DNA of 64,000 bases from positions 32,001 through 96,000 of IMG/VR virus record IMGVR_UViG_3300049491_000418; one strand, given 5' to 3'. Numbering within the stretch: position 1 is the first letter of the stretch; each line of letters begins with the position of its first letter. The stretch is from a virus. Of the stretch, positions 1 to 64,000 are shown piece after piece. A model generated the notes under the pieces. It was not told the DNA's origin and did no database searches. It was given only the letters and a program-made list of their open reading frames with translations. Both the position numbers and the translations under genes were made by a program.

Positions 1-10
1 TTTAGGAAAC

Positions 11-2251
11 ATGACTAATATTATTACTTACAAGGCACATAACTTTGATTGTCCAAATTGTCAAACAGTACCTGCAGTAGCTAATCCAAATAGAACTTTC
101 TATGATGGTATATTTTATTTGTTTGCCTATGGAATACCTAACTTTTATGTTGAGACTAGTTATAATGTTGATTTAAGACAAGCTTTCAATAATAAGGAAG
201 GAGACTTTTGGCCACATGTAAGTAATAGTATTCCTGATGATTGGGTACAAGAAAGTTTTGTAACTATTGCACAGGATAATACCTATTATTATAATGGATC
301 ATTCTCTAAACAAAACACAGAGAATTATTTCTCTCATATACCAGCAAATTTTGAATTTGATGATTGTACTAGTAATTATCCATTTAGAGCTATATTTTCA
401 GATCCTCAAATAGCTACAGCAGATACTACAGTTAATAACTGGTTGACATATAGAGCAAGTGCTTATTTTGATTTTCCTCAAAACTATGGGGCACTAACTT
501 CATTGGATGGAATTGATAAAGGACAAGTATTGGCAAGATTTGAAAACAAAGCTTTATTATATAATGCATTATATACAACTCAAACAAATACAAATGGACA
601 AGTTTATTTAGGACAATCATTGTTTACTAGACAACCACCTCCTTATGATTATGTAGAAACTGATTTAGGTTATTTAGGAAGTCAACATAAGTTTCTTCTT
701 AAAATACCTCAAGGTCAAATAACTATTGATGCTAAGAGAGGTCAAGTGTTCCTTATGAACAATACTAAGGCACAAGATCTTTCAGCACCTGGTTCAGGTA
801 TGAATAGATTCTTTACAGATCATTTGGCCTTTGAGATATTGAGATATTTTCCTAATGTTAATATTGACAACAATTTTAATAGAATAGGTCTTCATGGTGT
901 ATATGATAGCAAATTTGATAGAGTTATTATAACCAAGCTTGATTATATTCCTTTAAGTACTGATATTGTATTTGATATGGATTCTCAGTCTTTCTATAAA
1001 GAGACTCAGGCAGAGATTGGTGTGTTTAAAGAACCAATTTCTGTAAATAATCCTGTTTACTTTTGTAATAAATCATGGACTATCTCTTATAGCTTTATTA
1101 CCAATAGTTGGTTATCTTTTCATAGTTATATACCTAATTGGTATATTGGTGAAAATAACTTTTTCTATTCTGGTAAAAAATCTTGTTGTGAACCTTTTAA
1201 ATTTTTAGCAGGAGAGATTATTGCAAATCCTTTAACAACCACAACAACAACTGCTTTCCCATTACCACCAACTACAACATCTACTACAACTATTGCTTTA
1301 GATTGTACATTGATTGGTGTGGCACAAGGAACTAGCTGTGAATTAGAAGGAACAGGTATAATAACCATACCTCCTCCAGGGCCTCCATGTACAAGACCTT
1401 CAGGATTAGATCCATTTGCATTATACACAGGTTACAATGTAATAGCTCCTCCTTCTTCAGTGGTTTCTACAGCTAGTTTTAGTGAAGCATGTAATGCTAA
1501 GTCATATATGTTGTATAATCTTGTCAATGTAACTCCTACTACTATAATAGGTTGGACAACTTCATTAGTTGTTGGTGTTACTGTATATGCTAATAATGCT
1601 ACTCAAGATTGTGAAGTTATACCAGATGGATTCTATTTCACACCTATAACTTTAGATGGTATTTATGAAGTTGTTAATGGTGTTATTGTATCAATAACTC
1701 CATGTAGTTTAACCACTACAACAACATCATCTTCCACAACTACAACTACAACTACAGCATTCCCAGTAATCCCTTGTAATTCATTAGTATCTTCTGGTGG
1801 AGTGGGTATAACAGAATACATAGTAGCTCTTGTATCAGAGGGTGGAACAGTAGCAATGGCATTAAATGCTGTAAGTGTTCCTGATAAATTAGAGATACTT
1901 CATAATGGTATTAAAAAAGCTACCTCAGGAATGACAACTCCTAATGAGGGACCATTTGATAACTTATATGGAGATCCTACAATTCCAACTGTACCTGAGA
2001 CAAATGCTACAGATCAATTTATTGGAACATCTAAAGGAACTATTCCTAATAGACAAGCTACATTTGCATCTGAAACAGGTTCAGGATTAATTATACCAGG
2101 AAGTTATCAACAAATAATCTGGTGGGAATACACTAATGCAGATTTTCTAATAAATCCTGTAGCAGTTATTAGAGTTACAGGTCCTGATACTACAGCTTGG
2201 GAGATACAAAGAATGTGTGAAACAACAACAACTACCACAACAACACCATAG
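11..2251 (+). CDS. Tail stabilisation-like virion protein (probably N-terminally truncated by the window), with a Cys/Thr-rich C-terminal extension
   Basis: Frame is open back to the window edge. Motifs resemble crAss-like tail stabilisation proteins (YLGSQHKF, IDAKRGQVF, GVYDSKFDRVIITK, NKSWTISYS...WLSFHSYIP). Three poly-Thr tracts follow aa ~408. Confidence 0.7.
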   Translation: MTNIITYKAHNFDCPNCQTVPAVANPNRTFYDGIFYLFAYGIPNFYVETSYNVDLRQAFNNKEGDFWPHVSNSIPDDWVQESFVTIAQDNTYYYNGSFSKQNTENYFSHIPANFEFDDCTSNYPFRAIFSDPQIATADTTVNNWLTYRASAYFDFPQNYGALTSLDGIDKGQVLARFENKALLYNALYTTQTNTNGQVYLGQSLFTRQPPPYDYVETDLGYLGSQHKFLLKIPQGQITIDAKRGQVFLMNNTKAQDLSAPGSGMNRFFTDHLAFEILRYFPNVNIDNNFNRIGLHGVYDSKFDRVIITKLDYIPLSTDIVFDMDSQSFYKETQAEIGVFKEPISVNNPVYFCNKSWTISYSFITNSWLSFHSYIPNWYIGENNFFYSGKKSCCEPFKFLAGEIIANPLTTTTTTAFPLPPTTTSTTTIALDCTLIGVAQGTSCELEGTGIITIPPPGPPCTRPSGLDPFALYTGYNVIAPPSSVVSTASFSEACNAKSYMLYNLVNVTPTTIIGWTTSLVVGVTVYANNATQDCEVIPDGFYFTPITLDGIYEVVNGVIVSITPCSLTTTTTSSSTTTTTTTAFPVIPCNSLVSSGGVGITEYIVALVSEGGTVAMALNAVSVPDKLEILHNGIKKATSGMTTPNEGPFDNLYGDPTIPTVPETNATDQFIGTSKGTIPNRQATFASETGSGLIIPGSYQQIIWWEYTNADFLINPVAVIRVTGPDTTAWEIQRMCETTTTTTTTP

Positions 2252-2253
2252 TC

Positions 2254-3120
2254 ATGTCAAAAACAATAGTCATAAAGTTAACAGAAGGGAGTGAGGGGAT
2301 TGGTCCCTTCACACTCTCTGATGTTTTAGGTAACATCATAGAAAGCAACATTCCATTAAGTGAATTAATTTCTGGAAAAGTTTTCATTGTTGATGATAGT
2401 CTTACTATGGTTGTGTTAGAATCTACAGGAAAATGTAGAGTAAGTGTAACTCAGTCTTTAGTTGATATTACTAAAGATGAATACAGACATGCTACATTCA
2501 TGTATACTTATCAAGGATGTTCCTGGAGACACCTAACAGATGTAGTACACTATAATTACTACTATGGTAACACAGAACCTTATATTATTGAGTATCCTTT
2601 CTCTTACCAATATCTTGATGAGATTCTACAAGGAGTACAAGACTACACAAAAGTATATGAATATACCAAAGATCCTACTGGTGTGTTTTCTGATGTATTA
2701 AAAGTTCAACCAAATAACAAATGGTTTAACAAAGCCATTCTTTATAATGATCAACAGTCTACAGGATTATTGGAACTAGAACCAAAACCAGTCAATAACC
2801 TTAAGGCTTATAATTCTTACCCAAAATATACTACTGATAGTAAAATAATCACATATACCAAAAGTGATAACTTCTATCAGTATAATACATTCTGGAACAT
2901 AGTAAAAGATCCTCTACAATTCATTTTCAGACCTTCCTGTGAATCATTATCTATTGATAAGGTTCTTAACCAGGCCAACATGGATTATTCAACTAGAAGC
3001 TTTAAAAAGGCTCCTATTAGAGCCAAGGATCTTAAGATAAGACATATATTAGATAACTCAAGTACAACTCACCTGGTGTCTCAGTTCCTACTAGCACCAG
3101 CTCAAAACTCTTATAAGTAA
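2254..3120 (+). CDS. Virion structural protein resembling the C-terminal part of the tail stabilisation protein
   Basis: WRH...NYYYG..PYIIEYP and WFNKAILYNDQQSTG motifs. Starts 2 nt after the upstream stop. Confidence 0.55.
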   Translation: MSKTIVIKLTEGSEGIGPFTLSDVLGNIIESNIPLSELISGKVFIVDDSLTMVVLESTGKCRVSVTQSLVDITKDEYRHATFMYTYQGCSWRHLTDVVHYNYYYGNTEPYIIEYPFSYQYLDEILQGVQDYTKVYEYTKDPTGVFSDVLKVQPNNKWFNKAILYNDQQSTGLLELEPKPVNNLKAYNSYPKYTTDSKIITYTKSDNFYQYNTFWNIVKDPLQFIFRPSCESLSIDKVLNQANMDYSTRSFKKAPIRAKDLKIRHILDNSSTTHLVSQFLLAPAQNSYK

Positions 3121-4985
3121 TGGGATGGATAGATGAAATGGAAAATGGTGGTCAGTTTGATGGCTTAGCCAATAAGGGTTTCAATTATAATGGAGCCTGG
3201 GGAGGACCTGCACAGAATGGAACTAGTATGCCAGGTTCTGTAGGATTCTCTTATGCTAGAACTGGAGCACCTAGTAATGGTCCTTATGCTAAGAAGACTA
3301 CACCATCTGCACAAGATGGGATAAGAATGTCTAATTCTAAAATGAAAAGAGGGGTAGAACTTCTTTTACAAGAAAGAAAAAATGTATTGGCTGATCAAGC
3401 TAAGTTAAGATCAACTGGTCAAGTACTTAATCCAAAATCTGTCAAATTCAAACAACAAGCCCCTAAAAGAGAAGAAGTAAGGAAACATGTATCACAAGGT
3501 AAGCTTGATAAATCTTTGGACATTGCTGTAAATCCTCTTACTGCTTTTGGATATTTGGCTAGAAATGAAAACATACCAGATAACTTTACTTATGGAGAAA
3601 GAAATTCTCTTGATAATGCAATAGATATTATTAATCCTATAGGGGTTGCTGATAACATTGTTAAACTTCCTCAGGATATTGCTAGAGGTAATTATGCTAG
3701 TGCAGGTCTTAGAGCTTTAGATGTATTACCTATGGCAGATTATTTGGCCCCTGCCTTTAAGAATATTAAAAAGAATCCTTTATACCAAAAGTTAGATAGT
3801 AATGTTATATATCCTCTTCAATTTAGAAAAGAAATAAAAGCAATGCAGGACTATCATGCTGGATTACCTACAGAATTTGAAACTCCAGAAGCAAGAGAAA
3901 GATTATCAATAGCAATGGGACTTGATACTGATAAATTACAGTATCCTACATTAACTTCTAACCCCAATATTGGAGGTAGTCATTATGATTCTCTTGATAA
4001 TAGTATTAATATAGATTTTAGACAAGTAAAAGAGATTCAAAAGGATAACTTATTCTCTCCGAAGAGTATTCATGATCATGAAGTTGGACACTGGTTACAA
4101 AGAGAAGCTTATGCACAATCTCCTGAGTTTACACAACGTGTAGAAAAATATCATAAAGATTTAGATAAATTCAACAATCCTGATGCTTATCCTTTAAGTG
4201 AAGGAGAGAAAACATTAAAAAGATTAGGTTTATTAAATCCTCCCAGAAAACCAGAAATGCCTATAGCTACACCGCATCCAAGTAAGATTGATGAATATGC
4301 TCTTGATATGTATGATTATGATCAAAATACAAAAGAGATACGTTCTAAAATATATGATGATATTATTATGGATGATAATATTCCTATAGAGGAATTTACA
4401 AGAGTAAGTAACAATGTTAAGTACTTCCCAAACAATGAAGTTGAACCTATGGCTCACTTAAGAGAGATGAGACAAAATATGATTAATACAGGCTTTATTA
4501 AAAACAAGTATGATGATATTTCTGAAGAAACTATTAAGGATTTTATGCATCATAATCCACAAGATAGAATTTCTAGTTTTACAGAACCTACTCCTGAAAA
4601 GTTAATGGGATTATCTGAATTGTTTAAATTCTTACCAGCAGCTATACCTGTTGCAGGTGCTGCTACTGTTTCTGCTCAACAGAAAAGAAATGGTGGAGTT
4701 ATTAAAGATGACAATGGTTATTGGAATCCAAACAACTGGGGTAAGGTTGTAGAGATAGGAAGTAATAATATAACAATGAAAGGGGTTGATCAACCTCTAC
4801 TTGGTATTTCTGATACAGGAGATACTAAATATATGGAACCTGGAAAAGGTTATCAATTTGAAGGAAGTAAAGTAACAGAGTTCCCAATAGCACAGAATGG
4901 TAGGGGCTTGACAAAGTTGGATCAATTGACTAACTTTACAAATTATAATAAGCCACAAAAAGGTGGATGGTTGGACCAATTCTAA
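3120..4985 (+). CDS. Putative internal virion (cargo) protein with a central zincin-like HEXXH domain
   Basis: HEVGH at 4077-4091 plus a downstream Glu in NEVEPMAH. Repeated AQNG/AQDG/NGG motifs. Lies between tail genes and the vRNAP. Confidence 0.55.
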   Translation: MGWIDEMENGGQFDGLANKGFNYNGAWGGPAQNGTSMPGSVGFSYARTGAPSNGPYAKKTTPSAQDGIRMSNSKMKRGVELLLQERKNVLADQAKLRSTGQVLNPKSVKFKQQAPKREEVRKHVSQGKLDKSLDIAVNPLTAFGYLARNENIPDNFTYGERNSLDNAIDIINPIGVADNIVKLPQDIARGNYASAGLRALDVLPMADYLAPAFKNIKKNPLYQKLDSNVIYPLQFRKEIKAMQDYHAGLPTEFETPEARERLSIAMGLDTDKLQYPTLTSNPNIGGSHYDSLDNSINIDFRQVKEIQKDNLFSPKSIHDHEVGHWLQREAYAQSPEFTQRVEKYHKDLDKFNNPDAYPLSEGEKTLKRLGLLNPPRKPEMPIATPHPSKIDEYALDMYDYDQNTKEIRSKIYDDIIMDDNIPIEEFTRVSNNVKYFPNNEVEPMAHLREMRQNMINTGFIKNKYDDISEETIKDFMHHNPQDRISSFTEPTPEKLMGLSELFKFLPAAIPVAGAATVSAQQKRNGGVIKDDNGYWNPNNWGKVVEIGSNNITMKGVDQPLLGISDTGDTKYMEPGKGYQFEGSKVTEFPIAQNGRGLTKLDQLTNFTNYNKPQKGGWLDQF

Positions 4986-4996
4986 TTAAAGTAATT

Positions 4997-7900
4997 ATGA
5001 AAGCACAAATTCTAAAAATCTCTGGCCACAAGAATGAGAAAGACTTCTATAAAGAGTTTCCCACCCAAGAAGCTTTTATGGCTAAGCATGGTGCTGCTTT
5101 TAAGAAAGCACAAACTGGAGTAATGATGGATTCCAACAAGAATGGTGTTCCTGATTACTTAGAAAACATCCCTGACAATAGTTGGTATAATAATCAAAAT
5201 TTTGGTCCACAGTATAATCCAGGAATGAACAATACTTCAAGATTTCCAAAACCTGCTCCAAATACTGATTATTTTGATCCAAGTAGTGTTATTCAGCCTT
5301 ATCAAAAAACTGCAATGGATGTTAATAATGAGAGAATGGCTATTGCTGGGGATACACCAGGTGCTACAGATGCTGCTGCTATTACTGAAAGTGTTGCTGG
5401 AGATTATGGTACTTATGTTCAGGCAGGAATACAAGCTATTGGTGCTGGAGTAGATGCAAAGAAGAATTTTAAGAATGAAAGAAAAAATGTAAAGAGTGCA
5501 AGAGCTTGGGCAGATACTAGTGACATTGTTAAAAAATCATTTAATACATTAGATATTGATGCTCCTAATGTGCGTTATGATAATGCTAAAAGAAAAAGAA
5601 ATGCTCTTATGCCTACTATAACAGGAGAGGAATTATTTCCTATATATGGTACTGGTACCAATCCTTTAGGGCAAGCCAAATCAGGTAAGCAAATTAAAAA
5701 AGCCAATAGTGGTGAAATAATGAATACATATGCTCCTGGAGATCTTTATCAGGATTTAGAGTATGAACCATTACAGGAATCGGTATATCAACCATTAAGA
5801 GATGAGGAAATTGTAAAGGCTTATAAATCTGGTGGATTAGTAAAAGCTCAGAATGGAAAATCTAATTATTTTAATTCAGAATCCTTTCAAAGAAATGCTC
5901 CTTCATGGACTTCATTTGCCAATTCTGCTTCTTCTGTAACTGATAATATGGGAGAGAATGGTCCAGATGCTGGTACAGAATTAGGTGGAAATATTGGACA
6001 AGCTGCAGGTAGTGCTGTTGGTATGTATTTTGGTGGGCCCATTGGTGCAGCTGCTTTAGGTGCTGTTGGTAAATGGGCAGGTGGTGCTTTAGGAGGTGCT
6101 TTAGATACAAATGATGATAAAATAAAAGAAGCTAAGTCACGTATGAACAAAAACATGGCTGAGATAACAGGAATAGAACAACTTAGAGGTGATTATTCAG
6201 CTTATGCAGAAGATGGTGGTAATTATAAAAGCCCACAAGTATTAAAGTACTTTGGTAATAACTCTGTAAATGAATTACTTAAACCAGATCCTATGATGAA
6301 TACTCTTAGAACAGGGGGTAATATTAGATCAAATCAAGTTGGTGATATTGAAGCAGTTTCAGGAGGACATCTTGAACCTATATCCTTTAATCCTTACTCA
6401 GATGGTAATGGTGTTGTCAGTATGATTAAAGGACAAACTCATGAAGAAAGTAATGGAAGACACACAGGTGTGTTGTTAAATTATGATAAAGCAGAGCATG
6501 GAAGTAATACTGCACAAGTAGAGGCAGAAACTGGAGAACCTATTACAGAAATAGGAGATAGTGCTGTTATCTTTGGAGATATGGTAATCAATGATAGAAC
6601 TGTTGGAGGGGATCCAATGTTCAAAGGTTTATATGGAAAAACATTTAAGAAAGCTATGGCAGGTCTAGCAGAACAAAATCAGAAACTTAATAAACAACAA
6701 TCCAAAAATACTAATGCTCTTAATGACCTTGATGTGAGAACTCCTATTGATAAGCTTACTCTAAATTCATTAACAATGAATGCTAAAGGTATTGATAATA
6801 AATATGCATTAAATGATGCTATGATGAAGAAAGCAGCTGCTCACCAAGAAGTTGTCAATAATGAAGCAGAAAGATTAGGTATAAACTCTGGGGCTTTTTC
6901 TAGAGGAAAATTAGCTCCTGCAGATAATGAGTCATCTTACTCTAAAAATGGTGGAATAATTAAAGCTCAAAATGGTGTCACTAAAGGAAACCCTAAGTTT
7001 AAAGGTAATATAGATCCTAATAAGAAATATGCTAATACAACTGCTACTCCTGGAGCTTTAGATTATACTCCTATTGGTACAGGAAATGATAATATGTTTT
7101 CTTCTCCAGAGGCTTATGCTAAATATAAAACAGAAACTGAAGCAGCATATAATGATCCAGAAATGGCTAAAGCATTGGTAGATTATTTTAAAAATTATGA
7201 AGGAGAAGATTGGCAAGATGTAAGAGCTTCTATAAATAAAGGTAAAACCTTTGAGGAACAAAAAGCAATAGCACAAAAACTTGCTACAGATGGTCTTCCA
7301 GGAAGATTTCATATCAATACTTCTGATTTTAAAACTGAAGCTCCAGCTGCAACTCCTGCAACTCCTACAACTCCTGCAGAAGAAAAAGATAAGAATTATC
7401 AAGTTACTCCTTATAAAAAAACAGGATTGGAAACTCTTGCAGGACAAATTCTTCCTTGGATGAGAAAACAACCAGGTGAAAGTTTAATGGGAGACCAATT
7501 GGCTGGTGAAATGTTTGCCTTATCCAATAACCAAGAGGAACCTGTGGATGCTAGATTCTATCACCCACAACTTAGAACTCCTTATGATATATCTTATCAA
7601 GATCAATTAAATGAGAATCAAGCTGATTTTAATCAATTAGTAAATGCCTCAGGTAATAATCCAGAAGCATTAGCAGCTTTGGCTGCTCAAAAGTATGGAG
7701 CTAATTCTAAAGTGCTTGCTGAACAATTCAGAGCTAATCAAGCTATGAAAGATCAAGTATATAGTGGAAACATTAATACCCTTAATGAAGCCCAATTGAA
7801 AAATCTTCAAATAGCTGATCAACAATATGTAAGACAAGCTCAAGCTAAATCAGCTACTAAAGCAGTTAAGCAAGAAGCTATTAACTCTATATCAAGTAAG

Positions 7901-8299
7901 ATAGGTCAAAACAGATTGGAGAATAGAACTCTTCAAGTTTATGCTAATATGTTCCCTGATTATTCTTATGATAGTCAATTTAGAATAAGAAAAACAGGTG
8001 CACCTGCAAATATAGATATACCTGTAATTTATAATGAAAAGGGTGAACCTACTCATAAGATTATTAAGGATAAAGAAGGTAAAGTTATAGGTTATGAACC
8101 TATTAATCCTATAGCTGAGACAGATAGTAATAATATTATTCCTATTCCTGCTGCTGGAATTGTACCTATTAATCCAACAGCAGTAAAAAATAATACTACT
8201 AAGACTATGGGAACTTCTAGTTCTACAGGTCCTACTATTATTCAAGATAAAAATAAAAAAAGATATGGAGGTTTAGCAAAAGCTTTTAAAGATCTCTAA
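4997..8299 (+). CDS. Putative ejected/cargo virion protein with a glycine-zipper hydrophobic segment
   Basis: ATG at 4997 is preferred over 4967, which overlaps the upstream gene. Contains the GTELGGNIGQAAGSAVGMYFGGPIGAAALGAVG segment, repeated KAQNG/xxGG motifs and a Gln/Ala-rich helical C-terminus. Confidence 0.6.
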   Translation: MKAQILKISGHKNEKDFYKEFPTQEAFMAKHGAAFKKAQTGVMMDSNKNGVPDYLENIPDNSWYNNQNFGPQYNPGMNNTSRFPKPAPNTDYFDPSSVIQPYQKTAMDVNNERMAIAGDTPGATDAAAITESVAGDYGTYVQAGIQAIGAGVDAKKNFKNERKNVKSARAWADTSDIVKKSFNTLDIDAPNVRYDNAKRKRNALMPTITGEELFPIYGTGTNPLGQAKSGKQIKKANSGEIMNTYAPGDLYQDLEYEPLQESVYQPLRDEEIVKAYKSGGLVKAQNGKSNYFNSESFQRNAPSWTSFANSASSVTDNMGENGPDAGTELGGNIGQAAGSAVGMYFGGPIGAAALGAVGKWAGGALGGALDTNDDKIKEAKSRMNKNMAEITGIEQLRGDYSAYAEDGGNYKSPQVLKYFGNNSVNELLKPDPMMNTLRTGGNIRSNQVGDIEAVSGGHLEPISFNPYSDGNGVVSMIKGQTHEESNGRHTGVLLNYDKAEHGSNTAQVEAETGEPITEIGDSAVIFGDMVINDRTVGGDPMFKGLYGKTFKKAMAGLAEQNQKLNKQQSKNTNALNDLDVRTPIDKLTLNSLTMNAKGIDNKYALNDAMMKKAAAHQEVVNNEAERLGINSGAFSRGKLAPADNESSYSKNGGIIKAQNGVTKGNPKFKGNIDPNKKYANTTATPGALDYTPIGTGNDNMFSSPEAYAKYKTETEAAYNDPEMAKALVDYFKNYEGEDWQDVRASINKGKTFEEQKAIAQKLATDGLPGRFHINTSDFKTEAPAATPATPTTPAEEKDKNYQVTPYKKTGLETLAGQILPWMRKQPGESLMGDQLAGEMFALSNNQEEPVDARFYHPQLRTPYDISYQDQLNENQADFNQLVNASGNNPEALAALAAQKYGANSKVLAEQFRANQAMKDQVYSGNINTLNEAQLKNLQIADQQYVRQAQAKSATKAVKQEAINSISSKIGQNRLENRTLQVYANMFPDYSYDSQFRIRKTGAPANIDIPVIYNEKGEPTHKIIKDKEGKVIGYEPINPIAETDSNNIIPIPAAGIVPINPTAVKNNTTKTMGTSSSTGPTIIQDKNKKRYGGLAKAFKDL

Positions 8300-8341
8300 T
8301 CAATTTGATTATAAATAATCACTTAGGTTTATTAGTCTCTA

Positions 8342-8372
8342 TTGTAGGGTATAATAAATTCAATTAACTTTG
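8342..8372 (+). promoter_or_regulatory. Bacteroidota housekeeping-sigma-type promoter (TTG-N20-TAACTTTG)
   Basis: TAACTTTG at 8365-8372 matches the TAnnTTTG -7 consensus; TTG at 8342-8344; intergenic, 16 nt before the ATG. Confidence 0.6.
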
Positions 8373-8388
8373 TTAATCAATTATTATT

Positions 8389-11109
8389 ATGGCAAGTTTC
8401 ACAGATACTCAACCACCAAAGTTTAATCCATACATACAACAACAACCTGTTGAAGCTATGGTATCTGTTGGTATGCAGAAGCAAAAAGCTTATGAAGAAG
8501 GAGTTCAGAAGATACAAACTCAAGTTGACAATATTGCAGGACTTGATGTTATAAGAGATGTTGATAAAGCCTATCTTCAATCTAAATTGAATCAATTAGG
8601 AAATAATCTCCGTACAGTTGCTTCTGGAGATTTTTCTAATTTTCAGTTAGTGAACTCTGTTTCTGGTATGACTAAGCAACTTATTAGAGATGAAGGTATT
8701 CAAAATGCAGTAAGTTCTACAGCAAAACTCAGAAAGGAACAAACTTTTATGGAAGAAGAACGTAAGAAAGGAGAACTTAATCCAGCTAATGAGTATGTTT
8801 TCAATAAACAAGTATCCTCATGGATGGATAATTCTGATGTAAATGCTGGATTAAATGCTAAATATAATAAGTTCTTTGATGTTGATAAACATATGGCTGA
8901 TACTTTTGATAAGATTAAGCCTGATGGATATACCATTGATCAAATATTTGTTACTGGTAATGATGGAAAACCTCTTATAAATAAAAGAACAGGACAACCT
9001 GAACTTTCTCATTCAATGAAGAAATTAAAAAAAGAAGGTAAATTTCCTGAGAAAGTAAAACAAACAATAGACTATGTATTCTCTGATCCAAGAGTATCTA
9101 AACAGTTAGGTATAAATGGACAATATACTTATAGAGGATTAGATTCTGCTGCTTTATTGGAAAGAACAGGTAAAGTAAAAACAGAACAAATTAATAATAT
9201 AGAAGATAATATTTCTTCTTTGAATATTCAAAAAAGTGCAACAACCAATAAGGCAGAACAAGATGTATATCAAGCACAAATTGATAAACTAAATGAAACT
9301 AAAGCTGCTGTACAATCATCTTATGAAGATATTCAGGAAGCTGCTGTTAGTAATCCTGATTCTATTAGAGCTTTACTAGCTAGAGATGATGCCAAGAATA
9401 AATTTACTGCTATGTATACCAATGTTATCACTGAAGAAACTATTCATGATAACCCAGCTTTTAAGATGGAGTTTGAAATACAAAAAGAGCGTAATGATAT
9501 GGCTATTAAAAAAGAAGACATGCGTTACAAATGGGCAGGTTTAGCACAACAAAAAGAATTAGCTATTAGAAAAGAAGGTTCTGATTATAGAATAGCTATG
9601 TTAAAAGCTAAGAAAGAGGAGGAGGAAGCTTCATCAGCTGGGTTAACTGAAGGTCCTTTAGACACAGACAGAGATTATAATGAGACTTTTGATAAAATGG
9701 GTGAGAATGCTTGGAAAGATTATAGTACTTCAGTAGACCAGTTATTATTTGGTACAGGAGTACTTGATCCAAAAGTACTAGCTGATTATAAAAGTAGAAA
9801 TAAAGGAGTAAGTGATGAAGTAGCTATGAGAGCTGTTGTAAATGCTACAGCAAAAAAGAGAGGAATGACTCCTTATCTCTTTAGAACTAAATATGCTATT
9901 GAAGCTAATACTAGACTTTCTGAAAATCCACAGTTGGATCAAACAATGAAAAACTTAAAAGGTTCTGTTGAAAATGCTAAAAAGCACTTTGATATTTATA
10001 ATAATGCTAAGATTAAAATTGATGCAGAAACTCCTGATGTGGCAGAGTTAAACAATGTAAAACCAATTACATTAAATATGTCTACAGGTATGGCTCCTTT
10101 TGGTAGTCCTAAAAAAGTTACTTTAACACCAGCAATGCAATATGATTTATCTCTAGTTTTTAATGATACAAAAAGTATGTTTAGTACTGATCAAGAAGTA
10201 GAAGCTTCAGAGGCAGCAATGAAACGTTTAAAAGCTAAAGGTATTACAGAACAAATGGTACGTGCTTTTCCTGCTGCTTTTAGATATGGTACTGGTACAC
10301 CCCCTGGTGTAAATCCACAGGAATGGGAAAAAGCTAAAAATTTCATGTATAATGATGCAAATAAAAACTTTGCAGCAAGTTATCAAACAAGAGCAGCTAA
10401 GATTAAAGAGATGGCTATTTTAAATCCTGTTGTAAGACAACCATTAGCAAGTGGTGAAACTAAAATAGATACTCAAAGAAAAGAAACATTGTCTGGTTAT
10501 GTAGGAGCATATGCTAATGAAGGACAAAATGAGTCTCCAGGTTTAGTAAAAAATGCTGCAGCAATGCAAGCTATACTTAAAGATGATAAAAAAGGAACAG
10601 TGCAATATACTGCTACCAGAGATGAAGTTACTAATCAGATAACTCCAAAAGCATTATTTTATAGTACTAATGGTAGTTTAGTTGGTGAAGTAACCTTAAG
10701 TGAAAGACAAGCAGCTTCTATAGGTTTTAATCCTGGTAAAGGTTACCAAGATATGGTGGTTAAAGAGCTAGATAATAAAATGTATGTTACTAGTAACAAT
10801 ACTACTGCTTTTGGAGATGTTAAAGATATTAGTACATATCAAATGAATGATGTTGCTTTTACTAAACAAGACTTTCCTAGTTTAAAAGGAACTCCTTATG
10901 ATGTAAAAGGTAATGTTAAAAAAAGCACTATAGTTGATAGAGGTGGAGTTTCTAGAGAAATTTTTACTAATTATGTTTATGTAAATGATGGAAAAGGAAA
11001 ACCTGTTCTTATAGAACTACCAAAAAATGCAAATTCTATGGTAGAAGCTGTTAACATGTTTTCAAACCTTACACCTGATGTAATAAATGCTATTATTAAA
11101 ACAAAATAA
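8389..11109 (+). CDS. Putative internal virion/ejection protein (helical, coiled-coil)
   Basis: 906-aa ORF directly upstream of the vRNAP. The N-terminus (KFNPYIQQQPVEAMVSVG..KQ..Y) resembles crAss-like cargo proteins. Confidence 0.55.
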   Translation: MASFTDTQPPKFNPYIQQQPVEAMVSVGMQKQKAYEEGVQKIQTQVDNIAGLDVIRDVDKAYLQSKLNQLGNNLRTVASGDFSNFQLVNSVSGMTKQLIRDEGIQNAVSSTAKLRKEQTFMEEERKKGELNPANEYVFNKQVSSWMDNSDVNAGLNAKYNKFFDVDKHMADTFDKIKPDGYTIDQIFVTGNDGKPLINKRTGQPELSHSMKKLKKEGKFPEKVKQTIDYVFSDPRVSKQLGINGQYTYRGLDSAALLERTGKVKTEQINNIEDNISSLNIQKSATTNKAEQDVYQAQIDKLNETKAAVQSSYEDIQEAAVSNPDSIRALLARDDAKNKFTAMYTNVITEETIHDNPAFKMEFEIQKERNDMAIKKEDMRYKWAGLAQQKELAIRKEGSDYRIAMLKAKKEEEEASSAGLTEGPLDTDRDYNETFDKMGENAWKDYSTSVDQLLFGTGVLDPKVLADYKSRNKGVSDEVAMRAVVNATAKKRGMTPYLFRTKYAIEANTRLSENPQLDQTMKNLKGSVENAKKHFDIYNNAKIKIDAETPDVAELNNVKPITLNMSTGMAPFGSPKKVTLTPAMQYDLSLVFNDTKSMFSTDQEVEASEAAMKRLKAKGITEQMVRAFPAAFRYGTGTPPGVNPQEWEKAKNFMYNDANKNFAASYQTRAAKIKEMAILNPVVRQPLASGETKIDTQRKETLSGYVGAYANEGQNESPGLVKNAAAMQAILKDDKKGTVQYTATRDEVTNQITPKALFYSTNGSLVGEVTLSERQAASIGFNPGKGYQDMVVKELDNKMYVTSNNTTAFGDVKDISTYQMNDVAFTKQDFPSLKGTPYDVKGNVKKSTIVDRGGVSREIFTNYVYVNDGKGKPVLIELPKNANSMVEAVNMFSNLTPDVINAIIKTK

Positions 11110-11111
11110 TC

Positions 11112-14100
11112 ATGGAAGAAGAAATTGGCTTAATGAATGATCTACCCACTGCTTCTAATATAAGTGTTCCTAGTGGAGATAATCCTAATATTAGTTCTGC
11201 TCATGAATTACCTGTTAACCTAGGAGGTACAGCTTCTGGCTTACCTGTCTATGTTCCTAACAATCCTTCAACAAGAGGAAGTGGTAAACCTGAGTTTAGA
11301 GAACAGTCTCTTGAGGAGATTATGGATGGTATGGATATTTCTGATAAAAGTGGTGCTTTAGATTATGTTTCAGCAAGAGATTTACCAGGATCAGGCAGAT
11401 ATGATAAAGGTGTTTATGTTGGAAGAGATGCAGAGGAAATGTATGCTCAACAACAATCTACTGCAGAGAAATGGGGTAATGGTGTGGCCAAGATGGTTGG
11501 TACTGCAGCAACTACTTTTGTTAGTGGTACTGTTGGTACCTTAAATGGTATTGGTGCCATGTTTGCTGAGAATAGATTGGCTGCTTTCTATGATAATGAT
11601 ACTAACCGTAAGATGGATGAGTATAATAAGAAGATGGAAGATTATCTTCCAAATTATTATACCCAAGCAGAAACAAGTGCATCTTGGTTATCTCCTAAGA
11701 ATGTATGGACAGCCAACTTCTGGTCAGATAAAGTAATAAAAAATTTAGGTTTCTCTATTGGTTCAATGGCTGGTGGAGCTGCTTGGAGTAAAGCTTTTGG
11801 CTTTGTAGGTAAGATTAATGCCTTAGTTAGAGCAGAAAAGGGTTTAGAAACTCTTACTGCTGTAGAAGCTGCTATGGTTAATGCCAATAGTGTTTCTAAG
11901 TTTGGAGCAGTATCTAAAGCCTTAAATGGTTTAGCTACAAAATATGTAAATCCTGCAGGTGCTTATATTCTTGCTAATGGTGAAAGAGCTACTATAGCCT
12001 TAATGGGTACTATGGGTGAGGCTAGTATGGAGGCTCTCCAAAATATGAATGACTTTAGAAATAAACTTATAAAAGAATATAAACTTCAATCAGGTGTTGA
12101 ACCATCTGGTGAAGATCTTGAGGAAATTAATAACATGGCTGACCATGTTGGTAATTTTACTTGGGGAATGAATGTTGCTTTGTTATCTGCTACTAATTAT
12201 ATTCAATTACCAAAAATACTTAATAGTAGTAAAACAGCTGAGAGGAGAGCAATTAATGAACTTGCTAAAGAATCAGTGGCAGAAGGGGCTACTATAGCTG
12301 AGAAAACAGCTGCTAAATATGGAGCAAAAGCTTCTAATTTAGAAAGAGCTTTTGGTAAACCAGGCAAACTATTTGGTGATTACTTAGTTAATCCAGTTTC
12401 TTTATTATTTGCTCCTTCTGAGGCTTTTGAAGAAGGAATGCAATTTGCTATTCAAACAGGGGTTGAAGACTATTTCAATAGAGCACATCAAAATGAACAA
12501 GATACTAATGATTTTTGGAATAATACTTTAGACAGTATGGGTAATGTGTTTAGCTATGGTGTTAAACAAGCTCTTACTACTAAGGAAGGTTTAGAGGGAA
12601 TTTTGATTGGTGGTATTTCTGGAGGTCTTCAAACTTCTTTCTCTCCTTTTGGAGAGAACAATATAAAAGAAAGAGGCTTTACAGGAACAGGTGGTCAAGT
12701 AGGTAGAAATACTGCTGCAGCAATTACTGAAATCAATAATTCCAAAAACCTTACTCAAGCTTTAAAAGATGCTAGAAACTTTGTTTCTATTGGTATTGGT
12801 TCTCAAAAAAACCGTCAAGAGGCTGTAGCAAATAATGACACTTTTAATGAGAAAAACTTTGAAAAAGATTATGCTCTTTCATATATAATGCCTAGAGTTA
12901 AATATGGTAAAATAGATGCTGTACTTTCAGAACTAGATTTATATAGAAGACAAGCTTTATCTGATGCTGGTTTTGAGGACTTAAAGGCTTCTGAAGTTGT
13001 TCTTGAGAATGAAACTAAACAACAGTTTATAAAAAGACTTGATAATATTGAAAGTACATCTAGACAGGTAAGTAAAACCTATGATATAATTAATGATAGA
13101 TACTCTAATATTACAGATGAAAAAGGTAGAAGACTTTATGATGATAAAGTTGTAGATGAGTTAGTTTATGCTGCAGCTAAAACTGTAGATGCTGATGAGC
13201 GTTTAAAAGATTTATCATCAGAAATGTCACTTGCTGGATTGGGTATAGATAGATTAAGAACAGCTATGCAGGCTTCTCCAAGTTGGGAAGATAATAATAC
13301 TAAAGGTGTTATCAAAGATGCTGAAGTTCAGAAAGAAATAAATGCTTTATTTGCTGAAGCAAAAATAAAAGATCCTAATAATTTACAAAATTACAGAGAG
13401 AAAGTATTTGATTTTGCCAATCTATTGGTTGACAGAAAAAGATATATTGATGATTATAACAAAAGAATTTTAACTCCTGAAGAGTTTAGTGCACCTGATG
13501 TAGATACTACAGAGTATCCTCCTATTGGTAGTCCTAAAGAGGTAATGAAAGTTACTACATCTACAGGAGATGTTAATGTTAATGTTGGAGAAGAATACAT
13601 AATGGGTAGAGTTACTCTTAAGAGTAAAAAAGGTCATGATGTATATGAGGCTCCTACTATAACTATCTTAGGGCAAAATGAAGATGGTACACTAAAAGTT
13701 AAGAAAGAGGATGGTACCATAGTTTCTATGGATCCTGAGGAACTAGAAAGTAGAAGTCTTACTAAAGCTGAGGATGTTAGAAAGAATCCTAAAATTTCTT
13801 TCTATATTTACAACTGGAATGTTGTTTGGAAAAATAGAAGTGTTAAGGGTGCTGATGGTAAAGCTGCTGTTGGTAGAATTGTTTATGATAAAAAACAGGA
13901 TAGATTACTGTTTCAATATATAGGTAAAGGTGGTGTTTTAATGGAACAAGAGGTTATTAACACTATGTTCTCATATAAAACAGCAACTAAACTAGGTTTT
14001 AAACAACCTTATATAACTGCGCAATCTGTTTTAACACCAGCACAAGAAGCTTCTATGGAGAAATTCATTGAATCTAAGATGTCTTTTTCAGAAAAAATCA

Positions 14101-17100
14101 AAGCTAGAAACTCTATTATCTCTAATCTATATGAGACAAGTAAAGCTAGACTTGAACAAGTAACCAAAGAACTTACTTCTGCAAAAGAGAAAGTAGATAA
14201 AGCAGCCTCTACAATAGAAGAACAAGTTAAAAAAGGTATAGAAACTAAAGAAGGAACCTGGAAAGTAAAGGCTATAAAGTCTATTACTAAAATGGCCAGA
14301 GATCTTGGTGCTCTAGATGCTTCTTTATTACAACAAATTGAGGATTTAGAGAATGAAAAAGAAGAGCTTGAAGCTACTATTCCTTATTTCAAAGACTTCT
14401 TGGAAGATATTATGTCTACTCCAGAGAGTGGAAAAGAAATGATTGAAGATATTAAGAAAGATATCAATGACTTAGAAGATCTTATTGACACTACCAAGGA
14501 TGCAATAAGTAAAACCAAATCAGCTATCAAGCTTGTTGAAGATTTATTGAAAAATGCTTTAGGGGTATTTAATGATTATGTAAAAAGACTTAAAGAAGAG
14601 AATCCCAACATGCCTTTATTCCTAGATGATTTTCTAGCTAAGTTAGAAAAATATCTTGGAGAAGAAGGAGCAAAACAATTTGTTGCTGACAAACTAGGAT
14701 TCACTGAACAGGTATTAGAACTAGATAGTGATATTAGTGACTTTAAAGATGAGTTAAAAATTCCTGATCTACAAAAGAGAGCATCAACCTTGTCAACTGA
14801 TCTAAAGGAACTAGAAAAAGGTTTAGATGATCTTATAGCTGCCCAGATGGCTAAGGCCAAGATACTAGATGAATTTAAAGAGTTTGCTGATAGAGAAAAA
14901 GCTGTACAGGCGGAAGAGAAACGTATGCACACTAATCCTACCTTAGTTAAAGATCTTATTGGTACATTGAATAAAACTGTCCAAAACTTCTTTGGAAACA
15001 AAGCCTATGATCCTATGTCTAAGAAACCAGACATGGCTGTAGTAAGAAGTACACGTCCTATTAGTGATGGTAAACCTCATCAAGAGAGAGCTAATCACTT
15101 TGGAGCAAGAATGGATAGTTTTTCTAAAAAGAAAAGAGATAGTATTAGAGGTATTATAGTTACACAAAAAACACAAGGGGGAGTTATTGATGGCTTGGTA
15201 GAACACCTACTATCTCAGGTTCCTGAGGAAGACAAAGAAAAATATCCTGCTAATGAGGTTATAGCTTTGGTAATGGTGGAAGTTGATAAAAAAGGAAATC
15301 AGTTCTTACTTGATCAAGATGGTAAACGTCTTTCTAAAGATGCTGATGTTATTAACTCAGCAATATACCAAGTATTTCCAACTAAAAGTTTAAAAGGTAA
15401 CTATGTAGATGCTGATGGTAATAGAAAGTTTGGTAGTATGTTTAGAGATGATACTCCACAGTCTACTGTAGACTCATTAACTAAACAGTATGCAGCATGG
15501 GTAGATGATCAATTAGCTGCTGATGCAATGCCTGCACCTTATAAAGTAAGTGCTTCTTTTGGTTATCCTGAATTACAAAAAGTAATGGGAGAGACTAAAG
15601 AGGAGATAGATCATAATGCAAGAACTTCTGCTAAGGCAGCAGGCTTGGTTACTGATGTTATGCTTGAAAGAGAACCTGTTATACAGGTTAAAACTAGTGA
15701 TGCTCCTGTTACCTTAGGTAATGTTACTTTCACCTCCCCAAAAGGCAGAGTGTTCTTAACTCTTCCTAATGGTATTGCTAAACTATTCAATAGAAAGTTT
15801 ACAGCAACTGAAGCTGAAACTATTTATGATGTTCTTCTTCAAGTAACTAAGAATGTCCGTGACCATGGTGAAGTAAGACCAGAGACTGAAAGATTGTTTA
15901 ATTGGTTAAGATCTACAACATACTGGGGATTTTCTAAAGATAGACAAGGTAATCCTAAACCTGCTGGATATAATAATATGTGGTTTCAGGAAGTTACTGA
16001 TACCAATAATGAGAAAAGATTAAAATTATATATTTCTGGAAAAACAACAGACCCTACTCAGGCTATTGATTTCACTTATTCTAGTTTATATAATAGAAAA
16101 GGAGATATTATGATGCTCCTTCAAAATATGTATAATAATACCAGTAATCATTTAACCAATGAGAGTAACTGGCAGAATCCTTATTCCCAAATAGTAGGTA
16201 TTAATGAGGATGGTTCTCCTCAAACTGTTGACTGGCCAAACTATCAATCTTATTTACTATCAGATAAAATGCCTGATGGTGGTGTAAGAAAGAATGAAGA
16301 TATTCCATTAATTACTAAGTTTAGACCATTAGTAGATGAGAATGATACTAATAGAAAAGGTATTTATTTCACATTGAAAAGTGGTCCAACATCATTTACA
16401 ATGCCTGAAAAGGAAGAAGCAACTCCTGCAACTTCAGAAGAACCTAGTGCCTCTACCACTCCAACAGATTCTGCTCCTACAGTAACTCCAACAAAAGAAG
16501 AAGGATCTATATCAATGACTATAGATGGATATGAATTTGATGGGAAAACACCTAATACAATGGAGTTAAATGCAGGACCTATAACATTTACTGTTGATAT
16601 AGAGAAACAAATGGCAGATGGTGCTGGGGTGTCTATAACTTCTCCAGGAGAAACTGTAGAAGCTCTTATAGCTGCTAAAGGTTATGCTGAAGATCATGCT
16701 TACAATGTAATAAATGCTACTGTACTAGCAAGACTTAAACCTTCTTTAGAAAAAGGTATTGCTGAATTAAAAGCAAGACAAACTGGTAAGGTAGAGCAAA
16801 AAGAACCATCTGTAGAAGCTTCTGCTGTAATAACTCCTACTCCTAAAGTTGGTAAGCTTGATCTTACTGGTGAGAACTGGAATCCTATCAATACTAAATA
16901 TGGCCCAACAAGATTTAAAATTAATGCTGATAAGTTTTTAGCAGGAGATGTATCTCTTTCTGCTATTAATGTTGAAATGGATCCAGACTTAGTTGATGCT
17001 GTTATAGAAGCTAAGCAATCTCAGAATTATGATGAAGAGGCTGCACACAAGTTTATTCAACAAAATGTATTGTTTTTGATTAAAGATGAGTTGGCTTTAT

Positions 17101-20100
17101 ATGATATAAAGAAAAACTCTTCTACACCTTTAGAGAATCCACCTGTTGAGGATACAACTGAAGAAGCTCCTGCTGAAGAAGAAACTATAGAGGAGATTGA
17201 TGAAGTAAGAGAAGCTACAGATGAGTCTGTAAATGCTCCAACAGAAACTGAGATAGCTGATGGTAACAATACTACTATTGAAGAAGCTGCTCCTAAGAAA
17301 AGAGGAGGCTTTGGTAAGGTAGATCCTAATAGAATTCCTTTAAGAGATAGAAAAGAGTATAGACTTCAAGTTCTTAAAGAAGCTAAAGCATTTGAAGGAG
17401 AGAATTGGGAGAAAGTTGAAAAGTGGTTAGCTGCTAACTTTCCTGGTCTTCCTGTATACAGAGTTAAAAATATGATTAAAGCTTCCAATGGTAGACAAGC
17501 TTGGGGTGCTTTAATGGATGGTTCTATATATCTAACTCAAAATGCTGAGGTAGGTACTGTATATCATGAGGTATTTGAGGCTGTATGGAAGATGTTTGCT
17601 GGACCTAAAGAGAAAAATGCTATTATTAAAGAGTTTAGAAACAGACCTGGTTATTATAAAGATAGATTTACTGGAAAACTTATTAAGTTTTCAAGAGCTA
17701 CAGATGCTGAGCTTAAAGAAGAACTTGCTGAGGAATTCAGAGATAAAGTATTGTATGGTAAAGATCCTGTTAGAATTAAAGGAAGAAATCTTATCTCAAG
17801 ATTGTTCAATGAATTACTAGACTTTATTCATAAGTTCTTTACAGGAAAAGAAGCTGTTAATAATACCAAACAATTGTTTGACAAAATTGGTAATGGTTAT
17901 TATAAAAACATACATAATCCCTATTTAACAAAATTATCTTTTCCTCAAGAAGGAATTATAGATATAGAAGATATGGATGTTGGTGATAATGCTGAGCTTA
18001 GAATCAACAATATCCCTGCAATTCAAGTGCATGATATTATCCAACACATGACATATAGCTTATTGGCTCCTTTATCAGAATCCAATGATATTTTATTCTC
18101 TCTTTCTGATATTTTAAGTAAGGGTAAAACTAAAATATATGCAGAGCTACAAGAAGAGGTACTAGGTGCTATTAATGAGAAAGGTCTTGTTCTTGTTGAT
18201 AAAGAAGCTAGTGGTCAAAAACTAACTGATTCAGAACAAAGAATGTTTGATAACCTTGAAACTCTTTATAACAATGTAGAGACTGAATGGAAAAACATAG
18301 TAGAAGAACATGTTAATTACTTAAAAACATATGCTCTTGAGTTTGATGAGAATGATGAGTTGAATATTAATGAAGGAGAACAATCTGGTAAAGAGGACTG
18401 GCAAGATGCCAGAACTATTGATTCCTTTAGAAAGTCTAATAGTGCAATAAAACTATTACTAGGAACACTACCAGTTAAGACTATGAAGAATGGATATCCA
18501 GAGACTGTGTATTCTTCTATAGGAGGATATACTCTCTTACCTGCTAATGCCGTTCATATAGATTTAATGAATAGATTGCATGATTCAGTAGATATTGATG
18601 AGATGATGGAAAGACTTCAAAACATAGCTTTGAATGATCCAAAATACTTTCAATTGTTTGAGCGTTTAACAGGTAAACAACCATCTGCTAATCAGGATGT
18701 ATACTCTGATATTTCTGATTCAGATTTCAGATTAATTTCTAGTTTCTGGAGAGTACTTAAAAAACAAAATGCTGATGTTATCACTGTGTTTATTCAACCT
18801 GGTGGTGAGGTAATTGTTAGTGATAGTACTCTTGCTTCTGCAACTAAAGAGGCTAAAAGAGATATGATGAGTAAAATCATTGATACTATGAAGACTGAGA
18901 AAACTCCTTATTTCTCTTATAATAGTAAGACAGGTAGATATTCAGCTACAAAGGTTTTGAAAGATGTTACTTTTAGTTCTGAAATGTCTTCATATACAAA
19001 TTTTCTTAAGAACTTAGGGATTAAGATAGATCCTGTAAAGTTGTCTGATACTCTTGATGAGAATCAGAAAAAAATGTTTAGAAAAACTGTAGGATTTATT
19101 AAAGAAACTATTGAAGTTATTGGTGATAAAGTCAAAACAACTAATCCAGATACTGGAGAGGAGATGACTATAGATACAGGTATTATGTCTATTAATACTT
19201 CCACTCTTAATATAGATGCTGATATGACCAGATTGGGAATCATTCAAGCTATTCTTGAAAATCCTGTATTTGAAAGTACATATTTCAATATCAATGGTCA
19301 ACGTACACAATCTTATGTTGGTACTAATACAGTTAGTAGCTTCTATGATGTACTATCTAAGGTTGTTGACTTTAGTGAAGATCTACAGGAACCTCAAAAT
19401 AAAGGATTCAGATACTTATTAACAGACAAGTTTGCTAAAAACTCTCAAATTCTTAAAAAATTGTTTGTTCAAAATGATGATGGTTCTTACGGAGAAAGAA
19501 AGGATGGTACTGAGGGTATTATGAAAACTGTTTTTATTGATGGAACTATTGATGAGTACTCTGGTAAAAAGAAAGAATCTTCAAAATTGAACTATGTACA
19601 ACGGTTTGTACAAGAACTTAATTTGAACCTAGAAGGGATTTATTTAAATCTGGTTCCAGGAGATGCTTCTATTGAACATGCTGTAAGACTGCACTCAGAT
19701 GATAATCCATTTGTAAATAAAGATTCTTATGAAAACGGACGTCATCTTCCAATATTCAGAGATTACTTCATAGATGAGGTAGAGTTAGCAAGAGATGAAA
19801 GACTTGTGGCTAATGTTTCAGGAAGAAATAGTACAGATTTACGTTTCTTTAAATCTATTTTGGAAGATAAATCAAAAGCAAATAAAAATGCTTTACATGA
19901 TGAGATAATGTATGATGAGAAAAATAAGGATAAAACCTCTGAAGAGTTATACAAATCTTATGAGAGCCAAATTAATACTGCTGTTAATAAGTTTATAGTA
20001 GAACAAGGTAAGGAAACACAAAGATTATTTAATAAGTTTAATATCATTCAGGCAAATCCAGAAAATGGTTTAGAAGCTCCTGGATTAAACTTTAAACAAG

Positions 20101-23100
20101 ATGAGCTTAAACCAGAGTTTCTTGCACAGAAACTTGAGGTAATGGCTGTCAACTATATGATAGCTAACATTGAGTTCCACAAACTTATATATTCAGATCC
20201 TTATCAATACTCTGATGAGCTTAAACGTATCAAAAACTTTAACTCACCAAGACAAGCTCTTGTATTTAATTCTCAAACATTAGGTAAGTTTTTACAAGAC
20301 TTCTATAATAAAGGAGTTAATCCAAAAGATAAAGCAGCCTACACTGATTTCCAAAGAGATCATTTTAGAACAGTTACTATTGATGATATATTTAGTACTA
20401 ATAAAAATAAAGACTATGAAGATCCTTTTGAGGAAACAGATGGTGGTGGTTATATTACTATCCAAGCATTACGTAAGTTTAGATTAAGACTTGGTGATTG
20501 GACTCCTGCTAATGAAAGACAATTCCAATTTGACTTAGACTATGAAAGAAAGGTTAAAGCTGGTGCTAGTGCAGAAGATCTTAGAAAATTTCTTAAAAGA
20601 AATCCTAATATCAAAAACACTTATACTCCTGTTAAACCTATTGTATCTGGTAATAAAGAAAATGGTAGAGACTTCAATGATGTTGTATTACACAAATTTG
20701 CATTAGTGCCTCTTTCTTATAGAGTACTTCATGAGTTACAAGAAAATAGTTATGCCATTAAACTTCTTGATAAGATGGTTAATGATGACATTGACTATGC
20801 TGTATATGCTTCGGGTAGTAAAGTTGGTACTGAGACAGTACATGAGCTTTATAATGAAGATGGTACTTTTAATAATACTCCTTTTGAATCTCAAAGAGAG
20901 AAAGAAGGATTCTTACCTAACAATGTAAAACGTGGTGTATCAAATATTCCTTTCTCTATTGTAGGTTTACAAACTGAAGTTCCTTCAAAAGACACTCCTT
21001 TAGTTACTCAAGGATCACAAATAACCAAGTTGGTTACTATGGACTTTATGGAAGCTGGTATGCCTGTTGACTTCATGCCTGAGGCAGAATTTATGGATAG
21101 ATTTGCTGTTTGGACTACCACTGATGAAGAGGGTAGAATGAAATCTGAGCTATATAGAATGGTTCAACATAATCAAAATCTTCTTGAAGCAAAAATTGTG
21201 GAAGGGTATAATTCTCTTCTTAAAAAACTAGGAATTGTTCAAGGTAAAGAGGGTGACAATCTTACTTTCACTATTACAGATAGAGATAAGTTCATTAAAA
21301 CTCTTAAGGATGAGATCCTTAAAAGAGAAGTTAACTATAATATAACTGATTCTTTTGATGGATTTGAGAGTGGACATGTTGTTCTTGAAGCTACTCCAGC
21401 ATATCAACAGATTAGAAACATTCTTTATTCTATTGCAGATAAGAATGTTGTTAGACCTAAGATCTCTGGAGGTATGAAAGTACAAATTCCTTCTTCATTG
21501 TTATTGGAACAACACAGAGTGAATATTGGTTCCTTTAAAAACAAAGCAGGGGAAATCAAACAAATCTTTGAGTCTAGTGAATTAGAGTTCTACACAAAAT
21601 CAGAAGATGGTAAGTCAGTTAATGTAGCTGAGATAATGGTTGGTAGATGGTTCAAAAGTGATAAGACTGATGAAGAGTTGATTGAATATTTCAATAATGA
21701 TCCAGAAGGTAAAAAACAACTTGAAGCATTAGCAGGTATAGCCTTTAGGATTCCTACTCAAAAACAAAACTCTATTGATGTATTCAAGATTAAGAAGTTT
21801 CTTCCTAAGGACTTTGGAGATAGTGTTGTGGTTCCTTCTGCCTTGGTTAAGAAAGTAGGATCGGATTTTGATATTGATAAATTGTCAATCTATTTGAAAA
21901 ACCTATATCCAGGAAAGGATAAAAATTTAAAAACTGTTCCTTATTTAGGAACTGGTGATCAAGCTCTTGACAAATTTAGAAAGCTTTTTGATGAAGGAGA
22001 GTTTGATGAATATGTAAAAACATTTAAAGATTTTCTAGATCTTGATAGTGCTGAGGATAGATTACTTGAAAGTATTTTTCCTGAAGACTATGCAGAACAA
22101 AGATCAATACAAAAAGAGGATGTAGTTAATAAATTATATAAAGAGTCTCTTGAGAATGAATATATAAGATCATTAGAAGGGCTTGTATCTCATCCTAGTA
22201 ACTATGAGGCTTTGGTAAAACCAAACTCAGCTCAAGATCTTAAAGATATAACTAATGATATAAATGAGAGAAAAGGATTGGAGAAAACTGATTATACTAA
22301 TGTAGGTAATATGCTTAACAGAGGATTTATGTCTAAACAAAGACATGAGTTTGTTACTGGTAAACAAGCTATTGGTATTGCTGCAGTTGCTCAAACTAAT
22401 CACTCTCAAAATCAAAGAAGCCCATTATTTCTTGATTTCAGAAAACTTAAGAAAGAAGGCATGGATGAATTGGATAGAACTCTTTTGGGTGGAAATCCTA
22501 AAGCTAAATCATATGCAAATAATCCTAGAATAAACTTTAAACATTATAATTCAATTTTGGTTGATGGTATTGCATTTCCTACTTTATCTCTTATTAAAGC
22601 AGCAGGACAGGCTACAGAATATATCTCAGATACAATTGGGATGTTTATTGATGGTTATGTGGATGTTGCTAAAGGTGGATGGATTATGGAGATGGGTGCA
22701 ACTCCTAATACTGCAGGTACCTGGTTGTACTTGATTAAGATAGGAGTTCCTATTAAAGATGTTGCATACTTCATGAATCAACCTATTATTGTTGACTATT
22801 TACAAAGAATAGAGAATAAAGGTCAAACTTGGTTATTCTCAGAAGGAAACATACTTAAAACTCTAGAGTTATATGAAAGTCCAGAGGATACCAGTAAACC
22901 AGAAGTAAGAGCTGTCATAGATAGTATAACATCAATTCCTAATCTATCAACATTAAAAAGTAATATTGGTAAGACTATTGAAGATATGACTCCTCAAGAG
23001 TTATATGAGCAACACTTTATGTTGAAAGAGTTTGTTAAATATGCTAAACAAGCATCTCAATTATTTGAGGTAACTCAGGGTTCTAACCATGATACAGCAA

Positions 23101-25127
23101 ACATCAATGATCCTTACTTAGTATTTAAAAAACAACTTCAATTAGAAAGTGCCAGAAATACTATCATCTCTGGTTTAGATAGAGAAGGAAAAATTATTCC
23201 TGCTGTAGATAGTATTATGAAAACATCTTTTGTTGGTAAATTGAAAAGCCACATTGATAACTACAGAGATGCTTTTGCTGAGATGTTGCTTTCAGATAGA
23301 AATAGAGTTAGAGAAGTAATGGAAGATGTGTTACGTCCTTATAGTAAAATGAGTGATAGAGACTTTGTTAAGATTTCACAAAAAGCTGTTAATGATTTAT
23401 TTGACTGGGCTGTTCAAAATGATAGAAGTATCAATAACAAAGTTGTTAGTACCTTGTTAGGAACAGATACTGAGAAAAGTGCTGCTAAACAAATTATAGA
23501 ATACAGAGATAGTATATTGGGTAATCCTGCTAAAAACATTCCTGCTAAACCTGATCATCCTTTATTTGATAACATCATTTTGAACTCTGTTACTTTAGAG
23601 GCTGGAGAAAATAACAAAAAGGTAGACAATATCTATCTAGGAAAAATTAGTAAAACATATGATCAAAACTTAGTAATCTATGGTTTTAATGAATTAAGAA
23701 CACACTTGAAAAATGAAAGCAATCCTTTATATGGTAAAATAGTTAGACTAGCTGTCTTACAATCAGGGTTAACAAACTCTAAGATAGCTTTTACAGCTCT
23801 TCTTCCTTATAAAGATTTCAAGGAAGTATACAATGCTACCTTGTCTCAGTTAGAAGAAAAAGAAAATCTTTCTGATTTTAAAAATATAGATGTTTTTGAA
23901 AGAAACAATTGGAATAACAGAGATGCAATTCCTATGGTTAGAGGAGAGATGAGAGAGTCTAAAAATAGTGTTGACTTTGGTACATATGATTTAAATGCTG
24001 CTTTTGTTGGGAAACAGCTTAAGAGAGCTATCAATGCTTTTCAAGTACCTCATGTAGTAAATATTTCTGCTACTTCTCAAGAGGGACGTTCAGAATTTAT
24101 TGTTTATACTTGGGAAAGTTATCTTCCTAAACCTAAACGTATTAGAGCTAAAAAGACTGGGGATAAAAGTCATATCAATAAATACCTTATGAAAAAGGTT
24201 TACACAGTTAATGAAAAAGGAGAAAGAGTTCCTTATATTAATGTTTCTGAAGATAAAAATGTTCCTGGTAAATTTTATTATAAATTTGTATACAAAGCAA
24301 TTAATGCTTGGGGAGATAGTTTCAAAGCTCAAGAACTTTATGATGAGGTAGTTCCTTCTAAGTTAGATAATGACTTCAAAAAGATTGAGTTAAAAAATGA
24401 AGCTAATACTGGCAGAAGACTTGGTGCTCCTGAAGTTGAGGATAGTTTAATCGTAGACCTTATGGAAGGAAGAATAACAGCTGATCAGTTAAAAGCTATC
24501 AACCTTGCAAAAGATATAGATGCTTTAGGAATTTCACCAGATGTAAATGCTCCTATAGAGCCTCTAGCGGAGGAAGGTCCTAGATATTATGAAGGAGAAA
24601 TTACTCCTTCTGCTGATACAGTATTTGTATTTGGTAGTAATCCTGAAGGAAGACATGGTGATGGTGCTGCTGCTGAAGCTATGGCTAAGTTTGGTGCCAA
24701 GTACTATCAAGGTAGAGGTTTACAAGGAGGTGCTTATGCTCTTGTTACTAAAAACCTAAAATCAGGATTTAAAGAACCAAAAACTGGTATCACCTATGAT
24801 GTTGCTGGGGAAAGATCTGTTAGACCTGATCAAATTGTTAATAACATTATAGAAATGTATACTGTGGCTAGAGCTAATCCTACTAAGAAATTCAAAATAG
24901 GATTTAGAAATACTATAAGTAAATCTCGTAATGGATATACAGGTTATGAGATGATGGACATGTTCAAGAATGCTGGTGAGATACCTGCTAATGTTTACTT
25001 CAGTAAAGAATGGGTAGATACAGGTAAGATGGATGCTGATTATACATCATTGGCAGAATCAAAAATAATTAATCCTAATAATGCTCCTGGTATATTACCA
25101 GAGATAGACAGAACCACTGAATGTTAA
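11112..25127 (+). CDS. Giant virion-packaged DNA-dependent RNA polymerase (crAss-like vRNAP polyprotein)
   Basis: 4,671 aa. RIPTQ...GSDFDIDK catalytic loop (DFDID at 21864-21878) and ETDGGGYIT motif. Also a degenerate zincin (HEVFE...EELAEEF) and a C-terminal VFGSN..G.HG.GAA domain. Confidence 0.9.
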   Translation: MEEEIGLMNDLPTASNISVPSGDNPNISSAHELPVNLGGTASGLPVYVPNNPSTRGSGKPEFREQSLEEIMDGMDISDKSGALDYVSARDLPGSGRYDKGVYVGRDAEEMYAQQQSTAEKWGNGVAKMVGTAATTFVSGTVGTLNGIGAMFAENRLAAFYDNDTNRKMDEYNKKMEDYLPNYYTQAETSASWLSPKNVWTANFWSDKVIKNLGFSIGSMAGGAAWSKAFGFVGKINALVRAEKGLETLTAVEAAMVNANSVSKFGAVSKALNGLATKYVNPAGAYILANGERATIALMGTMGEASMEALQNMNDFRNKLIKEYKLQSGVEPSGEDLEEINNMADHVGNFTWGMNVALLSATNYIQLPKILNSSKTAERRAINELAKESVAEGATIAEKTAAKYGAKASNLERAFGKPGKLFGDYLVNPVSLLFAPSEAFEEGMQFAIQTGVEDYFNRAHQNEQDTNDFWNNTLDSMGNVFSYGVKQALTTKEGLEGILIGGISGGLQTSFSPFGENNIKERGFTGTGGQVGRNTAAAITEINNSKNLTQALKDARNFVSIGIGSQKNRQEAVANNDTFNEKNFEKDYALSYIMPRVKYGKIDAVLSELDLYRRQALSDAGFEDLKASEVVLENETKQQFIKRLDNIESTSRQVSKTYDIINDRYSNITDEKGRRLYDDKVVDELVYAAAKTVDADERLKDLSSEMSLAGLGIDRLRTAMQASPSWEDNNTKGVIKDAEVQKEINALFAEAKIKDPNNLQNYREKVFDFANLLVDRKRYIDDYNKRILTPEEFSAPDVDTTEYPPIGSPKEVMKVTTSTGDVNVNVGEEYIMGRVTLKSKKGHDVYEAPTITILGQNEDGTLKVKKEDGTIVSMDPEELESRSLTKAEDVRKNPKISFYIYNWNVVWKNRSVKGADGKAAVGRIVYDKKQDRLLFQYIGKGGVLMEQEVINTMFSYKTATKLGFKQPYITAQSVLTPAQEASMEKFIESKMSFSEKIKARNSIISNLYETSKARLEQVTKELTSAKEKVDKAASTIEEQVKKGIETKEGTWKVKAIKSITKMARDLGALDASLLQQIEDLENEKEELEATIPYFKDFLEDIMSTPESGKEMIEDIKKDINDLEDLIDTTKDAISKTKSAIKLVEDLLKNALGVFNDYVKRLKEENPNMPLFLDDFLAKLEKYLGEEGAKQFVADKLGFTEQVLELDSDISDFKDELKIPDLQKRASTLSTDLKELEKGLDDLIAAQMAKAKILDEFKEFADREKAVQAEEKRMHTNPTLVKDLIGTLNKTVQNFFGNKAYDPMSKKPDMAVVRSTRPISDGKPHQERANHFGARMDSFSKKKRDSIRGIIVTQKTQGGVIDGLVEHLLSQVPEEDKEKYPANEVIALVMVEVDKKGNQFLLDQDGKRLSKDADVINSAIYQVFPTKSLKGNYVDADGNRKFGSMFRDDTPQSTVDSLTKQYAAWVDDQLAADAMPAPYKVSASFGYPELQKVMGETKEEIDHNARTSAKAAGLVTDVMLEREPVIQVKTSDAPVTLGNVTFTSPKGRVFLTLPNGIAKLFNRKFTATEAETIYDVLLQVTKNVRDHGEVRPETERLFNWLRSTTYWGFSKDRQGNPKPAGYNNMWFQEVTDTNNEKRLKLYISGKTTDPTQAIDFTYSSLYNRKGDIMMLLQNMYNNTSNHLTNESNWQNPYSQIVGINEDGSPQTVDWPNYQSYLLSDKMPDGGVRKNEDIPLITKFRPLVDENDTNRKGIYFTLKSGPTSFTMPEKEEATPATSEEPSASTTPTDSAPTVTPTKEEGSISMTIDGYEFDGKTPNTMELNAGPITFTVDIEKQMADGAGVSITSPGETVEALIAAKGYAEDHAYNVINATVLARLKPSLEKGIAELKARQTGKVEQKEPSVEASAVITPTPKVGKLDLTGENWNPINTKYGPTRFKINADKFLAGDVSLSAINVEMDPDLVDAVIEAKQSQNYDEEAAHKFIQQNVLFLIKDELALYDIKKNSSTPLENPPVEDTTEEAPAEEETIEEIDEVREATDESVNAPTETEIADGNNTTIEEAAPKKRGGFGKVDPNRIPLRDRKEYRLQVLKEAKAFEGENWEKVEKWLAANFPGLPVYRVKNMIKASNGRQAWGALMDGSIYLTQNAEVGTVYHEVFEAVWKMFAGPKEKNAIIKEFRNRPGYYKDRFTGKLIKFSRATDAELKEELAEEFRDKVLYGKDPVRIKGRNLISRLFNELLDFIHKFFTGKEAVNNTKQLFDKIGNGYYKNIHNPYLTKLSFPQEGIIDIEDMDVGDNAELRINNIPAIQVHDIIQHMTYSLLAPLSESNDILFSLSDILSKGKTKIYAELQEEVLGAINEKGLVLVDKEASGQKLTDSEQRMFDNLETLYNNVETEWKNIVEEHVNYLKTYALEFDENDELNINEGEQSGKEDWQDARTIDSFRKSNSAIKLLLGTLPVKTMKNGYPETVYSSIGGYTLLPANAVHIDLMNRLHDSVDIDEMMERLQNIALNDPKYFQLFERLTGKQPSANQDVYSDISDSDFRLISSFWRVLKKQNADVITVFIQPGGEVIVSDSTLASATKEAKRDMMSKIIDTMKTEKTPYFSYNSKTGRYSATKVLKDVTFSSEMSSYTNFLKNLGIKIDPVKLSDTLDENQKKMFRKTVGFIKETIEVIGDKVKTTNPDTGEEMTIDTGIMSINTSTLNIDADMTRLGIIQAILENPVFESTYFNINGQRTQSYVGTNTVSSFYDVLSKVVDFSEDLQEPQNKGFRYLLTDKFAKNSQILKKLFVQNDDGSYGERKDGTEGIMKTVFIDGTIDEYSGKKKESSKLNYVQRFVQELNLNLEGIYLNLVPGDASIEHAVRLHSDDNPFVNKDSYENGRHLPIFRDYFIDEVELARDERLVANVSGRNSTDLRFFKSILEDKSKANKNALHDEIMYDEKNKDKTSEELYKSYESQINTAVNKFIVEQGKETQRLFNKFNIIQANPENGLEAPGLNFKQDELKPEFLAQKLEVMAVNYMIANIEFHKLIYSDPYQYSDELKRIKNFNSPRQALVFNSQTLGKFLQDFYNKGVNPKDKAAYTDFQRDHFRTVTIDDIFSTNKNKDYEDPFEETDGGGYITIQALRKFRLRLGDWTPANERQFQFDLDYERKVKAGASAEDLRKFLKRNPNIKNTYTPVKPIVSGNKENGRDFNDVVLHKFALVPLSYRVLHELQENSYAIKLLDKMVNDDIDYAVYASGSKVGTETVHELYNEDGTFNNTPFESQREKEGFLPNNVKRGVSNIPFSIVGLQTEVPSKDTPLVTQGSQITKLVTMDFMEAGMPVDFMPEAEFMDRFAVWTTTDEEGRMKSELYRMVQHNQNLLEAKIVEGYNSLLKKLGIVQGKEGDNLTFTITDRDKFIKTLKDEILKREVNYNITDSFDGFESGHVVLEATPAYQQIRNILYSIADKNVVRPKISGGMKVQIPSSLLLEQHRVNIGSFKNKAGEIKQIFESSELEFYTKSEDGKSVNVAEIMVGRWFKSDKTDEELIEYFNNDPEGKKQLEALAGIAFRIPTQKQNSIDVFKIKKFLPKDFGDSVVVPSALVKKVGSDFDIDKLSIYLKNLYPGKDKNLKTVPYLGTGDQALDKFRKLFDEGEFDEYVKTFKDFLDLDSAEDRLLESIFPEDYAEQRSIQKEDVVNKLYKESLENEYIRSLEGLVSHPSNYEALVKPNSAQDLKDITNDINERKGLEKTDYTNVGNMLNRGFMSKQRHEFVTGKQAIGIAAVAQTNHSQNQRSPLFLDFRKLKKEGMDELDRTLLGGNPKAKSYANNPRINFKHYNSILVDGIAFPTLSLIKAAGQATEYISDTIGMFIDGYVDVAKGGWIMEMGATPNTAGTWLYLIKIGVPIKDVAYFMNQPIIVDYLQRIENKGQTWLFSEGNILKTLELYESPEDTSKPEVRAVIDSITSIPNLSTLKSNIGKTIEDMTPQELYEQHFMLKEFVKYAKQASQLFEVTQGSNHDTANINDPYLVFKKQLQLESARNTIISGLDREGKIIPAVDSIMKTSFVGKLKSHIDNYRDAFAEMLLSDRNRVREVMEDVLRPYSKMSDRDFVKISQKAVNDLFDWAVQNDRSINNKVVSTLLGTDTEKSAAKQIIEYRDSILGNPAKNIPAKPDHPLFDNIILNSVTLEAGENNKKVDNIYLGKISKTYDQNLVIYGFNELRTHLKNESNPLYGKIVRLAVLQSGLTNSKIAFTALLPYKDFKEVYNATLSQLEEKENLSDFKNIDVFERNNWNNRDAIPMVRGEMRESKNSVDFGTYDLNAAFVGKQLKRAINAFQVPHVVNISATSQEGRSEFIVYTWESYLPKPKRIRAKKTGDKSHINKYLMKKVYTVNEKGERVPYINVSEDKNVPGKFYYKFVYKAINAWGDSFKAQELYDEVVPSKLDNDFKKIELKNEANTGRRLGAPEVEDSLIVDLMEGRITADQLKAINLAKDIDALGISPDVNAPIEPLAEEGPRYYEGEITPSADTVFVFGSNPEGRHGDGAAAEAMAKFGAKYYQGRGLQGGAYALVTKNLKSGFKEPKTGITYDVAGERSVRPDQIVNNIIEMYTVARANPTKKFKIGFRNTISKSRNGYTGYEMMDMFKNAGEIPANVYFSKEWVDTGKMDADYTSLAESKIINPNNAPGILPEIDRTTEC

Positions 25128-25131
25128 TACT

Positions 25132-28100
25132 ATGAGCTGTAAAATTCAAATAAAAGAGAATATTACTCAAGTTATTGAGAAGAAAACTAGTGGTGCTACT
25201 GAAAAACCATTAGAAGAAGCTCAGGCTATTGGGATAGAAGTAAACAGTCAATTTGGTGTTGATGTTGTTTCCTTCTCCCAAACTCCAGATTATCTTGTAA
25301 AGAGAACTATTTCTATTCCTGATAGTCTTGTAGATATCTATTATGATAATGAAGTAGCTTTAGAGGAATCAGAGAAGGCATCTATTGTTGAAACTCCCAG
25401 TATTGTACCCACTTCTAAGGCTACTAGTGAAACTCTTATTAAGGTAAAAGAGGTTATGCAACAAATGAAAGTAAGTTTTCAATTATTGCATGACTACGCA
25501 AAAGGTAACCCAGCAATAGAAACAAAAGATGTTAGTGGACTTGCTGATCTATCTGCAGGAGTAATAGCTGTAGCTCAAGGTTCAGAAAGTGCTACATTAA
25601 CAGAGGAAATGGTCCATATAGCTACTGCTATTTTGGAACAAACAGATCCTAAGTTAATAACATCACTTATATCTAAGATTGAGAGATTTAAAATTTACAA
25701 ACTTACTTATGATGCTTATAAAGGAAATAAGAATTACCAGTTATCAAATGGTAAACCAGACATACGTAAGATTAAAAAAGAAGCTGTTGATAAACTGATT
25801 GCTGAATATATTGTTAAACAATCTCAAGGTAACTCAGATTTTCCAGAACTTACTGAACAAAGAGAAAGAAACTTGGTTCAATCATGGTGGGATTCTATTC
25901 TTGAATATTTAAGAAGCTTGTATGGTAAATCTAAAGTGGATTTATTTGCACAAGCTGCAGATCATATCATGTCTGGTAATATAGGTACTATTGAAGATAT
26001 TAAAGCTCAAGGAGTTTACTATCAATTAGGAACTGATGCAGTTGGAGATAATCCTCTTGTTGATAAGTTTGTTAATATCATCAATGACATTGACAGTAGA
26101 ATGAAACTTGATCCTAATCCTTCAGATAGACATTATACATTAGATGGTGAAAGGGTAGCAACTAGTGTTACTGAGAAGATTGGTAAATCTAAAAATCTAC
26201 CTGATAGAACTCCTGAACAAAAGATTAGTGATGATCAAAAGAAAACATGGGGTTCTGAAGGACATATGTATATTGAAAAGTATATAAAAACCAATCTTAT
26301 AGATCAAGATGGATTTAAAAAACCATTTACAAATAGTCTTATAAATACTACTCTTGATAGTGAAGCTCAAGAAAAACTTAATAGGTTTGCTGAGAACTTG
26401 ATTAATTCCTATCCTAAAGGAACAAGATTTCTTATTGAAAAGAAAGCAGTTAATCAAAGAGAAAAAGGTATGCTTGGATCTACAATAGATTTCATAGCTG
26501 TATATCCTGCAAAAAAAGTAGATGGTTCTCCAGATGTGAATATAGATATACTTGACTGGAAGTTCACTGATATAGATAAATCTATAGAGGAAGATGTTCC
26601 ATATGTTAAACAAAAAGACTGGAAGCCTCAGATGGGTGAGTATACCAAGATGATGTATGAATACGGTTTCAAACCTGGTCAGATTAAAAAAGCCAGAATG
26701 ATTCCTTTCATTATGAATTATGACAATATTGTTAAAGGAGATAGAAAAAGTGGTTTAAGACCAACCTCTATTGAAATTGGAAAGGTTGACAGTCTTACTG
26801 AAACTAATTTATATTTACTTCCTGTTCCAATCAATTCTGAGAGCACAGGAAATGATGCCATTGATGATTTGTTGAAATCTCTTAGAGGATACTGGGAGAA
26901 AATGTATTCAAAACAAGTTATTCCAGAAGCCAGAGCAACAAAACTGATTCATTTGAATCAATTAAGTAAAGCTATCCGTATATTACATGTTACTTTGAAC
27001 TTTGCTCCTCTTGTAAGTGTTGGTAAAACCTTCATCTCAACCTCTAGGGCTTCTCTAGATTCATTTAAAGGTGTGGATTATACTAAGTTATCAAAAGAAC
27101 AAATTGAGGCCAAATTACAAGACTTAATTGAGTTTAAAAACACTGCATTGAACTTTGCATCATTAGATGAGGCATATATTTCTCATTATGGAGATGTTAA
27201 TCTTACTGATGAGGCAAATAAAATATTATTAGGTCTTAAAGCTGTTTCTGCAAATGCCAAATCTAAATTAAAGGAAATTCTAGAACTTCAAAAAGAATAT
27301 GTAGCACAAATTGCTGTTAGAGAAAATTTTGTTAATGAAAACAATAAAACTTCTTTATTTGATGCTGAGAAAGAGATTGGTGCACTTATCAAAAATTTTG
27401 TAGAAGGAAGTAGACTTCCCGCCAAGCTTATAAATTTTGCTTCTAATCTTATCATGAGAGTGAAAAGATCTGCTGAGAAAAGATTCATAGAGAAGTTTGA
27501 TGAATTTAAAAAAGTATTACTTCCTTTAGAAGAGGAAGCTTCTAGACAAGGTAAAAGAGCATTTGATATGATAGGAACTGTTGATAAAACAGGACTACAT
27601 CTTATAAAAAAAGTTGATAAAAAGTTCTGGACCGATGTAAAGGATGCTAAAGAGAAAGGTAAGGAGAACAAAAAATTTCTTATGGATAATATGGATATGG
27701 AAAAATTCAATTCCTTGGCTAAAGAAGCTATAAATAAAGGAGTTGAAGAGCTTAAACTTATAGAGTTCTCTATGGACAAAGAAAAAGATGATTATATTAG
27801 AAGTGGTAAGATCAAACGTCTAAGAAAATCAGTAGATATTAATAGAGAAGACTTTAATGGTTATAATGAATACCTATTCAACCATATTTTTAGACAAGTT
27901 GTTAAGGCAGATGATCATTTATCTGAGGAATACAAGCAAATGAGTAAAAGTAAAGCATCCTTAGATGCTTGGAACTTCTTTACAGCAATGAATGAGAAAG
28001 CTAGAGACATAGGATACATTGATAAACAAGGTATGTCCTTCTTTCCATTGATTGAAGCTAGTATTGTTGATAAATTTAGACAAACAAGTAATGCTGGAGT

Positions 28101-30027
28101 TGAGTTAAAGAACTTCTTTAAAGATTTATATACTGTTAGAGAGTCTGAAGAGCAAATTTTCTCTAAAAAAGATTCAGAAACAGGAGAAATTAAGAAATCT
28201 ATACCAAAACACTTCACAAAACAAGGAAATCTTGCTACAGAAAGACTTTCTACTGATTTAAACAAGGTAGGGGCACTCTGGATCAAAGCTTTAATGGATT
28301 ATGAAGCCAAACAATCAATTGAGAATACCCTATTAACTATTCAGGCTGTTGAAAGAGCTAAAGGAAGTCTTGTTGTTAATGAACAAGGTGATTTAGTTAG
28401 TGAAGGGGGTAAGTTTGTTGTTAATAAATCTGTAAATAAGAATGCAGATATAATGGAAGCCATCTTAAATGATGCTATATATGATTTGCAGGAAGACTTA
28501 GGGAATATTGGTAACATTACTATCCAAAAAACAGCAAACAAACTTGGTAAAACAGCTGAAGGTAAAGAAAACCTAAATGTATCTATTAAAAAAGGACTTA
28601 AGAATGCTGATACTCTTACTAGAGCTCTTGCTGTTGGTCTAAAACCATTAATTGGTTTGGCTAACTGGATGGGTTATAATTTACATGCTGTTATTACAGG
28701 AGGTAATATGTATACTGTTGCAGAATTTATGAAAAACAATGCAAGAGTAACTGTATTTGGAGGACTCTCATTAGAACATAAAGCTCTATTACACTTAGTA
28801 ACTACTGCTCCTGATGATGAGATGACAGAGATGAGAAGAAAAGCAGCCAGAGAAAAAAGTCTAATATCTTATCTTTCCACATGGTCATTCAGTGATGTTA
28901 TGATGCTCACTAACTCTTTCCCTGAAAGAAAATTAGCTTTAGCTAGCGCTAAAAGCTTTAATGACAATGCTATAATAATTGATGGTAAGATTGTAAATGC
29001 CAGACAATATCTTAGAAAACAAGATAGATCTCAAAAATATAAGTTATCTCCTTCTGAAAGAAAGGTTCTTGAAAGATCCTTTGATGATAGAGTTAAATCT
29101 TTATTAGAATCTTCAACCAAGTTAACTTCAGCTGTTAAAGTAACAGATGAAAAGATTACAATTGAAGGAGTATTAGAAGATGAGATTGTAAAATATAGTT
29201 TGAAAGTATCTGAATTTTCCAGAAACATGAATGGCTCTATGAACATAGATAACAAAGCTGGTTATAGAAGAGATACCATGTTCAGTTCATTTATGATGTT
29301 TAAGAACTGGATCCCTAAATTATTAATTTCTAGAACAGGAGAGATAAAATATAACCTTGAAACAGAAGATTGGGAGTATGGTAGAATGAGAGCATTTGCT
29401 AAGGTATTTGCTGATAGTGGCTTTAGTGTTATTAAGAATATGAGAGCAATTATAACAGGTTCTCCTGAAGGACTAGCTATCCTTGATAGACTTCTACAGG
29501 AAAAGAAAGATGCATACTTTGAAAAAACTGGTCAAGAGTTAGAAATAACTGAAGAGGAGTTTTATGATTTAATGAGAAGAGAACTTGTTAATGAAGCCAA
29601 AGAACTTGGTATGTTATTTACCACATTTGCTATGGCAGCTATGATAGGTTTTATAAAACCACCTGAAGATGCTACAAATGATGAAAAAAATAAATGGAAG
29701 TTATGGGCTAAAGCATCTAATAAGATAGCGGAAGAACTTAGTTTTTATTATAGTCCTTTATCTATGGAAAGTATTACTAAAGGAAGTATATTACCTTCTT
29801 TAGGTTTATTAACAAAAGCATGGAGATTTTTTACAGCATTTAGTAAAGAATCTTATGGATATACAACAGGAGATGAAGAACTAATGGATAAAACATATCC
29901 TATTAAGTATTTCTTTAATTTAATACCTGGATTGGCTCAATTTCAAAATGATTATCTTCCATACATTGATGCAGAACTTGCTAAAGAGATGGGTATAAGA
30001 GTTACAGTAGAAGCCAGAAGACAATAA
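25132..30027 (+). CDS. Large virion-associated protein with a degenerate zincin motif and a PD-(D/E)xK nuclease-like domain
   Basis: EEMVH at 25603-25617. HYTLDG..SVT, GSEGH, STIDF...ILDWK and QMGEY motifs. Follows the vRNAP, as large crAss cargo genes do. Confidence 0.6.
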   Translation: MSCKIQIKENITQVIEKKTSGATEKPLEEAQAIGIEVNSQFGVDVVSFSQTPDYLVKRTISIPDSLVDIYYDNEVALEESEKASIVETPSIVPTSKATSETLIKVKEVMQQMKVSFQLLHDYAKGNPAIETKDVSGLADLSAGVIAVAQGSESATLTEEMVHIATAILEQTDPKLITSLISKIERFKIYKLTYDAYKGNKNYQLSNGKPDIRKIKKEAVDKLIAEYIVKQSQGNSDFPELTEQRERNLVQSWWDSILEYLRSLYGKSKVDLFAQAADHIMSGNIGTIEDIKAQGVYYQLGTDAVGDNPLVDKFVNIINDIDSRMKLDPNPSDRHYTLDGERVATSVTEKIGKSKNLPDRTPEQKISDDQKKTWGSEGHMYIEKYIKTNLIDQDGFKKPFTNSLINTTLDSEAQEKLNRFAENLINSYPKGTRFLIEKKAVNQREKGMLGSTIDFIAVYPAKKVDGSPDVNIDILDWKFTDIDKSIEEDVPYVKQKDWKPQMGEYTKMMYEYGFKPGQIKKARMIPFIMNYDNIVKGDRKSGLRPTSIEIGKVDSLTETNLYLLPVPINSESTGNDAIDDLLKSLRGYWEKMYSKQVIPEARATKLIHLNQLSKAIRILHVTLNFAPLVSVGKTFISTSRASLDSFKGVDYTKLSKEQIEAKLQDLIEFKNTALNFASLDEAYISHYGDVNLTDEANKILLGLKAVSANAKSKLKEILELQKEYVAQIAVRENFVNENNKTSLFDAEKEIGALIKNFVEGSRLPAKLINFASNLIMRVKRSAEKRFIEKFDEFKKVLLPLEEEASRQGKRAFDMIGTVDKTGLHLIKKVDKKFWTDVKDAKEKGKENKKFLMDNMDMEKFNSLAKEAINKGVEELKLIEFSMDKEKDDYIRSGKIKRLRKSVDINREDFNGYNEYLFNHIFRQVVKADDHLSEEYKQMSKSKASLDAWNFFTAMNEKARDIGYIDKQGMSFFPLIEASIVDKFRQTSNAGVELKNFFKDLYTVRESEEQIFSKKDSETGEIKKSIPKHFTKQGNLATERLSTDLNKVGALWIKALMDYEAKQSIENTLLTIQAVERAKGSLVVNEQGDLVSEGGKFVVNKSVNKNADIMEAILNDAIYDLQEDLGNIGNITIQKTANKLGKTAEGKENLNVSIKKGLKNADTLTRALAVGLKPLIGLANWMGYNLHAVITGGNMYTVAEFMKNNARVTVFGGLSLEHKALLHLVTTAPDDEMTEMRRKAAREKSLISYLSTWSFSDVMMLTNSFPERKLALASAKSFNDNAIIIDGKIVNARQYLRKQDRSQKYKLSPSERKVLERSFDDRVKSLLESSTKLTSAVKVTDEKITIEGVLEDEIVKYSLKVSEFSRNMNGSMNIDNKAGYRRDTMFSSFMMFKNWIPKLLISRTGEIKYNLETEDWEYGRMRAFAKVFADSGFSVIKNMRAIITGSPEGLAILDRLLQEKKDAYFEKTGQELEITEEEFYDLMRRELVNEAKELGMLFTTFAMAAMIGFIKPPEDATNDEKNKWKLWAKASNKIAEELSFYYSPLSMESITKGSILPSLGLLTKAWRFFTAFSKESYGYTTGDEELMDKTYPIKYFFNLIPGLAQFQNDYLPYIDAELAKEMGIRVTVEARRQ

Positions 30028-30032
30028 TTTAC

Positions 30033-30040
30033 TATATTTG
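30033..30040 (+). promoter_or_regulatory. Bacteroidota-type -7 promoter element TATATTTG
   Basis: Exact TAnnTTTG match in the intergenic gap before 30064. Confidence 0.5.
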
Positions 30041-30063
30041 TACAACTTAATTAATTAATAATC

Positions 30064-30693
30064 ATGGGAACACCAAGCAAACAAATTGGATGGAGTCAGG
30101 AATCAAACCTACTTCATGCAATATTAAGACAACTTGATCAACTTGCTGGCGTAATAGCTGTCAGTGGAGGAGGTGGACTAGATAACTTTGTTACTCTAAA
30201 TACAGTCCAACCTATTGTTGCAAGGAAAGATTTCTCTGTAGTTGCAGGACCTGCATCTACTTTTACATCTTCTACTGGAAATACAGTGAATGTTACTGCC
30301 ACTACTGGTAGTGGTGTATATAGTACATCTGTTGATGGCCCAGCTATAGAAGGATTTTCAGTTAATGATCCAGGTATTTTTGGGTATTCCAGTAATAGTG
30401 CTGGTGTATTTGCTCACTCACAGAACTTTGTTGCTCTTATTGTAGACTCTTTAAATCCAGGGAACCTTAGTGATTTAGCTAATTTTAATCTTAATGGAGT
30501 ACCTGCAGTTAGAATTACTAATAATGGTAAATTAAGTCTAAAAGCTTCTACAACATTAGCTGCAGTATTAAATTTACCTGTAGGAGTTGCTCCTACTGCT
30601 CCTGCTGATGGAGACATTTGGTTAGAGAGCACTGCTTTAACAGGGTTAAAAATAAGATTAGGTGGAGTAACTAGAACTTTAACTATAACATAA
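30064..30693 (+). CDS. Fibre-like structural protein
   Basis: N-terminal KQIGWSQE.NLL helix, about 11-aa G[VI]xxxS repeats, and C-terminal APTAPADGDIW. Confidence 0.5.
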   Translation: MGTPSKQIGWSQESNLLHAILRQLDQLAGVIAVSGGGGLDNFVTLNTVQPIVARKDFSVVAGPASTFTSSTGNTVNVTATTGSGVYSTSVDGPAIEGFSVNDPGIFGYSSNSAGVFAHSQNFVALIVDSLNPGNLSDLANFNLNGVPAVRITNNGKLSLKASTTLAAVLNLPVGVAPTAPADGDIWLESTALTGLKIRLGGVTRTLTIT

Positions 30694-30830
30694 TGTCATA
30701 TATCCCACGCCAGATAGGATGGTCTCAGGAGGCAATCCTATTGCAGAAAATATTGAAGAAGTTGATAGGTATTACTAAACTTGCAGCAGCTGCAAGCCCA
30801 GCAACTACAACTACTACAACTACACTATAA
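30693..30830 (+). CDS. 45-aa small protein not in the ORF track: MSYIPRQIGWSQEAILLQKILKKLIGITKLAAAASPATTTTTTTL
   Basis: Translated by hand. TAATG overlap with the upstream stop; shares QIGWSQE..LL..IL..L with the upstream gene; poly-Thr tail. Confidence 0.8.
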   Translation: MSYIPRQIGWSQEAILLQKILKKLIGITKLAAAASPATTTTTTTL

Positions 30831-30851
30831 TAAACCAATAAATAACTAAAT

Positions 30852-31919
30852 ATGAGAGAGCTAGCCTTCATTACGGCATGCCCAGATGATACTTACTTTA
30901 CATGGCAAGTACATTTGTGGCTTGAAAGTTTAAGAGAGATTGGGAAATCAGATAAAGCAGTAGTGCTTGTTTTTACTCCAGTCTTTAGGGATCAAAACCC
31001 TAAGTGGGAACAAATTGTGGACTTATATCCAGAAGCTGTTTTTAATTTTTACAAAGATGAAGATAACATCTCTTCTTTATTAGGAATTTATATTCCAGTG
31101 TTAAGACCTTATCTTATGTGGAGATTTCTTAAGGAAAATCCTGTATACACAAGTAAGGCATTGTTTTATTGTGATAGTGATATTCTCTTTACAGAGAAGT
31201 TCAATGTTGATGATTTCTTAGAAGATGATATTAATTACCTATCAGATACTAATAGCTATATAAATGCTGATTACTTTGATAGTAAAGTAAAAGATGTTCT
31301 TCCTGAGAAATTAGAAGAATACAAAACAAGAGATATCCTTGGTGAAGTAACCAGTTTAATTGGTATCACAAGGGAAATCTGTGAAGCAAATAATAAGAAC
31401 TCTGGAGGGGCTCAATATTTGCTAAAGAACATGGATAGTTCTTTCTGGTCTAAGGTTATGAATGACTGTATAATCATTAGAACCTATTTACTAAAAATAA
31501 ATAGAGAATTCTTTAAAGATGAGAATGCAGGATTTCAAAGTTGGTGTGCTGACATGTTTGCTGTTCTTTGGAACATTTGGTTAAGAAAACAGGAAACAAA
31601 AGTTATACCTGAATTAAATTTTGCTTGGTCTACTGATCCTATAGAAAAACTTCAAGAGACTACCATCTTGCATAATGCAGGAATTGTAGGAGAGTTTCAA
31701 ACTACTGGAACAAGTCACAAAATGACTAAGTCTGGAATGCTTACAGTACATGAGGGTTATAATGCCTTTTACAAGGGTAAGTATCATCAAGGATCAGATC
31801 CTATGATGGATCCACACTTAGACAAAGTATTAAATGATACTAACTCTCAGAAACATTGCACTTGGTTTTATGCCAAGAAATTAAAAGAATTAAGTAACAA
31901 ATTTCAATTACAGTACTGA
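30852..31919 (+). CDS. GT-A fold glycosyltransferase, similar in motif to peptidyl-serine alpha-galactosyltransferase / Hyp O-arabinosyltransferase (GT96/GT95)
   Basis: YFTWQ, YIPVLRP, DSD (DxD), GGAQY, WCADMF and ILH motifs. Confidence 0.7.
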   Translation: MRELAFITACPDDTYFTWQVHLWLESLREIGKSDKAVVLVFTPVFRDQNPKWEQIVDLYPEAVFNFYKDEDNISSLLGIYIPVLRPYLMWRFLKENPVYTSKALFYCDSDILFTEKFNVDDFLEDDINYLSDTNSYINADYFDSKVKDVLPEKLEEYKTRDILGEVTSLIGITREICEANNKNSGGAQYLLKNMDSSFWSKVMNDCIIIRTYLLKINREFFKDENAGFQSWCADMFAVLWNIWLRKQETKVIPELNFAWSTDPIEKLQETTILHNAGIVGEFQTTGTSHKMTKSGMLTVHEGYNAFYKGKYHQGSDPMMDPHLDKVLNDTNSQKHCTWFYAKKLKELSNKFQLQY

Positions 31920-32632
31920 TGAAAGATTATAATGGACTCATAAATCTAAACTATCCTGTTAAACCTTATTGTCTCTATATGATACATAATGATGATGACA
32001 GGAATGATAAAAATATTTATATAGGAGTTACTACTGATCAAATTCAGAGATGTTATAGACATTCTAAAAATAGAATGTATAAAAGGTATCAGAGCTCTTC
32101 TCTCTATATGTGGATGAATGATATTATAGATAATAAAAAACAAAAAGTTTCCTTCTTTGTGATGTTAGATAACTTAAGTGAGGAAGAGGCTTTTGAAAAA
32201 GAAAAAGAGTTTATTTCTGATTATCAAAGAATAGGATATACCATTTTAAATGATACTTTAGGAGGTAAAGGTCCTTCAGGTATTACTCCTTGGAATAAAG
32301 GCAAAAAGGATCATCTTTCAGAAGATCAAATCTTATCATTATCTTTATCTCATAAAGGTCAAGTTTCTCCTAGAAAAGGAGTTACTGTAACTGAAGAAAC
32401 TAGACAAAGGATTATTCTTGGTAACAAGAGAAGAAAAGAAAGAAATTGGATTAATCCAAGAAAAAAGACAGTATATAAGTACTCTAATGACAGAATTCTT
32501 TTGGCAACGTATTATTCTTTAGAAGAAGCAGGTCAAAAGGAAAATGTGTCTCCTACAAGTATAGGAGAGTGGTGCAGAAAAGATAAGAAACCTAGAAATG
32601 GGTTTGTATATTCTTATACTGAATTAACTTAG
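31919..32632 (+). mobile_element. Free-standing GIY-YIG-family homing endonuclease with NUMOD-like C-terminal repeats
   Basis: CLY...IYIGVT..R..H, E..E, LN...GG motifs; PWNKGK and SPRKG repeats; C-terminal VYKY...YYSLEEA...CR helix-turn-helix. Confidence 0.75.
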
Positions 32633-32658
32633 AATATTAACTATAAAACTTAAACAAA

Positions 32659-33258
32659 ATGGCAACAAGTAAAAAAGACCTCAAGGCATTTGTAAGAATT
32701 GATGGACAAGGTCGTGTGGTAGCAGGGAGCTTAATCTTGAGAAAAGATAAGCCCAAAGTAGGTAAGTGGAGAGAAATTCCAGCATATGAGTGCTGTAATC
32801 CAATAACCACAACCACAACCACAACACCTTCTCCTCCTCCTCCTCTTACAACAACAACCACCACAGAATTACTTAATGATCCTGGTGAAACAACTACTAG
32901 TACTACTACTGAGGAACCAACCACAACTAGTACTACTACTACTGAAGAGTTGACAACAACATCAACTACTACAGAGGAGCTAACTACTACAAGTACTACA
33001 ACTGTATTTGTTGATCCAAATGCTTTTACAACAACTACTACAACTTCATTGATTCCTGATCCAAATGACATCACTACAACTACCAGTACTACTACTGAGA
33101 ATGATGATGATGATGATGACGACGATGATGATGACCAAGGTGATGATGATAACAATGGTCATGGTCATGGTCATGTCCACATTGATGTAGATGTTGATAA
33201 TGATGGTGATGGTGATGTTGATATTGACATTAATGTTGATAATGATGATGATAATTAA
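32659..33258 (+). CDS. Mucin-like Thr-rich protein with a basic N-terminal domain and an Asp/His-rich tail
   Basis: About 45-aa globular N-terminus ending YECC, repeated TTTSTTTEE units, poly-Asp, HGHGHVH and DVDNDGDGDVD. Confidence 0.75.
   Translation: MATSKKDLKAFVRIDGQGRVVAGSLILRKDKPKVGKWREIPAYECCNPITTTTTTTPSPPPPLTTTTTTELLNDPGETTTSTTTEEPTTTSTTTTEELTTTSTTTEELTTTSTTTVFVDPNAFTTTTTTSLIPDPNDITTTTSTTTENDDDDDDDDDDDQGDDDNNGHGHGHVHIDVDVDNDGDGDVDIDINVDNDDDN
32805..33255 (+). repeat. Low-complexity (ACN)n and (GAT)n coding repeats
   Basis: Tandem ACA/ACT/ACC codons at 32805-33096 and a GAT/GAC run at about 33103-33135. Confidence 0.85.
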
Positions 33259-33271
33259 TAACTTCTAAACT

Positions 33272-33670
33272 ATGGCAATTTTTCCAAAAGAAATGATGGC
33301 TAATGCAGATATGTCCTTGGAAGGTGTAGCGTCAAAGCTTACATACTTCCAAGTGCAACTGCACTTGCAACATTGGCAAACTGTGAGTTATGCTGAGCAT
33401 AAAGCCATAGATTCACTATATGATTTTGTGGTAGGATTTACTGATGATGTTGTAGAGAGACTTATGGGTTATAATAACAGAAGAGTTAAAACATTTACCT
33501 TACAACCTCTTTCTGCAGAGCCTAGTACTACAACTGTTAATGATATACTTACTTTTGCCTATAATCTTCAAGAGTGGGCAGGTGAAAATCATTATTGTGA
33601 TATTGAAAATCTAGCTCAATCTCTATCAGGAGAGGCAGCTAAAACTAAGTATTTACTAACATTGAAATAA
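33272..33670 (+). CDS. Ferritin/Dps-like protein (DUF5856-like)
   Basis: QLHLQHWQT.SYAEHKA.D.LYD...D..VE and C-terminal KYLLTL. Confidence 0.7.
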   Translation: MAIFPKEMMANADMSLEGVASKLTYFQVQLHLQHWQTVSYAEHKAIDSLYDFVVGFTDDVVERLMGYNNRRVKTFTLQPLSAEPSTTTVNDILTFAYNLQEWAGENHYCDIENLAQSLSGEAAKTKYLLTLK

Positions 33671-33954
33671 TGGATGTTAATAAGAAATTCTTTCCTTCTA
33701 TAATGCCTGAAAATGAAGCAGTTTATTTTGCATCATTATATGGTGTTATTGAATCTGTAGATGAATTATCTTCATTAGAAATAACCAAAACTCCTAAGGC
33801 TTATCTGTTTAGATTAATACCTTCTTTACCAAAATACACTAACTTGATTATTGAGGAGCTTATTAAGTTCCATAATTTAATAGGAATTAGATTGGACATG
33901 GGAAAAAGTATAAAATCAACAGCAGTTATAACCTATTCTATTAGTTTCAATTAA
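33670..33954 (+). CDS. Hypothetical protein
   Basis: 94-aa ORF with TAATG coupling. Confidence 0.7.
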   Translation: MDVNKKFFPSIMPENEAVYFASLYGVIESVDELSSLEITKTPKAYLFRLIPSLPKYTNLIIEELIKFHNLIGIRLDMGKSIKSTAVITYSISFN

Positions 33955-33964
33955 AAAATTTTTA

Positions 33965-33972
33965 TAACTTTG
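33965..33972 (+). promoter_or_regulatory. Bacteroidota-type -7 element TAACTTTG
   Basis: Intergenic; TAACTTTGTTA is identical to the 8365 site. Confidence 0.5.
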
Positions 33973-34000
33973 TTACTTAAACCATTAAAAAAACTAAATT

Positions 34001-34294
34001 ATGGCAACTTATGATCCAAACAAAGCCTATACATGGGAACCTAATACTAAATTTGTCTTATCTGGACAAGATTTTAGTTTATTGTTACACTCAGTAAGAG
34101 GGATTTTATCAACTAAAGAGGCAACAAATGTCATTTTAGCTTATGAAATGAACAAAAAAATTGAAGAGATCATGGCTAGTGCTGTGGCAGAAGGTAAAGT
34201 AGTTGAATCTGAAGCTCCAGGACAAGTAGTTAATGATACTGAAGTTCATGATGCGGAAGTGTTGCCAGCTAATAAAAAGCTTAAAAAAGCCTAA
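34001..34294 (+). CDS. Hypothetical protein
   Basis: 97-aa ORF with an A-rich leader. Confidence 0.7.
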   Translation: MATYDPNKAYTWEPNTKFVLSGQDFSLLLHSVRGILSTKEATNVILAYEMNKKIEEIMASAVAEGKVVESEAPGQVVNDTEVHDAEVLPANKKLKKA

Positions 34295-34295
34295 T

Positions 34296-34436
34296 ATGAA
34301 AAGTTCCAAACCTAAAAAAGCTCCCAAAGTGGCTCCTCCTTCAAGAGAGAAGCCTAACTATATGAGAGAGTCTGATACTGATTCTAAGAGAACTAATCCT
34401 CAAGCACCAATGACTAAAAAACGTTTGTCAAAATAA
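34296..34436 (+). CDS. 46-aa basic protein (MKSSKPKKAPK...KKRLSK)
   Basis: ATG 1 nt after the upstream stop; Lys/Pro-rich. Confidence 0.6.
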   Translation: MKSSKPKKAPKVAPPSREKPNYMRESDTDSKRTNPQAPMTKKRLSK

Positions 34437-34463
34437 TTCTTCTGTTCTCGTGTTTGTTCAAAG

Positions 34464-34492
34464 AAAAAGCCTCTTTAATTAGAGGCTTTTTT
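34464..34492. terminator. Bidirectional intrinsic terminator at the convergence of the two modules
   Basis: AAAAAGCCTCT-TTAATT-AGAGGCTTTTTT perfect inverted repeat with U-tracts on both strands. Confidence 0.85.
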
Positions 34493-35125
34493 GATTATTG
34501 ATAGTGCTTCTTCATTACCACTCAGAGGTATCCAAGAGAATGATTCTACATCTTCATGAGCTTTTAGGAACTCTTCTATTTCTTCTCTGGCATAAACATT
34601 ATGAAATAGATTCTGATGTGGATCATAGTTGATTATTTCTCCATGGCCTGGTATAAGGAAGAACACATGAATGGCTTCTTTAGAGGCTAGTCTTATCATT
34701 TCCTTCAGAACTGGTTTAAAGGTAGGTTGATGTTCAAGGACGTGTCTTGAAAACACAACTTCTGCTTCATTATCTTCTAAAGGAACACTATGTGCTTCAG
34801 CTAATATCATTGGAACACCAATCCCTGTATTTCTCTTATAGAGGAACTGACTACTATCTACTCCTAGATATTTTAATTCTGGATATTCTATTTTGTAGGC
34901 ATTGTGTTCTGAAGCAGCACCACAGCCTAAATCAATCAAATACTTGTATCCTTTATTCATAATATAAAGTCTAAAGAATACTTTACTTAAGGCACTACTA
35001 GAGCCTACCCAGGAAGAGAATTCTTCAAATCTCAAAGCTAGATTTTCATCCCACCAAGTTTGTACAAATTCTTGTTCAGGTTTACTCTCCATCCATTCTT
35101 TCTCGAAATTTTCATTATCACTCAT
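34475..35125 (-). CDS. Class I SAM-dependent methyltransferase
   Basis: LIDLGCG motif I, YLGVDSS and FSRHVLEH. Confidence 0.85.
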   Translation of the reverse strand: MSDNENFEKEWMESKPEQEFVQTWWDENLALRFEEFSSWVGSSSALSKVFFRLYIMNKGYKYLIDLGCGAASEHNAYKIEYPELKYLGVDSSQFLYKRNTGIGVPMILAEAHSVPLEDNEAEVVFSRHVLEHQPTFKPVLKEMIRLASKEAIHVFFLIPGHGEIINYDPHQNLFHNVYAREEIEEFLKAHEDVESFSWIPLSGNEEALSIIKKASN

Positions 35126-35882
35126 ATACTATTTTTTTATGTACTAGATTAAATAATTTGTCTTTGTTCTCTAATAATTCCTTCTTAATGCTGGAAATAT
35201 CCACATCAGATATCCTTACAATCTCTTCAAAACCACCTTTATCAGAAATAAGAAATTCAAACTTCTCTGTAGGTACTGTATATGTTGGGGGATTATAATG
35301 AAAATAAGCATTAATATAGCTTTCATCATTAACTCCAGGCTCATATGAAATTTTCTTATCTTCTTTTTGATAAAAAACTAGTGTTTTACAGAACTCGAAA
35401 ATATTACTCTTACTTCCTCCAAAAAAAGCACCATAATAATACATTTGTGGTAATGGTGTATTTTCTGGAACATAAGCTTTAGATAAAGGATTTCTATCAA
35501 AAGACTTTCTTTCTTTCATCCAAGATTGATCCCCATAGTGTTGACCTCCTACTAATTCTCCTAAAAACCAATCTTCTGTAAATTCTTTATCTATATTAGT
35601 ATCTGAATCAAAGTAAAATTTGAAATCTTCGTCATTATAACTCTCCTCAAGACTAATAATATTGGTAAATTTTGAATTAGTAGCATCTACCCAATTACTA
35701 TGAGTAGTATAATGATAAATTACATTTATACTATCAGGAAGATAAGGTCTAGGATCTGTATCTGTAAACAGATGAAATACTATTTCAGCTTTTCCTTTAT
35801 AAAAGTGCATAAATCTCTTTATAAATCGTAGTGCAAGAGCAAAATATGCATTAGTTCCTACTATTATTATACCTATCTTCAT
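35118..35882 (-). CDS. Family 6 (ABO blood-group-like) glycosyltransferase
   Basis: MKIGIIIVGTNAY, FHLFTD, FYFDSD (DxD), FDRNPLSKAY, YYYGAFFGG and NDESYINAYF. Start placed at 35882. Confidence 0.85.
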   Translation of the reverse strand: MKIGIIIVGTNAYFALALRFIKRFMHFYKGKAEIVFHLFTDTDPRPYLPDSINVIYHYTTHSNWVDATNSKFTNIISLEESYNDEDFKFYFDSDTNIDKEFTEDWFLGELVGGQHYGDQSWMKERKSFDRNPLSKAYVPENTPLPQMYYYGAFFGGSKSNIFEFCKTLVFYQKEDKKISYEPGVNDESYINAYFHYNPPTYTVPTEKFEFLISDKGGFEEIVRISDVDISSIKKELLENKDKLFNLVHKKIVYE

Positions 35883-36459
35883 ATTGTAAATTTGTTTTGT
35901 TAATTCTTGATCCATTAAGCATATGTTTTAACATACTGTGACTTACAGTAAGGGTTTCTGCTGCTGCTCTAGCTGAAGGATAAACTTCTTTAGTAATTAT
36001 ATTGATAACTTTTTTGGCAGAAGCAGGAACTAATCCTTTTCTTAAATTTCTATTTCTTTCAGCAGCTTCAGGACTCCTAACTTTACCTGAATTAGCTTTA
36101 CCTATTTTAAGTTTATGTTCTAAAGATTTACTTTTTCTCATTTTTTCTATAGTTTCTGGACTATTTTTACCTCTTGAACCCCCTTCTCTAATATTAAGTA
36201 GATCAAATCCTTGTTCTTTAAAGAATTTCATATAATGAATTTCAAAATAATCCATACTTTCTTGAGTTGATTCTATAGTTAATTCATGTATTATCTCAAA
36301 AGTATGCTTCTCAATACCATACTTAATAAAAGAATTATGAAGTTTTCCTTGAGTTCTAGCTAAATCTCTGCTATAATTATAGAATCTTGTTTCTATTTCC
36401 CAACTCTGTCCAATATAAACTTTACCAGAGGGACTAGTTATTTTATAAATACCTATCAT
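35851..36459 (-). mobile_element. GIY-YIG homing endonuclease (NUMOD3-like)
   Basis: MIGIYKITSPSGKVYIGQS, LN..EGG, SPETIEKMR and YPSARAAA. Confidence 0.85.
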
Positions 36460-36469
36460 AATATTAAAT

Positions 36470-36492
36470 ATTAAAGCCCTCCTAAGAGGGCT
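36470..36492 (-). terminator. Putative intrinsic terminator/hairpin after groES
   Basis: AGCCCTC-TTAG-GAGGGCT followed by TTAATATTT on the minus strand. Confidence 0.5.
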
Positions 36493-36503
36493 GTTAATTT
36501 CCA

Positions 36504-36794
36504 TCACCAGATATGCGCTATGTCAAAAATACTCACCATTATTACTTCCTTCTCTTCTGATAGAATGATTTTGGCTGCTTTAGCTGCTGATGTAGGATCT
36601 ATCATAACTTCATCTCCCTCAGCGAGGTCTGTTATATCACTTCCTACAGCATAAACTCTTAATCTACCAAAACTTCTCATTTTTTCAGCATCAAGCATGG
36701 CTTGAGTTTCAGCATCTACATATGCTAAGCTACTTACTTTCTCTACAGGGAGTTCTAGATATATCCTTCTCCCTAATAATTTTCTAAATTCCAT
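36504..36794 (-). CDS. GroES/Cpn10-like co-chaperonin
   Basis: KLLGRRIYLE, VYAVG, GDEVMI and a C-terminal DIAHIW pattern; 96 aa. Confidence 0.7.
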   Translation of the reverse strand: MEFRKLLGRRIYLELPVEKVSSLAYVDAETQAMLDAEKMRSFGRLRVYAVGSDITDLAEGDEVMIDPTSAAKAAKIILSEEKEVIMVSIFDIAHIW

Positions 36795-37143
36795 CTGTTG
36801 TTACTGGTTCGTTAGTATATAAAAAAGTGTTTTCAGGAATAGAGGTTAATGCTTTAAATCTCTCCTTATCCTCTTTAGTAAGATGAATCTCAGATTGTAA
36901 CATCTGTGTTTCTATCTTAGGTACAGGCTTCCCATTCATATTATGAGTGATAATCTGTTTCCATTCTTCATGGAAGTCATCCAGAATGACAATTAATTTG
37001 CCATCTTCTGTCTCTACAGATCTAATTACCTTCTCTATATTGAAGGATGCCATCATTTTTTTAATAATTGGCTCATCATTTGCTCTTGTTGGAGCACCAT
37101 TAGCAACTGTGTACTCCATGGTGTAAAAAAATTGATTTCTCAT
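36784..37143 (-). CDS. Hypothetical protein
   Basis: 119-aa ORF within the operon. Confidence 0.7.
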   Translation of the reverse strand: MRNQFFYTMEYTVANGAPTRANDEPIIKKMMASFNIEKVIRSVETEDGKLIVILDDFHEEWKQIITHNMNGKPVPKIETQMLQSEIHLTKEDKERFKALTSIPENTFLYTNEPVTTDGI

Positions 37144-37294
37144 TGGTTTAAGGCTGAAGTTAATGTATAAGTATTTGATATTGTATTAGTGTTAGCTAAA
37201 TATCCTGGATTAGATGTTCCTATTCCTACATTTCCCGTTCCATAAATCTGGAATTGATTAGTACCAGTTGATGTATATCCTTGGAAAGGAACAT

Positions 37295-37492
37295 TTAAAA
37301 ATTTCTGACTATAATTTGAATGTTGTCAGGATCTTGAGCATATTCCTCAGGAATCTCTCTAGTGACCGCAAATAGCAAGTTTTTTTCTGATTTAGCCAAT
37401 CTAGTTGTTGGCCCTAAAATCACTTCTGAGTCTACGTACACTTTGTCAGTGTATTTATGCAGTAATACTGCATACTGAAATAAATACTTCAT
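37295..37492 (-). CDS. Small phage protein ending IVRNF, probably extended by a -1 frameshift to 37140
   Basis: A_AAT_TTT slippery heptamer directly before TAA; the -1 frame is open for 52 codons. Confidence 0.7.
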   Translation of the reverse strand: MKYLFQYAVLLHKYTDKVYVDSEVILGPTTRLAKSEKNLLFAVTREIPEEYAQDPDNIQIIVRNF

Positions 37493-37494
37493 AG

Positions 37495-37593
37495 TTATTG
37501 GTTTTTATTTAATTCTTCTTCTAATAATTTGTTACATTTTTCTAGACAGATATTATAAAGCATTACATATGCTGCTATGTCTTTATTATCCAT
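37495..37593 (-). CDS. 32-aa hypothetical protein (MDNKDIAAY...)
   Basis: ATG overlaps the end of phoH; the longer track ORF overlaps phoH extensively. Confidence 0.45.
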   Translation of the reverse strand: MDNKDIAAYVMLYNICLEKCNKLLEEELNKNQ

Positions 37594-38236
37594 TATACTC
37601 ATATTCAAGTATTTTTCCAACAAGATCACTTCTGTGGTTTTCTTTGAGTTTAATCCATCCAATTCCTTCAATTTTCTTGGACAATTCAATAGCATAACTA
37701 AGTCCGTTATATTCATCTCTGATGTCTCTTTGCTCATTGTCTCCATTAATAATGATTTTACCTGTTTTACCAAGTCTTGTTAGAATAGCAAGCATCTCAG
37801 CTTTGGTAAGGTTCTGTGCTTCTTCAACTACAAGAACATCCTCAACTGTTTTACCTCTAATAAATTGTACTGGAAGTGCTTTAACCTTACCATCTTTAAT
37901 CATTTCAATAATTTTGATGTTGTCATAACAGGACATAAGATTTTCCTGAAATGCTTCAAGATAAGGATTGAATTTATCCTTTAAATCTCCAGGTAAGAAT
38001 CCTAGAGAGTTTCCTACTTCAATGGCAGCTCTTGTGACTAAAATAGTGTCACATTGCTTTGTCATTAAAAAATCTAGTGCTGTTTGAGCACATACAAGAG
38101 ATTTACCACTACCAGCTCTCCCTGTAACAATAACAATTTGGTTATCAATTATTAGCTGTTTGGCTAATTTTTGTTCCTCATTGAGGGTGACATTATAGTG
38201 GATGTCTCCCTTTCTGGTTCTGTTTGGGTCTTTCAT
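37586..38236 (-). CDS. phoH: PhoH-like ATPase
   Basis: GRAGSGKS, LGFLPGDLKDKFNPY, FIRGKT, EEAQN, LTRLG and GD..QRD. Confidence 0.95.
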   Translation of the reverse strand: MKDPNRTRKGDIHYNVTLNEEQKLAKQLIIDNQIVIVTGRAGSGKSLVCAQTALDFLMTKQCDTILVTRAAIEVGNSLGFLPGDLKDKFNPYLEAFQENLMSCYDNIKIIEMIKDGKVKALPVQFIRGKTVEDVLVVEEAQNLTKAEMLAILTRLGKTGKIIINGDNEQRDIRDEYNGLSYAIELSKKIEGIGWIKLKENHRSDLVGKILEYEYNG

Positions 38237-38655
38237 GACACATTGAATTTAGTTGTAACAAAGTTAATCTTTTCTTTATATTTATCACTAAGAATGCCTC
38301 TAGTTTTACAATCATGGCATTCTAAACATACTAGCCAAATGTTCTCTTCCTCAAACTCTAAGCTCTTATGCTTCTGTTTCTCCAGGATATGATCAAACAT
38401 ATAACTTTTAGGTTCATTACCTAAGAACTTACCACAATGTTGACACACATGTGATCTTTTATTCCAAATAGACATAAAAAAGTCATTTCTAGCCTTTTGT
38501 TTTTCTGGTCCAACTACTTCACTTTTTCCTAAGCATGATAGAAAATCTTTAGCTATTTGTGGATTTACTTTAAGTTTGGTTTTGGGGTAGTGGTAACCAC
38601 ATACCCCTTTTCCAAAAACAGGTCTATTACACCCATCTACATTACATGTTCTCAT
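38233..38655 (-). CDS. HNH endonuclease with an N-terminal Zn-finger
   Basis: C...GC....C..H; CQHC, DHILEK and NIWLVCLECH. Confidence 0.75.
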   Translation of the reverse strand: MRTCNVDGCNRPVFGKGVCGYHYPKTKLKVNPQIAKDFLSCLGKSEVVGPEKQKARNDFFMSIWNKRSHVCQHCGKFLGNEPKSYMFDHILEKQKHKSLEFEEENIWLVCLECHDCKTRGILSDKYKEKINFVTTKFNVS

Positions 38656-39167
38656 ACACCACTACTTCCGTAACCACCAGCACCTCTCTCAGTAGTAGAA
38701 AGTTCATCAACCTCTTCCCACTCAATAGTAGGTCTAGGAACTATAATGATTTGACCAATTCTATCTCCAACGTTGTAAACAGATACCTGATCTGTATCTT
38801 CAATGGTTTCTTTACCAAAGCAGACAAAATCAAAATAATCTGTTTCTACACCTTCTGCTAGAGTTTCAAAATCTGCAGCAAAGTAACCAGATGGTTTAAA
38901 TTTTAGAAATATCTCTCCTCTATATCCAGGATCAATTACTCCTATAGAATTAGACAAGATTAAATCTTTTTTAGCATTGCTGCTTCTAGGGAAGATAAGA
39001 CCCATATAGTCTTTAGGAATTTCCATAGCTAACCCTGTTCCATACACTACATTACCATCTGCATCAAACTTCTTAGAAATTGCTACTATATCCATTCCAG
39101 AATCATCAGCTTTCATGTACTTAGGAATACATGCTTCAGGAACTAATTTTTTGATTTTTACTCTCAT
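38652..39167 (-). CDS. dut: Trimeric dUTPase
   Basis: SGMD, PRSS, GVIDPGYRGEI, GDRIGQ and RGAGGYGSSG. Confidence 0.95.
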   Translation of the reverse strand: MRVKIKKLVPEACIPKYMKADDSGMDIVAISKKFDADGNVVYGTGLAMEIPKDYMGLIFPRSSNAKKDLILSNSIGVIDPGYRGEIFLKFKPSGYFAADFETLAEGVETDYFDFVCFGKETIEDTDQVSVYNVGDRIGQIIIVPRPTIEWEEVDELSTTERGAGGYGSSGV

Positions 39168-40135
39168 TTTCTTTTGGCTTTTAATTGGGTTAATACTTCT
39201 TTTTCTACTGCAAGTAGCTCTTCAATATTTTCTTCAAGATAATCTTTCATCTTGTCTGCACCTTGACATTTAAACTCTTTATATGAATACCAGGAAGCTG
39301 CTTTCTTTACAATATCAAATTCAATAGCATACTCTAGTATTTCACCAAGTTTATCAATACCATGTCCCCAATCAATAGCAAATTTAGCTTGTCCAAATGG
39401 AGAAGATAGTTTATTCTTAATTACATCTACAGTAGTTTTATTGAGTTCATTTTCCTTATCATTCATCTTCCAGATTTTCCATCTCACATCTGCATAAAAC
39501 TTAATAGCCTTTCCTCCAGTAGTAATAGTTGATTCTCCCATAGAACCTATTGCATCTCTTAACTGTGATATTACAAATAATGTACAGTTATGGATATCCA
39601 ACAGTCCTTTGATTTTCATACAGAACTTACTATTGTTCCTTGCTTGTAAAGCAATAGTGGAATCTCCCATCTCTCCTTGTAAAACAGCCTTAGGCATTGC
39701 AGCTGATTGACTATCTATAACTATACAGGATACAATATCCTTTTCTACAAGAGCTATAGCCATATCAAATCCTTCTTCCTGAGTCTCTGGTTGATAAATA
39801 AGAAGATTAGTTACATCTACACCAAGAGCTAAAGCATACTTCTTATCAAAGCTATGTTCATAATCAAATAGAGCTACTCTCTTTTCAGGAAATGCTTTTT
39901 GATACTCAGCTATTTGATGCAATGTAAGTGTAGATTTTCCACAGGATTCTGGTCCAAAAAGCTCTATAAATTTACCTACAGCTGTTCCTCCTGTACCCAT
40001 GGCTTGGTTTAATTGCAGACTTCCTGTAGATACTATGGTTAGCTCTTCAGGGGTTAATCTTCCTAAACCATACTTTTTTTCAAGTGTGGCTATCATTACA
40101 TCCATATCTGTTTTCTCTACTTTTTTTGCTCCCAT
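39164..40135 (-). CDS. recA: RecA/UvsX recombinase
   Basis: STGSLQLN, ELFGPESCGKST, IVIDS, LQAR, GGKAIKFYA and VIKNKLSSPF. Confidence 0.93.
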   Translation of the reverse strand: MGAKKVEKTDMDVMIATLEKKYGLGRLTPEELTIVSTGSLQLNQAMGTGGTAVGKFIELFGPESCGKSTLTLHQIAEYQKAFPEKRVALFDYEHSFDKKYALALGVDVTNLLIYQPETQEEGFDMAIALVEKDIVSCIVIDSQSAAMPKAVLQGEMGDSTIALQARNNSKFCMKIKGLLDIHNCTLFVISQLRDAIGSMGESTITTGGKAIKFYADVRWKIWKMNDKENELNKTTVDVIKNKLSSPFGQAKFAIDWGHGIDKLGEILEYAIEFDIVKKAASWYSYKEFKCQGADKMKDYLEENIEELLAVEKEVLTQLKAKRK

Positions 40136-40371
40136 AATCTTTCTTTAATTTGTTTTTCTATTATCATTTCATCTTCAAAAACATATCTATATTTAGGATC
40201 TTTATATTGTTCCTCTACAAAAAAGTTCATTTTCTTTAATATTCTAAAGAAATTAGTGTCTTTGGTTTCAACAGCTAAAATAAAATGGCTTTCTGAATAA
40301 CCACATACTACTCCCTGATACTTGTCATGTATAACAACAGTACCTTTTAGATTCTCATATATTTCTTCCAT
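40117..40371 (-). CDS. Hypothetical protein
   Basis: 84-aa ORF within the operon. Confidence 0.65.
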   Translation of the reverse strand: MEEIYENLKGTVVIHDKYQGVVCGYSESHFILAVETKDTNFFRILKKMNFFVEEQYKDPKYRYVFEDEMIIEKQIKERLWEQKK

Positions 40372-40373
40372 AA

Positions 40374-40925
40374 TTAAACAAATGTTTCTAATTTTACAGT
40401 ATTTAATACTTCTCTTTCTTTTTCATAAGCTTGCCAGACTTCCTGATCAGCACTCAGTCTTATTCCCATTTTATCTTCCCAAAAATCTACTAAATCTTTA
40501 GTTTTATTAAAGATTCTAAATTGTAGAGATACTTCTTCAGAAACAACACCTGCTCTGAAAATTTTAATAGTTTTATTGTAAATGGATTGAAAAGCTTTAG
40601 AAGTTTTAGAATACTTACCTTTTCTGATCAAATTAAAATCATTGATATATTTTGTGTCTAATTTATAAACAACAACAACAAATCCCTTACCATAATCATA
40701 ATCTTCAATAATATTGGTTGTTCTTTCATATTCCTCATCCAGAAAAGCTCTAAACGTTCTGAAATCTGTTGGTTTAAATAGTAAATAAACACAATTAGGA
40801 TACTGAACATCATGTCCCTCATCATATTCATAACTATTGATAAAACCATTCTCTGTTAACCTTTCCCTAGGAATCTTTAAGGTTGGTAGCATGAAAATTG
40901 TAGAAATTGTTTTTTTAAGTTCCAT
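40374..40925 (-). CDS. Conserved crAss-like hypothetical protein
   Basis: 183-aa ORF (GKYSKTS motif) next to the exonuclease. Confidence 0.7.
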   Translation of the reverse strand: MELKKTISTIFMLPTLKIPRERLTENGFINSYEYDEGHDVQYPNCVYLLFKPTDFRTFRAFLDEEYERTTNIIEDYDYGKGFVVVVYKLDTKYINDFNLIRKGKYSKTSKAFQSIYNKTIKIFRAGVVSEEVSLQFRIFNKTKDLVDFWEDKMGIRLSADQEVWQAYEKEREVLNTVKLETFV

Positions 40926-41982
40926 TTTGTTTAATGTTTACAAGTCCTTTATTTTCATAGTTAGTTCTGCTGATATTCCAAATATCATTCTCCTGTGCCC
41001 AAGTTAGATCTTCAATAAGATTTTTTACACCTGGGTATGTTTTATCATTCCAAGTAAATCCAAAGTAAGCATCTGCTATATCCTGAGTATCCATTGTATA
41101 TATTAGTGGACTATAATAATTTATACTATCACAGACAATAAATTGAGGAAATACAGCATTATATCCAAATAAAATACTATCCTCTTGTTGTGTAAGATAG
41201 TTTACTGCTCTAAAATATAATAGACCTTGAATATAAGCTCTTCTATACAAATAATAATCATTATAGAAATTCTCAACAGACCATACACACTTTAAATCAT
41301 AGATATAAGCTTTGTTTTCTACTTTGTCAAGTATAACCTTATCAAGCATGGATTTGAATTCATGTCCATCAACAAAATAACCATCAATCTGGAATTGATT
41401 CAGTACAGTATATCTTTCATCAGAAACTCTATTAATAATATCTCTGGTAAATTCATTATTCTGTAACTCCTCAACAATTTTCTCAGCATTGGTAACATCC
41501 TGGGCTGTTATTACTATGAGTTTCTTACGTCTAACTTCTCTGATTTCTCTATAGTAAATCTCAGCACTGCTTCCTAGGAATTTAGATAGAACATTTTCTT
41601 TGGAGATTTTAAATCCTGAAGCCTTATAAGCTTCTTCAACCATTTCCTCCATTGGTCTTGCTACAACACCAAATCCATCAGCAGCAGCATCAGTAATCTT
41701 ATACAATGCTTCTACAAATTCTAACATGAGTCCTGTGGGTATTGATACCGTGGAAGACATGTAGAACCTGTTGTCAAACTCCTCTGGCTCAAGAAGTAAT
41801 GTCTCTACCAGTTTACCCATATTAGTGGCAAGATTATCTTTCTCTTCCACTGTTTCTCTAAGATAATGCTTTTTGTAATACTTTCTTCTGTCCATTGAAA
41901 AGTCTTTCAAACTGGAAGAAGAGTCTTTTTCAATAGCTCTATACTTAGCTTCTTCTTTGGTTTTGTTTACACCTTTAATCAT
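40915..41982 (-). CDS. PD-(D/E)xK exonuclease (RecE/ExoVIII-like)
   Basis: SSSSLK, G..VETLLLEP, KSMLDKV...IYDLK and YIQGLLY. Start placed at 41982. Confidence 0.75.
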   Translation of the reverse strand: MIKGVNKTKEEAKYRAIEKDSSSSLKDFSMDRRKYYKKHYLRETVEEKDNLATNMGKLVETLLLEPEEFDNRFYMSSTVSIPTGLMLEFVEALYKITDAAADGFGVVARPMEEMVEEAYKASGFKISKENVLSKFLGSSAEIYYREIREVRRKKLIVITAQDVTNAEKIVEELQNNEFTRDIINRVSDERYTVLNQFQIDGYFVDGHEFKSMLDKVILDKVENKAYIYDLKCVWSVENFYNDYYLYRRAYIQGLLYFRAVNYLTQQEDSILFGYNAVFPQFIVCDSINYYSPLIYTMDTQDIADAYFGFTWNDKTYPGVKNLIEDLTWAQENDIWNISRTNYENKGLVNIKQNGT

Positions 41983-42232
41983 CTTCAGTTTTGTTAGGTA
42001 CCCATTTATAATTATGTAATCTATAATCATCTCCTCCTTTTTTATCTTTAAACCAAGGAGAAGTAAAAACTACATTATTTGCTAGACTATTAGGGCTAAT
42101 GGTCATAAAATCATCTCCATATTGGACAATAAGGTCCTCCCCTTTTTGAATACATTCATTAACTATAGCTTCACTTATAGAAGCAAATAGTTTACCATTT
42201 ATATTAGTTATTTTTTGGATTAGAAATTTCAT
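41975..42232 (-). CDS. Hypothetical protein
   Basis: 85-aa ORF. Confidence 0.65.
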   Translation of the reverse strand: MKFLIQKITNINGKLFASISEAIVNECIQKGEDLIVQYGDDFMTISPNSLANNVVFTSPWFKDKKGGDDYRLHNYKWVPNKTEDD

Positions 42233-42243
42233 CTTTTTTAGTT

Positions 42244-42726
42244 TTAAATATTAAGTAATTTACAAATAGTTCTAAAAGTATTAATGTCTTTACATTCTCC
42301 TCTAAATGTAGGAGCACTATAATAATCTTCAACTAAAGAGGGATCTTTGATTAAAAGTGCTATCTGATTAGTATTAAAATACCAACCTAACATATAATTT
42401 TTATCTTCTCTAAAAAAAACATAATTCATTTTTTCTAAAGAAATTTTATTATCATACTCTGTTATAAAAGAAGTCCAACCTTCTCCTTCTATTTGTTCCT
42501 TAGTAAGATAAGGAACTCTAATAGGTTGATAACCATCATCCATTCCTATTAGAATGTCTTCAATTTCAGAAGTATATGCACCATCTTCTTCTTGAAGTTT
42601 TATCTTAATAGGAATCCAGTTATCTTTACCTAGATTGAAGGTTTCAAATCCATAATTATCACAATACTCACATTCATAACCAATATGAATATCCTCTTTA
42701 TCTGGTATAAAATATTTACTTTCCAT
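42244..42726 (-). CDS. Hypothetical protein
   Basis: 160-aa ORF. Confidence 0.7.
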   Translation of the reverse strand: MESKYFIPDKEDIHIGYECEYCDNYGFETFNLGKDNWIPIKIKLQEEDGAYTSEIEDILIGMDDGYQPIRVPYLTKEQIEGEGWTSFITEYDNKISLEKMNYVFFREDKNYMLGWYFNTNQIALLIKDPSLVEDYYSAPTFRGECKDINTFRTICKLLNI

Positions 42727-43120
42727 CTCTAGTGTTCTTGTTATCTATTAAACTCTTATCCTTATGACAGTCTTTACAAATACACTGAAGATTATCTACT
42801 TCACAAAATAGAGATTCTACAAAGTTAGGAAGATCCTGTGCATTATTTAAAGACCCAACAGGTTTTATGTGATCAACATCAATCTCAGTTCCTTTAAACC
42901 ATTTTTTACAGACATTACATTGGTATTCCCATTTCTGTCTAGTATTAGGACCTTTATAGGCACGTTTAGCTTTATCCCTACATAAGCTTATAGGTTTCCA
43001 TACTATACTCCGTCTTCTCAGTGAATTTCTAATAAACATCCAAAAGGATGATTCTGAGAATGTACCAGCATTTCTACTTTTAACTACTTTGCTTGCTCTC
43101 TTATATGCTCTCTTTTTCAT
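42716..43120 (-). CDS. HNH endonuclease
   Basis: CNVC, VDHIKP and NLQCICKDCH..K. Confidence 0.8.
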   Translation of the reverse strand: MKKRAYKRASKVVKSRNAGTFSESSFWMFIRNSLRRRSIVWKPISLCRDKAKRAYKGPNTRQKWEYQCNVCKKWFKGTEIDVDHIKPVGSLNNAQDLPNFVESLFCEVDNLQCICKDCHKDKSLIDNKNTRDGK

Positions 43121-43129
43121 AATTAAAAG

Positions 43130-43164
43130 GATTAAAAGGACATTAGATTGCTCTAATGTCCTTT
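43130..43164 (-). terminator. Intrinsic terminator after rIIB
   Basis: AAAGGACATTAGA-GCAA-TCTAATGTCCTTTT: 13-bp stem with a GNRA loop. Confidence 0.85.
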
Positions 43165-43172
43165 GTTAGAAA

Positions 43173-44558
43173 TTAGTCAATTATATTAACTCTTTTAGTT
43201 ATTTTATTTTTCATTTCTCCTAGAGAAAGCACAATACTGTTTATCTCAGTAGTAGATATGCTTGGAAGATTGAACTGATATTTAGAAGCTTCAGCTGTAA
43301 ATCCTTCTTTTACTTTTTCAACCAACCCTTCAAGTTCACGGAGAGCATATTCCTCATCCAATTGAAGGAAATCAAAATCATTAGAATTCATTATTGTATT
43401 AGCTTCTGCAACATTGGTTGTCATAAATGGCAAATATTCCCAACATCTACCTTTTTCCCTACCAATACCTACAACTTTCATAGGATTATGGAGAGTGAAT
43501 ACAGTTGTATCACCACACAATACATATGGTGCTGTGTGACCAGCAAAGTGTAATCCAGCTCTAGCACAATCTTGAGTACTCCAATCAGCTTTTTCTTTAG
43601 GCATACTTACCACTTGACCAATTCTAATATCAAAAGTTTTAGTCCAGTTGTCAGTAAATCTGTTTTGAGTCATATTTGGTAAATCCAAGTATAACTGAGT
43701 AAGGTTTCCAAGATTTTTACCTACAAAATCTTTATCTTTATAAAATTGTTTAATTTGAAAACAGTCATCACTTTCTATAACACAGTATTCAGCTGGGTTT
43801 TTCTTCCAAACAGCTTTAACTTTATTATAAGCATTGCTGATAAACTCAACCAAATCACTGTCTCCATTGTTATTGACTACTACTACATTTCTAAGAGCAA
43901 CAAAGAAGCCTTGTTTAGTAATCTTCATACCATTTTGGTGTAAGAAGTTATACAAACTATCAGCAACCTCAGCTCTAGGATTCAAACAACACCACATGAA
44001 GAAGTTTTTCAACCCTACATATTCATCATCTTCATTCAATGATTCTTGAAGATGTTCATTAGATTGACCTACATCATGCATACCAACAATAGCAGCAAAT
44101 TTATCCAATAGCAATGGTGGAATAGTTCTACTAGTTCCTCTTAAATACACACATTTGTTATCTACAGTAAAGTCTTTAAGTTTCTTTAGACTAGAAAATC
44201 CTGTAGCAATTTGTGTTAATTTAGCAGCTTCTTTTTTGGTTTCTGCTATTTCTGCAGCAACCTCCCTATCTTCAATAATAGCCAAAATATCTTCTATAGA
44301 AGAAGCTTTTTGTACTCTAAGATAATCTTGTTCTGTAGCATTAGGTTTGGTGACAATATCACCATCCCTAAGAACCACAGTTAAAGTTTCATTAACAAGC
44401 TTGATAGTTATATATGGTTTTGCTTCTACAGGAGTAATTTTTCCTGTAATTACATGTTCCACAACATTATTAAGTCTGTCTTCTAAAACTTTGTCAATAG
44501 CTTTTTCTGCTCTCTCTTTGAACCATTTCATAGAGAGAAATTTTTCTTTTTTTCCCAT
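43173..44558 (-). CDS. rIIB: rIIB-like protein
   Basis: NP....LYNFL....ITKQGFFVALRNV and TD.WT.TFD.RIGQVVSMP....C..AGLH; lies downstream of rIIA. Confidence 0.8.
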   Translation of the reverse strand: MGKKEKFLSMKWFKERAEKAIDKVLEDRLNNVVEHVITGKITPVEAKPYITIKLVNETLTVVLRDGDIVTKPNATEQDYLRVQKASSIEDILAIIEDREVAAEIAETKKEAAKLTQIATGFSSLKKLKDFTVDNKCVYLRGTSRTIPPLLLDKFAAIVGMHDVGQSNEHLQESLNEDDEYVGLKNFFMWCCLNPRAEVADSLYNFLHQNGMKITKQGFFVALRNVVVVNNNGDSDLVEFISNAYNKVKAVWKKNPAEYCVIESDDCFQIKQFYKDKDFVGKNLGNLTQLYLDLPNMTQNRFTDNWTKTFDIRIGQVVSMPKEKADWSTQDCARAGLHFAGHTAPYVLCGDTTVFTLHNPMKVVGIGREKGRCWEYLPFMTTNVAEANTIMNSNDFDFLQLDEEYALRELEGLVEKVKEGFTAEASKYQFNLPSISTTEINSIVLSLGEMKNKITKRVNIID

Positions 44559-44560
44559 TT

Positions 44561-46882
44561 TTAGTTGTTTAGTGTTAATTGTTCTATTGTTTCTTCCGTG
44601 ATTGGCTCTATAATATCTTCATTAAGAACCAGTTTGTAATTTGTATAATCAATTCTAATTCTATTATACTTAAATAAATCAACAAGTATTTGTAACTGAT
44701 TTGGTTTTAAAGTAGTATTGTAATTAACAGTGATTAATCCCATTACTGTATCTATAAAATTAAAGTTATCAAGTAACTCTTTTACAGCTTTGTATTCAGT
44801 ATAAATAGTTTCATCAAACAGATTGTGTTCTTCTGCTATAGCTACTAAATTTGGATATACTGAACCGTCACCAATACTGGAATAGTTTTTCTTATCATAA
44901 GCTTTTAACATTTCCAAGTGTTCAAATAAGTCCTTACTAACTGTTTGCATAATGTTTACTTTCTGAAACACATTATAATACTTATTGATAAGTTCATGTA
45001 TCAAATGACCTGTTACAAGTCTTTTAACTGGTTTGTTTTTACCTTCCATAAATTTGTCTATTGAAATGAAATTGTGAAAATCAAGAGTTTCTGCTACTTT
45101 ATGTTCTCTTTCTGAAAGAACAAAGTATTTTATCTTTTGATTAGCTGATATAGAATAAAGTTGATCAATCAGTACTTCATCTTTAACCTTTCCATAGACA
45201 TTAAGCTGTTTGGTAGACTCAATATTCTCTACCTTCAGCACATTAGGAACAAGTTTACTATTTTTATTACTGACAAATCTTTGAAGATCTTCTGCCATTC
45301 TACAGTTGATTTCTCCTTGAAGTTTTACTCTTTTGGTTCCACCATTAGTTGTAGATACTCTCTTTTTCTTTCTAGCATCTAGCCAAACTTGTGGAACATT
45401 TATAGTATCTGCATTTTCAAACTTATGAGTAAGCTCAATAATAATCTCCTGGAATTCTTTAATTCTAGCTCTCCAGGTTGCTTTAGGATATTTATAAAGT
45501 TCTAATAAATTTGTATAATTATCATAAGTCTGATTTTTACTCTTATTTCTAAGAGTAAGATTTTTAGATTTTTTAACAAACTTGATAGGATTCCAATCAT
45601 TCAGAGGAAGTAAAGATTTTATATAAGATTTTTTATTCCCAACAAGCAATTCATCATAAATAAATACTCTTTTGTCATTAATTACTTCATTATAACTTAA
45701 ATGATATTGATGACCATTACATTGTCTAAACTTATCTCTAACAAACTCTATATGAGTTCTATACTCATAAAACATATAATCTTTGTTTCTATAAAGATTT
45801 TGAAAATCAGTCAGAACATACTTTTTGTAAGTAGGTTTTATGAATTTGCTTTTGGCAAAACCAACTAACTTACTGGCATCAATATTTTGTCCTGCAATCT
45901 GTACAATTCTGGCTCCATTAGAATAATAAGTAAAGATTTCTTTTATATTTTTACAATCAATATTGTTCTCATTATACTTTTGAACAAAATACTCAGAAAC
46001 CAAGTCTATTTTATCTTTGATGAGTTTTTTAGCTTGAGATGAGTATATTAATTGCTCTCTGTTAGGAGTTGGAAATAAACCATCAGAGAGACCAAATCTC
46101 AAACCTAATGGAAGTGGTATGATAGAAATACCTAATTTTTGGAAATCTAGAGGATAATATACATTATCCAGACAGATATGTACATTATGATCCCCATTCA
46201 ACTCAGAGATTTGAAAGTGCTCTGATCTATGAATTTGGAATTCATTGGTAACTATAGTGTTTTGTACATTTACATCAAAATAAACACTTTCAAAGTAAGC
46301 AAGTTGTTCAGCAATCTTATCTCTGAAATGGTATTTGTCTTGAAATTTAACAGGAACAATAATCTTCACTCCATTTCTTTGATCTGTAGGAGTTTCATAA
46401 AGTAAATCAATAGTATTCACATCCTCACCTTCATACATCATATACTTACGTTCTACTCCATCCTTTCTACAAACAAAATAGAAACTTGAACTATAAGCTA
46501 ATGGAGATTTGAATCCTAGTCCCATCATACCAATTTCAGTAGCACTTTCTCTTTTGGTAGACTTACCATATTTGCTGATGATGTTCTCCACATCATCAGC
46601 ATCAAGGCCAGTTCCAAAATCTTCAACAGAGAATTCATAATTGTTTTGGGAATTCACTTTTAAAGAAACAATAATAGCCTCTGCTACTCCTGCTCTTCTA
46701 TGACTATCTAGTGCATTTGATGCGCACTCTCTTACAGTTGATCCAATAGGATCTGAATAAAGGTTTTTACTTAACATTTGCATAAGTACTTGTGCACTTT
46801 CCATATCTAAGCTCATTCCTATACTACTTTGTGATTGTCCCTCCTCCAATACTTTGTTTAGAATTTGTTTTTCATTTATCAT
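44561..46882 (-). CDS. rIIA: rIIA-like protein (GHKL ATPase N-terminus)
   Basis: LYSDPIGSTVRECASNALDSH, VEDFGTGL, YGKSTKR and GMMGLGFKSPLAY. Confidence 0.85.
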   Translation of the reverse strand: MINEKQILNKVLEEGQSQSSIGMSLDMESAQVLMQMLSKNLYSDPIGSTVRECASNALDSHRRAGVAEAIIVSLKVNSQNNYEFSVEDFGTGLDADDVENIISKYGKSTKRESATEIGMMGLGFKSPLAYSSSFYFVCRKDGVERKYMMYEGEDVNTIDLLYETPTDQRNGVKIIVPVKFQDKYHFRDKIAEQLAYFESVYFDVNVQNTIVTNEFQIHRSEHFQISELNGDHNVHICLDNVYYPLDFQKLGISIIPLPLGLRFGLSDGLFPTPNREQLIYSSQAKKLIKDKIDLVSEYFVQKYNENNIDCKNIKEIFTYYSNGARIVQIAGQNIDASKLVGFAKSKFIKPTYKKYVLTDFQNLYRNKDYMFYEYRTHIEFVRDKFRQCNGHQYHLSYNEVINDKRVFIYDELLVGNKKSYIKSLLPLNDWNPIKFVKKSKNLTLRNKSKNQTYDNYTNLLELYKYPKATWRARIKEFQEIIIELTHKFENADTINVPQVWLDARKKKRVSTTNGGTKRVKLQGEINCRMAEDLQRFVSNKNSKLVPNVLKVENIESTKQLNVYGKVKDEVLIDQLYSISANQKIKYFVLSEREHKVAETLDFHNFISIDKFMEGKNKPVKRLVTGHLIHELINKYYNVFQKVNIMQTVSKDLFEHLEMLKAYDKKNYSSIGDGSVYPNLVAIAEEHNLFDETIYTEYKAVKELLDNFNFIDTVMGLITVNYNTTLKPNQLQILVDLFKYNRIRIDYTNYKLVLNEDIIEPITEETIEQLTLNN

Positions 46883-46915
46883 GGCTTTAAAAAATTTAAT
46901 TTAGTTAATGTTTTT

Positions 46916-47314
46916 TTATTTTGCTGGAAAATTAAGTGTGTGTAATAACTTTCTACCTTCTTGATAACTAATTTCTGTTTCTCCAGCATCTAAGAAGAAC
47001 TCCTCAGGATTAGGAATTTTAAATGCTCTATTAGTAATTTGATCAAATTGAATAATATAATCTTTTGAAAAGGTTTTAAATTCTAATCCATTGCTAAATC
47101 TCTTTTGATACCAAGTATTAACTTTGTTACCTTTTATAAAATCATCATATTGATCTTTAACATATTTAACACCTCTAAAGGATAGGAACTTTAATGAACC
47201 ATATTGTCCAGCTTCTACAAACCAGCCAAATGTCATAGCATTGTTATAAGCTATACCTACAACATCTCCTGTTTTTAATTCTCCTCCGATATTTAATTTA
47301 ATTACTTTCTTCAT
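46916..47314 (-). CDS. Hypothetical protein
   Basis: ORF; start placed at MKKVIK. Confidence 0.65.
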   Translation of the reverse strand: MKKVIKLNIGGELKTGDVVGIAYNNAMTFGWFVEAGQYGSLKFLSFRGVKYVKDQYDDFIKGNKVNTWYQKRFSNGLEFKTFSKDYIIQFDQITNRAFKIPNPEEFFLDAGETEISYQEGRKLLHTLNFPAK

Positions 47315-47489
47315 TTTTCTCTCTTTTTTTAAATTCTTCAATCATTGCTTCTGCCATATCAAAAGCTTGTTTAGCAATTTCTTTTTCCATAAATATGGTA
47401 CCTCCAGAAACAGTTATTAGCCCTGGTAATGATATACCTGCATATAACCTTAATGAATCATTATATTCTTCTTTTTCTTGTTCTGTCAT
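47298..47489 (-). CDS. Small phage protein (AKQAFDMAEAM motif)
   Basis: 63-aa ORF. Confidence 0.65.
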   Translation of the reverse strand: MTEQEKEEYNDSLRLYAGISLPGLITVSGGTIFMEKEIAKQAFDMAEAMIEEFKKREKNEESN

Positions 47490-47514
47490 GTTTTCTAAAT
47501 TTTAATTGTTAATT

Positions 47515-48246
47515 TTAAAAAGGAGGGTCAACAGGTAACCACAGTATAGTTTCTTTATTAGTGTTCCAAATAGCTTTATTAATTTTAGTAAAAACTCCTT
47601 CTGTTTCCCATATTTTACCAGTATATATAGCAGAATCAGGTTGATTTAGCACAAAAGAAGGATTAGTTCTAGCTGTTAATATTCCAAATGCTCCTGCTTG
47701 TGCACCAAGATAAAGAATAGGTACTCCTGTAGAAGAAATCACTTCTGTTAATAAAAATGTTGTAAAAGGATTCCAGATATCTAAATGACTTCCAGGTTTA
47801 TCCTTTTCCACAGTAAGTGCTATATTTAATAGTAACACCCCTTGTGAGCTCAAATAACTTAAATCATAATCATTAATATAATTTAAGTTTAAACCATCAA
47901 ATAATTCTTTCTCAATCCCAGAATAAAAGTTCTGTAAGGTAGGCTGAACTCTAGCTGTTATACTACAATCCATAGCCACACCTGAAGCTACAGGACTTTC
48001 ATTAACAAATTTGAAATAAGGATCTTGACAGACAATAACACACTTCAGTTCTTCTATAGGAGTTTCAATGAAAGCCCTATATGTATTCATAGATGCAGGA
48101 GCAATCTTTTTACCTGCTTGTGCCTGTCCTCTGAGAAAAGAATATACTGGATCCAAACCTCCTTCATCAAAGAAAGGTTTAATCTTGCTAGCCCATGTTC
48201 CAAACAAAGGCTGGAATTTCTTCCAATCAAGCTGGGTCTTTGGCAT
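47515..48246 (-). CDS. ung: Family-1 uracil-DNA glycosylase-like protein, divergent
   Basis: VIVCQDPY, QGVLLLN.ALTV and GSH..W. The HPS motif is replaced by QPD. Confidence 0.8.
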   Translation of the reverse strand: MPKTQLDWKKFQPLFGTWASKIKPFFDEGGLDPVYSFLRGQAQAGKKIAPASMNTYRAFIETPIEELKCVIVCQDPYFKFVNESPVASGVAMDCSITARVQPTLQNFYSGIEKELFDGLNLNYINDYDLSYLSSQGVLLLNIALTVEKDKPGSHLDIWNPFTTFLLTEVISSTGVPILYLGAQAGAFGILTARTNPSFVLNQPDSAIYTGKIWETEGVFTKINKAIWNTNKETILWLPVDPPF

Positions 48247-48409
48247 CTTCTAATATTCTTTTAAGATCTCTTATAATATCAGTATAAACACCTTGCTTAG
48301 CTGCTAATCTAACTTTAGTCAAATTATCATTAGCTTCACTATGCATTTGTTTAAGATAAGCTACTCTTTTTTCATAGCTTTCAATCTCTTCTTGAAGTCT
48401 TTCTCTCAT
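48227..48409 (-). CDS. Hypothetical protein
   Basis: 60-aa ORF. Confidence 0.55.
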   Translation of the reverse strand: MRERLQEEIESYEKRVAYLKQMHSEANDNLTKVRLAAKQGVYTDIIRDLKRILEDAKDPA

Positions 48410-48558
48410 GACTGTGATATTTTAATGTTTGTTCCTAGAAATATCTCTAGTATTGCCTCTAGGTTTTCAATACCTATACACTCCACAAGATCCCCTTCTG
48501 AAGTTTCCAACCATTCAGTATTATCTTGAATAGTTTGTATTAAATCTTCTGTACTCAT
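48406..48558 (-). CDS. 50-aa hypothetical protein not in the track (MSTEDLIQTIQDN...KISQS)
   Basis: Translated by hand; ATGA overlaps at both ends fill the gap exactly. Confidence 0.65.
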   Translation of the reverse strand: MSTEDLIQTIQDNTEWLETSEGDLVECIGIENLEAILEIFLGTNIKISQS

Positions 48559-49556
48559 AATAATCCTTTTTCTTTAAAAATTGTTTCTACAGTATTCATA
48601 CCCTTAGCTTTAGCTAAATCTGCCCAATCTTTGATTCCTTCACTTAAGTACTTTCTTGGTACATTCATATAATCAAAATCAAAAATCTTAGTAATTTGTT
48701 GAGAGTTTGTTACACCTGCAACATCACTATCAAATGATAGTATTTGTCTTTTTGAATTATCCTTTAGATACTTTACATTTTCCTCAGTAAAGCAGGCTAT
48801 ACCTTCATTCTGAGTTGCACAGGAGCTTTCTAAGAGCTTTTTAACTACCATATAATCTTTCTTACTCTTGTTGATAAAAGCATAGCTAGAATCCTTTATA
48901 TTCTCTAATCCTTCCATTGTAGAAATAGGAACATTATTGGGAACCCACTTAGATCTTTTTTCAGCATGTGGTCTGTAGATTTTCCAATAACCATTATAAT
49001 AGTAACCAAATTTAAGTTCCAATGGCTTGAATGTAAATAGCTGTTTGTTAAGAAACACCTTGTTTAGGGAGAATATATTATTATCCCTTAGGTCTTGAAG
49101 ATCCTGATGATACTCATTCCAATAAGCTAATTCTTCTTTGGTAAACTTCTTTGGTACTACCTGGATATTGGTATATCTTTTTCCAAGGTCTTCTGGCTGT
49201 TTATAATCTGCTTTAATAATTTTATATACAGCTGTATTTGTAGATTGTCCTGTTAATCCTAATCCAAAATCTTTATCAATCAGCATTAAAGCATCATTCA
49301 TTGTTATACCATATAGAGTCTTTACAAAAGAGAAACAATCTCCTTTTACACTAGTATCTGCAAAGTCTATAAAAAACAAAGTACCACCCTTATTTCCTAT
49401 CATAAAGGAAGGGTGATCATCTTTTCTAAATGGTGAATTTGTTACATGATTAATACTCCATGAGTGTGGCATATAAAACTTAAATATGTCATAAGGAGTA
49501 AGTCTTTGGAAAATGGTTTCAGGGGTAAGTGCTACTTTCTTAACTCCTCCAATCAT
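48555..49556 (-). CDS. DNA primase (DnaG-like, crAss type)
   Basis: SPFRKDDHPSF...DF...GDCF.FV N-terminus; TOPRIM KSKKD, FDSDVAG and KDWAD. Confidence 0.85.
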   Translation of the reverse strand: MIGGVKKVALTPETIFQRLTPYDIFKFYMPHSWSINHVTNSPFRKDDHPSFMIGNKGGTLFFIDFADTSVKGDCFSFVKTLYGITMNDALMLIDKDFGLGLTGQSTNTAVYKIIKADYKQPEDLGKRYTNIQVVPKKFTKEELAYWNEYHQDLQDLRDNNIFSLNKVFLNKQLFTFKPLELKFGYYYNGYWKIYRPHAEKRSKWVPNNVPISTMEGLENIKDSSYAFINKSKKDYMVVKKLLESSCATQNEGIACFTEENVKYLKDNSKRQILSFDSDVAGVTNSQQITKIFDFDYMNVPRKYLSEGIKDWADLAKAKGMNTVETIFKEKGLL

Positions 49557-49563
49557 TTTTAGT

Positions 49564-49598
49564 GAAATAAAAGCCCCTAACTTTTACATTAGGGGCTT
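49564..49598 (-). terminator. Intrinsic terminator after SSB
   Basis: AAGCCCCTAA-N8-TTAGGGGCTT followed by TTATTT. Confidence 0.8.
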
Positions 49599-49605
49599 GT
49601 TACTA

Positions 49606-50487
49606 TTAGTAATCAGCTCCCCCTTCTGTTAATGGGGCATTAGTTGCTACAGGATTATCATTTGGATCATAATCCTTGATGTCTTTTAAACAAAAGAAAT
49701 CTTTACATCCATATTCTCCTGTAACTCTAATAACAAATCTTTCATAGACTTTTAAGTCTTTAGTAGCTTTTGTTAGTAAAGCAGCTTGAACATTATCATC
49801 ATCATAATCAATAAGTCTGAAATGTTTCATTGCATAAGCAGGTACAAAGGCTCTGTTATAGATTCCTTGATACTCTTTGGTTTCTCCTTCCACTTCTTTA
49901 ACAATAACAGTGGCTAAGCAACCAACTTCTCCTGCCCATTCTCCTTCAATTTGTTCTTTGATGTCTCTCACATCACCTTTCATAAGTTTTTTCCAATCCA
50001 ATGAAAGAGCAGTTTCTCCATCTCTATAATCAAGCTTATTTAACCAAGCTCTCATAAACTCATAAAGATCTTCTTCTCCATGATATGCAGGTCTATATTC
50101 ACGTTTGGTAAACCAAGCAGGAAGATTTTCTTCTTCATCTGTCCAAGCACAAGTACCAATATTGTTGATAAATTGTGTTTTAGTATCATCTTTATTTGTT
50201 CTAATCTTATCTTCAAGGAAGAAAGACATTTTATAGGGTCTATCTTTATTACCCTCTGCATTAGGTTTTACATTTTCAAGCCAGAAATCAATTCTGACAA
50301 GAGAGTTACCATCTCTTTCTCCAGTATATTCCGCAGCTTTGCTATCCTCTTTTAATTCCATACCAAGAATTTCTTTAAACTCTTTTTCATTAGGATTAAC
50401 AGCTAATACTGTTGCTGTAAACAGCCCTACTTTTTTTGAAAAGTTACCATCTTGGTTCTCTCTTTTTTTACCTCCAATTGCTCCCAT
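49606..50487 (-). CDS. Putative single-stranded DNA-binding protein
   Basis: VLAVNP..E, RIDFWL and QFIN..G...W; acidic C-terminus ending in an aromatic residue; lies between the ATPase and primase. Confidence 0.55.
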   Translation of the reverse strand: MGAIGGKKRENQDGNFSKKVGLFTATVLAVNPNEKEFKEILGMELKEDSKAAEYTGERDGNSLVRIDFWLENVKPNAEGNKDRPYKMSFFLEDKIRTNKDDTKTQFINNIGTCAWTDEEENLPAWFTKREYRPAYHGEEDLYEFMRAWLNKLDYRDGETALSLDWKKLMKGDVRDIKEQIEGEWAGEVGCLATVIVKEVEGETKEYQGIYNRAFVPAYAMKHFRLIDYDDDNVQAALLTKATKDLKVYERFVIRVTGEYGCKDFFCLKDIKDYDPNDNPVATNAPLTEGGADY

Positions 50488-50491
50488 GTTT

Positions 50492-50749
50492 CTAATTTTT
50501 AATTGTTACATTATTTTTACTAATTATTACTCTTTTTGAAACTATCTCTACAAGATCTACAGAGTCTTCTTCTACAATAAATACAACTCCATATTGTGTT
50601 GAAATACAATGTCTTCTTTCTCCTGAAAGAAAAAACCATCCTGCTTCTGGAGGTGTTCCTGAATTTTCATCAGTTAAAGGACTAACAAAATAGTATCCTT
50701 CAACCCACTCTCCATTATCAATTCTCTTACCTTTGAATACTACTTTCAT
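50492..50749 (-). CDS. YopX-like protein
   Basis: FKGKRIDNGEWVEGYY N-terminus. Confidence 0.6.
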   Translation of the reverse strand: MKVVFKGKRIDNGEWVEGYYFVSPLTDENSGTPPEAGWFFLSGERRHCISTQYGVVFIVEEDSVDLVEIVSKRVIISKNNVTIKN

Positions 50750-50750
50750 A

Positions 50751-51593
50751 TTACTTGTAGATGTTTTCCCAGTAGGTTTCAGTATTACCTTCTGAGTCTT
50801 GTTTAGAAATTTTAATTTTACCTTTTAATTGTGGTGCTCTACTGCCTGCTACAATTGAATCATTCAACACTTCAAAATTTAAGTATCTCTCATTACCATC
50901 AGCAACTAATTTAGCCAATGCTGTAACTTTAGATGCAAAAATTCTTTTCAATTGTCCTGTTAGAGCAATTTCACTTCCCATAATTTCCTCTTTTCCATTG
51001 TCTTTAATGTACTTATCAGTAATATGGGCAGCATAGATTCTATAAGGAGCAATCTGTCTGAAAAAATCAATTTGTTGCATAAACCAATTTCTTGTATGTA
51101 GATAACCTGCTCCTTCTGGGAGAGTTAGTACAGATTTAAATTCTGGTTCATACGGTTCATATTTTCTTCCAGTTTCCATTCCTTTCTCTCTATTGAATTT
51201 TTTACCTATAATAGTATTCATATAGGCTAGAGTTCCTCCAAGTTCAGCCAAATCATCAAGATCTGATAATCCATCTACAATAAGATAGTCATACTTGCCT
51301 TTTTGTTCCAGCAATGCATTTCTAAACTTGATGTAATTTTGGAAACTTTCCCATCTTGTAGTTTGATCACTTGTATAAGTAGATAGTTTTCTAGCAGGGA
51401 TGTATTCATATCCTCCTTTTTCTAAATCCAGTACAATAGCATTTTCCTTAGTAGTAAGTGATCCTAGAATTGTTCCTTTACCCATCTTTGGAATTGATAG
51501 AATTACAAGATCTTTTGGTGCTGTTCCAACTTTGTAGTCAATATCATCTGGTAAAATTACTTTTTCCATTTTCTCCGCTGTTTCTGTTTTCAT
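50751..51593 (-). CDS. AAA-family ATPase (Sak4/AAA_24-like)
   Basis: PKMGKGT Walker A, LDLEKG, LIVDG and GAGY. Confidence 0.75.
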   Translation of the reverse strand: MKTETAEKMEKVILPDDIDYKVGTAPKDLVILSIPKMGKGTILGSLTTKENAIVLDLEKGGYEYIPARKLSTYTSDQTTRWESFQNYIKFRNALLEQKGKYDYLIVDGLSDLDDLAELGGTLAYMNTIIGKKFNREKGMETGRKYEPYEPEFKSVLTLPEGAGYLHTRNWFMQQIDFFRQIAPYRIYAAHITDKYIKDNGKEEIMGSEIALTGQLKRIFASKVTALAKLVADGNERYLNFEVLNDSIVAGSRAPQLKGKIKISKQDSEGNTETYWENIYK

Positions 51594-51595
51594 AA

Positions 51596-52144
51596 TTAAT
51601 TATTGTTGTTAGATACTAATTTACACATATCAATAAAATATTGATTATCATAGTTCATTTTCATCTTATTAAGATCTTTATGAACCCATTGTATATTATC
51701 TATAGTATAACCTTTTGTACTATCTATTCTGTCTAATGAAGCTGTCATAGTCTTCATTTTTTTATAATTTCTTTCTATAGTTAAGGGTATTCCAGATAAT
51801 GCACATTTTCCATCTTGATTTAACCATTGTTGCCACATATCTTCTTTTGTTATATCAAAACAAAAGTTTCTTACATTAGCTCCAGATTTGCATGATTTAA
51901 AATAAACTGCAGAAATAGATTTATACCCTTGATAGTTATAAGCACCATTTACTGTTTTATAACATTGACACCTATAAACACCAAAAGTCCATTTGGCTTT
52001 AAGCCATTCTTTTCCACAATTTCTACATTTTACTCTATAATGATACTCATTTCCAATTTTTTCAGGAATCAAAGAAAGAATATCTACATTAGAAAAGTCT
52101 ATTTTAGACTGATCTTTTAATGGATCAAAGCTTGATTTTCTCAT
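51596..52144 (-). mobile_element. HNH-type homing endonuclease
   Basis: CRNCG, GKCALSG and ASLDRIDSTKGYTIDNIQWVHKDLNKMK. Confidence 0.8.
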
Positions 52145-52189
52145 TTTAGTACTTATTAATTAAGTACAAAGATGGGAATAATTTTTGAA

Positions 52190-52501
52190 TTATAAATAAT
52201 TTTCCTTGAACTCTTTTAGTGTGGTTATTTCAATTTTCTCTCCTGCTTTTAATGCTTCCCAAGCTTCTTTAGTCATGATAATATCAGCTGTGTGATCTTT
52301 ACCAATACCAATCAACAGACTTACTGATTCAACAAAAAATTCTTGTTTATAACCAGGTTTGTTAATTGTAATATGAGACTTAGGACTAACTTTTAGCTCT
52401 TTACCTAAAGAACTAAAACCAACAATGGTTTGTTTATAGGTTCTTGTTACAGGACCAAAAGTATCAACCATCTCCACTTTGTATTCTATATCATTTTTCA
52501 T
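52190..52501 (-). CDS. Hypothetical protein
   Basis: 103-aa ORF. Confidence 0.65.
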   Translation of the reverse strand: MKNDIEYKVEMVDTFGPVTRTYKQTIVGFSSLGKELKVSPKSHITINKPGYKQEFFVESVSLLIGIGKDHTADIIMTKEAWEALKAGEKIEITTLKEFKENYL

Positions 52502-52531
52502 AATTTCTAATTGTTTTTATAATTATGAAGT

Positions 52532-52563
52532 CAAATATACAAAAATTAAGTTGTTTTTGCAAA
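52532..52563 (-). promoter_or_regulatory. Bacteroidota-type promoter TTTG-N20-TATATTTG
   Basis: Both the -33 and -7 consensus elements are present with a 20-nt spacer, upstream of 52501. Confidence 0.65.
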
Positions 52564-53661
52564 AATTTCAGAGGATTTTAACCAAACAATTTTCTCTTCA
52601 GGGATATTAGAAAGAGCAGAATTTAACCAATTCAATTGAAATGGTCTACTTGTGACAAAAATATGTATGTCCGAGTGTTCAGTGTCAGTGAGCAATGCTC
52701 TACCTAACATCTGTTCCAGGTTTTCTCCATTAGAGTTAATAGAAGTGATGAGAATGTTGTCAAGATTAGGATATGTTACTCCTGCAGAGCCTTTCTTAAT
52801 TAAGCAAAGCTGGTTTATGGTTCCATCTTGAAACTGTTTTAATATAGTGTCATCTACACTCTTGCTGTTAAACATAGGAATTTTGAATTGTTTACCAAAC
52901 TCTTGATTTTCTGTGAATATGATAAACCTTTTATCAGGGTTCATTCTTATCCATCTCATAACATTTAATGCTAAGGATTTATTGGTATTTATAAATCTCA
53001 TCCTAGATAATGCAGCAAGCATCTTCTTATCACCATAGGTGTTTTCAACTCTTTTGGTTAACCTGTCAAGTTCTCCAACATCAGTATTCCACCATTTTCT
53101 TTTACCAGAAATAAACTGTCTTTTGGTAACAGGGTCTAATTCATACTGATGAATGTAAATAGTATAATCACTGATAATACCATCTTCTATAGCCTGCTCT
53201 GTAGAATAATCCACTATTAGAGGTAAGCTTGTATTAATGGTAATATCTGCAAGAGTACTAGTAGTATAGGTACCAGATGCAAAAATCACATGCTTGTACT
53301 TTTTAGCCATTTCTCCAGCAATAGGCAGCTTGTGTTCCTCAGGAATAAGATGAGCTTCATCAAAGATGTAGTAATCTGCTTCTTGTTCCATATTTTTTTC
53401 TAAGGATACAAAAGTAGAATAGATCATTTTTGGATGATAATTAATCCTATTCATCTCATTTTCCCATGAGGTTTTAATGTCCACATTAGGGTAAGCTAAA
53501 AAGATTGTAACTTCTTTTCCTTTACTATGTTTTCTAATAGACTCAAGAAGCATTTTAGTCTTTCCACTTCTAACACTTGATAGTATTATACCTCTACAAT
53601 TATGTAAAACAATTGTTTTTTCTATTCTTTCCTGAATTAGGTCTTTTTTTGATTTATCCAT
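52546..53661 (-). CDS. SF2 (DEAH) helicase
   Basis: RSGKT, IFDEAH, ASGT and QMLGRAL. Start placed at MDKSKK. Confidence 0.85.
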   Translation of the reverse strand: MDKSKKDLIQERIEKTIVLHNCRGIILSSVRSGKTKMLLESIRKHSKGKEVTIFLAYPNVDIKTSWENEMNRINYHPKMIYSTFVSLEKNMEQEADYYIFDEAHLIPEEHKLPIAGEMAKKYKHVIFASGTYTTSTLADITINTSLPLIVDYSTEQAIEDGIISDYTIYIHQYELDPVTKRQFISGKRKWWNTDVGELDRLTKRVENTYGDKKMLAALSRMRFINTNKSLALNVMRWIRMNPDKRFIIFTENQEFGKQFKIPMFNSKSVDDTILKQFQDGTINQLCLIKKGSAGVTYPNLDNILITSINSNGENLEQMLGRALLTDTEHSDIHIFVTSRPFQLNWLNSALSNIPEEKIVWLKSSEIFAKTT

Positions 53662-54298
53662 GTTTATATCTCCATTTAAATCCACCTGCTGTATAGCTTG
53701 GACCTTTTCTTAAACAATTAAAAATACAATTTTTACTTAAACCATAGAATGTAGAAGCATCAACTACACCTTTCCATTCTTTAATGAAATTCATGTTTTT
53801 ATCATATTGAATGACTGGTACTTTTTTTCTAGCATTTATTTCTGCCATTAGTTTAACATCTCTTTTTTCACCTTTAGGATTAGGATTTTTTACTTCACCT
53901 TTTTTAAATAAAAGTTTTCTTGTAATAGAAGCCTTTTTTCTTGTTTCCTCAGAAACAATTCTTCCTTTAGAAGCATCCTCTGTACAATTATAACCATTTT
54001 TAAAACTGTCAAAATATTTTATCCAAAATGTTTCTCTTTCAGCTCTTAACTCAAAAGAATCAATATCATCTTCTAAGATTTGAAAAACAAAATTTTGTTC
54101 TCCATGTCTTCTCCAAGATGATTGTAACTTAAAGGAATGATGCTTACCTTTTTTAAGAGAAGAAATATGATTATGTTTTCTCAGATACCATCCTTGTTTA
54201 CTTGTTGATCCAATATAGTAACGTTTTGTTACTAAATTAAAAATACTATAAATAATGTGTGTCATCTCTTTTTTTTGATGAAGTACATCAAGAATCAT
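53654..54298 (-). mobile_element. GIY-YIG homing endonuclease
   Basis: IIYSIFN...YYIGST..R..H, GYN, SEETRKK and PVIQYD...GGFKWRY. Confidence 0.85.
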
Positions 54299-54304
54299 AC
54301 CAAA

Positions 54305-54607
54305 TTAACTACTGTCAGTACTTGATTTTTTGTTCTCATTTACTTGATCATAATAGTTAATAAAATCTTTTGCCTCATCACTCAAGCCTCTAATAACATC
54401 AGCTCTTAGAATAGGATGAAATTGTGCTAATGCAAACATGACATCTGCTCCTTCATTTTTAAGTCTTTTTATAAAAACAAGTTTTTCTAAAATATAGTCT
54501 TGATTTTCAGAATTAAACTGAGTTGTCCAATAATGTCTACATTTTGTAATAATCTCTTTGAATACTACATCCCTAGGAGGTAAGTATCCATCTTTTTCAA
54601 TTCCCAT
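54305..54607 (-). CDS. Hypothetical protein
   Basis: 100-aa ORF. Confidence 0.65.
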   Translation of the reverse strand: MGIEKDGYLPPRDVVFKEIITKCRHYWTTQFNSENQDYILEKLVFIKRLKNEGADVMFALAQFHPILRADVIRGLSDEAKDFINYYDQVNENKKSSTDSS

Positions 54608-55668
54608 TAGCTTATAAACCAGGATTTATTAAGGACATTGGCATAATCTTCATCTGTCATGTCTTTCTTTTTCTTCAACTCTTTAAACATACCTATTTCT
54701 CCATAGAAACCTAATCCAATCCTAATATCATCAGAACCATAACTATTCTTAATAACTCTTACAGATCTATAGAATTTAGCTCCTGTGCTATCAACAAGTT
54801 TGTTTGTGTCATAACCTGATGGATCAGGCACTTTGTATCTCACTGGATCAAATAAAGCAATAACAACATCAGCATCATTTTGAGTTGATGAACTATCTGC
54901 AAAATCTTCCAACTGTGGCTCTAAATCTCCATTTTTTATTCTGTTGATATTAGAGATATCTCTATTAAATTGACTCACAACTACTGGACTAAACCCAAAG
55001 AAATCCCTAGCATAACGTAACTCATCTGACATCTTGTCAATTAGGGATTTTTTTGTTGGATAGTCTTTAATTGCTTTCAACAAACCAATATGGTCAATAA
55101 CAACAAGTGTGATAACATTCTCATCATGAGGAACGTACTTTTTATTGTATTTATCAACTTGTATTATATCACCATGTTCAAGGGCATACTCTTTAAGTTC
55201 TTTAGCAATACCCACGGGATTTTCAGGCCCATCAATAATAGTAATAATTTCTTCTAGTTCCTTAATATAATTTGCATAGGACTCAAATAGTGCAAACTCT
55301 TCATCATTCATTCTATCATTCCAGCCAAGAAGTTTTGATACAGGTATACTTTTTCCATGGTCTATGAAAATCTTCCTAGAAACCCATTTAGCAATCTTGT
55401 ATGTTCTACTTCTCTCCATGGAGCGGTAAATGATTTTAAGCTTGATATTTGTCTTATCCTTATTTGCAATATACCAGTCTACAGGATTTAGAACAAAAGC
55501 ATCATCTATAAAAGAGGTTTTACCAGATCCTGTTAATCCTCCAATAAGATAATACATGCTCTTTCTTATTCCTATATAATGATTAAGCCTGTTGAAGCCC
55601 ATAGGTATTCCACCATTTCTTCCTTCACGTCCTTTAATAACCTCATCTCTTAAGTCACTGAATGCCAT
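54607..55668 (-). CDS. DnaB-like replicative helicase
   Basis: GIPMGF, GGLTGSGKT, SME, VIDHIGL, SQFNR, QNDADVV and KNSYG. Confidence 0.88.
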   Translation of the reverse strand: MAFSDLRDEVIKGREGRNGGIPMGFNRLNHYIGIRKSMYYLIGGLTGSGKTSFIDDAFVLNPVDWYIANKDKTNIKLKIIYRSMERSRTYKIAKWVSRKIFIDHGKSIPVSKLLGWNDRMNDEEFALFESYANYIKELEEIITIIDGPENPVGIAKELKEYALEHGDIIQVDKYNKKYVPHDENVITLVVIDHIGLLKAIKDYPTKKSLIDKMSDELRYARDFFGFSPVVVSQFNRDISNINRIKNGDLEPQLEDFADSSSTQNDADVVIALFDPVRYKVPDPSGYDTNKLVDSTGAKFYRSVRVIKNSYGSDDIRIGLGFYGEIGMFKELKKKKDMTDEDYANVLNKSWFIS

Positions 55669-55778
55669 AACCAATTTATTAAATAAATTAAACCAAATGC
55701 CACTACAGCACTGATAATAAAGATTATAGCACAGCCTTTCAAGAGACTTTTGGCTATATCATCCCCCATGTCACTCAT
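55650..55778 (-). CDS. 42-aa membrane peptide not in the track (MSDMGDDIAKSLLKGCAIIFIISAVVAFGLIYLINWLWHSVT)
   Basis: Translated by hand; fills the gap and has one hydrophobic helix. Confidence 0.5.
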   Translation of the reverse strand: MSDMGDDIAKSLLKGCAIIFIISAVVAFGLIYLINWLWHSVT

Positions 55779-55780
55779 GA

Positions 55781-55987
55781 CTATTTATCCATATAAATAA
55801 AGAAGCTGTCTTCTTCAATAAGTTCTGGATATGTATCAACTATCCATTCTCCTAAATCATCTTCTACTTCTTCATCAAGATGTATTTCTACATAAGATTC
55901 ATACAAATTTCTACCTAGCCAATGACCTACGGATAAGGTGTTTGGAATTTCACTGAAATTCAATACTTTTTTTGTTTCTAATGCCAT
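55781..55987 (-). CDS. Hypothetical acidic protein
   Basis: 68-aa ORF. Confidence 0.6.
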   Translation of the reverse strand: MALETKKVLNFSEIPNTLSVGHWLGRNLYESYVEIHLDEEVEDDLGEWIVDTYPELIEEDSFFIYMDK

Positions 55988-56005
55988 GATATAATTGTTT
56001 AAAGG

Positions 56006-56512
56006 TTACTTATCTAGAATGACCTTTGTAAAAGCAGTGTCTTTCTTCATTTCAATCATAAGCTCCTCAGCAGACATTTTCTTAGCTTTCTCAAGGAGCT
56101 TGTCTTTTTGGTCAGCAATGTTTAAGTCAACTGAAGCTTCTGCAGCTAAGTTCTTAATCTCTGTCAATACAAAGTTGCTTAACTCAGCAGGAATTTGTTT
56201 TGCTGATTTATCATTAGCAAGAAAGTTTAAAGTTTGACCACCTGCTACAATAAGCAATGCATCTTTCTTACTTGGAGTAAATACACATAACATAGTAAAG
56301 AATATCAAAATTGGATAACTCCACCACATCCATTTTCTAGACATTTTTTGTGCTTCCTCTTCATTTGCTTCATTATTAAAGAGGTAACAAATTGTAGATA
56401 TTATTGCTACTATTCCAAAAAATATTGAAACAGTTAAAAATAGTGTTTTGGCATTATCTGCTACAACAAGCCAGTAAAAGAGCGCTGAATAATCAATTGA
56501 TAAAAAGTTCAT
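56006..56512 (-). CDS. Membrane protein
   Basis: Two or three hydrophobic segments followed by a PSK motif. Confidence 0.7.
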   Translation of the reverse strand: MNFLSIDYSALFYWLVVADNAKTLFLTVSIFFGIVAIISTICYLFNNEANEEEAQKMSRKWMWWSYPILIFFTMLCVFTPSKKDALLIVAGGQTLNFLANDKSAKQIPAELSNFVLTEIKNLAAEASVDLNIADQKDKLLEKAKKMSAEELMIEMKKDTAFTKVILDK

Positions 56513-56523
56513 AATTTTTGTTT

Positions 56524-57042
56524 TTAGTTATCAAAATAAAATACAATTCTTACTTCTTCAAGATCTCCTAAAGTTTTTAGAGTTTCTAAATCTTTAAAGA
56601 ATCCTTCACCAAGATTTTCTCTATAAGAAATTATTTCTCCTTCCCCCTCTTCTGCTAATGCAGCTCCATCCCAAGAATTTGGACCAATTTGTTTTGTTAC
56701 CCTTCTGTTCCAAAAATCTTGATCATAATCAAAGTCTAAGAGTTCTTTTAAAGTTAAATAACTATGAGAATGATAATCATAATCTCCTTCAAGATATAAC
56801 CTATGAGTTATTGATATATCATAATCAGAGAGTTCATTTAAAAACTCACTATCATCAGGCAATCCTTTAGGTTTGCTTAAAGGAGTACAATAGTCATAAT
56901 TTCTAACATCTGCTAAAAAAGCAAACATTGAATAACTTCTCCAACCAAAAGGTTCTGTTCCTTCTAAGAAGATTTTTTCTTCTACCCTTTCCCACTTACC
57001 ATTTACTTTTTTCTCAGCAAATGAATGTATATCACATCCCAT
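56524..57042 (-). CDS. Conserved phage protein (MGCDIH...RSY.MF..LA.VRN...RIVFYFDN)
   Basis: Recognisable widespread phage hypothetical motif set. Confidence 0.75.
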   Translation of the reverse strand: MGCDIHSFAEKKVNGKWERVEEKIFLEGTEPFGWRSYSMFAFLADVRNYDYCTPLSKPKGLPDDSEFLNELSDYDISITHRLYLEGDYDYHSHSYLTLKELLDFDYDQDFWNRRVTKQIGPNSWDGAALAEEGEGEIISYRENLGEGFFKDLETLKTLGDLEEVRIVFYFDN

Positions 57043-57045
57043 AAT

Positions 57046-57762
57046 TTAAATTTCTAAAATGTTACCATTACTACTAAGTTTTCCAAATCTACCATCAGTC
57101 ACCACTGAACCATTACTAAAAATAGTTGGATATGCAGACAGTTTAAGTATTCCTGCATTAATTATATCCTCATTATTGTGTAAATGGCCAAATAAACAGT
57201 ATTTTGGTTTTATACGTTCTAAAATATGTCTCTTTAAAGCCTGACATCCTGAGTGTTCTAACACTCCAGTTACTTTATTATAAGCTTTATCAAGAATAGT
57301 CTTAGGTGGTCCATGAGACACAATAATATCAACATCATCATCTACTTCTTTCCACAAAGCATCCATATTACTTCTGTGCTTAGTAAAAGCCCAACCAGTA
57401 CTATATGTTGGAGTATATGGTGATCCAAAGATTTTTATGTCTTCAATATAAGCATAATCATTTTCCAAGTATGTGATTCCATTAGCTATGAAATCATTTC
57501 TTGTTACTAATCCTGCTGCTACACTAGTCTCATGATTACCAGGTACAAATATTTTATGTTCTATTGGTAAATTACCAAACCATTTAATAAAAGTTCTTAC
57601 TTCTATTTCATTAAGATATCTATCTTTAGGATTAGCACAATCTCCACTGAAAATAACAACATCAATATCTTCTGGAACTTCTAAAAGTTTATGGTAAGTA
57701 TGGGAATCTGAAAAATGCCAGATTTTAATCTTTTCTCTCACCTCTTGGTTCTCTCCAGGCAT
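57046..57762 (-). CDS. Calcineurin-like metallophosphoesterase
   Basis: SDSH, SGD, GNHE, SHGPP and FGHLH. Start placed at MPGEN. Confidence 0.85.
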   Translation of the reverse strand: MPGENQEVREKIKIWHFSDSHTYHKLLEVPEDIDVVIFSGDCANPKDRYLNEIEVRTFIKWFGNLPIEHKIFVPGNHETSVAAGLVTRNDFIANGITYLENDYAYIEDIKIFGSPYTPTYSTGWAFTKHRSNMDALWKEVDDDVDIIVSHGPPKTILDKAYNKVTGVLEHSGCQALKRHILERIKPKYCLFGHLHNNEDIINAGILKLSAYPTIFSNGSVVTDGRFGKLSSNGNILEI

Positions 57763-58129
57763 CTTTTCTAAATTTAGAGTTAATAAAAAATTCATAGAAG
57801 TTTGCACAAAATTCCTCAAACTCCTCAATTGTCATATCTCTATCTGTAATAGAAATATCCAGTCTATCAAAACCTATGTCAGTACCTAACATAAATTCCT
57901 TTCCTATACTACAGGTTTCTGGTTCAGTAAATTGTGGATATTTAGACCAATCATAAAAAGAGTATCCTACAGAATAACCACCATATTTTTCACCATCATC
58001 AGTATATATTCTATCAAAACTTTTCCAATACATATAGTCTTCATTCTTATAGTGTTGAATATACTTTGTATATCCTTTTTCTATAAGTTTATTTTCAAGC
58101 TCTTGGGCACCACTCTTGTTTAGATTCAT
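57725..58129 (-). CDS. Hypothetical protein
   Basis: 134-aa ORF. Confidence 0.65.
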   Translation of the reverse strand: MNLNKSGAQELENKLIEKGYTKYIQHYKNEDYMYWKSFDRIYTDDGEKYGGYSVGYSFYDWSKYPQFTEPETCSIGKEFMLGTDIGFDRLDISITDRDMTIEEFEEFCANFYEFFINSKFRKDAWREPRGERKD

Positions 58130-58718
58130 TTCCTAATGCTTGTTTAGTTATTTGCTCTTTAACTTCCTGATAAGACCAAGGAGTGTAATTATGACTATCC
58201 ACACCAACATCAAGAGATGTTACAGGATGTTTTATTACTCCTTTATTACTCAATCCTCCATGGACATGACCAAATAGTTGCCAAGAACCTCTATGGCTTC
58301 CATTCCAAACAATCATAGGATAATGACACATTACAATATGTTGTTTTCCATAGGTTATTTCTTCATCATCCACAAAAATTTCAGCAACATCATTTATTGA
58401 TGCCCATCTTTCTCTTATAAATGGTTTACCAAGGGCATCATGTTCATGATTACCTACAACCAGATGAATTTCTCCGTTTAATTGTTGTAATACATCATAT
58501 AGTTCCTTAGGATTAGCAGTTAGGCTAACATCTCCTAAATTAAAAACTTTACCATCTTTAGGAACAACTGAGTTCCAGTTTTTAATCAAATTACTATTCA
58601 TCTCATCCACATCTACAAAAGGTCTATCACAATAAGTGATAATATTTTTGTGAAATAAGTGATCATCTGATGTAAAGAACAGTTTCTCTTTTTCAAAAAT
58701 TACATTTTTTATTTTCAT
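58095..58718 (-). CDS. Calcineurin-like metallophosphoesterase
   Basis: TSDDHLFH, LGD, GNHE, CHYP, GHVH and DVGVD. Confidence 0.88.
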   Translation of the reverse strand: MKIKNVIFEKEKLFFTSDDHLFHKNIITYCDRPFVDVDEMNSNLIKNWNSVVPKDGKVFNLGDVSLTANPKELYDVLQQLNGEIHLVVGNHEHDALGKPFIRERWASINDVAEIFVDDEEITYGKQHIVMCHYPMIVWNGSHRGSWQLFGHVHGGLSNKGVIKHPVTSLDVGVDSHNYTPWSYQEVKEQITKQALGNESKQEWCPRA

Positions 58719-58987
58719 ATTGATTTTAATTTATTATAAATTGTTATAAATGAAATAAATCCTAAAGTTCTATTTAAGAATTCCCATCTATTTTCACCAT
58801 TTAAAAAATAATAACCTCCTTGAAGTTTAGCTATTCTGCTTGAGTTAAGTCCATTACAAGAACAAAAACCTTCTAATGCTTTCATATTATCCACAGTACT
58901 TTCTGAAAATACCATTGTAAATATATTATTAGCATAAATAGGTAAATACCCCTCTTCAATTGTTTTTAATTTATTAAATTTTTGCAT
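58715..58987 (-). CDS. Hypothetical protein
   Basis: 90-aa ORF. Confidence 0.55.
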   Translation of the reverse strand: MQKFNKLKTIEEGYLPIYANNIFTMVFSESTVDNMKALEGFCSCNGLNSSRIAKLQGGYYFLNGENRWEFLNRTLGFISFITIYNKLKSI

Positions 58988-58991
58988 AGTC

Positions 58992-59618
58992 TCAAATATC
59001 TGTGCCCCCTCTAGGAGCTTGTTGATCTTCTATTACAACTGGCCCTTTGTCCAGCATTTCTATAAAAGGAACATAATGGTCTTTATCTAAGAAAGTATAA
59101 CTGTTCTGTAGATAAGTGAGTTCATTAGTTTTCTTTTTTACTGAAGCATTTTTCTTCAGTGTTACCACAAGTTTTGTAGCATCAATAATCTGTCGGGCAG
59201 TATAAGTACCTTCATTAATAATAGCATTGAATTTGAGCTTACATTTTTCCTTTTGAACTCTCATTCCTCTACTACCAGTAAAGACTCTTCCTTGATGTTC
59301 AAAATGATCAGTGCTTGGAAAAGCTTCCCACCATTCATCAAACTCTTTAGTAGATGCTTTTTTCTTAACAATTGCTGTTGCTATCTTGGTATTCATAAAA
59401 TCAAGCAACTCATAACCAATGACAGTAAGTTTGTTTTCCTCATTGATAAGAAATTTTCTTAATAAGGTTTGATGCATACCCTCTAATTTAGGGTTACCTT
59501 TAATAAGAGCCTCTGTATCATGGCCCTCCTTAATTAACATTAATAGAAACACATAATCAAGGCTTAGACCTTTCTTCAATAGTTCTAGAAAATGTTCTTT
59601 TGTTAGCTTTATCATCAT
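58992..59618 (-). CDS. Hypothetical protein, possibly DNA-binding or replication-related
   Basis: Contains FDEWWEAFP and YLQNSYTFL, as in phage replication-initiator-like C-termini. Confidence 0.5.
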   Translation of the reverse strand: MMIKLTKEHFLELLKKGLSLDYVFLLMLIKEGHDTEALIKGNPKLEGMHQTLLRKFLINEENKLTVIGYELLDFMNTKIATAIVKKKASTKEFDEWWEAFPSTDHFEHQGRVFTGSRGMRVQKEKCKLKFNAIINEGTYTARQIIDATKLVVTLKKNASVKKKTNELTYLQNSYTFLDKDHYVPFIEMLDKGPVVIEDQQAPRGGTDI

Positions 59619-59742
59619 CTTTATCCCATTTAATTTTTACTACTATTTTTGCTGGAAGTCTTTCACTACCTAAAAAGTTAGAACCATCCTCAAGTTTGAA
59701 TGATTGTTCTCTATTTTCTTTTTCCCAATCTTCATAATTCAT
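59557..59742 (-). CDS. Hypothetical protein
   Basis: 61-aa ORF. Confidence 0.5.
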   Translation of the reverse strand: MNYEDWEKENREQSFKLEDGSNFLGSERLPAKIVVKIKWDKDDDKANKRTFSRTIEERSKP

Positions 59743-59744
59743 AA

Positions 59745-60005
59745 TTAGTCTTTTACTCTTAGTCCATAAGCAAAATCAAACCAATCAAATATACTAGTTG
59801 CTTTTGCTCTGTTAACTTTGAAGATTTTCTTGATTAAATCAATAGAATACTTTTTAAATTCCTCATGTTGAACCTTGGTCATAGTAATATTGGTATACCA
59901 TTCCATATCATCAAGAGTATCCATCATTGTTTTACCAACTATTTCTAGTTCTTTTTCCACAAGATGTCTAGCACAATTGTCTCTGTTTACCTTTATTTTT
60001 TCCAT
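59745..60005 (-). CDS. Hypothetical protein
   Basis: 86-aa ORF. Confidence 0.65.
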   Translation of the reverse strand: MEKIKVNRDNCARHLVEKELEIVGKTMMDTLDDMEWYTNITMTKVQHEEFKKYSIDLIKKIFKVNRAKATSIFDWFDFAYGLRVKD

Positions 60006-60232
60006 TACTCCTGATTTAATAAGTGAACTATTCTTGCTGGAGTTATACTATAGTCAACAAATAAAATTTGTTTTCCAATAAACCTAGGCTTTATTTCTTT
60101 AAATTTTGCTAATCCTTCTTCTAGAGAAGTAAAAGATACCCATCTATTGTTACCTGGCTTAATTAAACTTCCTTGAGAAGTAAATATATAAGCTTTAATA
60201 GGTCTGTCTTTTCTTATTCTTGTTTCTTCCAT
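60005..60232 (-). CDS. Hypothetical protein
   Basis: 75-aa ORF. Confidence 0.6.
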   Translation of the reverse strand: MEETRIRKDRPIKAYIFTSQGSLIKPGNNRWVSFTSLEEGLAKFKEIKPRFIGKQILFVDYSITPARIVHLLNQE

Positions 60233-60236
60233 TTTT

Positions 60237-62267
60237 CTATTTTTTAGCTTCTCCCCATGATGGACCTATGTCAGCATCTGCTTTGATTGTTAAATTAGTT
60301 AAATAATGATTACCTGCTTTAAGCATAGATTGTTCTACAGCTATTCTTGCTTTTTCTGCTAGTTCATCTATAGCTTCTGCAACAAGTTCATCATGTACAG
60401 AATTACACATAAGTACTTTCCATTGATAATTGTTCTCTATAATCCAATCAAATAGATAACAACCTGCTAGTTTAATCTGGTGAGCACCTCTTGTCTGAAC
60501 AGGATTGTTTAAACAAAGTCTGAAGTATTCTGATCTAAGTTTAAAGTATTTGGAAACAAAAACTTTCTTTTCTCTATAAATGGCTACACTTTCAGGGAAT
60601 TGATATTCATAATCTCTTCCTTTCTCCATTTCATCAAAACGTTTCTTATAGTCATTCTTTCCAATTTTATACTCCATCCAATCATCTTTGGTTATGGCAT
60701 CAACTTTAGCTTTCATTTCTATAAATTCATCATAGAAGGGAAGTCTTAATCTCCAACCATCAACAGATTCAATATAACCAACTTTAATGGCTGATTGAAA
60801 TACTTTTTCTCCCCAGGCATATAAGCCTGCATGTAAATTTTTGAAACCATCTTCAATTTCCTGAGCACGTTGTAATGGAATGCCTTCATTCATATGAATG
60901 GTAAAAGCATTTCCTCCATAAGACATTGCAAATCTAGGAGCCTTAGCAGCTGTTCTCTTGTCATTATGATTTTTCTTAATTTCATTATCAGTAAGTTCTT
61001 CTAGTTCAGGAAATAACACTCTAGCCAATAAGCTATGAAGATCTGCACCTTCTACAACAGATTTAGTCATAGCAGCATCTCCTGATAAATCAGCAACTAT
61101 TACAGTCTCTTGACCACTGTAGTCACAAACTATCATTTTCCATCCAGGACGTGATTTAAAACAACCTCTTGTAGCTTTGTCTGCAGGAAAATTGAGAAAA
61201 TTGATTTCTCCTCTCCTAGTGGATAGTCTAGCTGTATCTACCATTGGATTAAAATTGGTATAAATACGCTCATTCTCAATCTTCTTATAAATACTTTCTC
61301 CAAAGGTTGTTACCCTGTGATTAGCTACTTGAAATTTCAACCACTTTTCAACAAACTCATGTTTGGATTTACTAATAACATTTTCATTGATACTGTCCTT
61401 ACCATCTTTGTCTATTGTAGGTATACCAAATGCATTAAACACTTTAAGCATCTGAGCAGGAGAACTAACTGAAACAGTTATTTTCTTTAATCCTGTTTCA
61501 AACAAACTAAGTTGATTATTTGCAAACTTAGGAAGGTTATCATGAATATAGTCTTCTATTTCCTCTTTGAATTTATAAGAATCTCTAACATCATCTTCCA
61601 TTTTAGCTTTCCACAAATCACTGGATATTGGCATACCACATTGTTCCATATAAGCTAATGCCCTAACATATCTATAGTGTAATTCATAGGTAGCAAGACT
61701 ACCTCTTTTATCAAGTTTAGCATATAGTACATTATGTAAATCAAGGAGCCTGTCCACATCATTAAAAGAATACTCAATAGTGCTAGGTTGGCTAAGCTTG
61801 ACTAGGTGAATGTTTTTTTGTTCTGTCTTGTCATAAGTAATGTCCATTTCACGTTTCATGACATGACCAAAATCATGTCTTTCCCTAGGATCACCATTAT
61901 ACAAGATTTTACTAGCCAGCATAGTATCTCTTACTTCTTTAGGCCAAAAATCATATTTATAAAAGAAACCCAAGTCAAATAAAATGTTATGACCTACCAG
62001 GATTTTACCATCTATATAAGGTATTAAATCCTGAAATTCATAATTATCATCATACATGTGTATAATGTAATTGTTCTCTCCTGTACCAATTTGAGTACAG
62101 AATATATCACAATTTCTAGGCTGGAGACCAGTAGTTTCTGTATCTATTGCTATTTCATGTGGTAATACCATATCCTCTAAACCACAAAATCCTATCTTTC
62201 CCAATAAAATTGAGACAGACAGGATTTTTCTAAAAAAATCTGGATTCTTTGTAATGATGTAGTTCAT
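60237..62267 (-). CDS. polA: Family A DNA polymerase with 3'-5' exonuclease
   Basis: DTETTGL, HNILFD, YSFND, TARLS, DYSGQE (motif A), RTAAKAPRFAMSYG (motif B) and VHDE (motif C). Confidence 0.95.
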   Translation of the reverse strand: MNYIITKNPDFFRKILSVSILLGKIGFCGLEDMVLPHEIAIDTETTGLQPRNCDIFCTQIGTGENNYIIHMYDDNYEFQDLIPYIDGKILVGHNILFDLGFFYKYDFWPKEVRDTMLASKILYNGDPRERHDFGHVMKREMDITYDKTEQKNIHLVKLSQPSTIEYSFNDVDRLLDLHNVLYAKLDKRGSLATYELHYRYVRALAYMEQCGMPISSDLWKAKMEDDVRDSYKFKEEIEDYIHDNLPKFANNQLSLFETGLKKITVSVSSPAQMLKVFNAFGIPTIDKDGKDSINENVISKSKHEFVEKWLKFQVANHRVTTFGESIYKKIENERIYTNFNPMVDTARLSTRRGEINFLNFPADKATRGCFKSRPGWKMIVCDYSGQETVIVADLSGDAAMTKSVVEGADLHSLLARVLFPELEELTDNEIKKNHNDKRTAAKAPRFAMSYGGNAFTIHMNEGIPLQRAQEIEDGFKNLHAGLYAWGEKVFQSAIKVGYIESVDGWRLRLPFYDEFIEMKAKVDAITKDDWMEYKIGKNDYKKRFDEMEKGRDYEYQFPESVAIYREKKVFVSKYFKLRSEYFRLCLNNPVQTRGAHQIKLAGCYLFDWIIENNYQWKVLMCNSVHDELVAEAIDELAEKARIAVEQSMLKAGNHYLTNLTIKADADIGPSWGEAKK

Positions 62268-62283
62268 ATTCTTTATTAAAAGT

Positions 62284-62493
62284 TTACCAGTAATGTGCTA
62301 TACAGACTATAATAGCTTCTACTACAATAGCAAAATGTATTAATATCCAAAATACTGCATAATTAGCAGCATATATGTCCTTTCTCCATCCAGCAGGGCC
62401 AATTTTCCATTTACATCTATTAAGTTCTTTAATAGTGAAATAAGTCCATAGAATGTAACCAATTATAATTAATGGAAGGACAATGTATCTCAT
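62284..62493 (-). CDS. Small two-TM membrane protein
   Basis: Two hydrophobic helices. Confidence 0.6.
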   Translation of the reverse strand: MRYIVLPLIIIGYILWTYFTIKELNRCKWKIGPAGWRKDIYAANYAVFWILIHFAIVVEAIIVCIAHYW

Positions 62494-62924
62494 AATTCCT
62501 CTTCATTTTCAGGTTCACTAAGGTAAGAAATAATTACCTTACCATCATACAAAATTGGATCTCCTGTTTCATCAGACTCAATATTCATTATTCCACCATA
62601 CTGATTTATAATAATATTGATTTGTTCTTCCGTGATAGGCTTTAAAGTTCCACTACCATCATCAAACATTCCTATTTCTTCCTGTAGAGCAATAATCTCT
62701 CCATTATCTCCAGTGGAAATTATATTCAATACTATTGGACAACCATTTGATTTAATAAAATCATCTTCATCTTTAGGAGGAGCTTCAATAGTGAAAAAAT
62801 AAAGTTCTGGTTCTGGTAAACATGATGATAATTTTGTGATAAATGACATTCCAGCCAATAGTTTTGGTGGATTGTAGCTTGAGAGGATGAATTCACCTTC
62901 TACTAAATATTCTTCTTGTTCCAT
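62490..62924 (-). CDS. Hypothetical acidic protein
   Basis: 144-aa ORF. Confidence 0.65.
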   Translation of the reverse strand: MEQEEYLVEGEFILSSYNPPKLLAGMSFITKLSSCLPEPELYFFTIEAPPKDEDDFIKSNGCPIVLNIISTGDNGEIIALQEEIGMFDDGSGTLKPITEEQINIIINQYGGIMNIESDETGDPILYDGKVIISYLSEPENEEEL

Positions 62925-62942
62925 GTGTTGTTGATTTAAAGA

Positions 62943-63170
62943 TTATTTTTTTTCAAACTCTAATTTACTAATATCAGGCATATCTCTTAAGAAGTCAACA
63001 GATTTAAAATTATGATTATACTTCTTTTTTATTTCATTAGCCCTTAATTTAAAAGAACTATTATGACAAGGAGGAGTTTTAGGAAATTTTTCCCTAAGAG
63101 AATCAAGATTGTTAGGCACCACTCCTCCTATCCTAACATACCATTGCAAAAATTCTTCTAGTGTTTTCAT
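62943..63170 (-). CDS. Hypothetical protein
   Basis: 75-aa ORF. Confidence 0.55.
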   Translation of the reverse strand: MKTLEEFLQWYVRIGGVVPNNLDSLREKFPKTPPCHNSSFKLRANEIKKKYNHNFKSVDFLRDMPDISKLEFEKK

Positions 63171-63172
63171 GG

Positions 63173-63385
63173 TTATATTTTATTAAAAAATAATGGATTT
63201 TTGAGAAACATTCTCCTTTTTCTATTAAAAAATTTCTTAGCACCAACACCTAATTTATGAGGCAATACAGATTTAAAGACATGCTCATATCTTTCTCTTT
63301 CTTTTTTCTTCCAAGGATTTGTTCCTGACATTTTATCAGCTCTAGAACTAGCACTTTCTCCATGATGGCAATTTTTTGTTCTCAT
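63173..63385 (-). CDS. Hypothetical basic protein
   Basis: 70-aa ORF. Confidence 0.55.
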   Translation of the reverse strand: MRTKNCHHGESASSRADKMSGTNPWKKKERERYEHVFKSVLPHKLGVGAKKFFNRKRRMFLKNPLFFNKI

Positions 63386-63621
63386 AATTCATGTGTTAAA
63401 AATGCTTTAATTTTAGCAACAACTTCATCAAAATTTTCTCCTTCAAATCTCTGTTCTCCTTTGGTATTTTGATTTTCAAATTCTACAACACCATAAGCAG
63501 ACCATTTACCCTTCCATTCATCCCTATAAACAACCATAATTCTTTTTACAGATTCTTTATTAAAAGGCTGAGCTATTGTTCCACTTAATTTATTCTCTCT
63601 AATTTTAGTTAAATCACTCAT
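63382..63621 (-). CDS. Hypothetical protein
   Basis: 79-aa ORF. Confidence 0.6.
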   Translation of the reverse strand: MSDLTKIRENKLSGTIAQPFNKESVKRIMVVYRDEWKGKWSAYGVVEFENQNTKGEQRFEGENFDEVVAKIKAFLTHEL

Positions 63622-63991
63622 TCTTATAGGTTTTAATTAATTTATCTAATGCTATTAAACGTTTAATAGTAACATCCCTTTCTTTAAGTAAAGATGTAAA
63701 AAAAGTATCCTCTTCAGAATCTATAGGTGCTACTATTTGATTAATAACATGTTCAGCTTCTTTAGGAACTTGGTTAAATCCAAATGGAAGGTGATGATAT
63801 TCAGCAAATTTCTCCATTAAAGTGTAGATCTCCTTATCATCCTGTGAAAGATGATAGATTCCTCTTTCTTTAGCTTTAGCTACAAGAATTTTTGGTTCCT
63901 TGTGTCCATATCTTTGGATGAGAGACATTAATATCTCTCTTTTCACAGCTGCTGTTTTCTCAGCCATGACCAAATGTAGCATTAAACTCAT
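63614..63991 (-). CDS. Hypothetical protein
   Basis: 125-aa ORF at the window edge. Confidence 0.6.
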   Translation of the reverse strand: MSLMLHLVMAEKTAAVKREILMSLIQRYGHKEPKILVAKAKERGIYHLSQDDKEIYTLMEKFAEYHHLPFGFNQVPKEAEHVINQIVAPIDSEEDTFFTSLLKERDVTIKRLIALDKLIKTYKNE

Positions 63992-64000
63992 CCAAAACTT

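Follow-up and report, generated by a model that had tools for sequence, protein, structure and literature searches.

Densely O-glycosylated Ser/Thr-rich repeat protein is the target of GlyE, an enzyme of the pneumococcal serine-rich-repeat adhesin pathway that extends GlcNAc previously added by the GT-B enzyme GtfA/B. On repetitive, extended peptides, O-glycans are started at hydroxyl amino acids by the plant/algal peptidyl-Ser alpha-galactosyltransferase of family GT96 and the hydroxyproline O-arabinosyltransferase (HPAT) of family GT95, and the chlorovirus PBCV-1, a eukaryotic virus, has atypical N-linked glycans. In phages, a mycobacteriophage glycosylation gene cluster is described in PMC4351075, and PMC12619734 and PMC13313380 describe virion glycosylation of mycobacteriophages Che8, Corndog and Myrna (Freeman et al. 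2023, Cell Host Microbe), in which glycans are reported to be attached C-terminally to capsid and tail-tube subunits, with antibody shielding as their proposed role. Here we analyse a 64,000-nucleotide window (IMG/VR record IMGVR_UViG_3300049491_000418, positions 32,001 to 96,000) of a 106.8-kb (106,775-bp) crAss-like phage genome, and propose that it encodes a putative system that attaches O-glycans to threonine tags on proteins of the phage's own particle, a reading to which we give a probability of roughly 0.7. The phage hosts are probably Bacteroidota.

The predicted fold of GT355

The central enzyme of the locus, here called GT355 (355 aa; 30852..31919, + strand), belongs to a phage family that carries no annotation (phrog_4417, E 3e-53), and a literature search found no published account of this enzyme family. 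No Pfam or NCBIfam model matched GT355, and Pfam, including HPAT and PF01501, also misses 92 homologues; the search for homologues returned 735 cluster representatives (E ≤ 1e-3). The AlphaFold2 model, built from 92 sequences (pLDDT 97.6), adopts a retaining-type GT-A fold, in which the DxD motif is DSD at residues 108-110, with D108 and D110 invariant in the 92 homologues. GT355 is thereby predicted to be a metal-dependent DxD enzyme of the retaining GT-A type, and the linkage that it forms is therefore probably alpha.

Among solved structures, GT355 comes nearest to retaining enzymes of the GT8/GT6 type, with glycogenin, LgtC and GlyE as the closest folds. Specifically, VIA-align gives Z scores of 14.7 for glycogenin, 14.2 for LgtC, 14.0 for both Skp1 alpha-GalT and UGGT, 13.1 for GlyE, 12.2 for BoGT6a and 11.5 for PBCV-1 A64R, and Foldseek matches glycogenin with an E value of 3e-6. 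Among these best retaining matches, glycogenin, Skp1 alpha-GalT, UGGT, GlyE and A64R act on proteins or glycoproteins.

Threonine-tagged proteins and their pairing with GT355

A six-frame scan of the whole genome reveals runs of at least five Thr in only five ORFs, all on the structural strand and within the structural module. The tracts are encoded by a mixture of ACA, ACT and ACC codons, indicating that they are not simple DNA repeats. One of the five ORFs encodes a homologue of the crAss muzzle protein of the tail, of which the C-terminal 749 of 1876 residues fall in the window (2..2251, + strand). The first-pass annotation, whose genes all exist where it placed them, had called this candidate acceptor tail-stabilisation-like and credited it with three poly-Thr tracts. 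The label is wrong, since the full-length ORF matches PF25731 (crAss_MUZ, E 2.4e-33) and phrog_37948 ('virion structural protein', E 3e-101), and the tract count is too low: the whole protein has five, four of them inside the window (T6 at 1235-1252, T5 at 1712-1726, T7 at 1736-1756, and T8 at 2222-2245, the extreme C-terminus).

Directly upstream of the enzyme gene lie two genes of a family that we term A. The first, p209 (30064..30693, + strand), has a conserved N-terminal module of ~28 residues (..KQIGWSQESNLLHAILRQL..), followed by GGGG at the position of the Thr tract and by a fibre-like C-terminal domain; it has no match in Pfam, PHROG or NCBIfam, and its ESM Atlas look-alike, a phage hyaluronidase/Mtd_N tail fibre (score 0.90), is a lead only. 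The second, p45 (45 aa, ending ATTTTTTTL; 30693..30830, + strand), is a short form and candidate acceptor that consists of the same module and a terminal T7 tag (30804-30824), with nothing else. The N-terminal motif is common to p209, p45 and 90 unique family-A ORFs of related loci, and in most of these loci a short form (45-57 aa, T7 at about position 38) sits directly 5′ of the enzyme gene. The architecture resembles that of exchangeable fibre proteins, which suggests a location in the virion.

Downstream of the enzyme gene, the family-B protein p199 (199 aa; 32659..33258, + strand) is a further candidate acceptor and candidate virion protein. A conserved N-terminal domain of ~50 residues (..LKAFVRIDGQGRVVAGSLILRKDKPKVGKWREIPAYECCNP) leads into T7/T6 and TTTSTTT units, and the protein ends in an unusual tail, acidic and D-rich with HGHGHGH; in total it carries runs of T7, T6 and T6, two T4 runs and five TTTSTTT-type units. 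Between p199 and GT355 lies a GIY-YIG/NUMOD3 homing endonuclease gene (31919..32632, + strand; PF01541, PF07460, phrog_314), a mobile passenger outside the pathway that only 7 of 80 related loci share at this site.

In 77 of the 80 related viral loci, ORFs with T7 or T8 tracts directly flank the enzyme gene on the same strand. These ORFs form two small-protein families with (T7 + 3 residues)n units; the family-B gene is 3′ of the enzyme in 74/80 loci, and 82 of 97 unique family-B members have a Thr run of at least five starting near residue 50. Runs of at least six Thr are concentrated within 3.5 kb of the enzyme (257 of 268, in a region amounting to 42% of the sequence), although the nominal binomial p of ~1e-80 overstates the evidence because the loci are related and not independent samples. 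Tract length peaks at seven (175/262), and the commonest gap between tracts is three residues, most often VAP, AAP or IAP. The single DUF5856-anchored enzyme-less relative with the full 10 kb of upstream sequence (a record ~61% complete) lacks both the enzyme and any Thr tract.

The pairing extends well beyond this clade: Bacillota and Actinomycetota phages encode homologues as well, and Thr tags adjoin a GT355 homologue in 10/10 cultured phages examined. The tags are on capsid and/or tail proteins in phiFL1A, bIL285, iLp84, 1706 and Arcanobacterium TPWB06, and on neighbouring, mostly unannotated proteins in phiCTP1, Staphylococcus DH5, Semele, VFW and Chryseobacterium MA9V-3. Furthermore, enzyme and tags have been lost or gained jointly in near-isogenic Lactobacillus phages: the entire records of iLp1308 and CL1 contain no GT355 homologue, and their capsid protein, 98% identical to that of iLp84, ends ..VLIPKP where iLp84 ends ..VLVPTTTTTTTSK, with the same tag difference in the tail protein. 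Because widely dissimilar phages carry the enzyme and the Thr tags as a pair, glycosylation of parts of the particle is very probable, and the proposal that a phage glycosyltransferase acts on Thr tracts of virion proteins gains strong backing from comparative evidence. The co-occurrence anticipated by the first-pass annotation holds when read from the enzyme outward, but only partially in reverse: the enzyme is present in 16 of 62 viral records (26%) with T7-x3-T7 or longer Thr runs and in 0/5 Thr-tract records that are at least 94% complete, and in two enzyme-less phages the Thr-tract proteins adjoin lysin or integrase. Thr tracts can therefore exist without the enzyme.

The many viral records of this kind count in favour of a different explanation, in which the tracts are mere flexible or stiff linkers and tails of fibre and structural proteins and GT355 acts elsewhere, either on phage DNA or on a host envelope glycan such as LPS, capsule or teichoic acid, so as to mask a receptor or exclude superinfecting phages. 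Phages are well known to encode glycosyltransferases whose substrate is DNA or the host O-antigen (reviewed in PMC12619734), and T7 occupies a linker-like position in long family-A members. However, a seven-residue tag at the extreme C-terminus of capsid or tail-tube proteins connects nothing, and in the 98%-identical proteins the tag comes and goes with the enzyme. Moreover, in phages from three phyla the enzyme gene belongs to the late structural module and immediately follows a tagged gene, and GT355 has no membrane segment or envelope-enzyme-type signal as read from sequence and model rather than by formal prediction. We consider this explanation unlikely.

Alternatively, the small T7-bearing members of families A and B might be genuine GT355 substrates but not virion parts, acting as intracellular or released glycopeptides, for example as host-defence decoys, lysis-timing factors or adhesives set free when the cell lyses. 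The short forms (45-90 aa) match no known structural family, and Lactococcus phage 1706 bears a T7 tag on its putative holin as well. This possibility is doubtful, given that the family-A and -B genes sit at the end of the structural module and on its strand, that the family-A N-terminal module also occurs in long fibre-like paralogues, and that the same tags are found on the muzzle protein and on capsid and tail proteins of other phages. That the pairing arose by chance or from base composition, with AC-rich low-complexity DNA happening to lie beside an unrelated gene, is effectively refuted even for an AT-rich genome and for phage fibre genes, which commonly hold low-complexity tracts, by the iLp84 comparison with iLp1308/CL1, by tracts of mixed codons in one frame on one strand with a fixed length of seven, by their recurrence beside GT355-family genes in unrelated phages, including the ten cultured ones, and by a backwards-read control pattern that gave 0 matches.

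GT6, the methyltransferase and the variable island

The structural (+) transcription unit converges with a (−) unit at a terminator-like 12-bp hairpin (34463..34492, + strand; from a consensus scan only). At the end of this non-structural unit, opposite in strand to the structural genes, a class I SAM-dependent methyltransferase gene (34475..35125, − strand; PF08241, Methyltransf_11, E 4.8e-10; weak, non-specific NCBIfam matches only) overlaps a GT6-family gene by 8 nt. The GT6 ORF (35118..35915, − strand, with a possible start at 35882) bears out its earlier family assignment: it matches PF03414 with an E value of 1.4e-15 (57.4 bits, cut-off 25), BoGT6a with 3.8e-13 and ABO transferases with ~1e-9. 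Its DSD aligns with the DxD/NxN site and its NDES with the catalytic-Glu motif HDES, so that both the DxD and the catalytic Glu are retained.

The two genes had been put forward as partners of the initiating enzyme, and here the evidence divides. As a pair they are not conserved, GT6 being present in 1/80 related loci and the methyltransferase in 0/80. A second GIY-YIG homing endonuclease gene (35851..36507, − strand; phrog_314, E 2.5e-25; 6/80 loci) overlaps the GT6 ORF in its longest form, suggesting that the pair is a mobile cassette. In relatives the same slot holds a GT2 (41 loci), a second GT2 (15), another methyltransferase (13), a GT11 (4) or a GT32-like gene (2); by local tblastn, GT11 and the other island enzymes of the relatives have no match in the phage genome. 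The functional link itself is backed by this variable glycosyltransferase island and by natural fusions. Specifically, P0203 joins a GT355-family domain to a GT6 domain 46% identical to that of the window, P0143, P0176 and P0197 join GT355-family domains to methyltransferase domains, and further fusions involve GT2, O-FucT or GlcNAc-transferase domains. We propose that GT6 is an accessory, chain-extending enzyme and that the methyltransferase is an accessory sugar O-methyltransferase.

A putative glycosylation pathway and its counterparts

The sequences show which genes are present, the fold and catalytic motifs, conserved gene order, the co-occurrence and joint loss of enzyme and tags, and the fusion proteins. 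The acceptor, the sugars and the sequence of reactions are inferred, as are the placement of families A and B in the virion and a biological role, which may be shielding or adhesion. Late in infection, GT355 would use a nucleotide sugar in the cytoplasm to place the first sugar on exposed hydroxyls of Thr units, each typically seven Thr followed by a three-residue spacer that often ends in proline. The tagged set would comprise the muzzle protein, family A, the small family B and two more structural-module proteins, with family A built from an N-terminal attachment module, a T7 stalk and an optional distal domain. In most relatives GT355 is the sole conserved candidate initiator. In this genome, GT6 would extend the chain and the translationally coupled methyltransferase would then modify it; in relatives the second step would fall to other enzymes, and the glycan therefore probably differs between strains.

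GT355 resembles the GT8-type enzymes glycogenin, Skp1 alpha-galactosyltransferase, UGGT and GlyE in fold (Z 13-14.7 over 214-244 residues) and in its DxD, but has no sequence-level membership, as no Pfam model, PF01501 included, detects it. The GT95/GT96 identity offered by the first-pass annotation is not supported: PF23452 (HPAT) is found in 10% of the members of one neighbouring viral Atlas cluster, but is absent from GT355 and its 92 homologues, and neither family is among the listed fold matches. The phage GT6 aligns over its full length, including the catalytic Glu motif, with BoGT6a of Bacteroides ovatus, human ABO and bovine alpha-1,3-GalT; it keeps DxD (DSD) where BoGT6a has NxN, and scores over the Pfam gathering threshold and under the NCBIfam subfamily cut-off. 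The classical Fuc-alpha-1,2-Gal could serve it as acceptor only if other enzymes provided that structure.

PBCV-1 A64R is, like GT355, a viral cytoplasmic GT-A enzyme, and it glycosylates the virus's own capsid protein, although PBCV-1 lacks Thr tags. The mycobacteriophages likewise carry glycosyltransferases and an O-methyltransferase among their structural genes. Their enzymes are of another family, in that the GT355 profile does not match Corndog gp35-38 and tblastn with GT355 matched no Mycobacterium phage. The capsid and tail C-termini of Corndog have no Thr tag, whereas the candidate acceptor of the GT355 system is a quantised unit of T7 plus three residues.

Gene layout around GT355

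The whole virus record comprises 106,775 bp, of which the window covers bases 32001–96000, and the GC content is ~32%. The phage is crAss-like, and the ORF ending at window position 2251 encodes the C-terminal portion of a homologue, 1876 aa in full, of the muzzle protein of crassvirus tails (PF25731, E 2.4e-33). Two giant ORFs of 4671 aa (11112–25127) and 1631 aa (25132–30027) separate this gene from the candidate glycosylation genes, and their position is reminiscent of that of the crassvirus genes for large cargo or RNA-polymerase proteins. A long structural block on the plus strand and a block on the minus strand converge near window position 34.4 kb. At the convergence point of the two transcription directions, a GC-containing 12-bp hairpin followed by a T run (34463–34492) overlaps the end of the methyltransferase gene. 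A 773-aa protein on the minus strand (44561–46882) resembles rIIA-type lysis-inhibition proteins of T4-like phages and actinophages, with 25–35% identity across its N-terminal half.

Every gene that the first-pass annotation had named is present on re-reading of the window. GT355, a 355-aa protein (30852–31919, plus strand) that is the candidate first-sugar enzyme, occupies the end of the structural module. It is preceded by p209 (30064–30693) and the 45-aa p45 (30693–30830), which ends in a run of seven threonines (T7, the Thr tag), and is followed by a GIY-YIG homing endonuclease (31919–32632) and the Thr-rich p199 (32659–33258). On the minus strand, 2.5 kb from GT355, a SAM methyltransferase (34475–35125) overlaps a GT6 (35118–35915), and a second GIY-YIG endonuclease occupies 35851–36507. 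The first endonuclease gene begins at the GT355 stop codon, a site occupied in only 7 of 80 relatives, and the second extends into the GT6 ORF when this is read at its longest, such that the two endonucleases bracket parts of the system. A six-frame reading of the full genome yields just five ORFs with runs of at least five threonines, each of them on the structural strand, namely the muzzle protein (five tracts), p45, p199, and two unannotated ORFs 5′ of the window, and the Thr codons within the tracts are mixed.

Sequence and predicted fold of GT355

The only family matched by GT355 is phrog_4417, a family of unknown function, and its homologues at E ≤ 1e-3 comprise 735 representatives of 50%-identity clusters. 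GT355 matches no Pfam family at E ≤ 0.1 and no NCBIfam model, comparison of the protein and its profile with PDB sequences gives nothing meaningful, and megablast of the region against cultured phages gives no match. Our literature search found no paper that deals with the GT355 family or with Thr-tagged phage proteins.

The AlphaFold2 model of GT355 has a pLDDT of 97.6 with a 92-member alignment versus 38 with the single sequence, and adopts a GT-A fold. Its best fold matches are retaining enzymes, and Foldseek is concordant. Specifically, the fold matches listed comprise glycogenin (Z 14.7, rmsd 3.6, 227 residues aligned), LgtC (Z 14.2), the Skp1 alpha-galactosyltransferase (Z 14.0), UGGT (Z 14.0), GlyE of the serine-rich-repeat adhesin pathway (Z 13.1), BoGT6a (Z 12.2), and the PBCV-1 capsid glycosyltransferase A64R (Z 11.5), with no GT95 or GT96 enzyme among them. 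The fold and its best matches identify GT355 as a glycosyltransferase, which probably follows a retaining mechanism. The DxD motif (D108-x-D110) is invariant across the 92-member alignment. In structure, GT355 is GT8-like, with a GT-A fold closest to GT8 members and a DxD motif; in sequence, it does not belong to GT8, as it matches neither Pfam Glyco_transf_8 nor any other curated model, and none of the 92 homologues matches the GT8 Pfam model at E ≤ 0.01. The HPAT model PF23452 matches neither GT355 nor any of the 92 homologues, and its presence in 10% of one neighbouring Atlas cluster is a weak lead and the sole hint of GT95 or GT96.

Distribution of the enzyme and the Thr tags

Of 80 related viral loci, retrieved via the enzyme, 77 have T7- or T8-bearing ORFs flanking the enzyme gene on the same strand. 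In particular, 257 of the 268 Thr runs of at least six residues lie within 3.5 kb of the enzyme, a zone that makes up 42% of the sequence; the nominal p of 1e-80 for this clustering overstates the evidence, since the loci are related. Tract lengths have a sharp maximum at seven (175 of 262), and the gap between tracts is most commonly three residues, mostly VAP, AAP or IAP. Across the 80 loci, 64–74 preserve the gene order GT355, family B, DUF5856, p94, p97. A search for enzyme-less relatives within the clade used the DUF5856 gene as anchor, and every anchored locus with enough upstream sequence contains the enzyme except L164, the sole informative case, which has neither enzyme nor Thr tract; because this record is ~61% complete, the enzyme could lie elsewhere in that genome.

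The tags are borne by two protein families, A on the 5′ side of the enzyme and B on the 3′ side. Family A, whose members include p45 and p209, has a conserved ~28-aa N-terminal module (MAIPSRQIGW..NLLWQISKQLE.L), which is followed by T7 tags alone, by T7 tags plus a variable domain that can reach 558 aa, or by a tract-free variable domain. Exchangeable fibre proteins with a common attachment module are built in this way. For p209, the Atlas gives a phage fibre of the hyaluronidase type as look-alike (score 0.90), which is a lead only. Across L003–L082, family A is a multi-paralogue set 5′ of the enzyme, in which one 28-aa N-terminus is combined with many different C-terminal domains, one with a collagen-like GPPGPPGP stretch and others repeat-rich and up to 558 aa long, and the set resembles a cassette system from which fibres can be exchanged.

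In family B, of which p199 is a member, (T7 xxx)n comes after a conserved domain of ~50 aa whose last residues are ..YECCNP. The C-terminus of p199 (33085–33255) carries, after the Thr units, a run of eleven aspartates, then HGHGHGH, then alternating D-x-D repeats; this extreme acidic tail, found in none of the family-B members listed from related loci, could bind metal ions. A third conserved small protein of ~107 aa (MENFTIHIFGYGETQ..), ending ..KDTTTTTTT plus 2–3 residues, sits ~8.7 kb 5′ of the enzyme in L038, L047, L053, L072 and L075, and explains some of the few enzyme-distant tracts.

GT355 homologues are found by tblastn in 77 of 50,697 cultured phage records, mostly of Bacillota phages, and Thr tags lie beside the homologue gene in all ten cultured phages examined. 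In Enterococcus phiFL1A, the major tail protein directly 5′ of the gene ends ..NGTTTTTSTTTTTTSSTTTTTTTQASSK, while gp45, annotated as hypothetical and by position probably the capsid protein, has a T5/T5/T7 end. Tags are also carried by the major tail protein of Arcanobacterium TPWB06, by the unannotated orf50 at the major-tail-protein position of Lactococcus bIL285, by gp18 directly 5′ of the gene in Clostridium phiCTP1, by two upstream proteins in Chryseobacterium MA9V-3, by the capsid, a tail protein and a (T7 VKP)n protein in Lactobacillus iLp84, and by neighbouring proteins in Staphylococcus DH5, Lactobacillus Semele and Enterococcus VFW. Lactococcus 1706, which has the enzyme, bears tags on its capsid, major structural protein and putative holin (orf3, L085 964–1365), the last with T7 near its C-terminus; the tagged putative holin implies that tags may extend beyond particle proteins.

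A near-isogenic control comes from cultured phages in which the cassette is the sole difference, with iLp84 or PLE3 on one side and iLp1308 or CL1 on the other. Neither iLp1308 nor CL1 has a GT355 homologue anywhere in its record. Their capsid protein, 98% identical to that of iLp84, ends ..VLIPKP rather than ..VLVPTTTTTTTSK, their tail protein likewise has no tag, and the 8 kb of their structural region that were examined contain no run of four threonines. The phrog_4417-family enzyme and the Thr runs on neighbouring proteins of the structural module are gained and lost jointly. A role of the runs as linkers is hard to reconcile with a seven-residue tag at the capsid terminus that comes and goes with the enzyme. 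Position, strand, frame and joint loss speak against glycosylation of DNA and against a chance pairing of enzyme and tags, and both are rejected.

For the reverse direction, viral contigs were searched for T7-x3-T7, and the whole records were then searched with the enzyme profile. The enzyme is present in 16 of 62 Thr-tract records (26%), far above the base rate of ~0.15% in cultured phage records, in 6 of 14 records at least 60% complete, and in none of the five records at least 94% complete. Thr tracts clearly also occur without a GT355-type enzyme; many enzyme-free tracts are long pure Thr runs, and in two complete phages the Thr-tract protein adjoins a lysin amidase or an integrase. Loci with 'quantised' T7-xxx-T7 tracts, in which the enzyme was expected to be more frequent than in long poly-Thr loci, contain it in 7 of 21 cases versus 9 of 41, a non-significant difference (Fisher p 0.37). 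Three viral contigs (L183, L185 and L234) carry uninterrupted runs of 36–60 threonines, with no GT355-family gene within the portion of the record searched. The co-occurrence of glycosyltransferase and Thr tracts that the first-pass annotation had put forward as a check is borne out from enzyme to tags, both in the clade and in cultured phages, and is weaker from tags to enzyme.

Proposed later glycosylation steps and known systems

The protein encoded at 35118–35915 is a bona fide member of GT6. It scores above threshold against PF03414 (57.4 bits, cut-off 25, E 1.4e-15) and aligns over its full length (E 3.8e-13 with BoGT6a, ~1e-9 with ABO), and it retains the DxD and catalytic-Glu motifs. 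Specifically, FYFDSD aligns with the metal/UDP-binding FFFNAN of BoGT6a, and VNDESYINAYF aligns with WHDESLINKYF, the E192Q mutant chain 4cjb pointing to the same position. Against NCBIfam NF041524 it scores 77 bits, under the subfamily cut-off of 250. The methyltransferase is a generic class I enzyme.

GT6 is present in 1 of the 80 related loci and the methyltransferase in none, and the two are rejected as core partners on these counts. In relatives, their slot is a glycosyltransferase island, containing a GT2 (41 loci), a second GT2 (15 loci), a methyltransferase (13 loci), a GT2/rhamnosyltransferase-like enzyme (4 loci), a GT11 (4 loci) or a GT32-like enzyme (2 loci), none of which is found in this genome. 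The GT6–methyltransferase pair, which adjoins a homing endonuclease, resembles a cassette. In the natural fusion protein P0203, a GT355-family domain is fused to a GT6 domain 46% identical to that of the window, and other natural fusions join the GT355 family to methyltransferase, GT2, O-fucosyltransferase or GlcNAc-transferase domains. The variable slot enzymes and the natural fusions support a multi-step glycan whose later steps would vary between strains, and GT6 and the methyltransferase would be this strain's form of a variable second step.

The most likely function of the system, with a probability of roughly 0.7 on the sequence evidence, is O-glycosylation of Thr tags on particle proteins. 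The mucin-like O-glycosylation system of the first-pass annotation survives in its core, the glycosylation of Thr tracts on particle proteins; its details are contradicted or unproven, GT6 and the methyltransferase not being conserved. A broader joint reading is tentative and, in our estimate, less likely than not: seven threonines and a three-residue proline-ending spacer would constitute a portable, genetically encoded O-glycosylation tag, for which phages of three or more bacterial phyla would share one modifying enzyme family; the short proteins of families A and B would act as 'glycan-only' fibres with a sugar brush as the working end; and swappable GT2, GT6, GT11, GT32-like enzymes and methyltransferases would yield strain-specific glycan 'serotypes' under diversifying pressure, as in bacterial O-antigens.

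One unannotated enzyme family is tied to a simple, recognisable candidate acceptor tag, and this tie spans crAss-like phages and phages of lactic acid bacteria, enterococci, staphylococci, clostridia and one actinomycete. If O-glycosylation of the tags is true, many phage particles, those of dairy and gut phages included, would bear sugar coats, with effects on antibody recognition, on adhesion to mucus or surfaces, on host-range assays, and on the identification of structural proteins by mass spectrometry. Furthermore, the T7 tag and the enzyme could serve as a compact cytoplasmic glyco-tagging tool.

The nearest known system is the virion glycosylation of mycobacteriophages, the only phages for which our search found experimental proof of particle glycosylation. 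According to two reports that cite the original work, glycosyltransferases and an O-methyltransferase are encoded among the structural genes of mycobacteriophages, and the glycans are on the C-termini of capsid and tail proteins (PMC12619734, PMC13313380). The system described here likewise associates phage-encoded glycosyltransferases and a methyltransferase with structural genes (cf. Corndog gp35–38, PMC4351075). The enzymes, however, are non-homologous: the GT355 profile gives no match to Corndog gp35–38 at E ≤ 10, and no Mycobacterium phage is among the 77 tblastn matches of GT355. The candidate acceptors differ as well, the capsid and tail proteins of Corndog being without a Thr tag, unlike the tagged proteins here.
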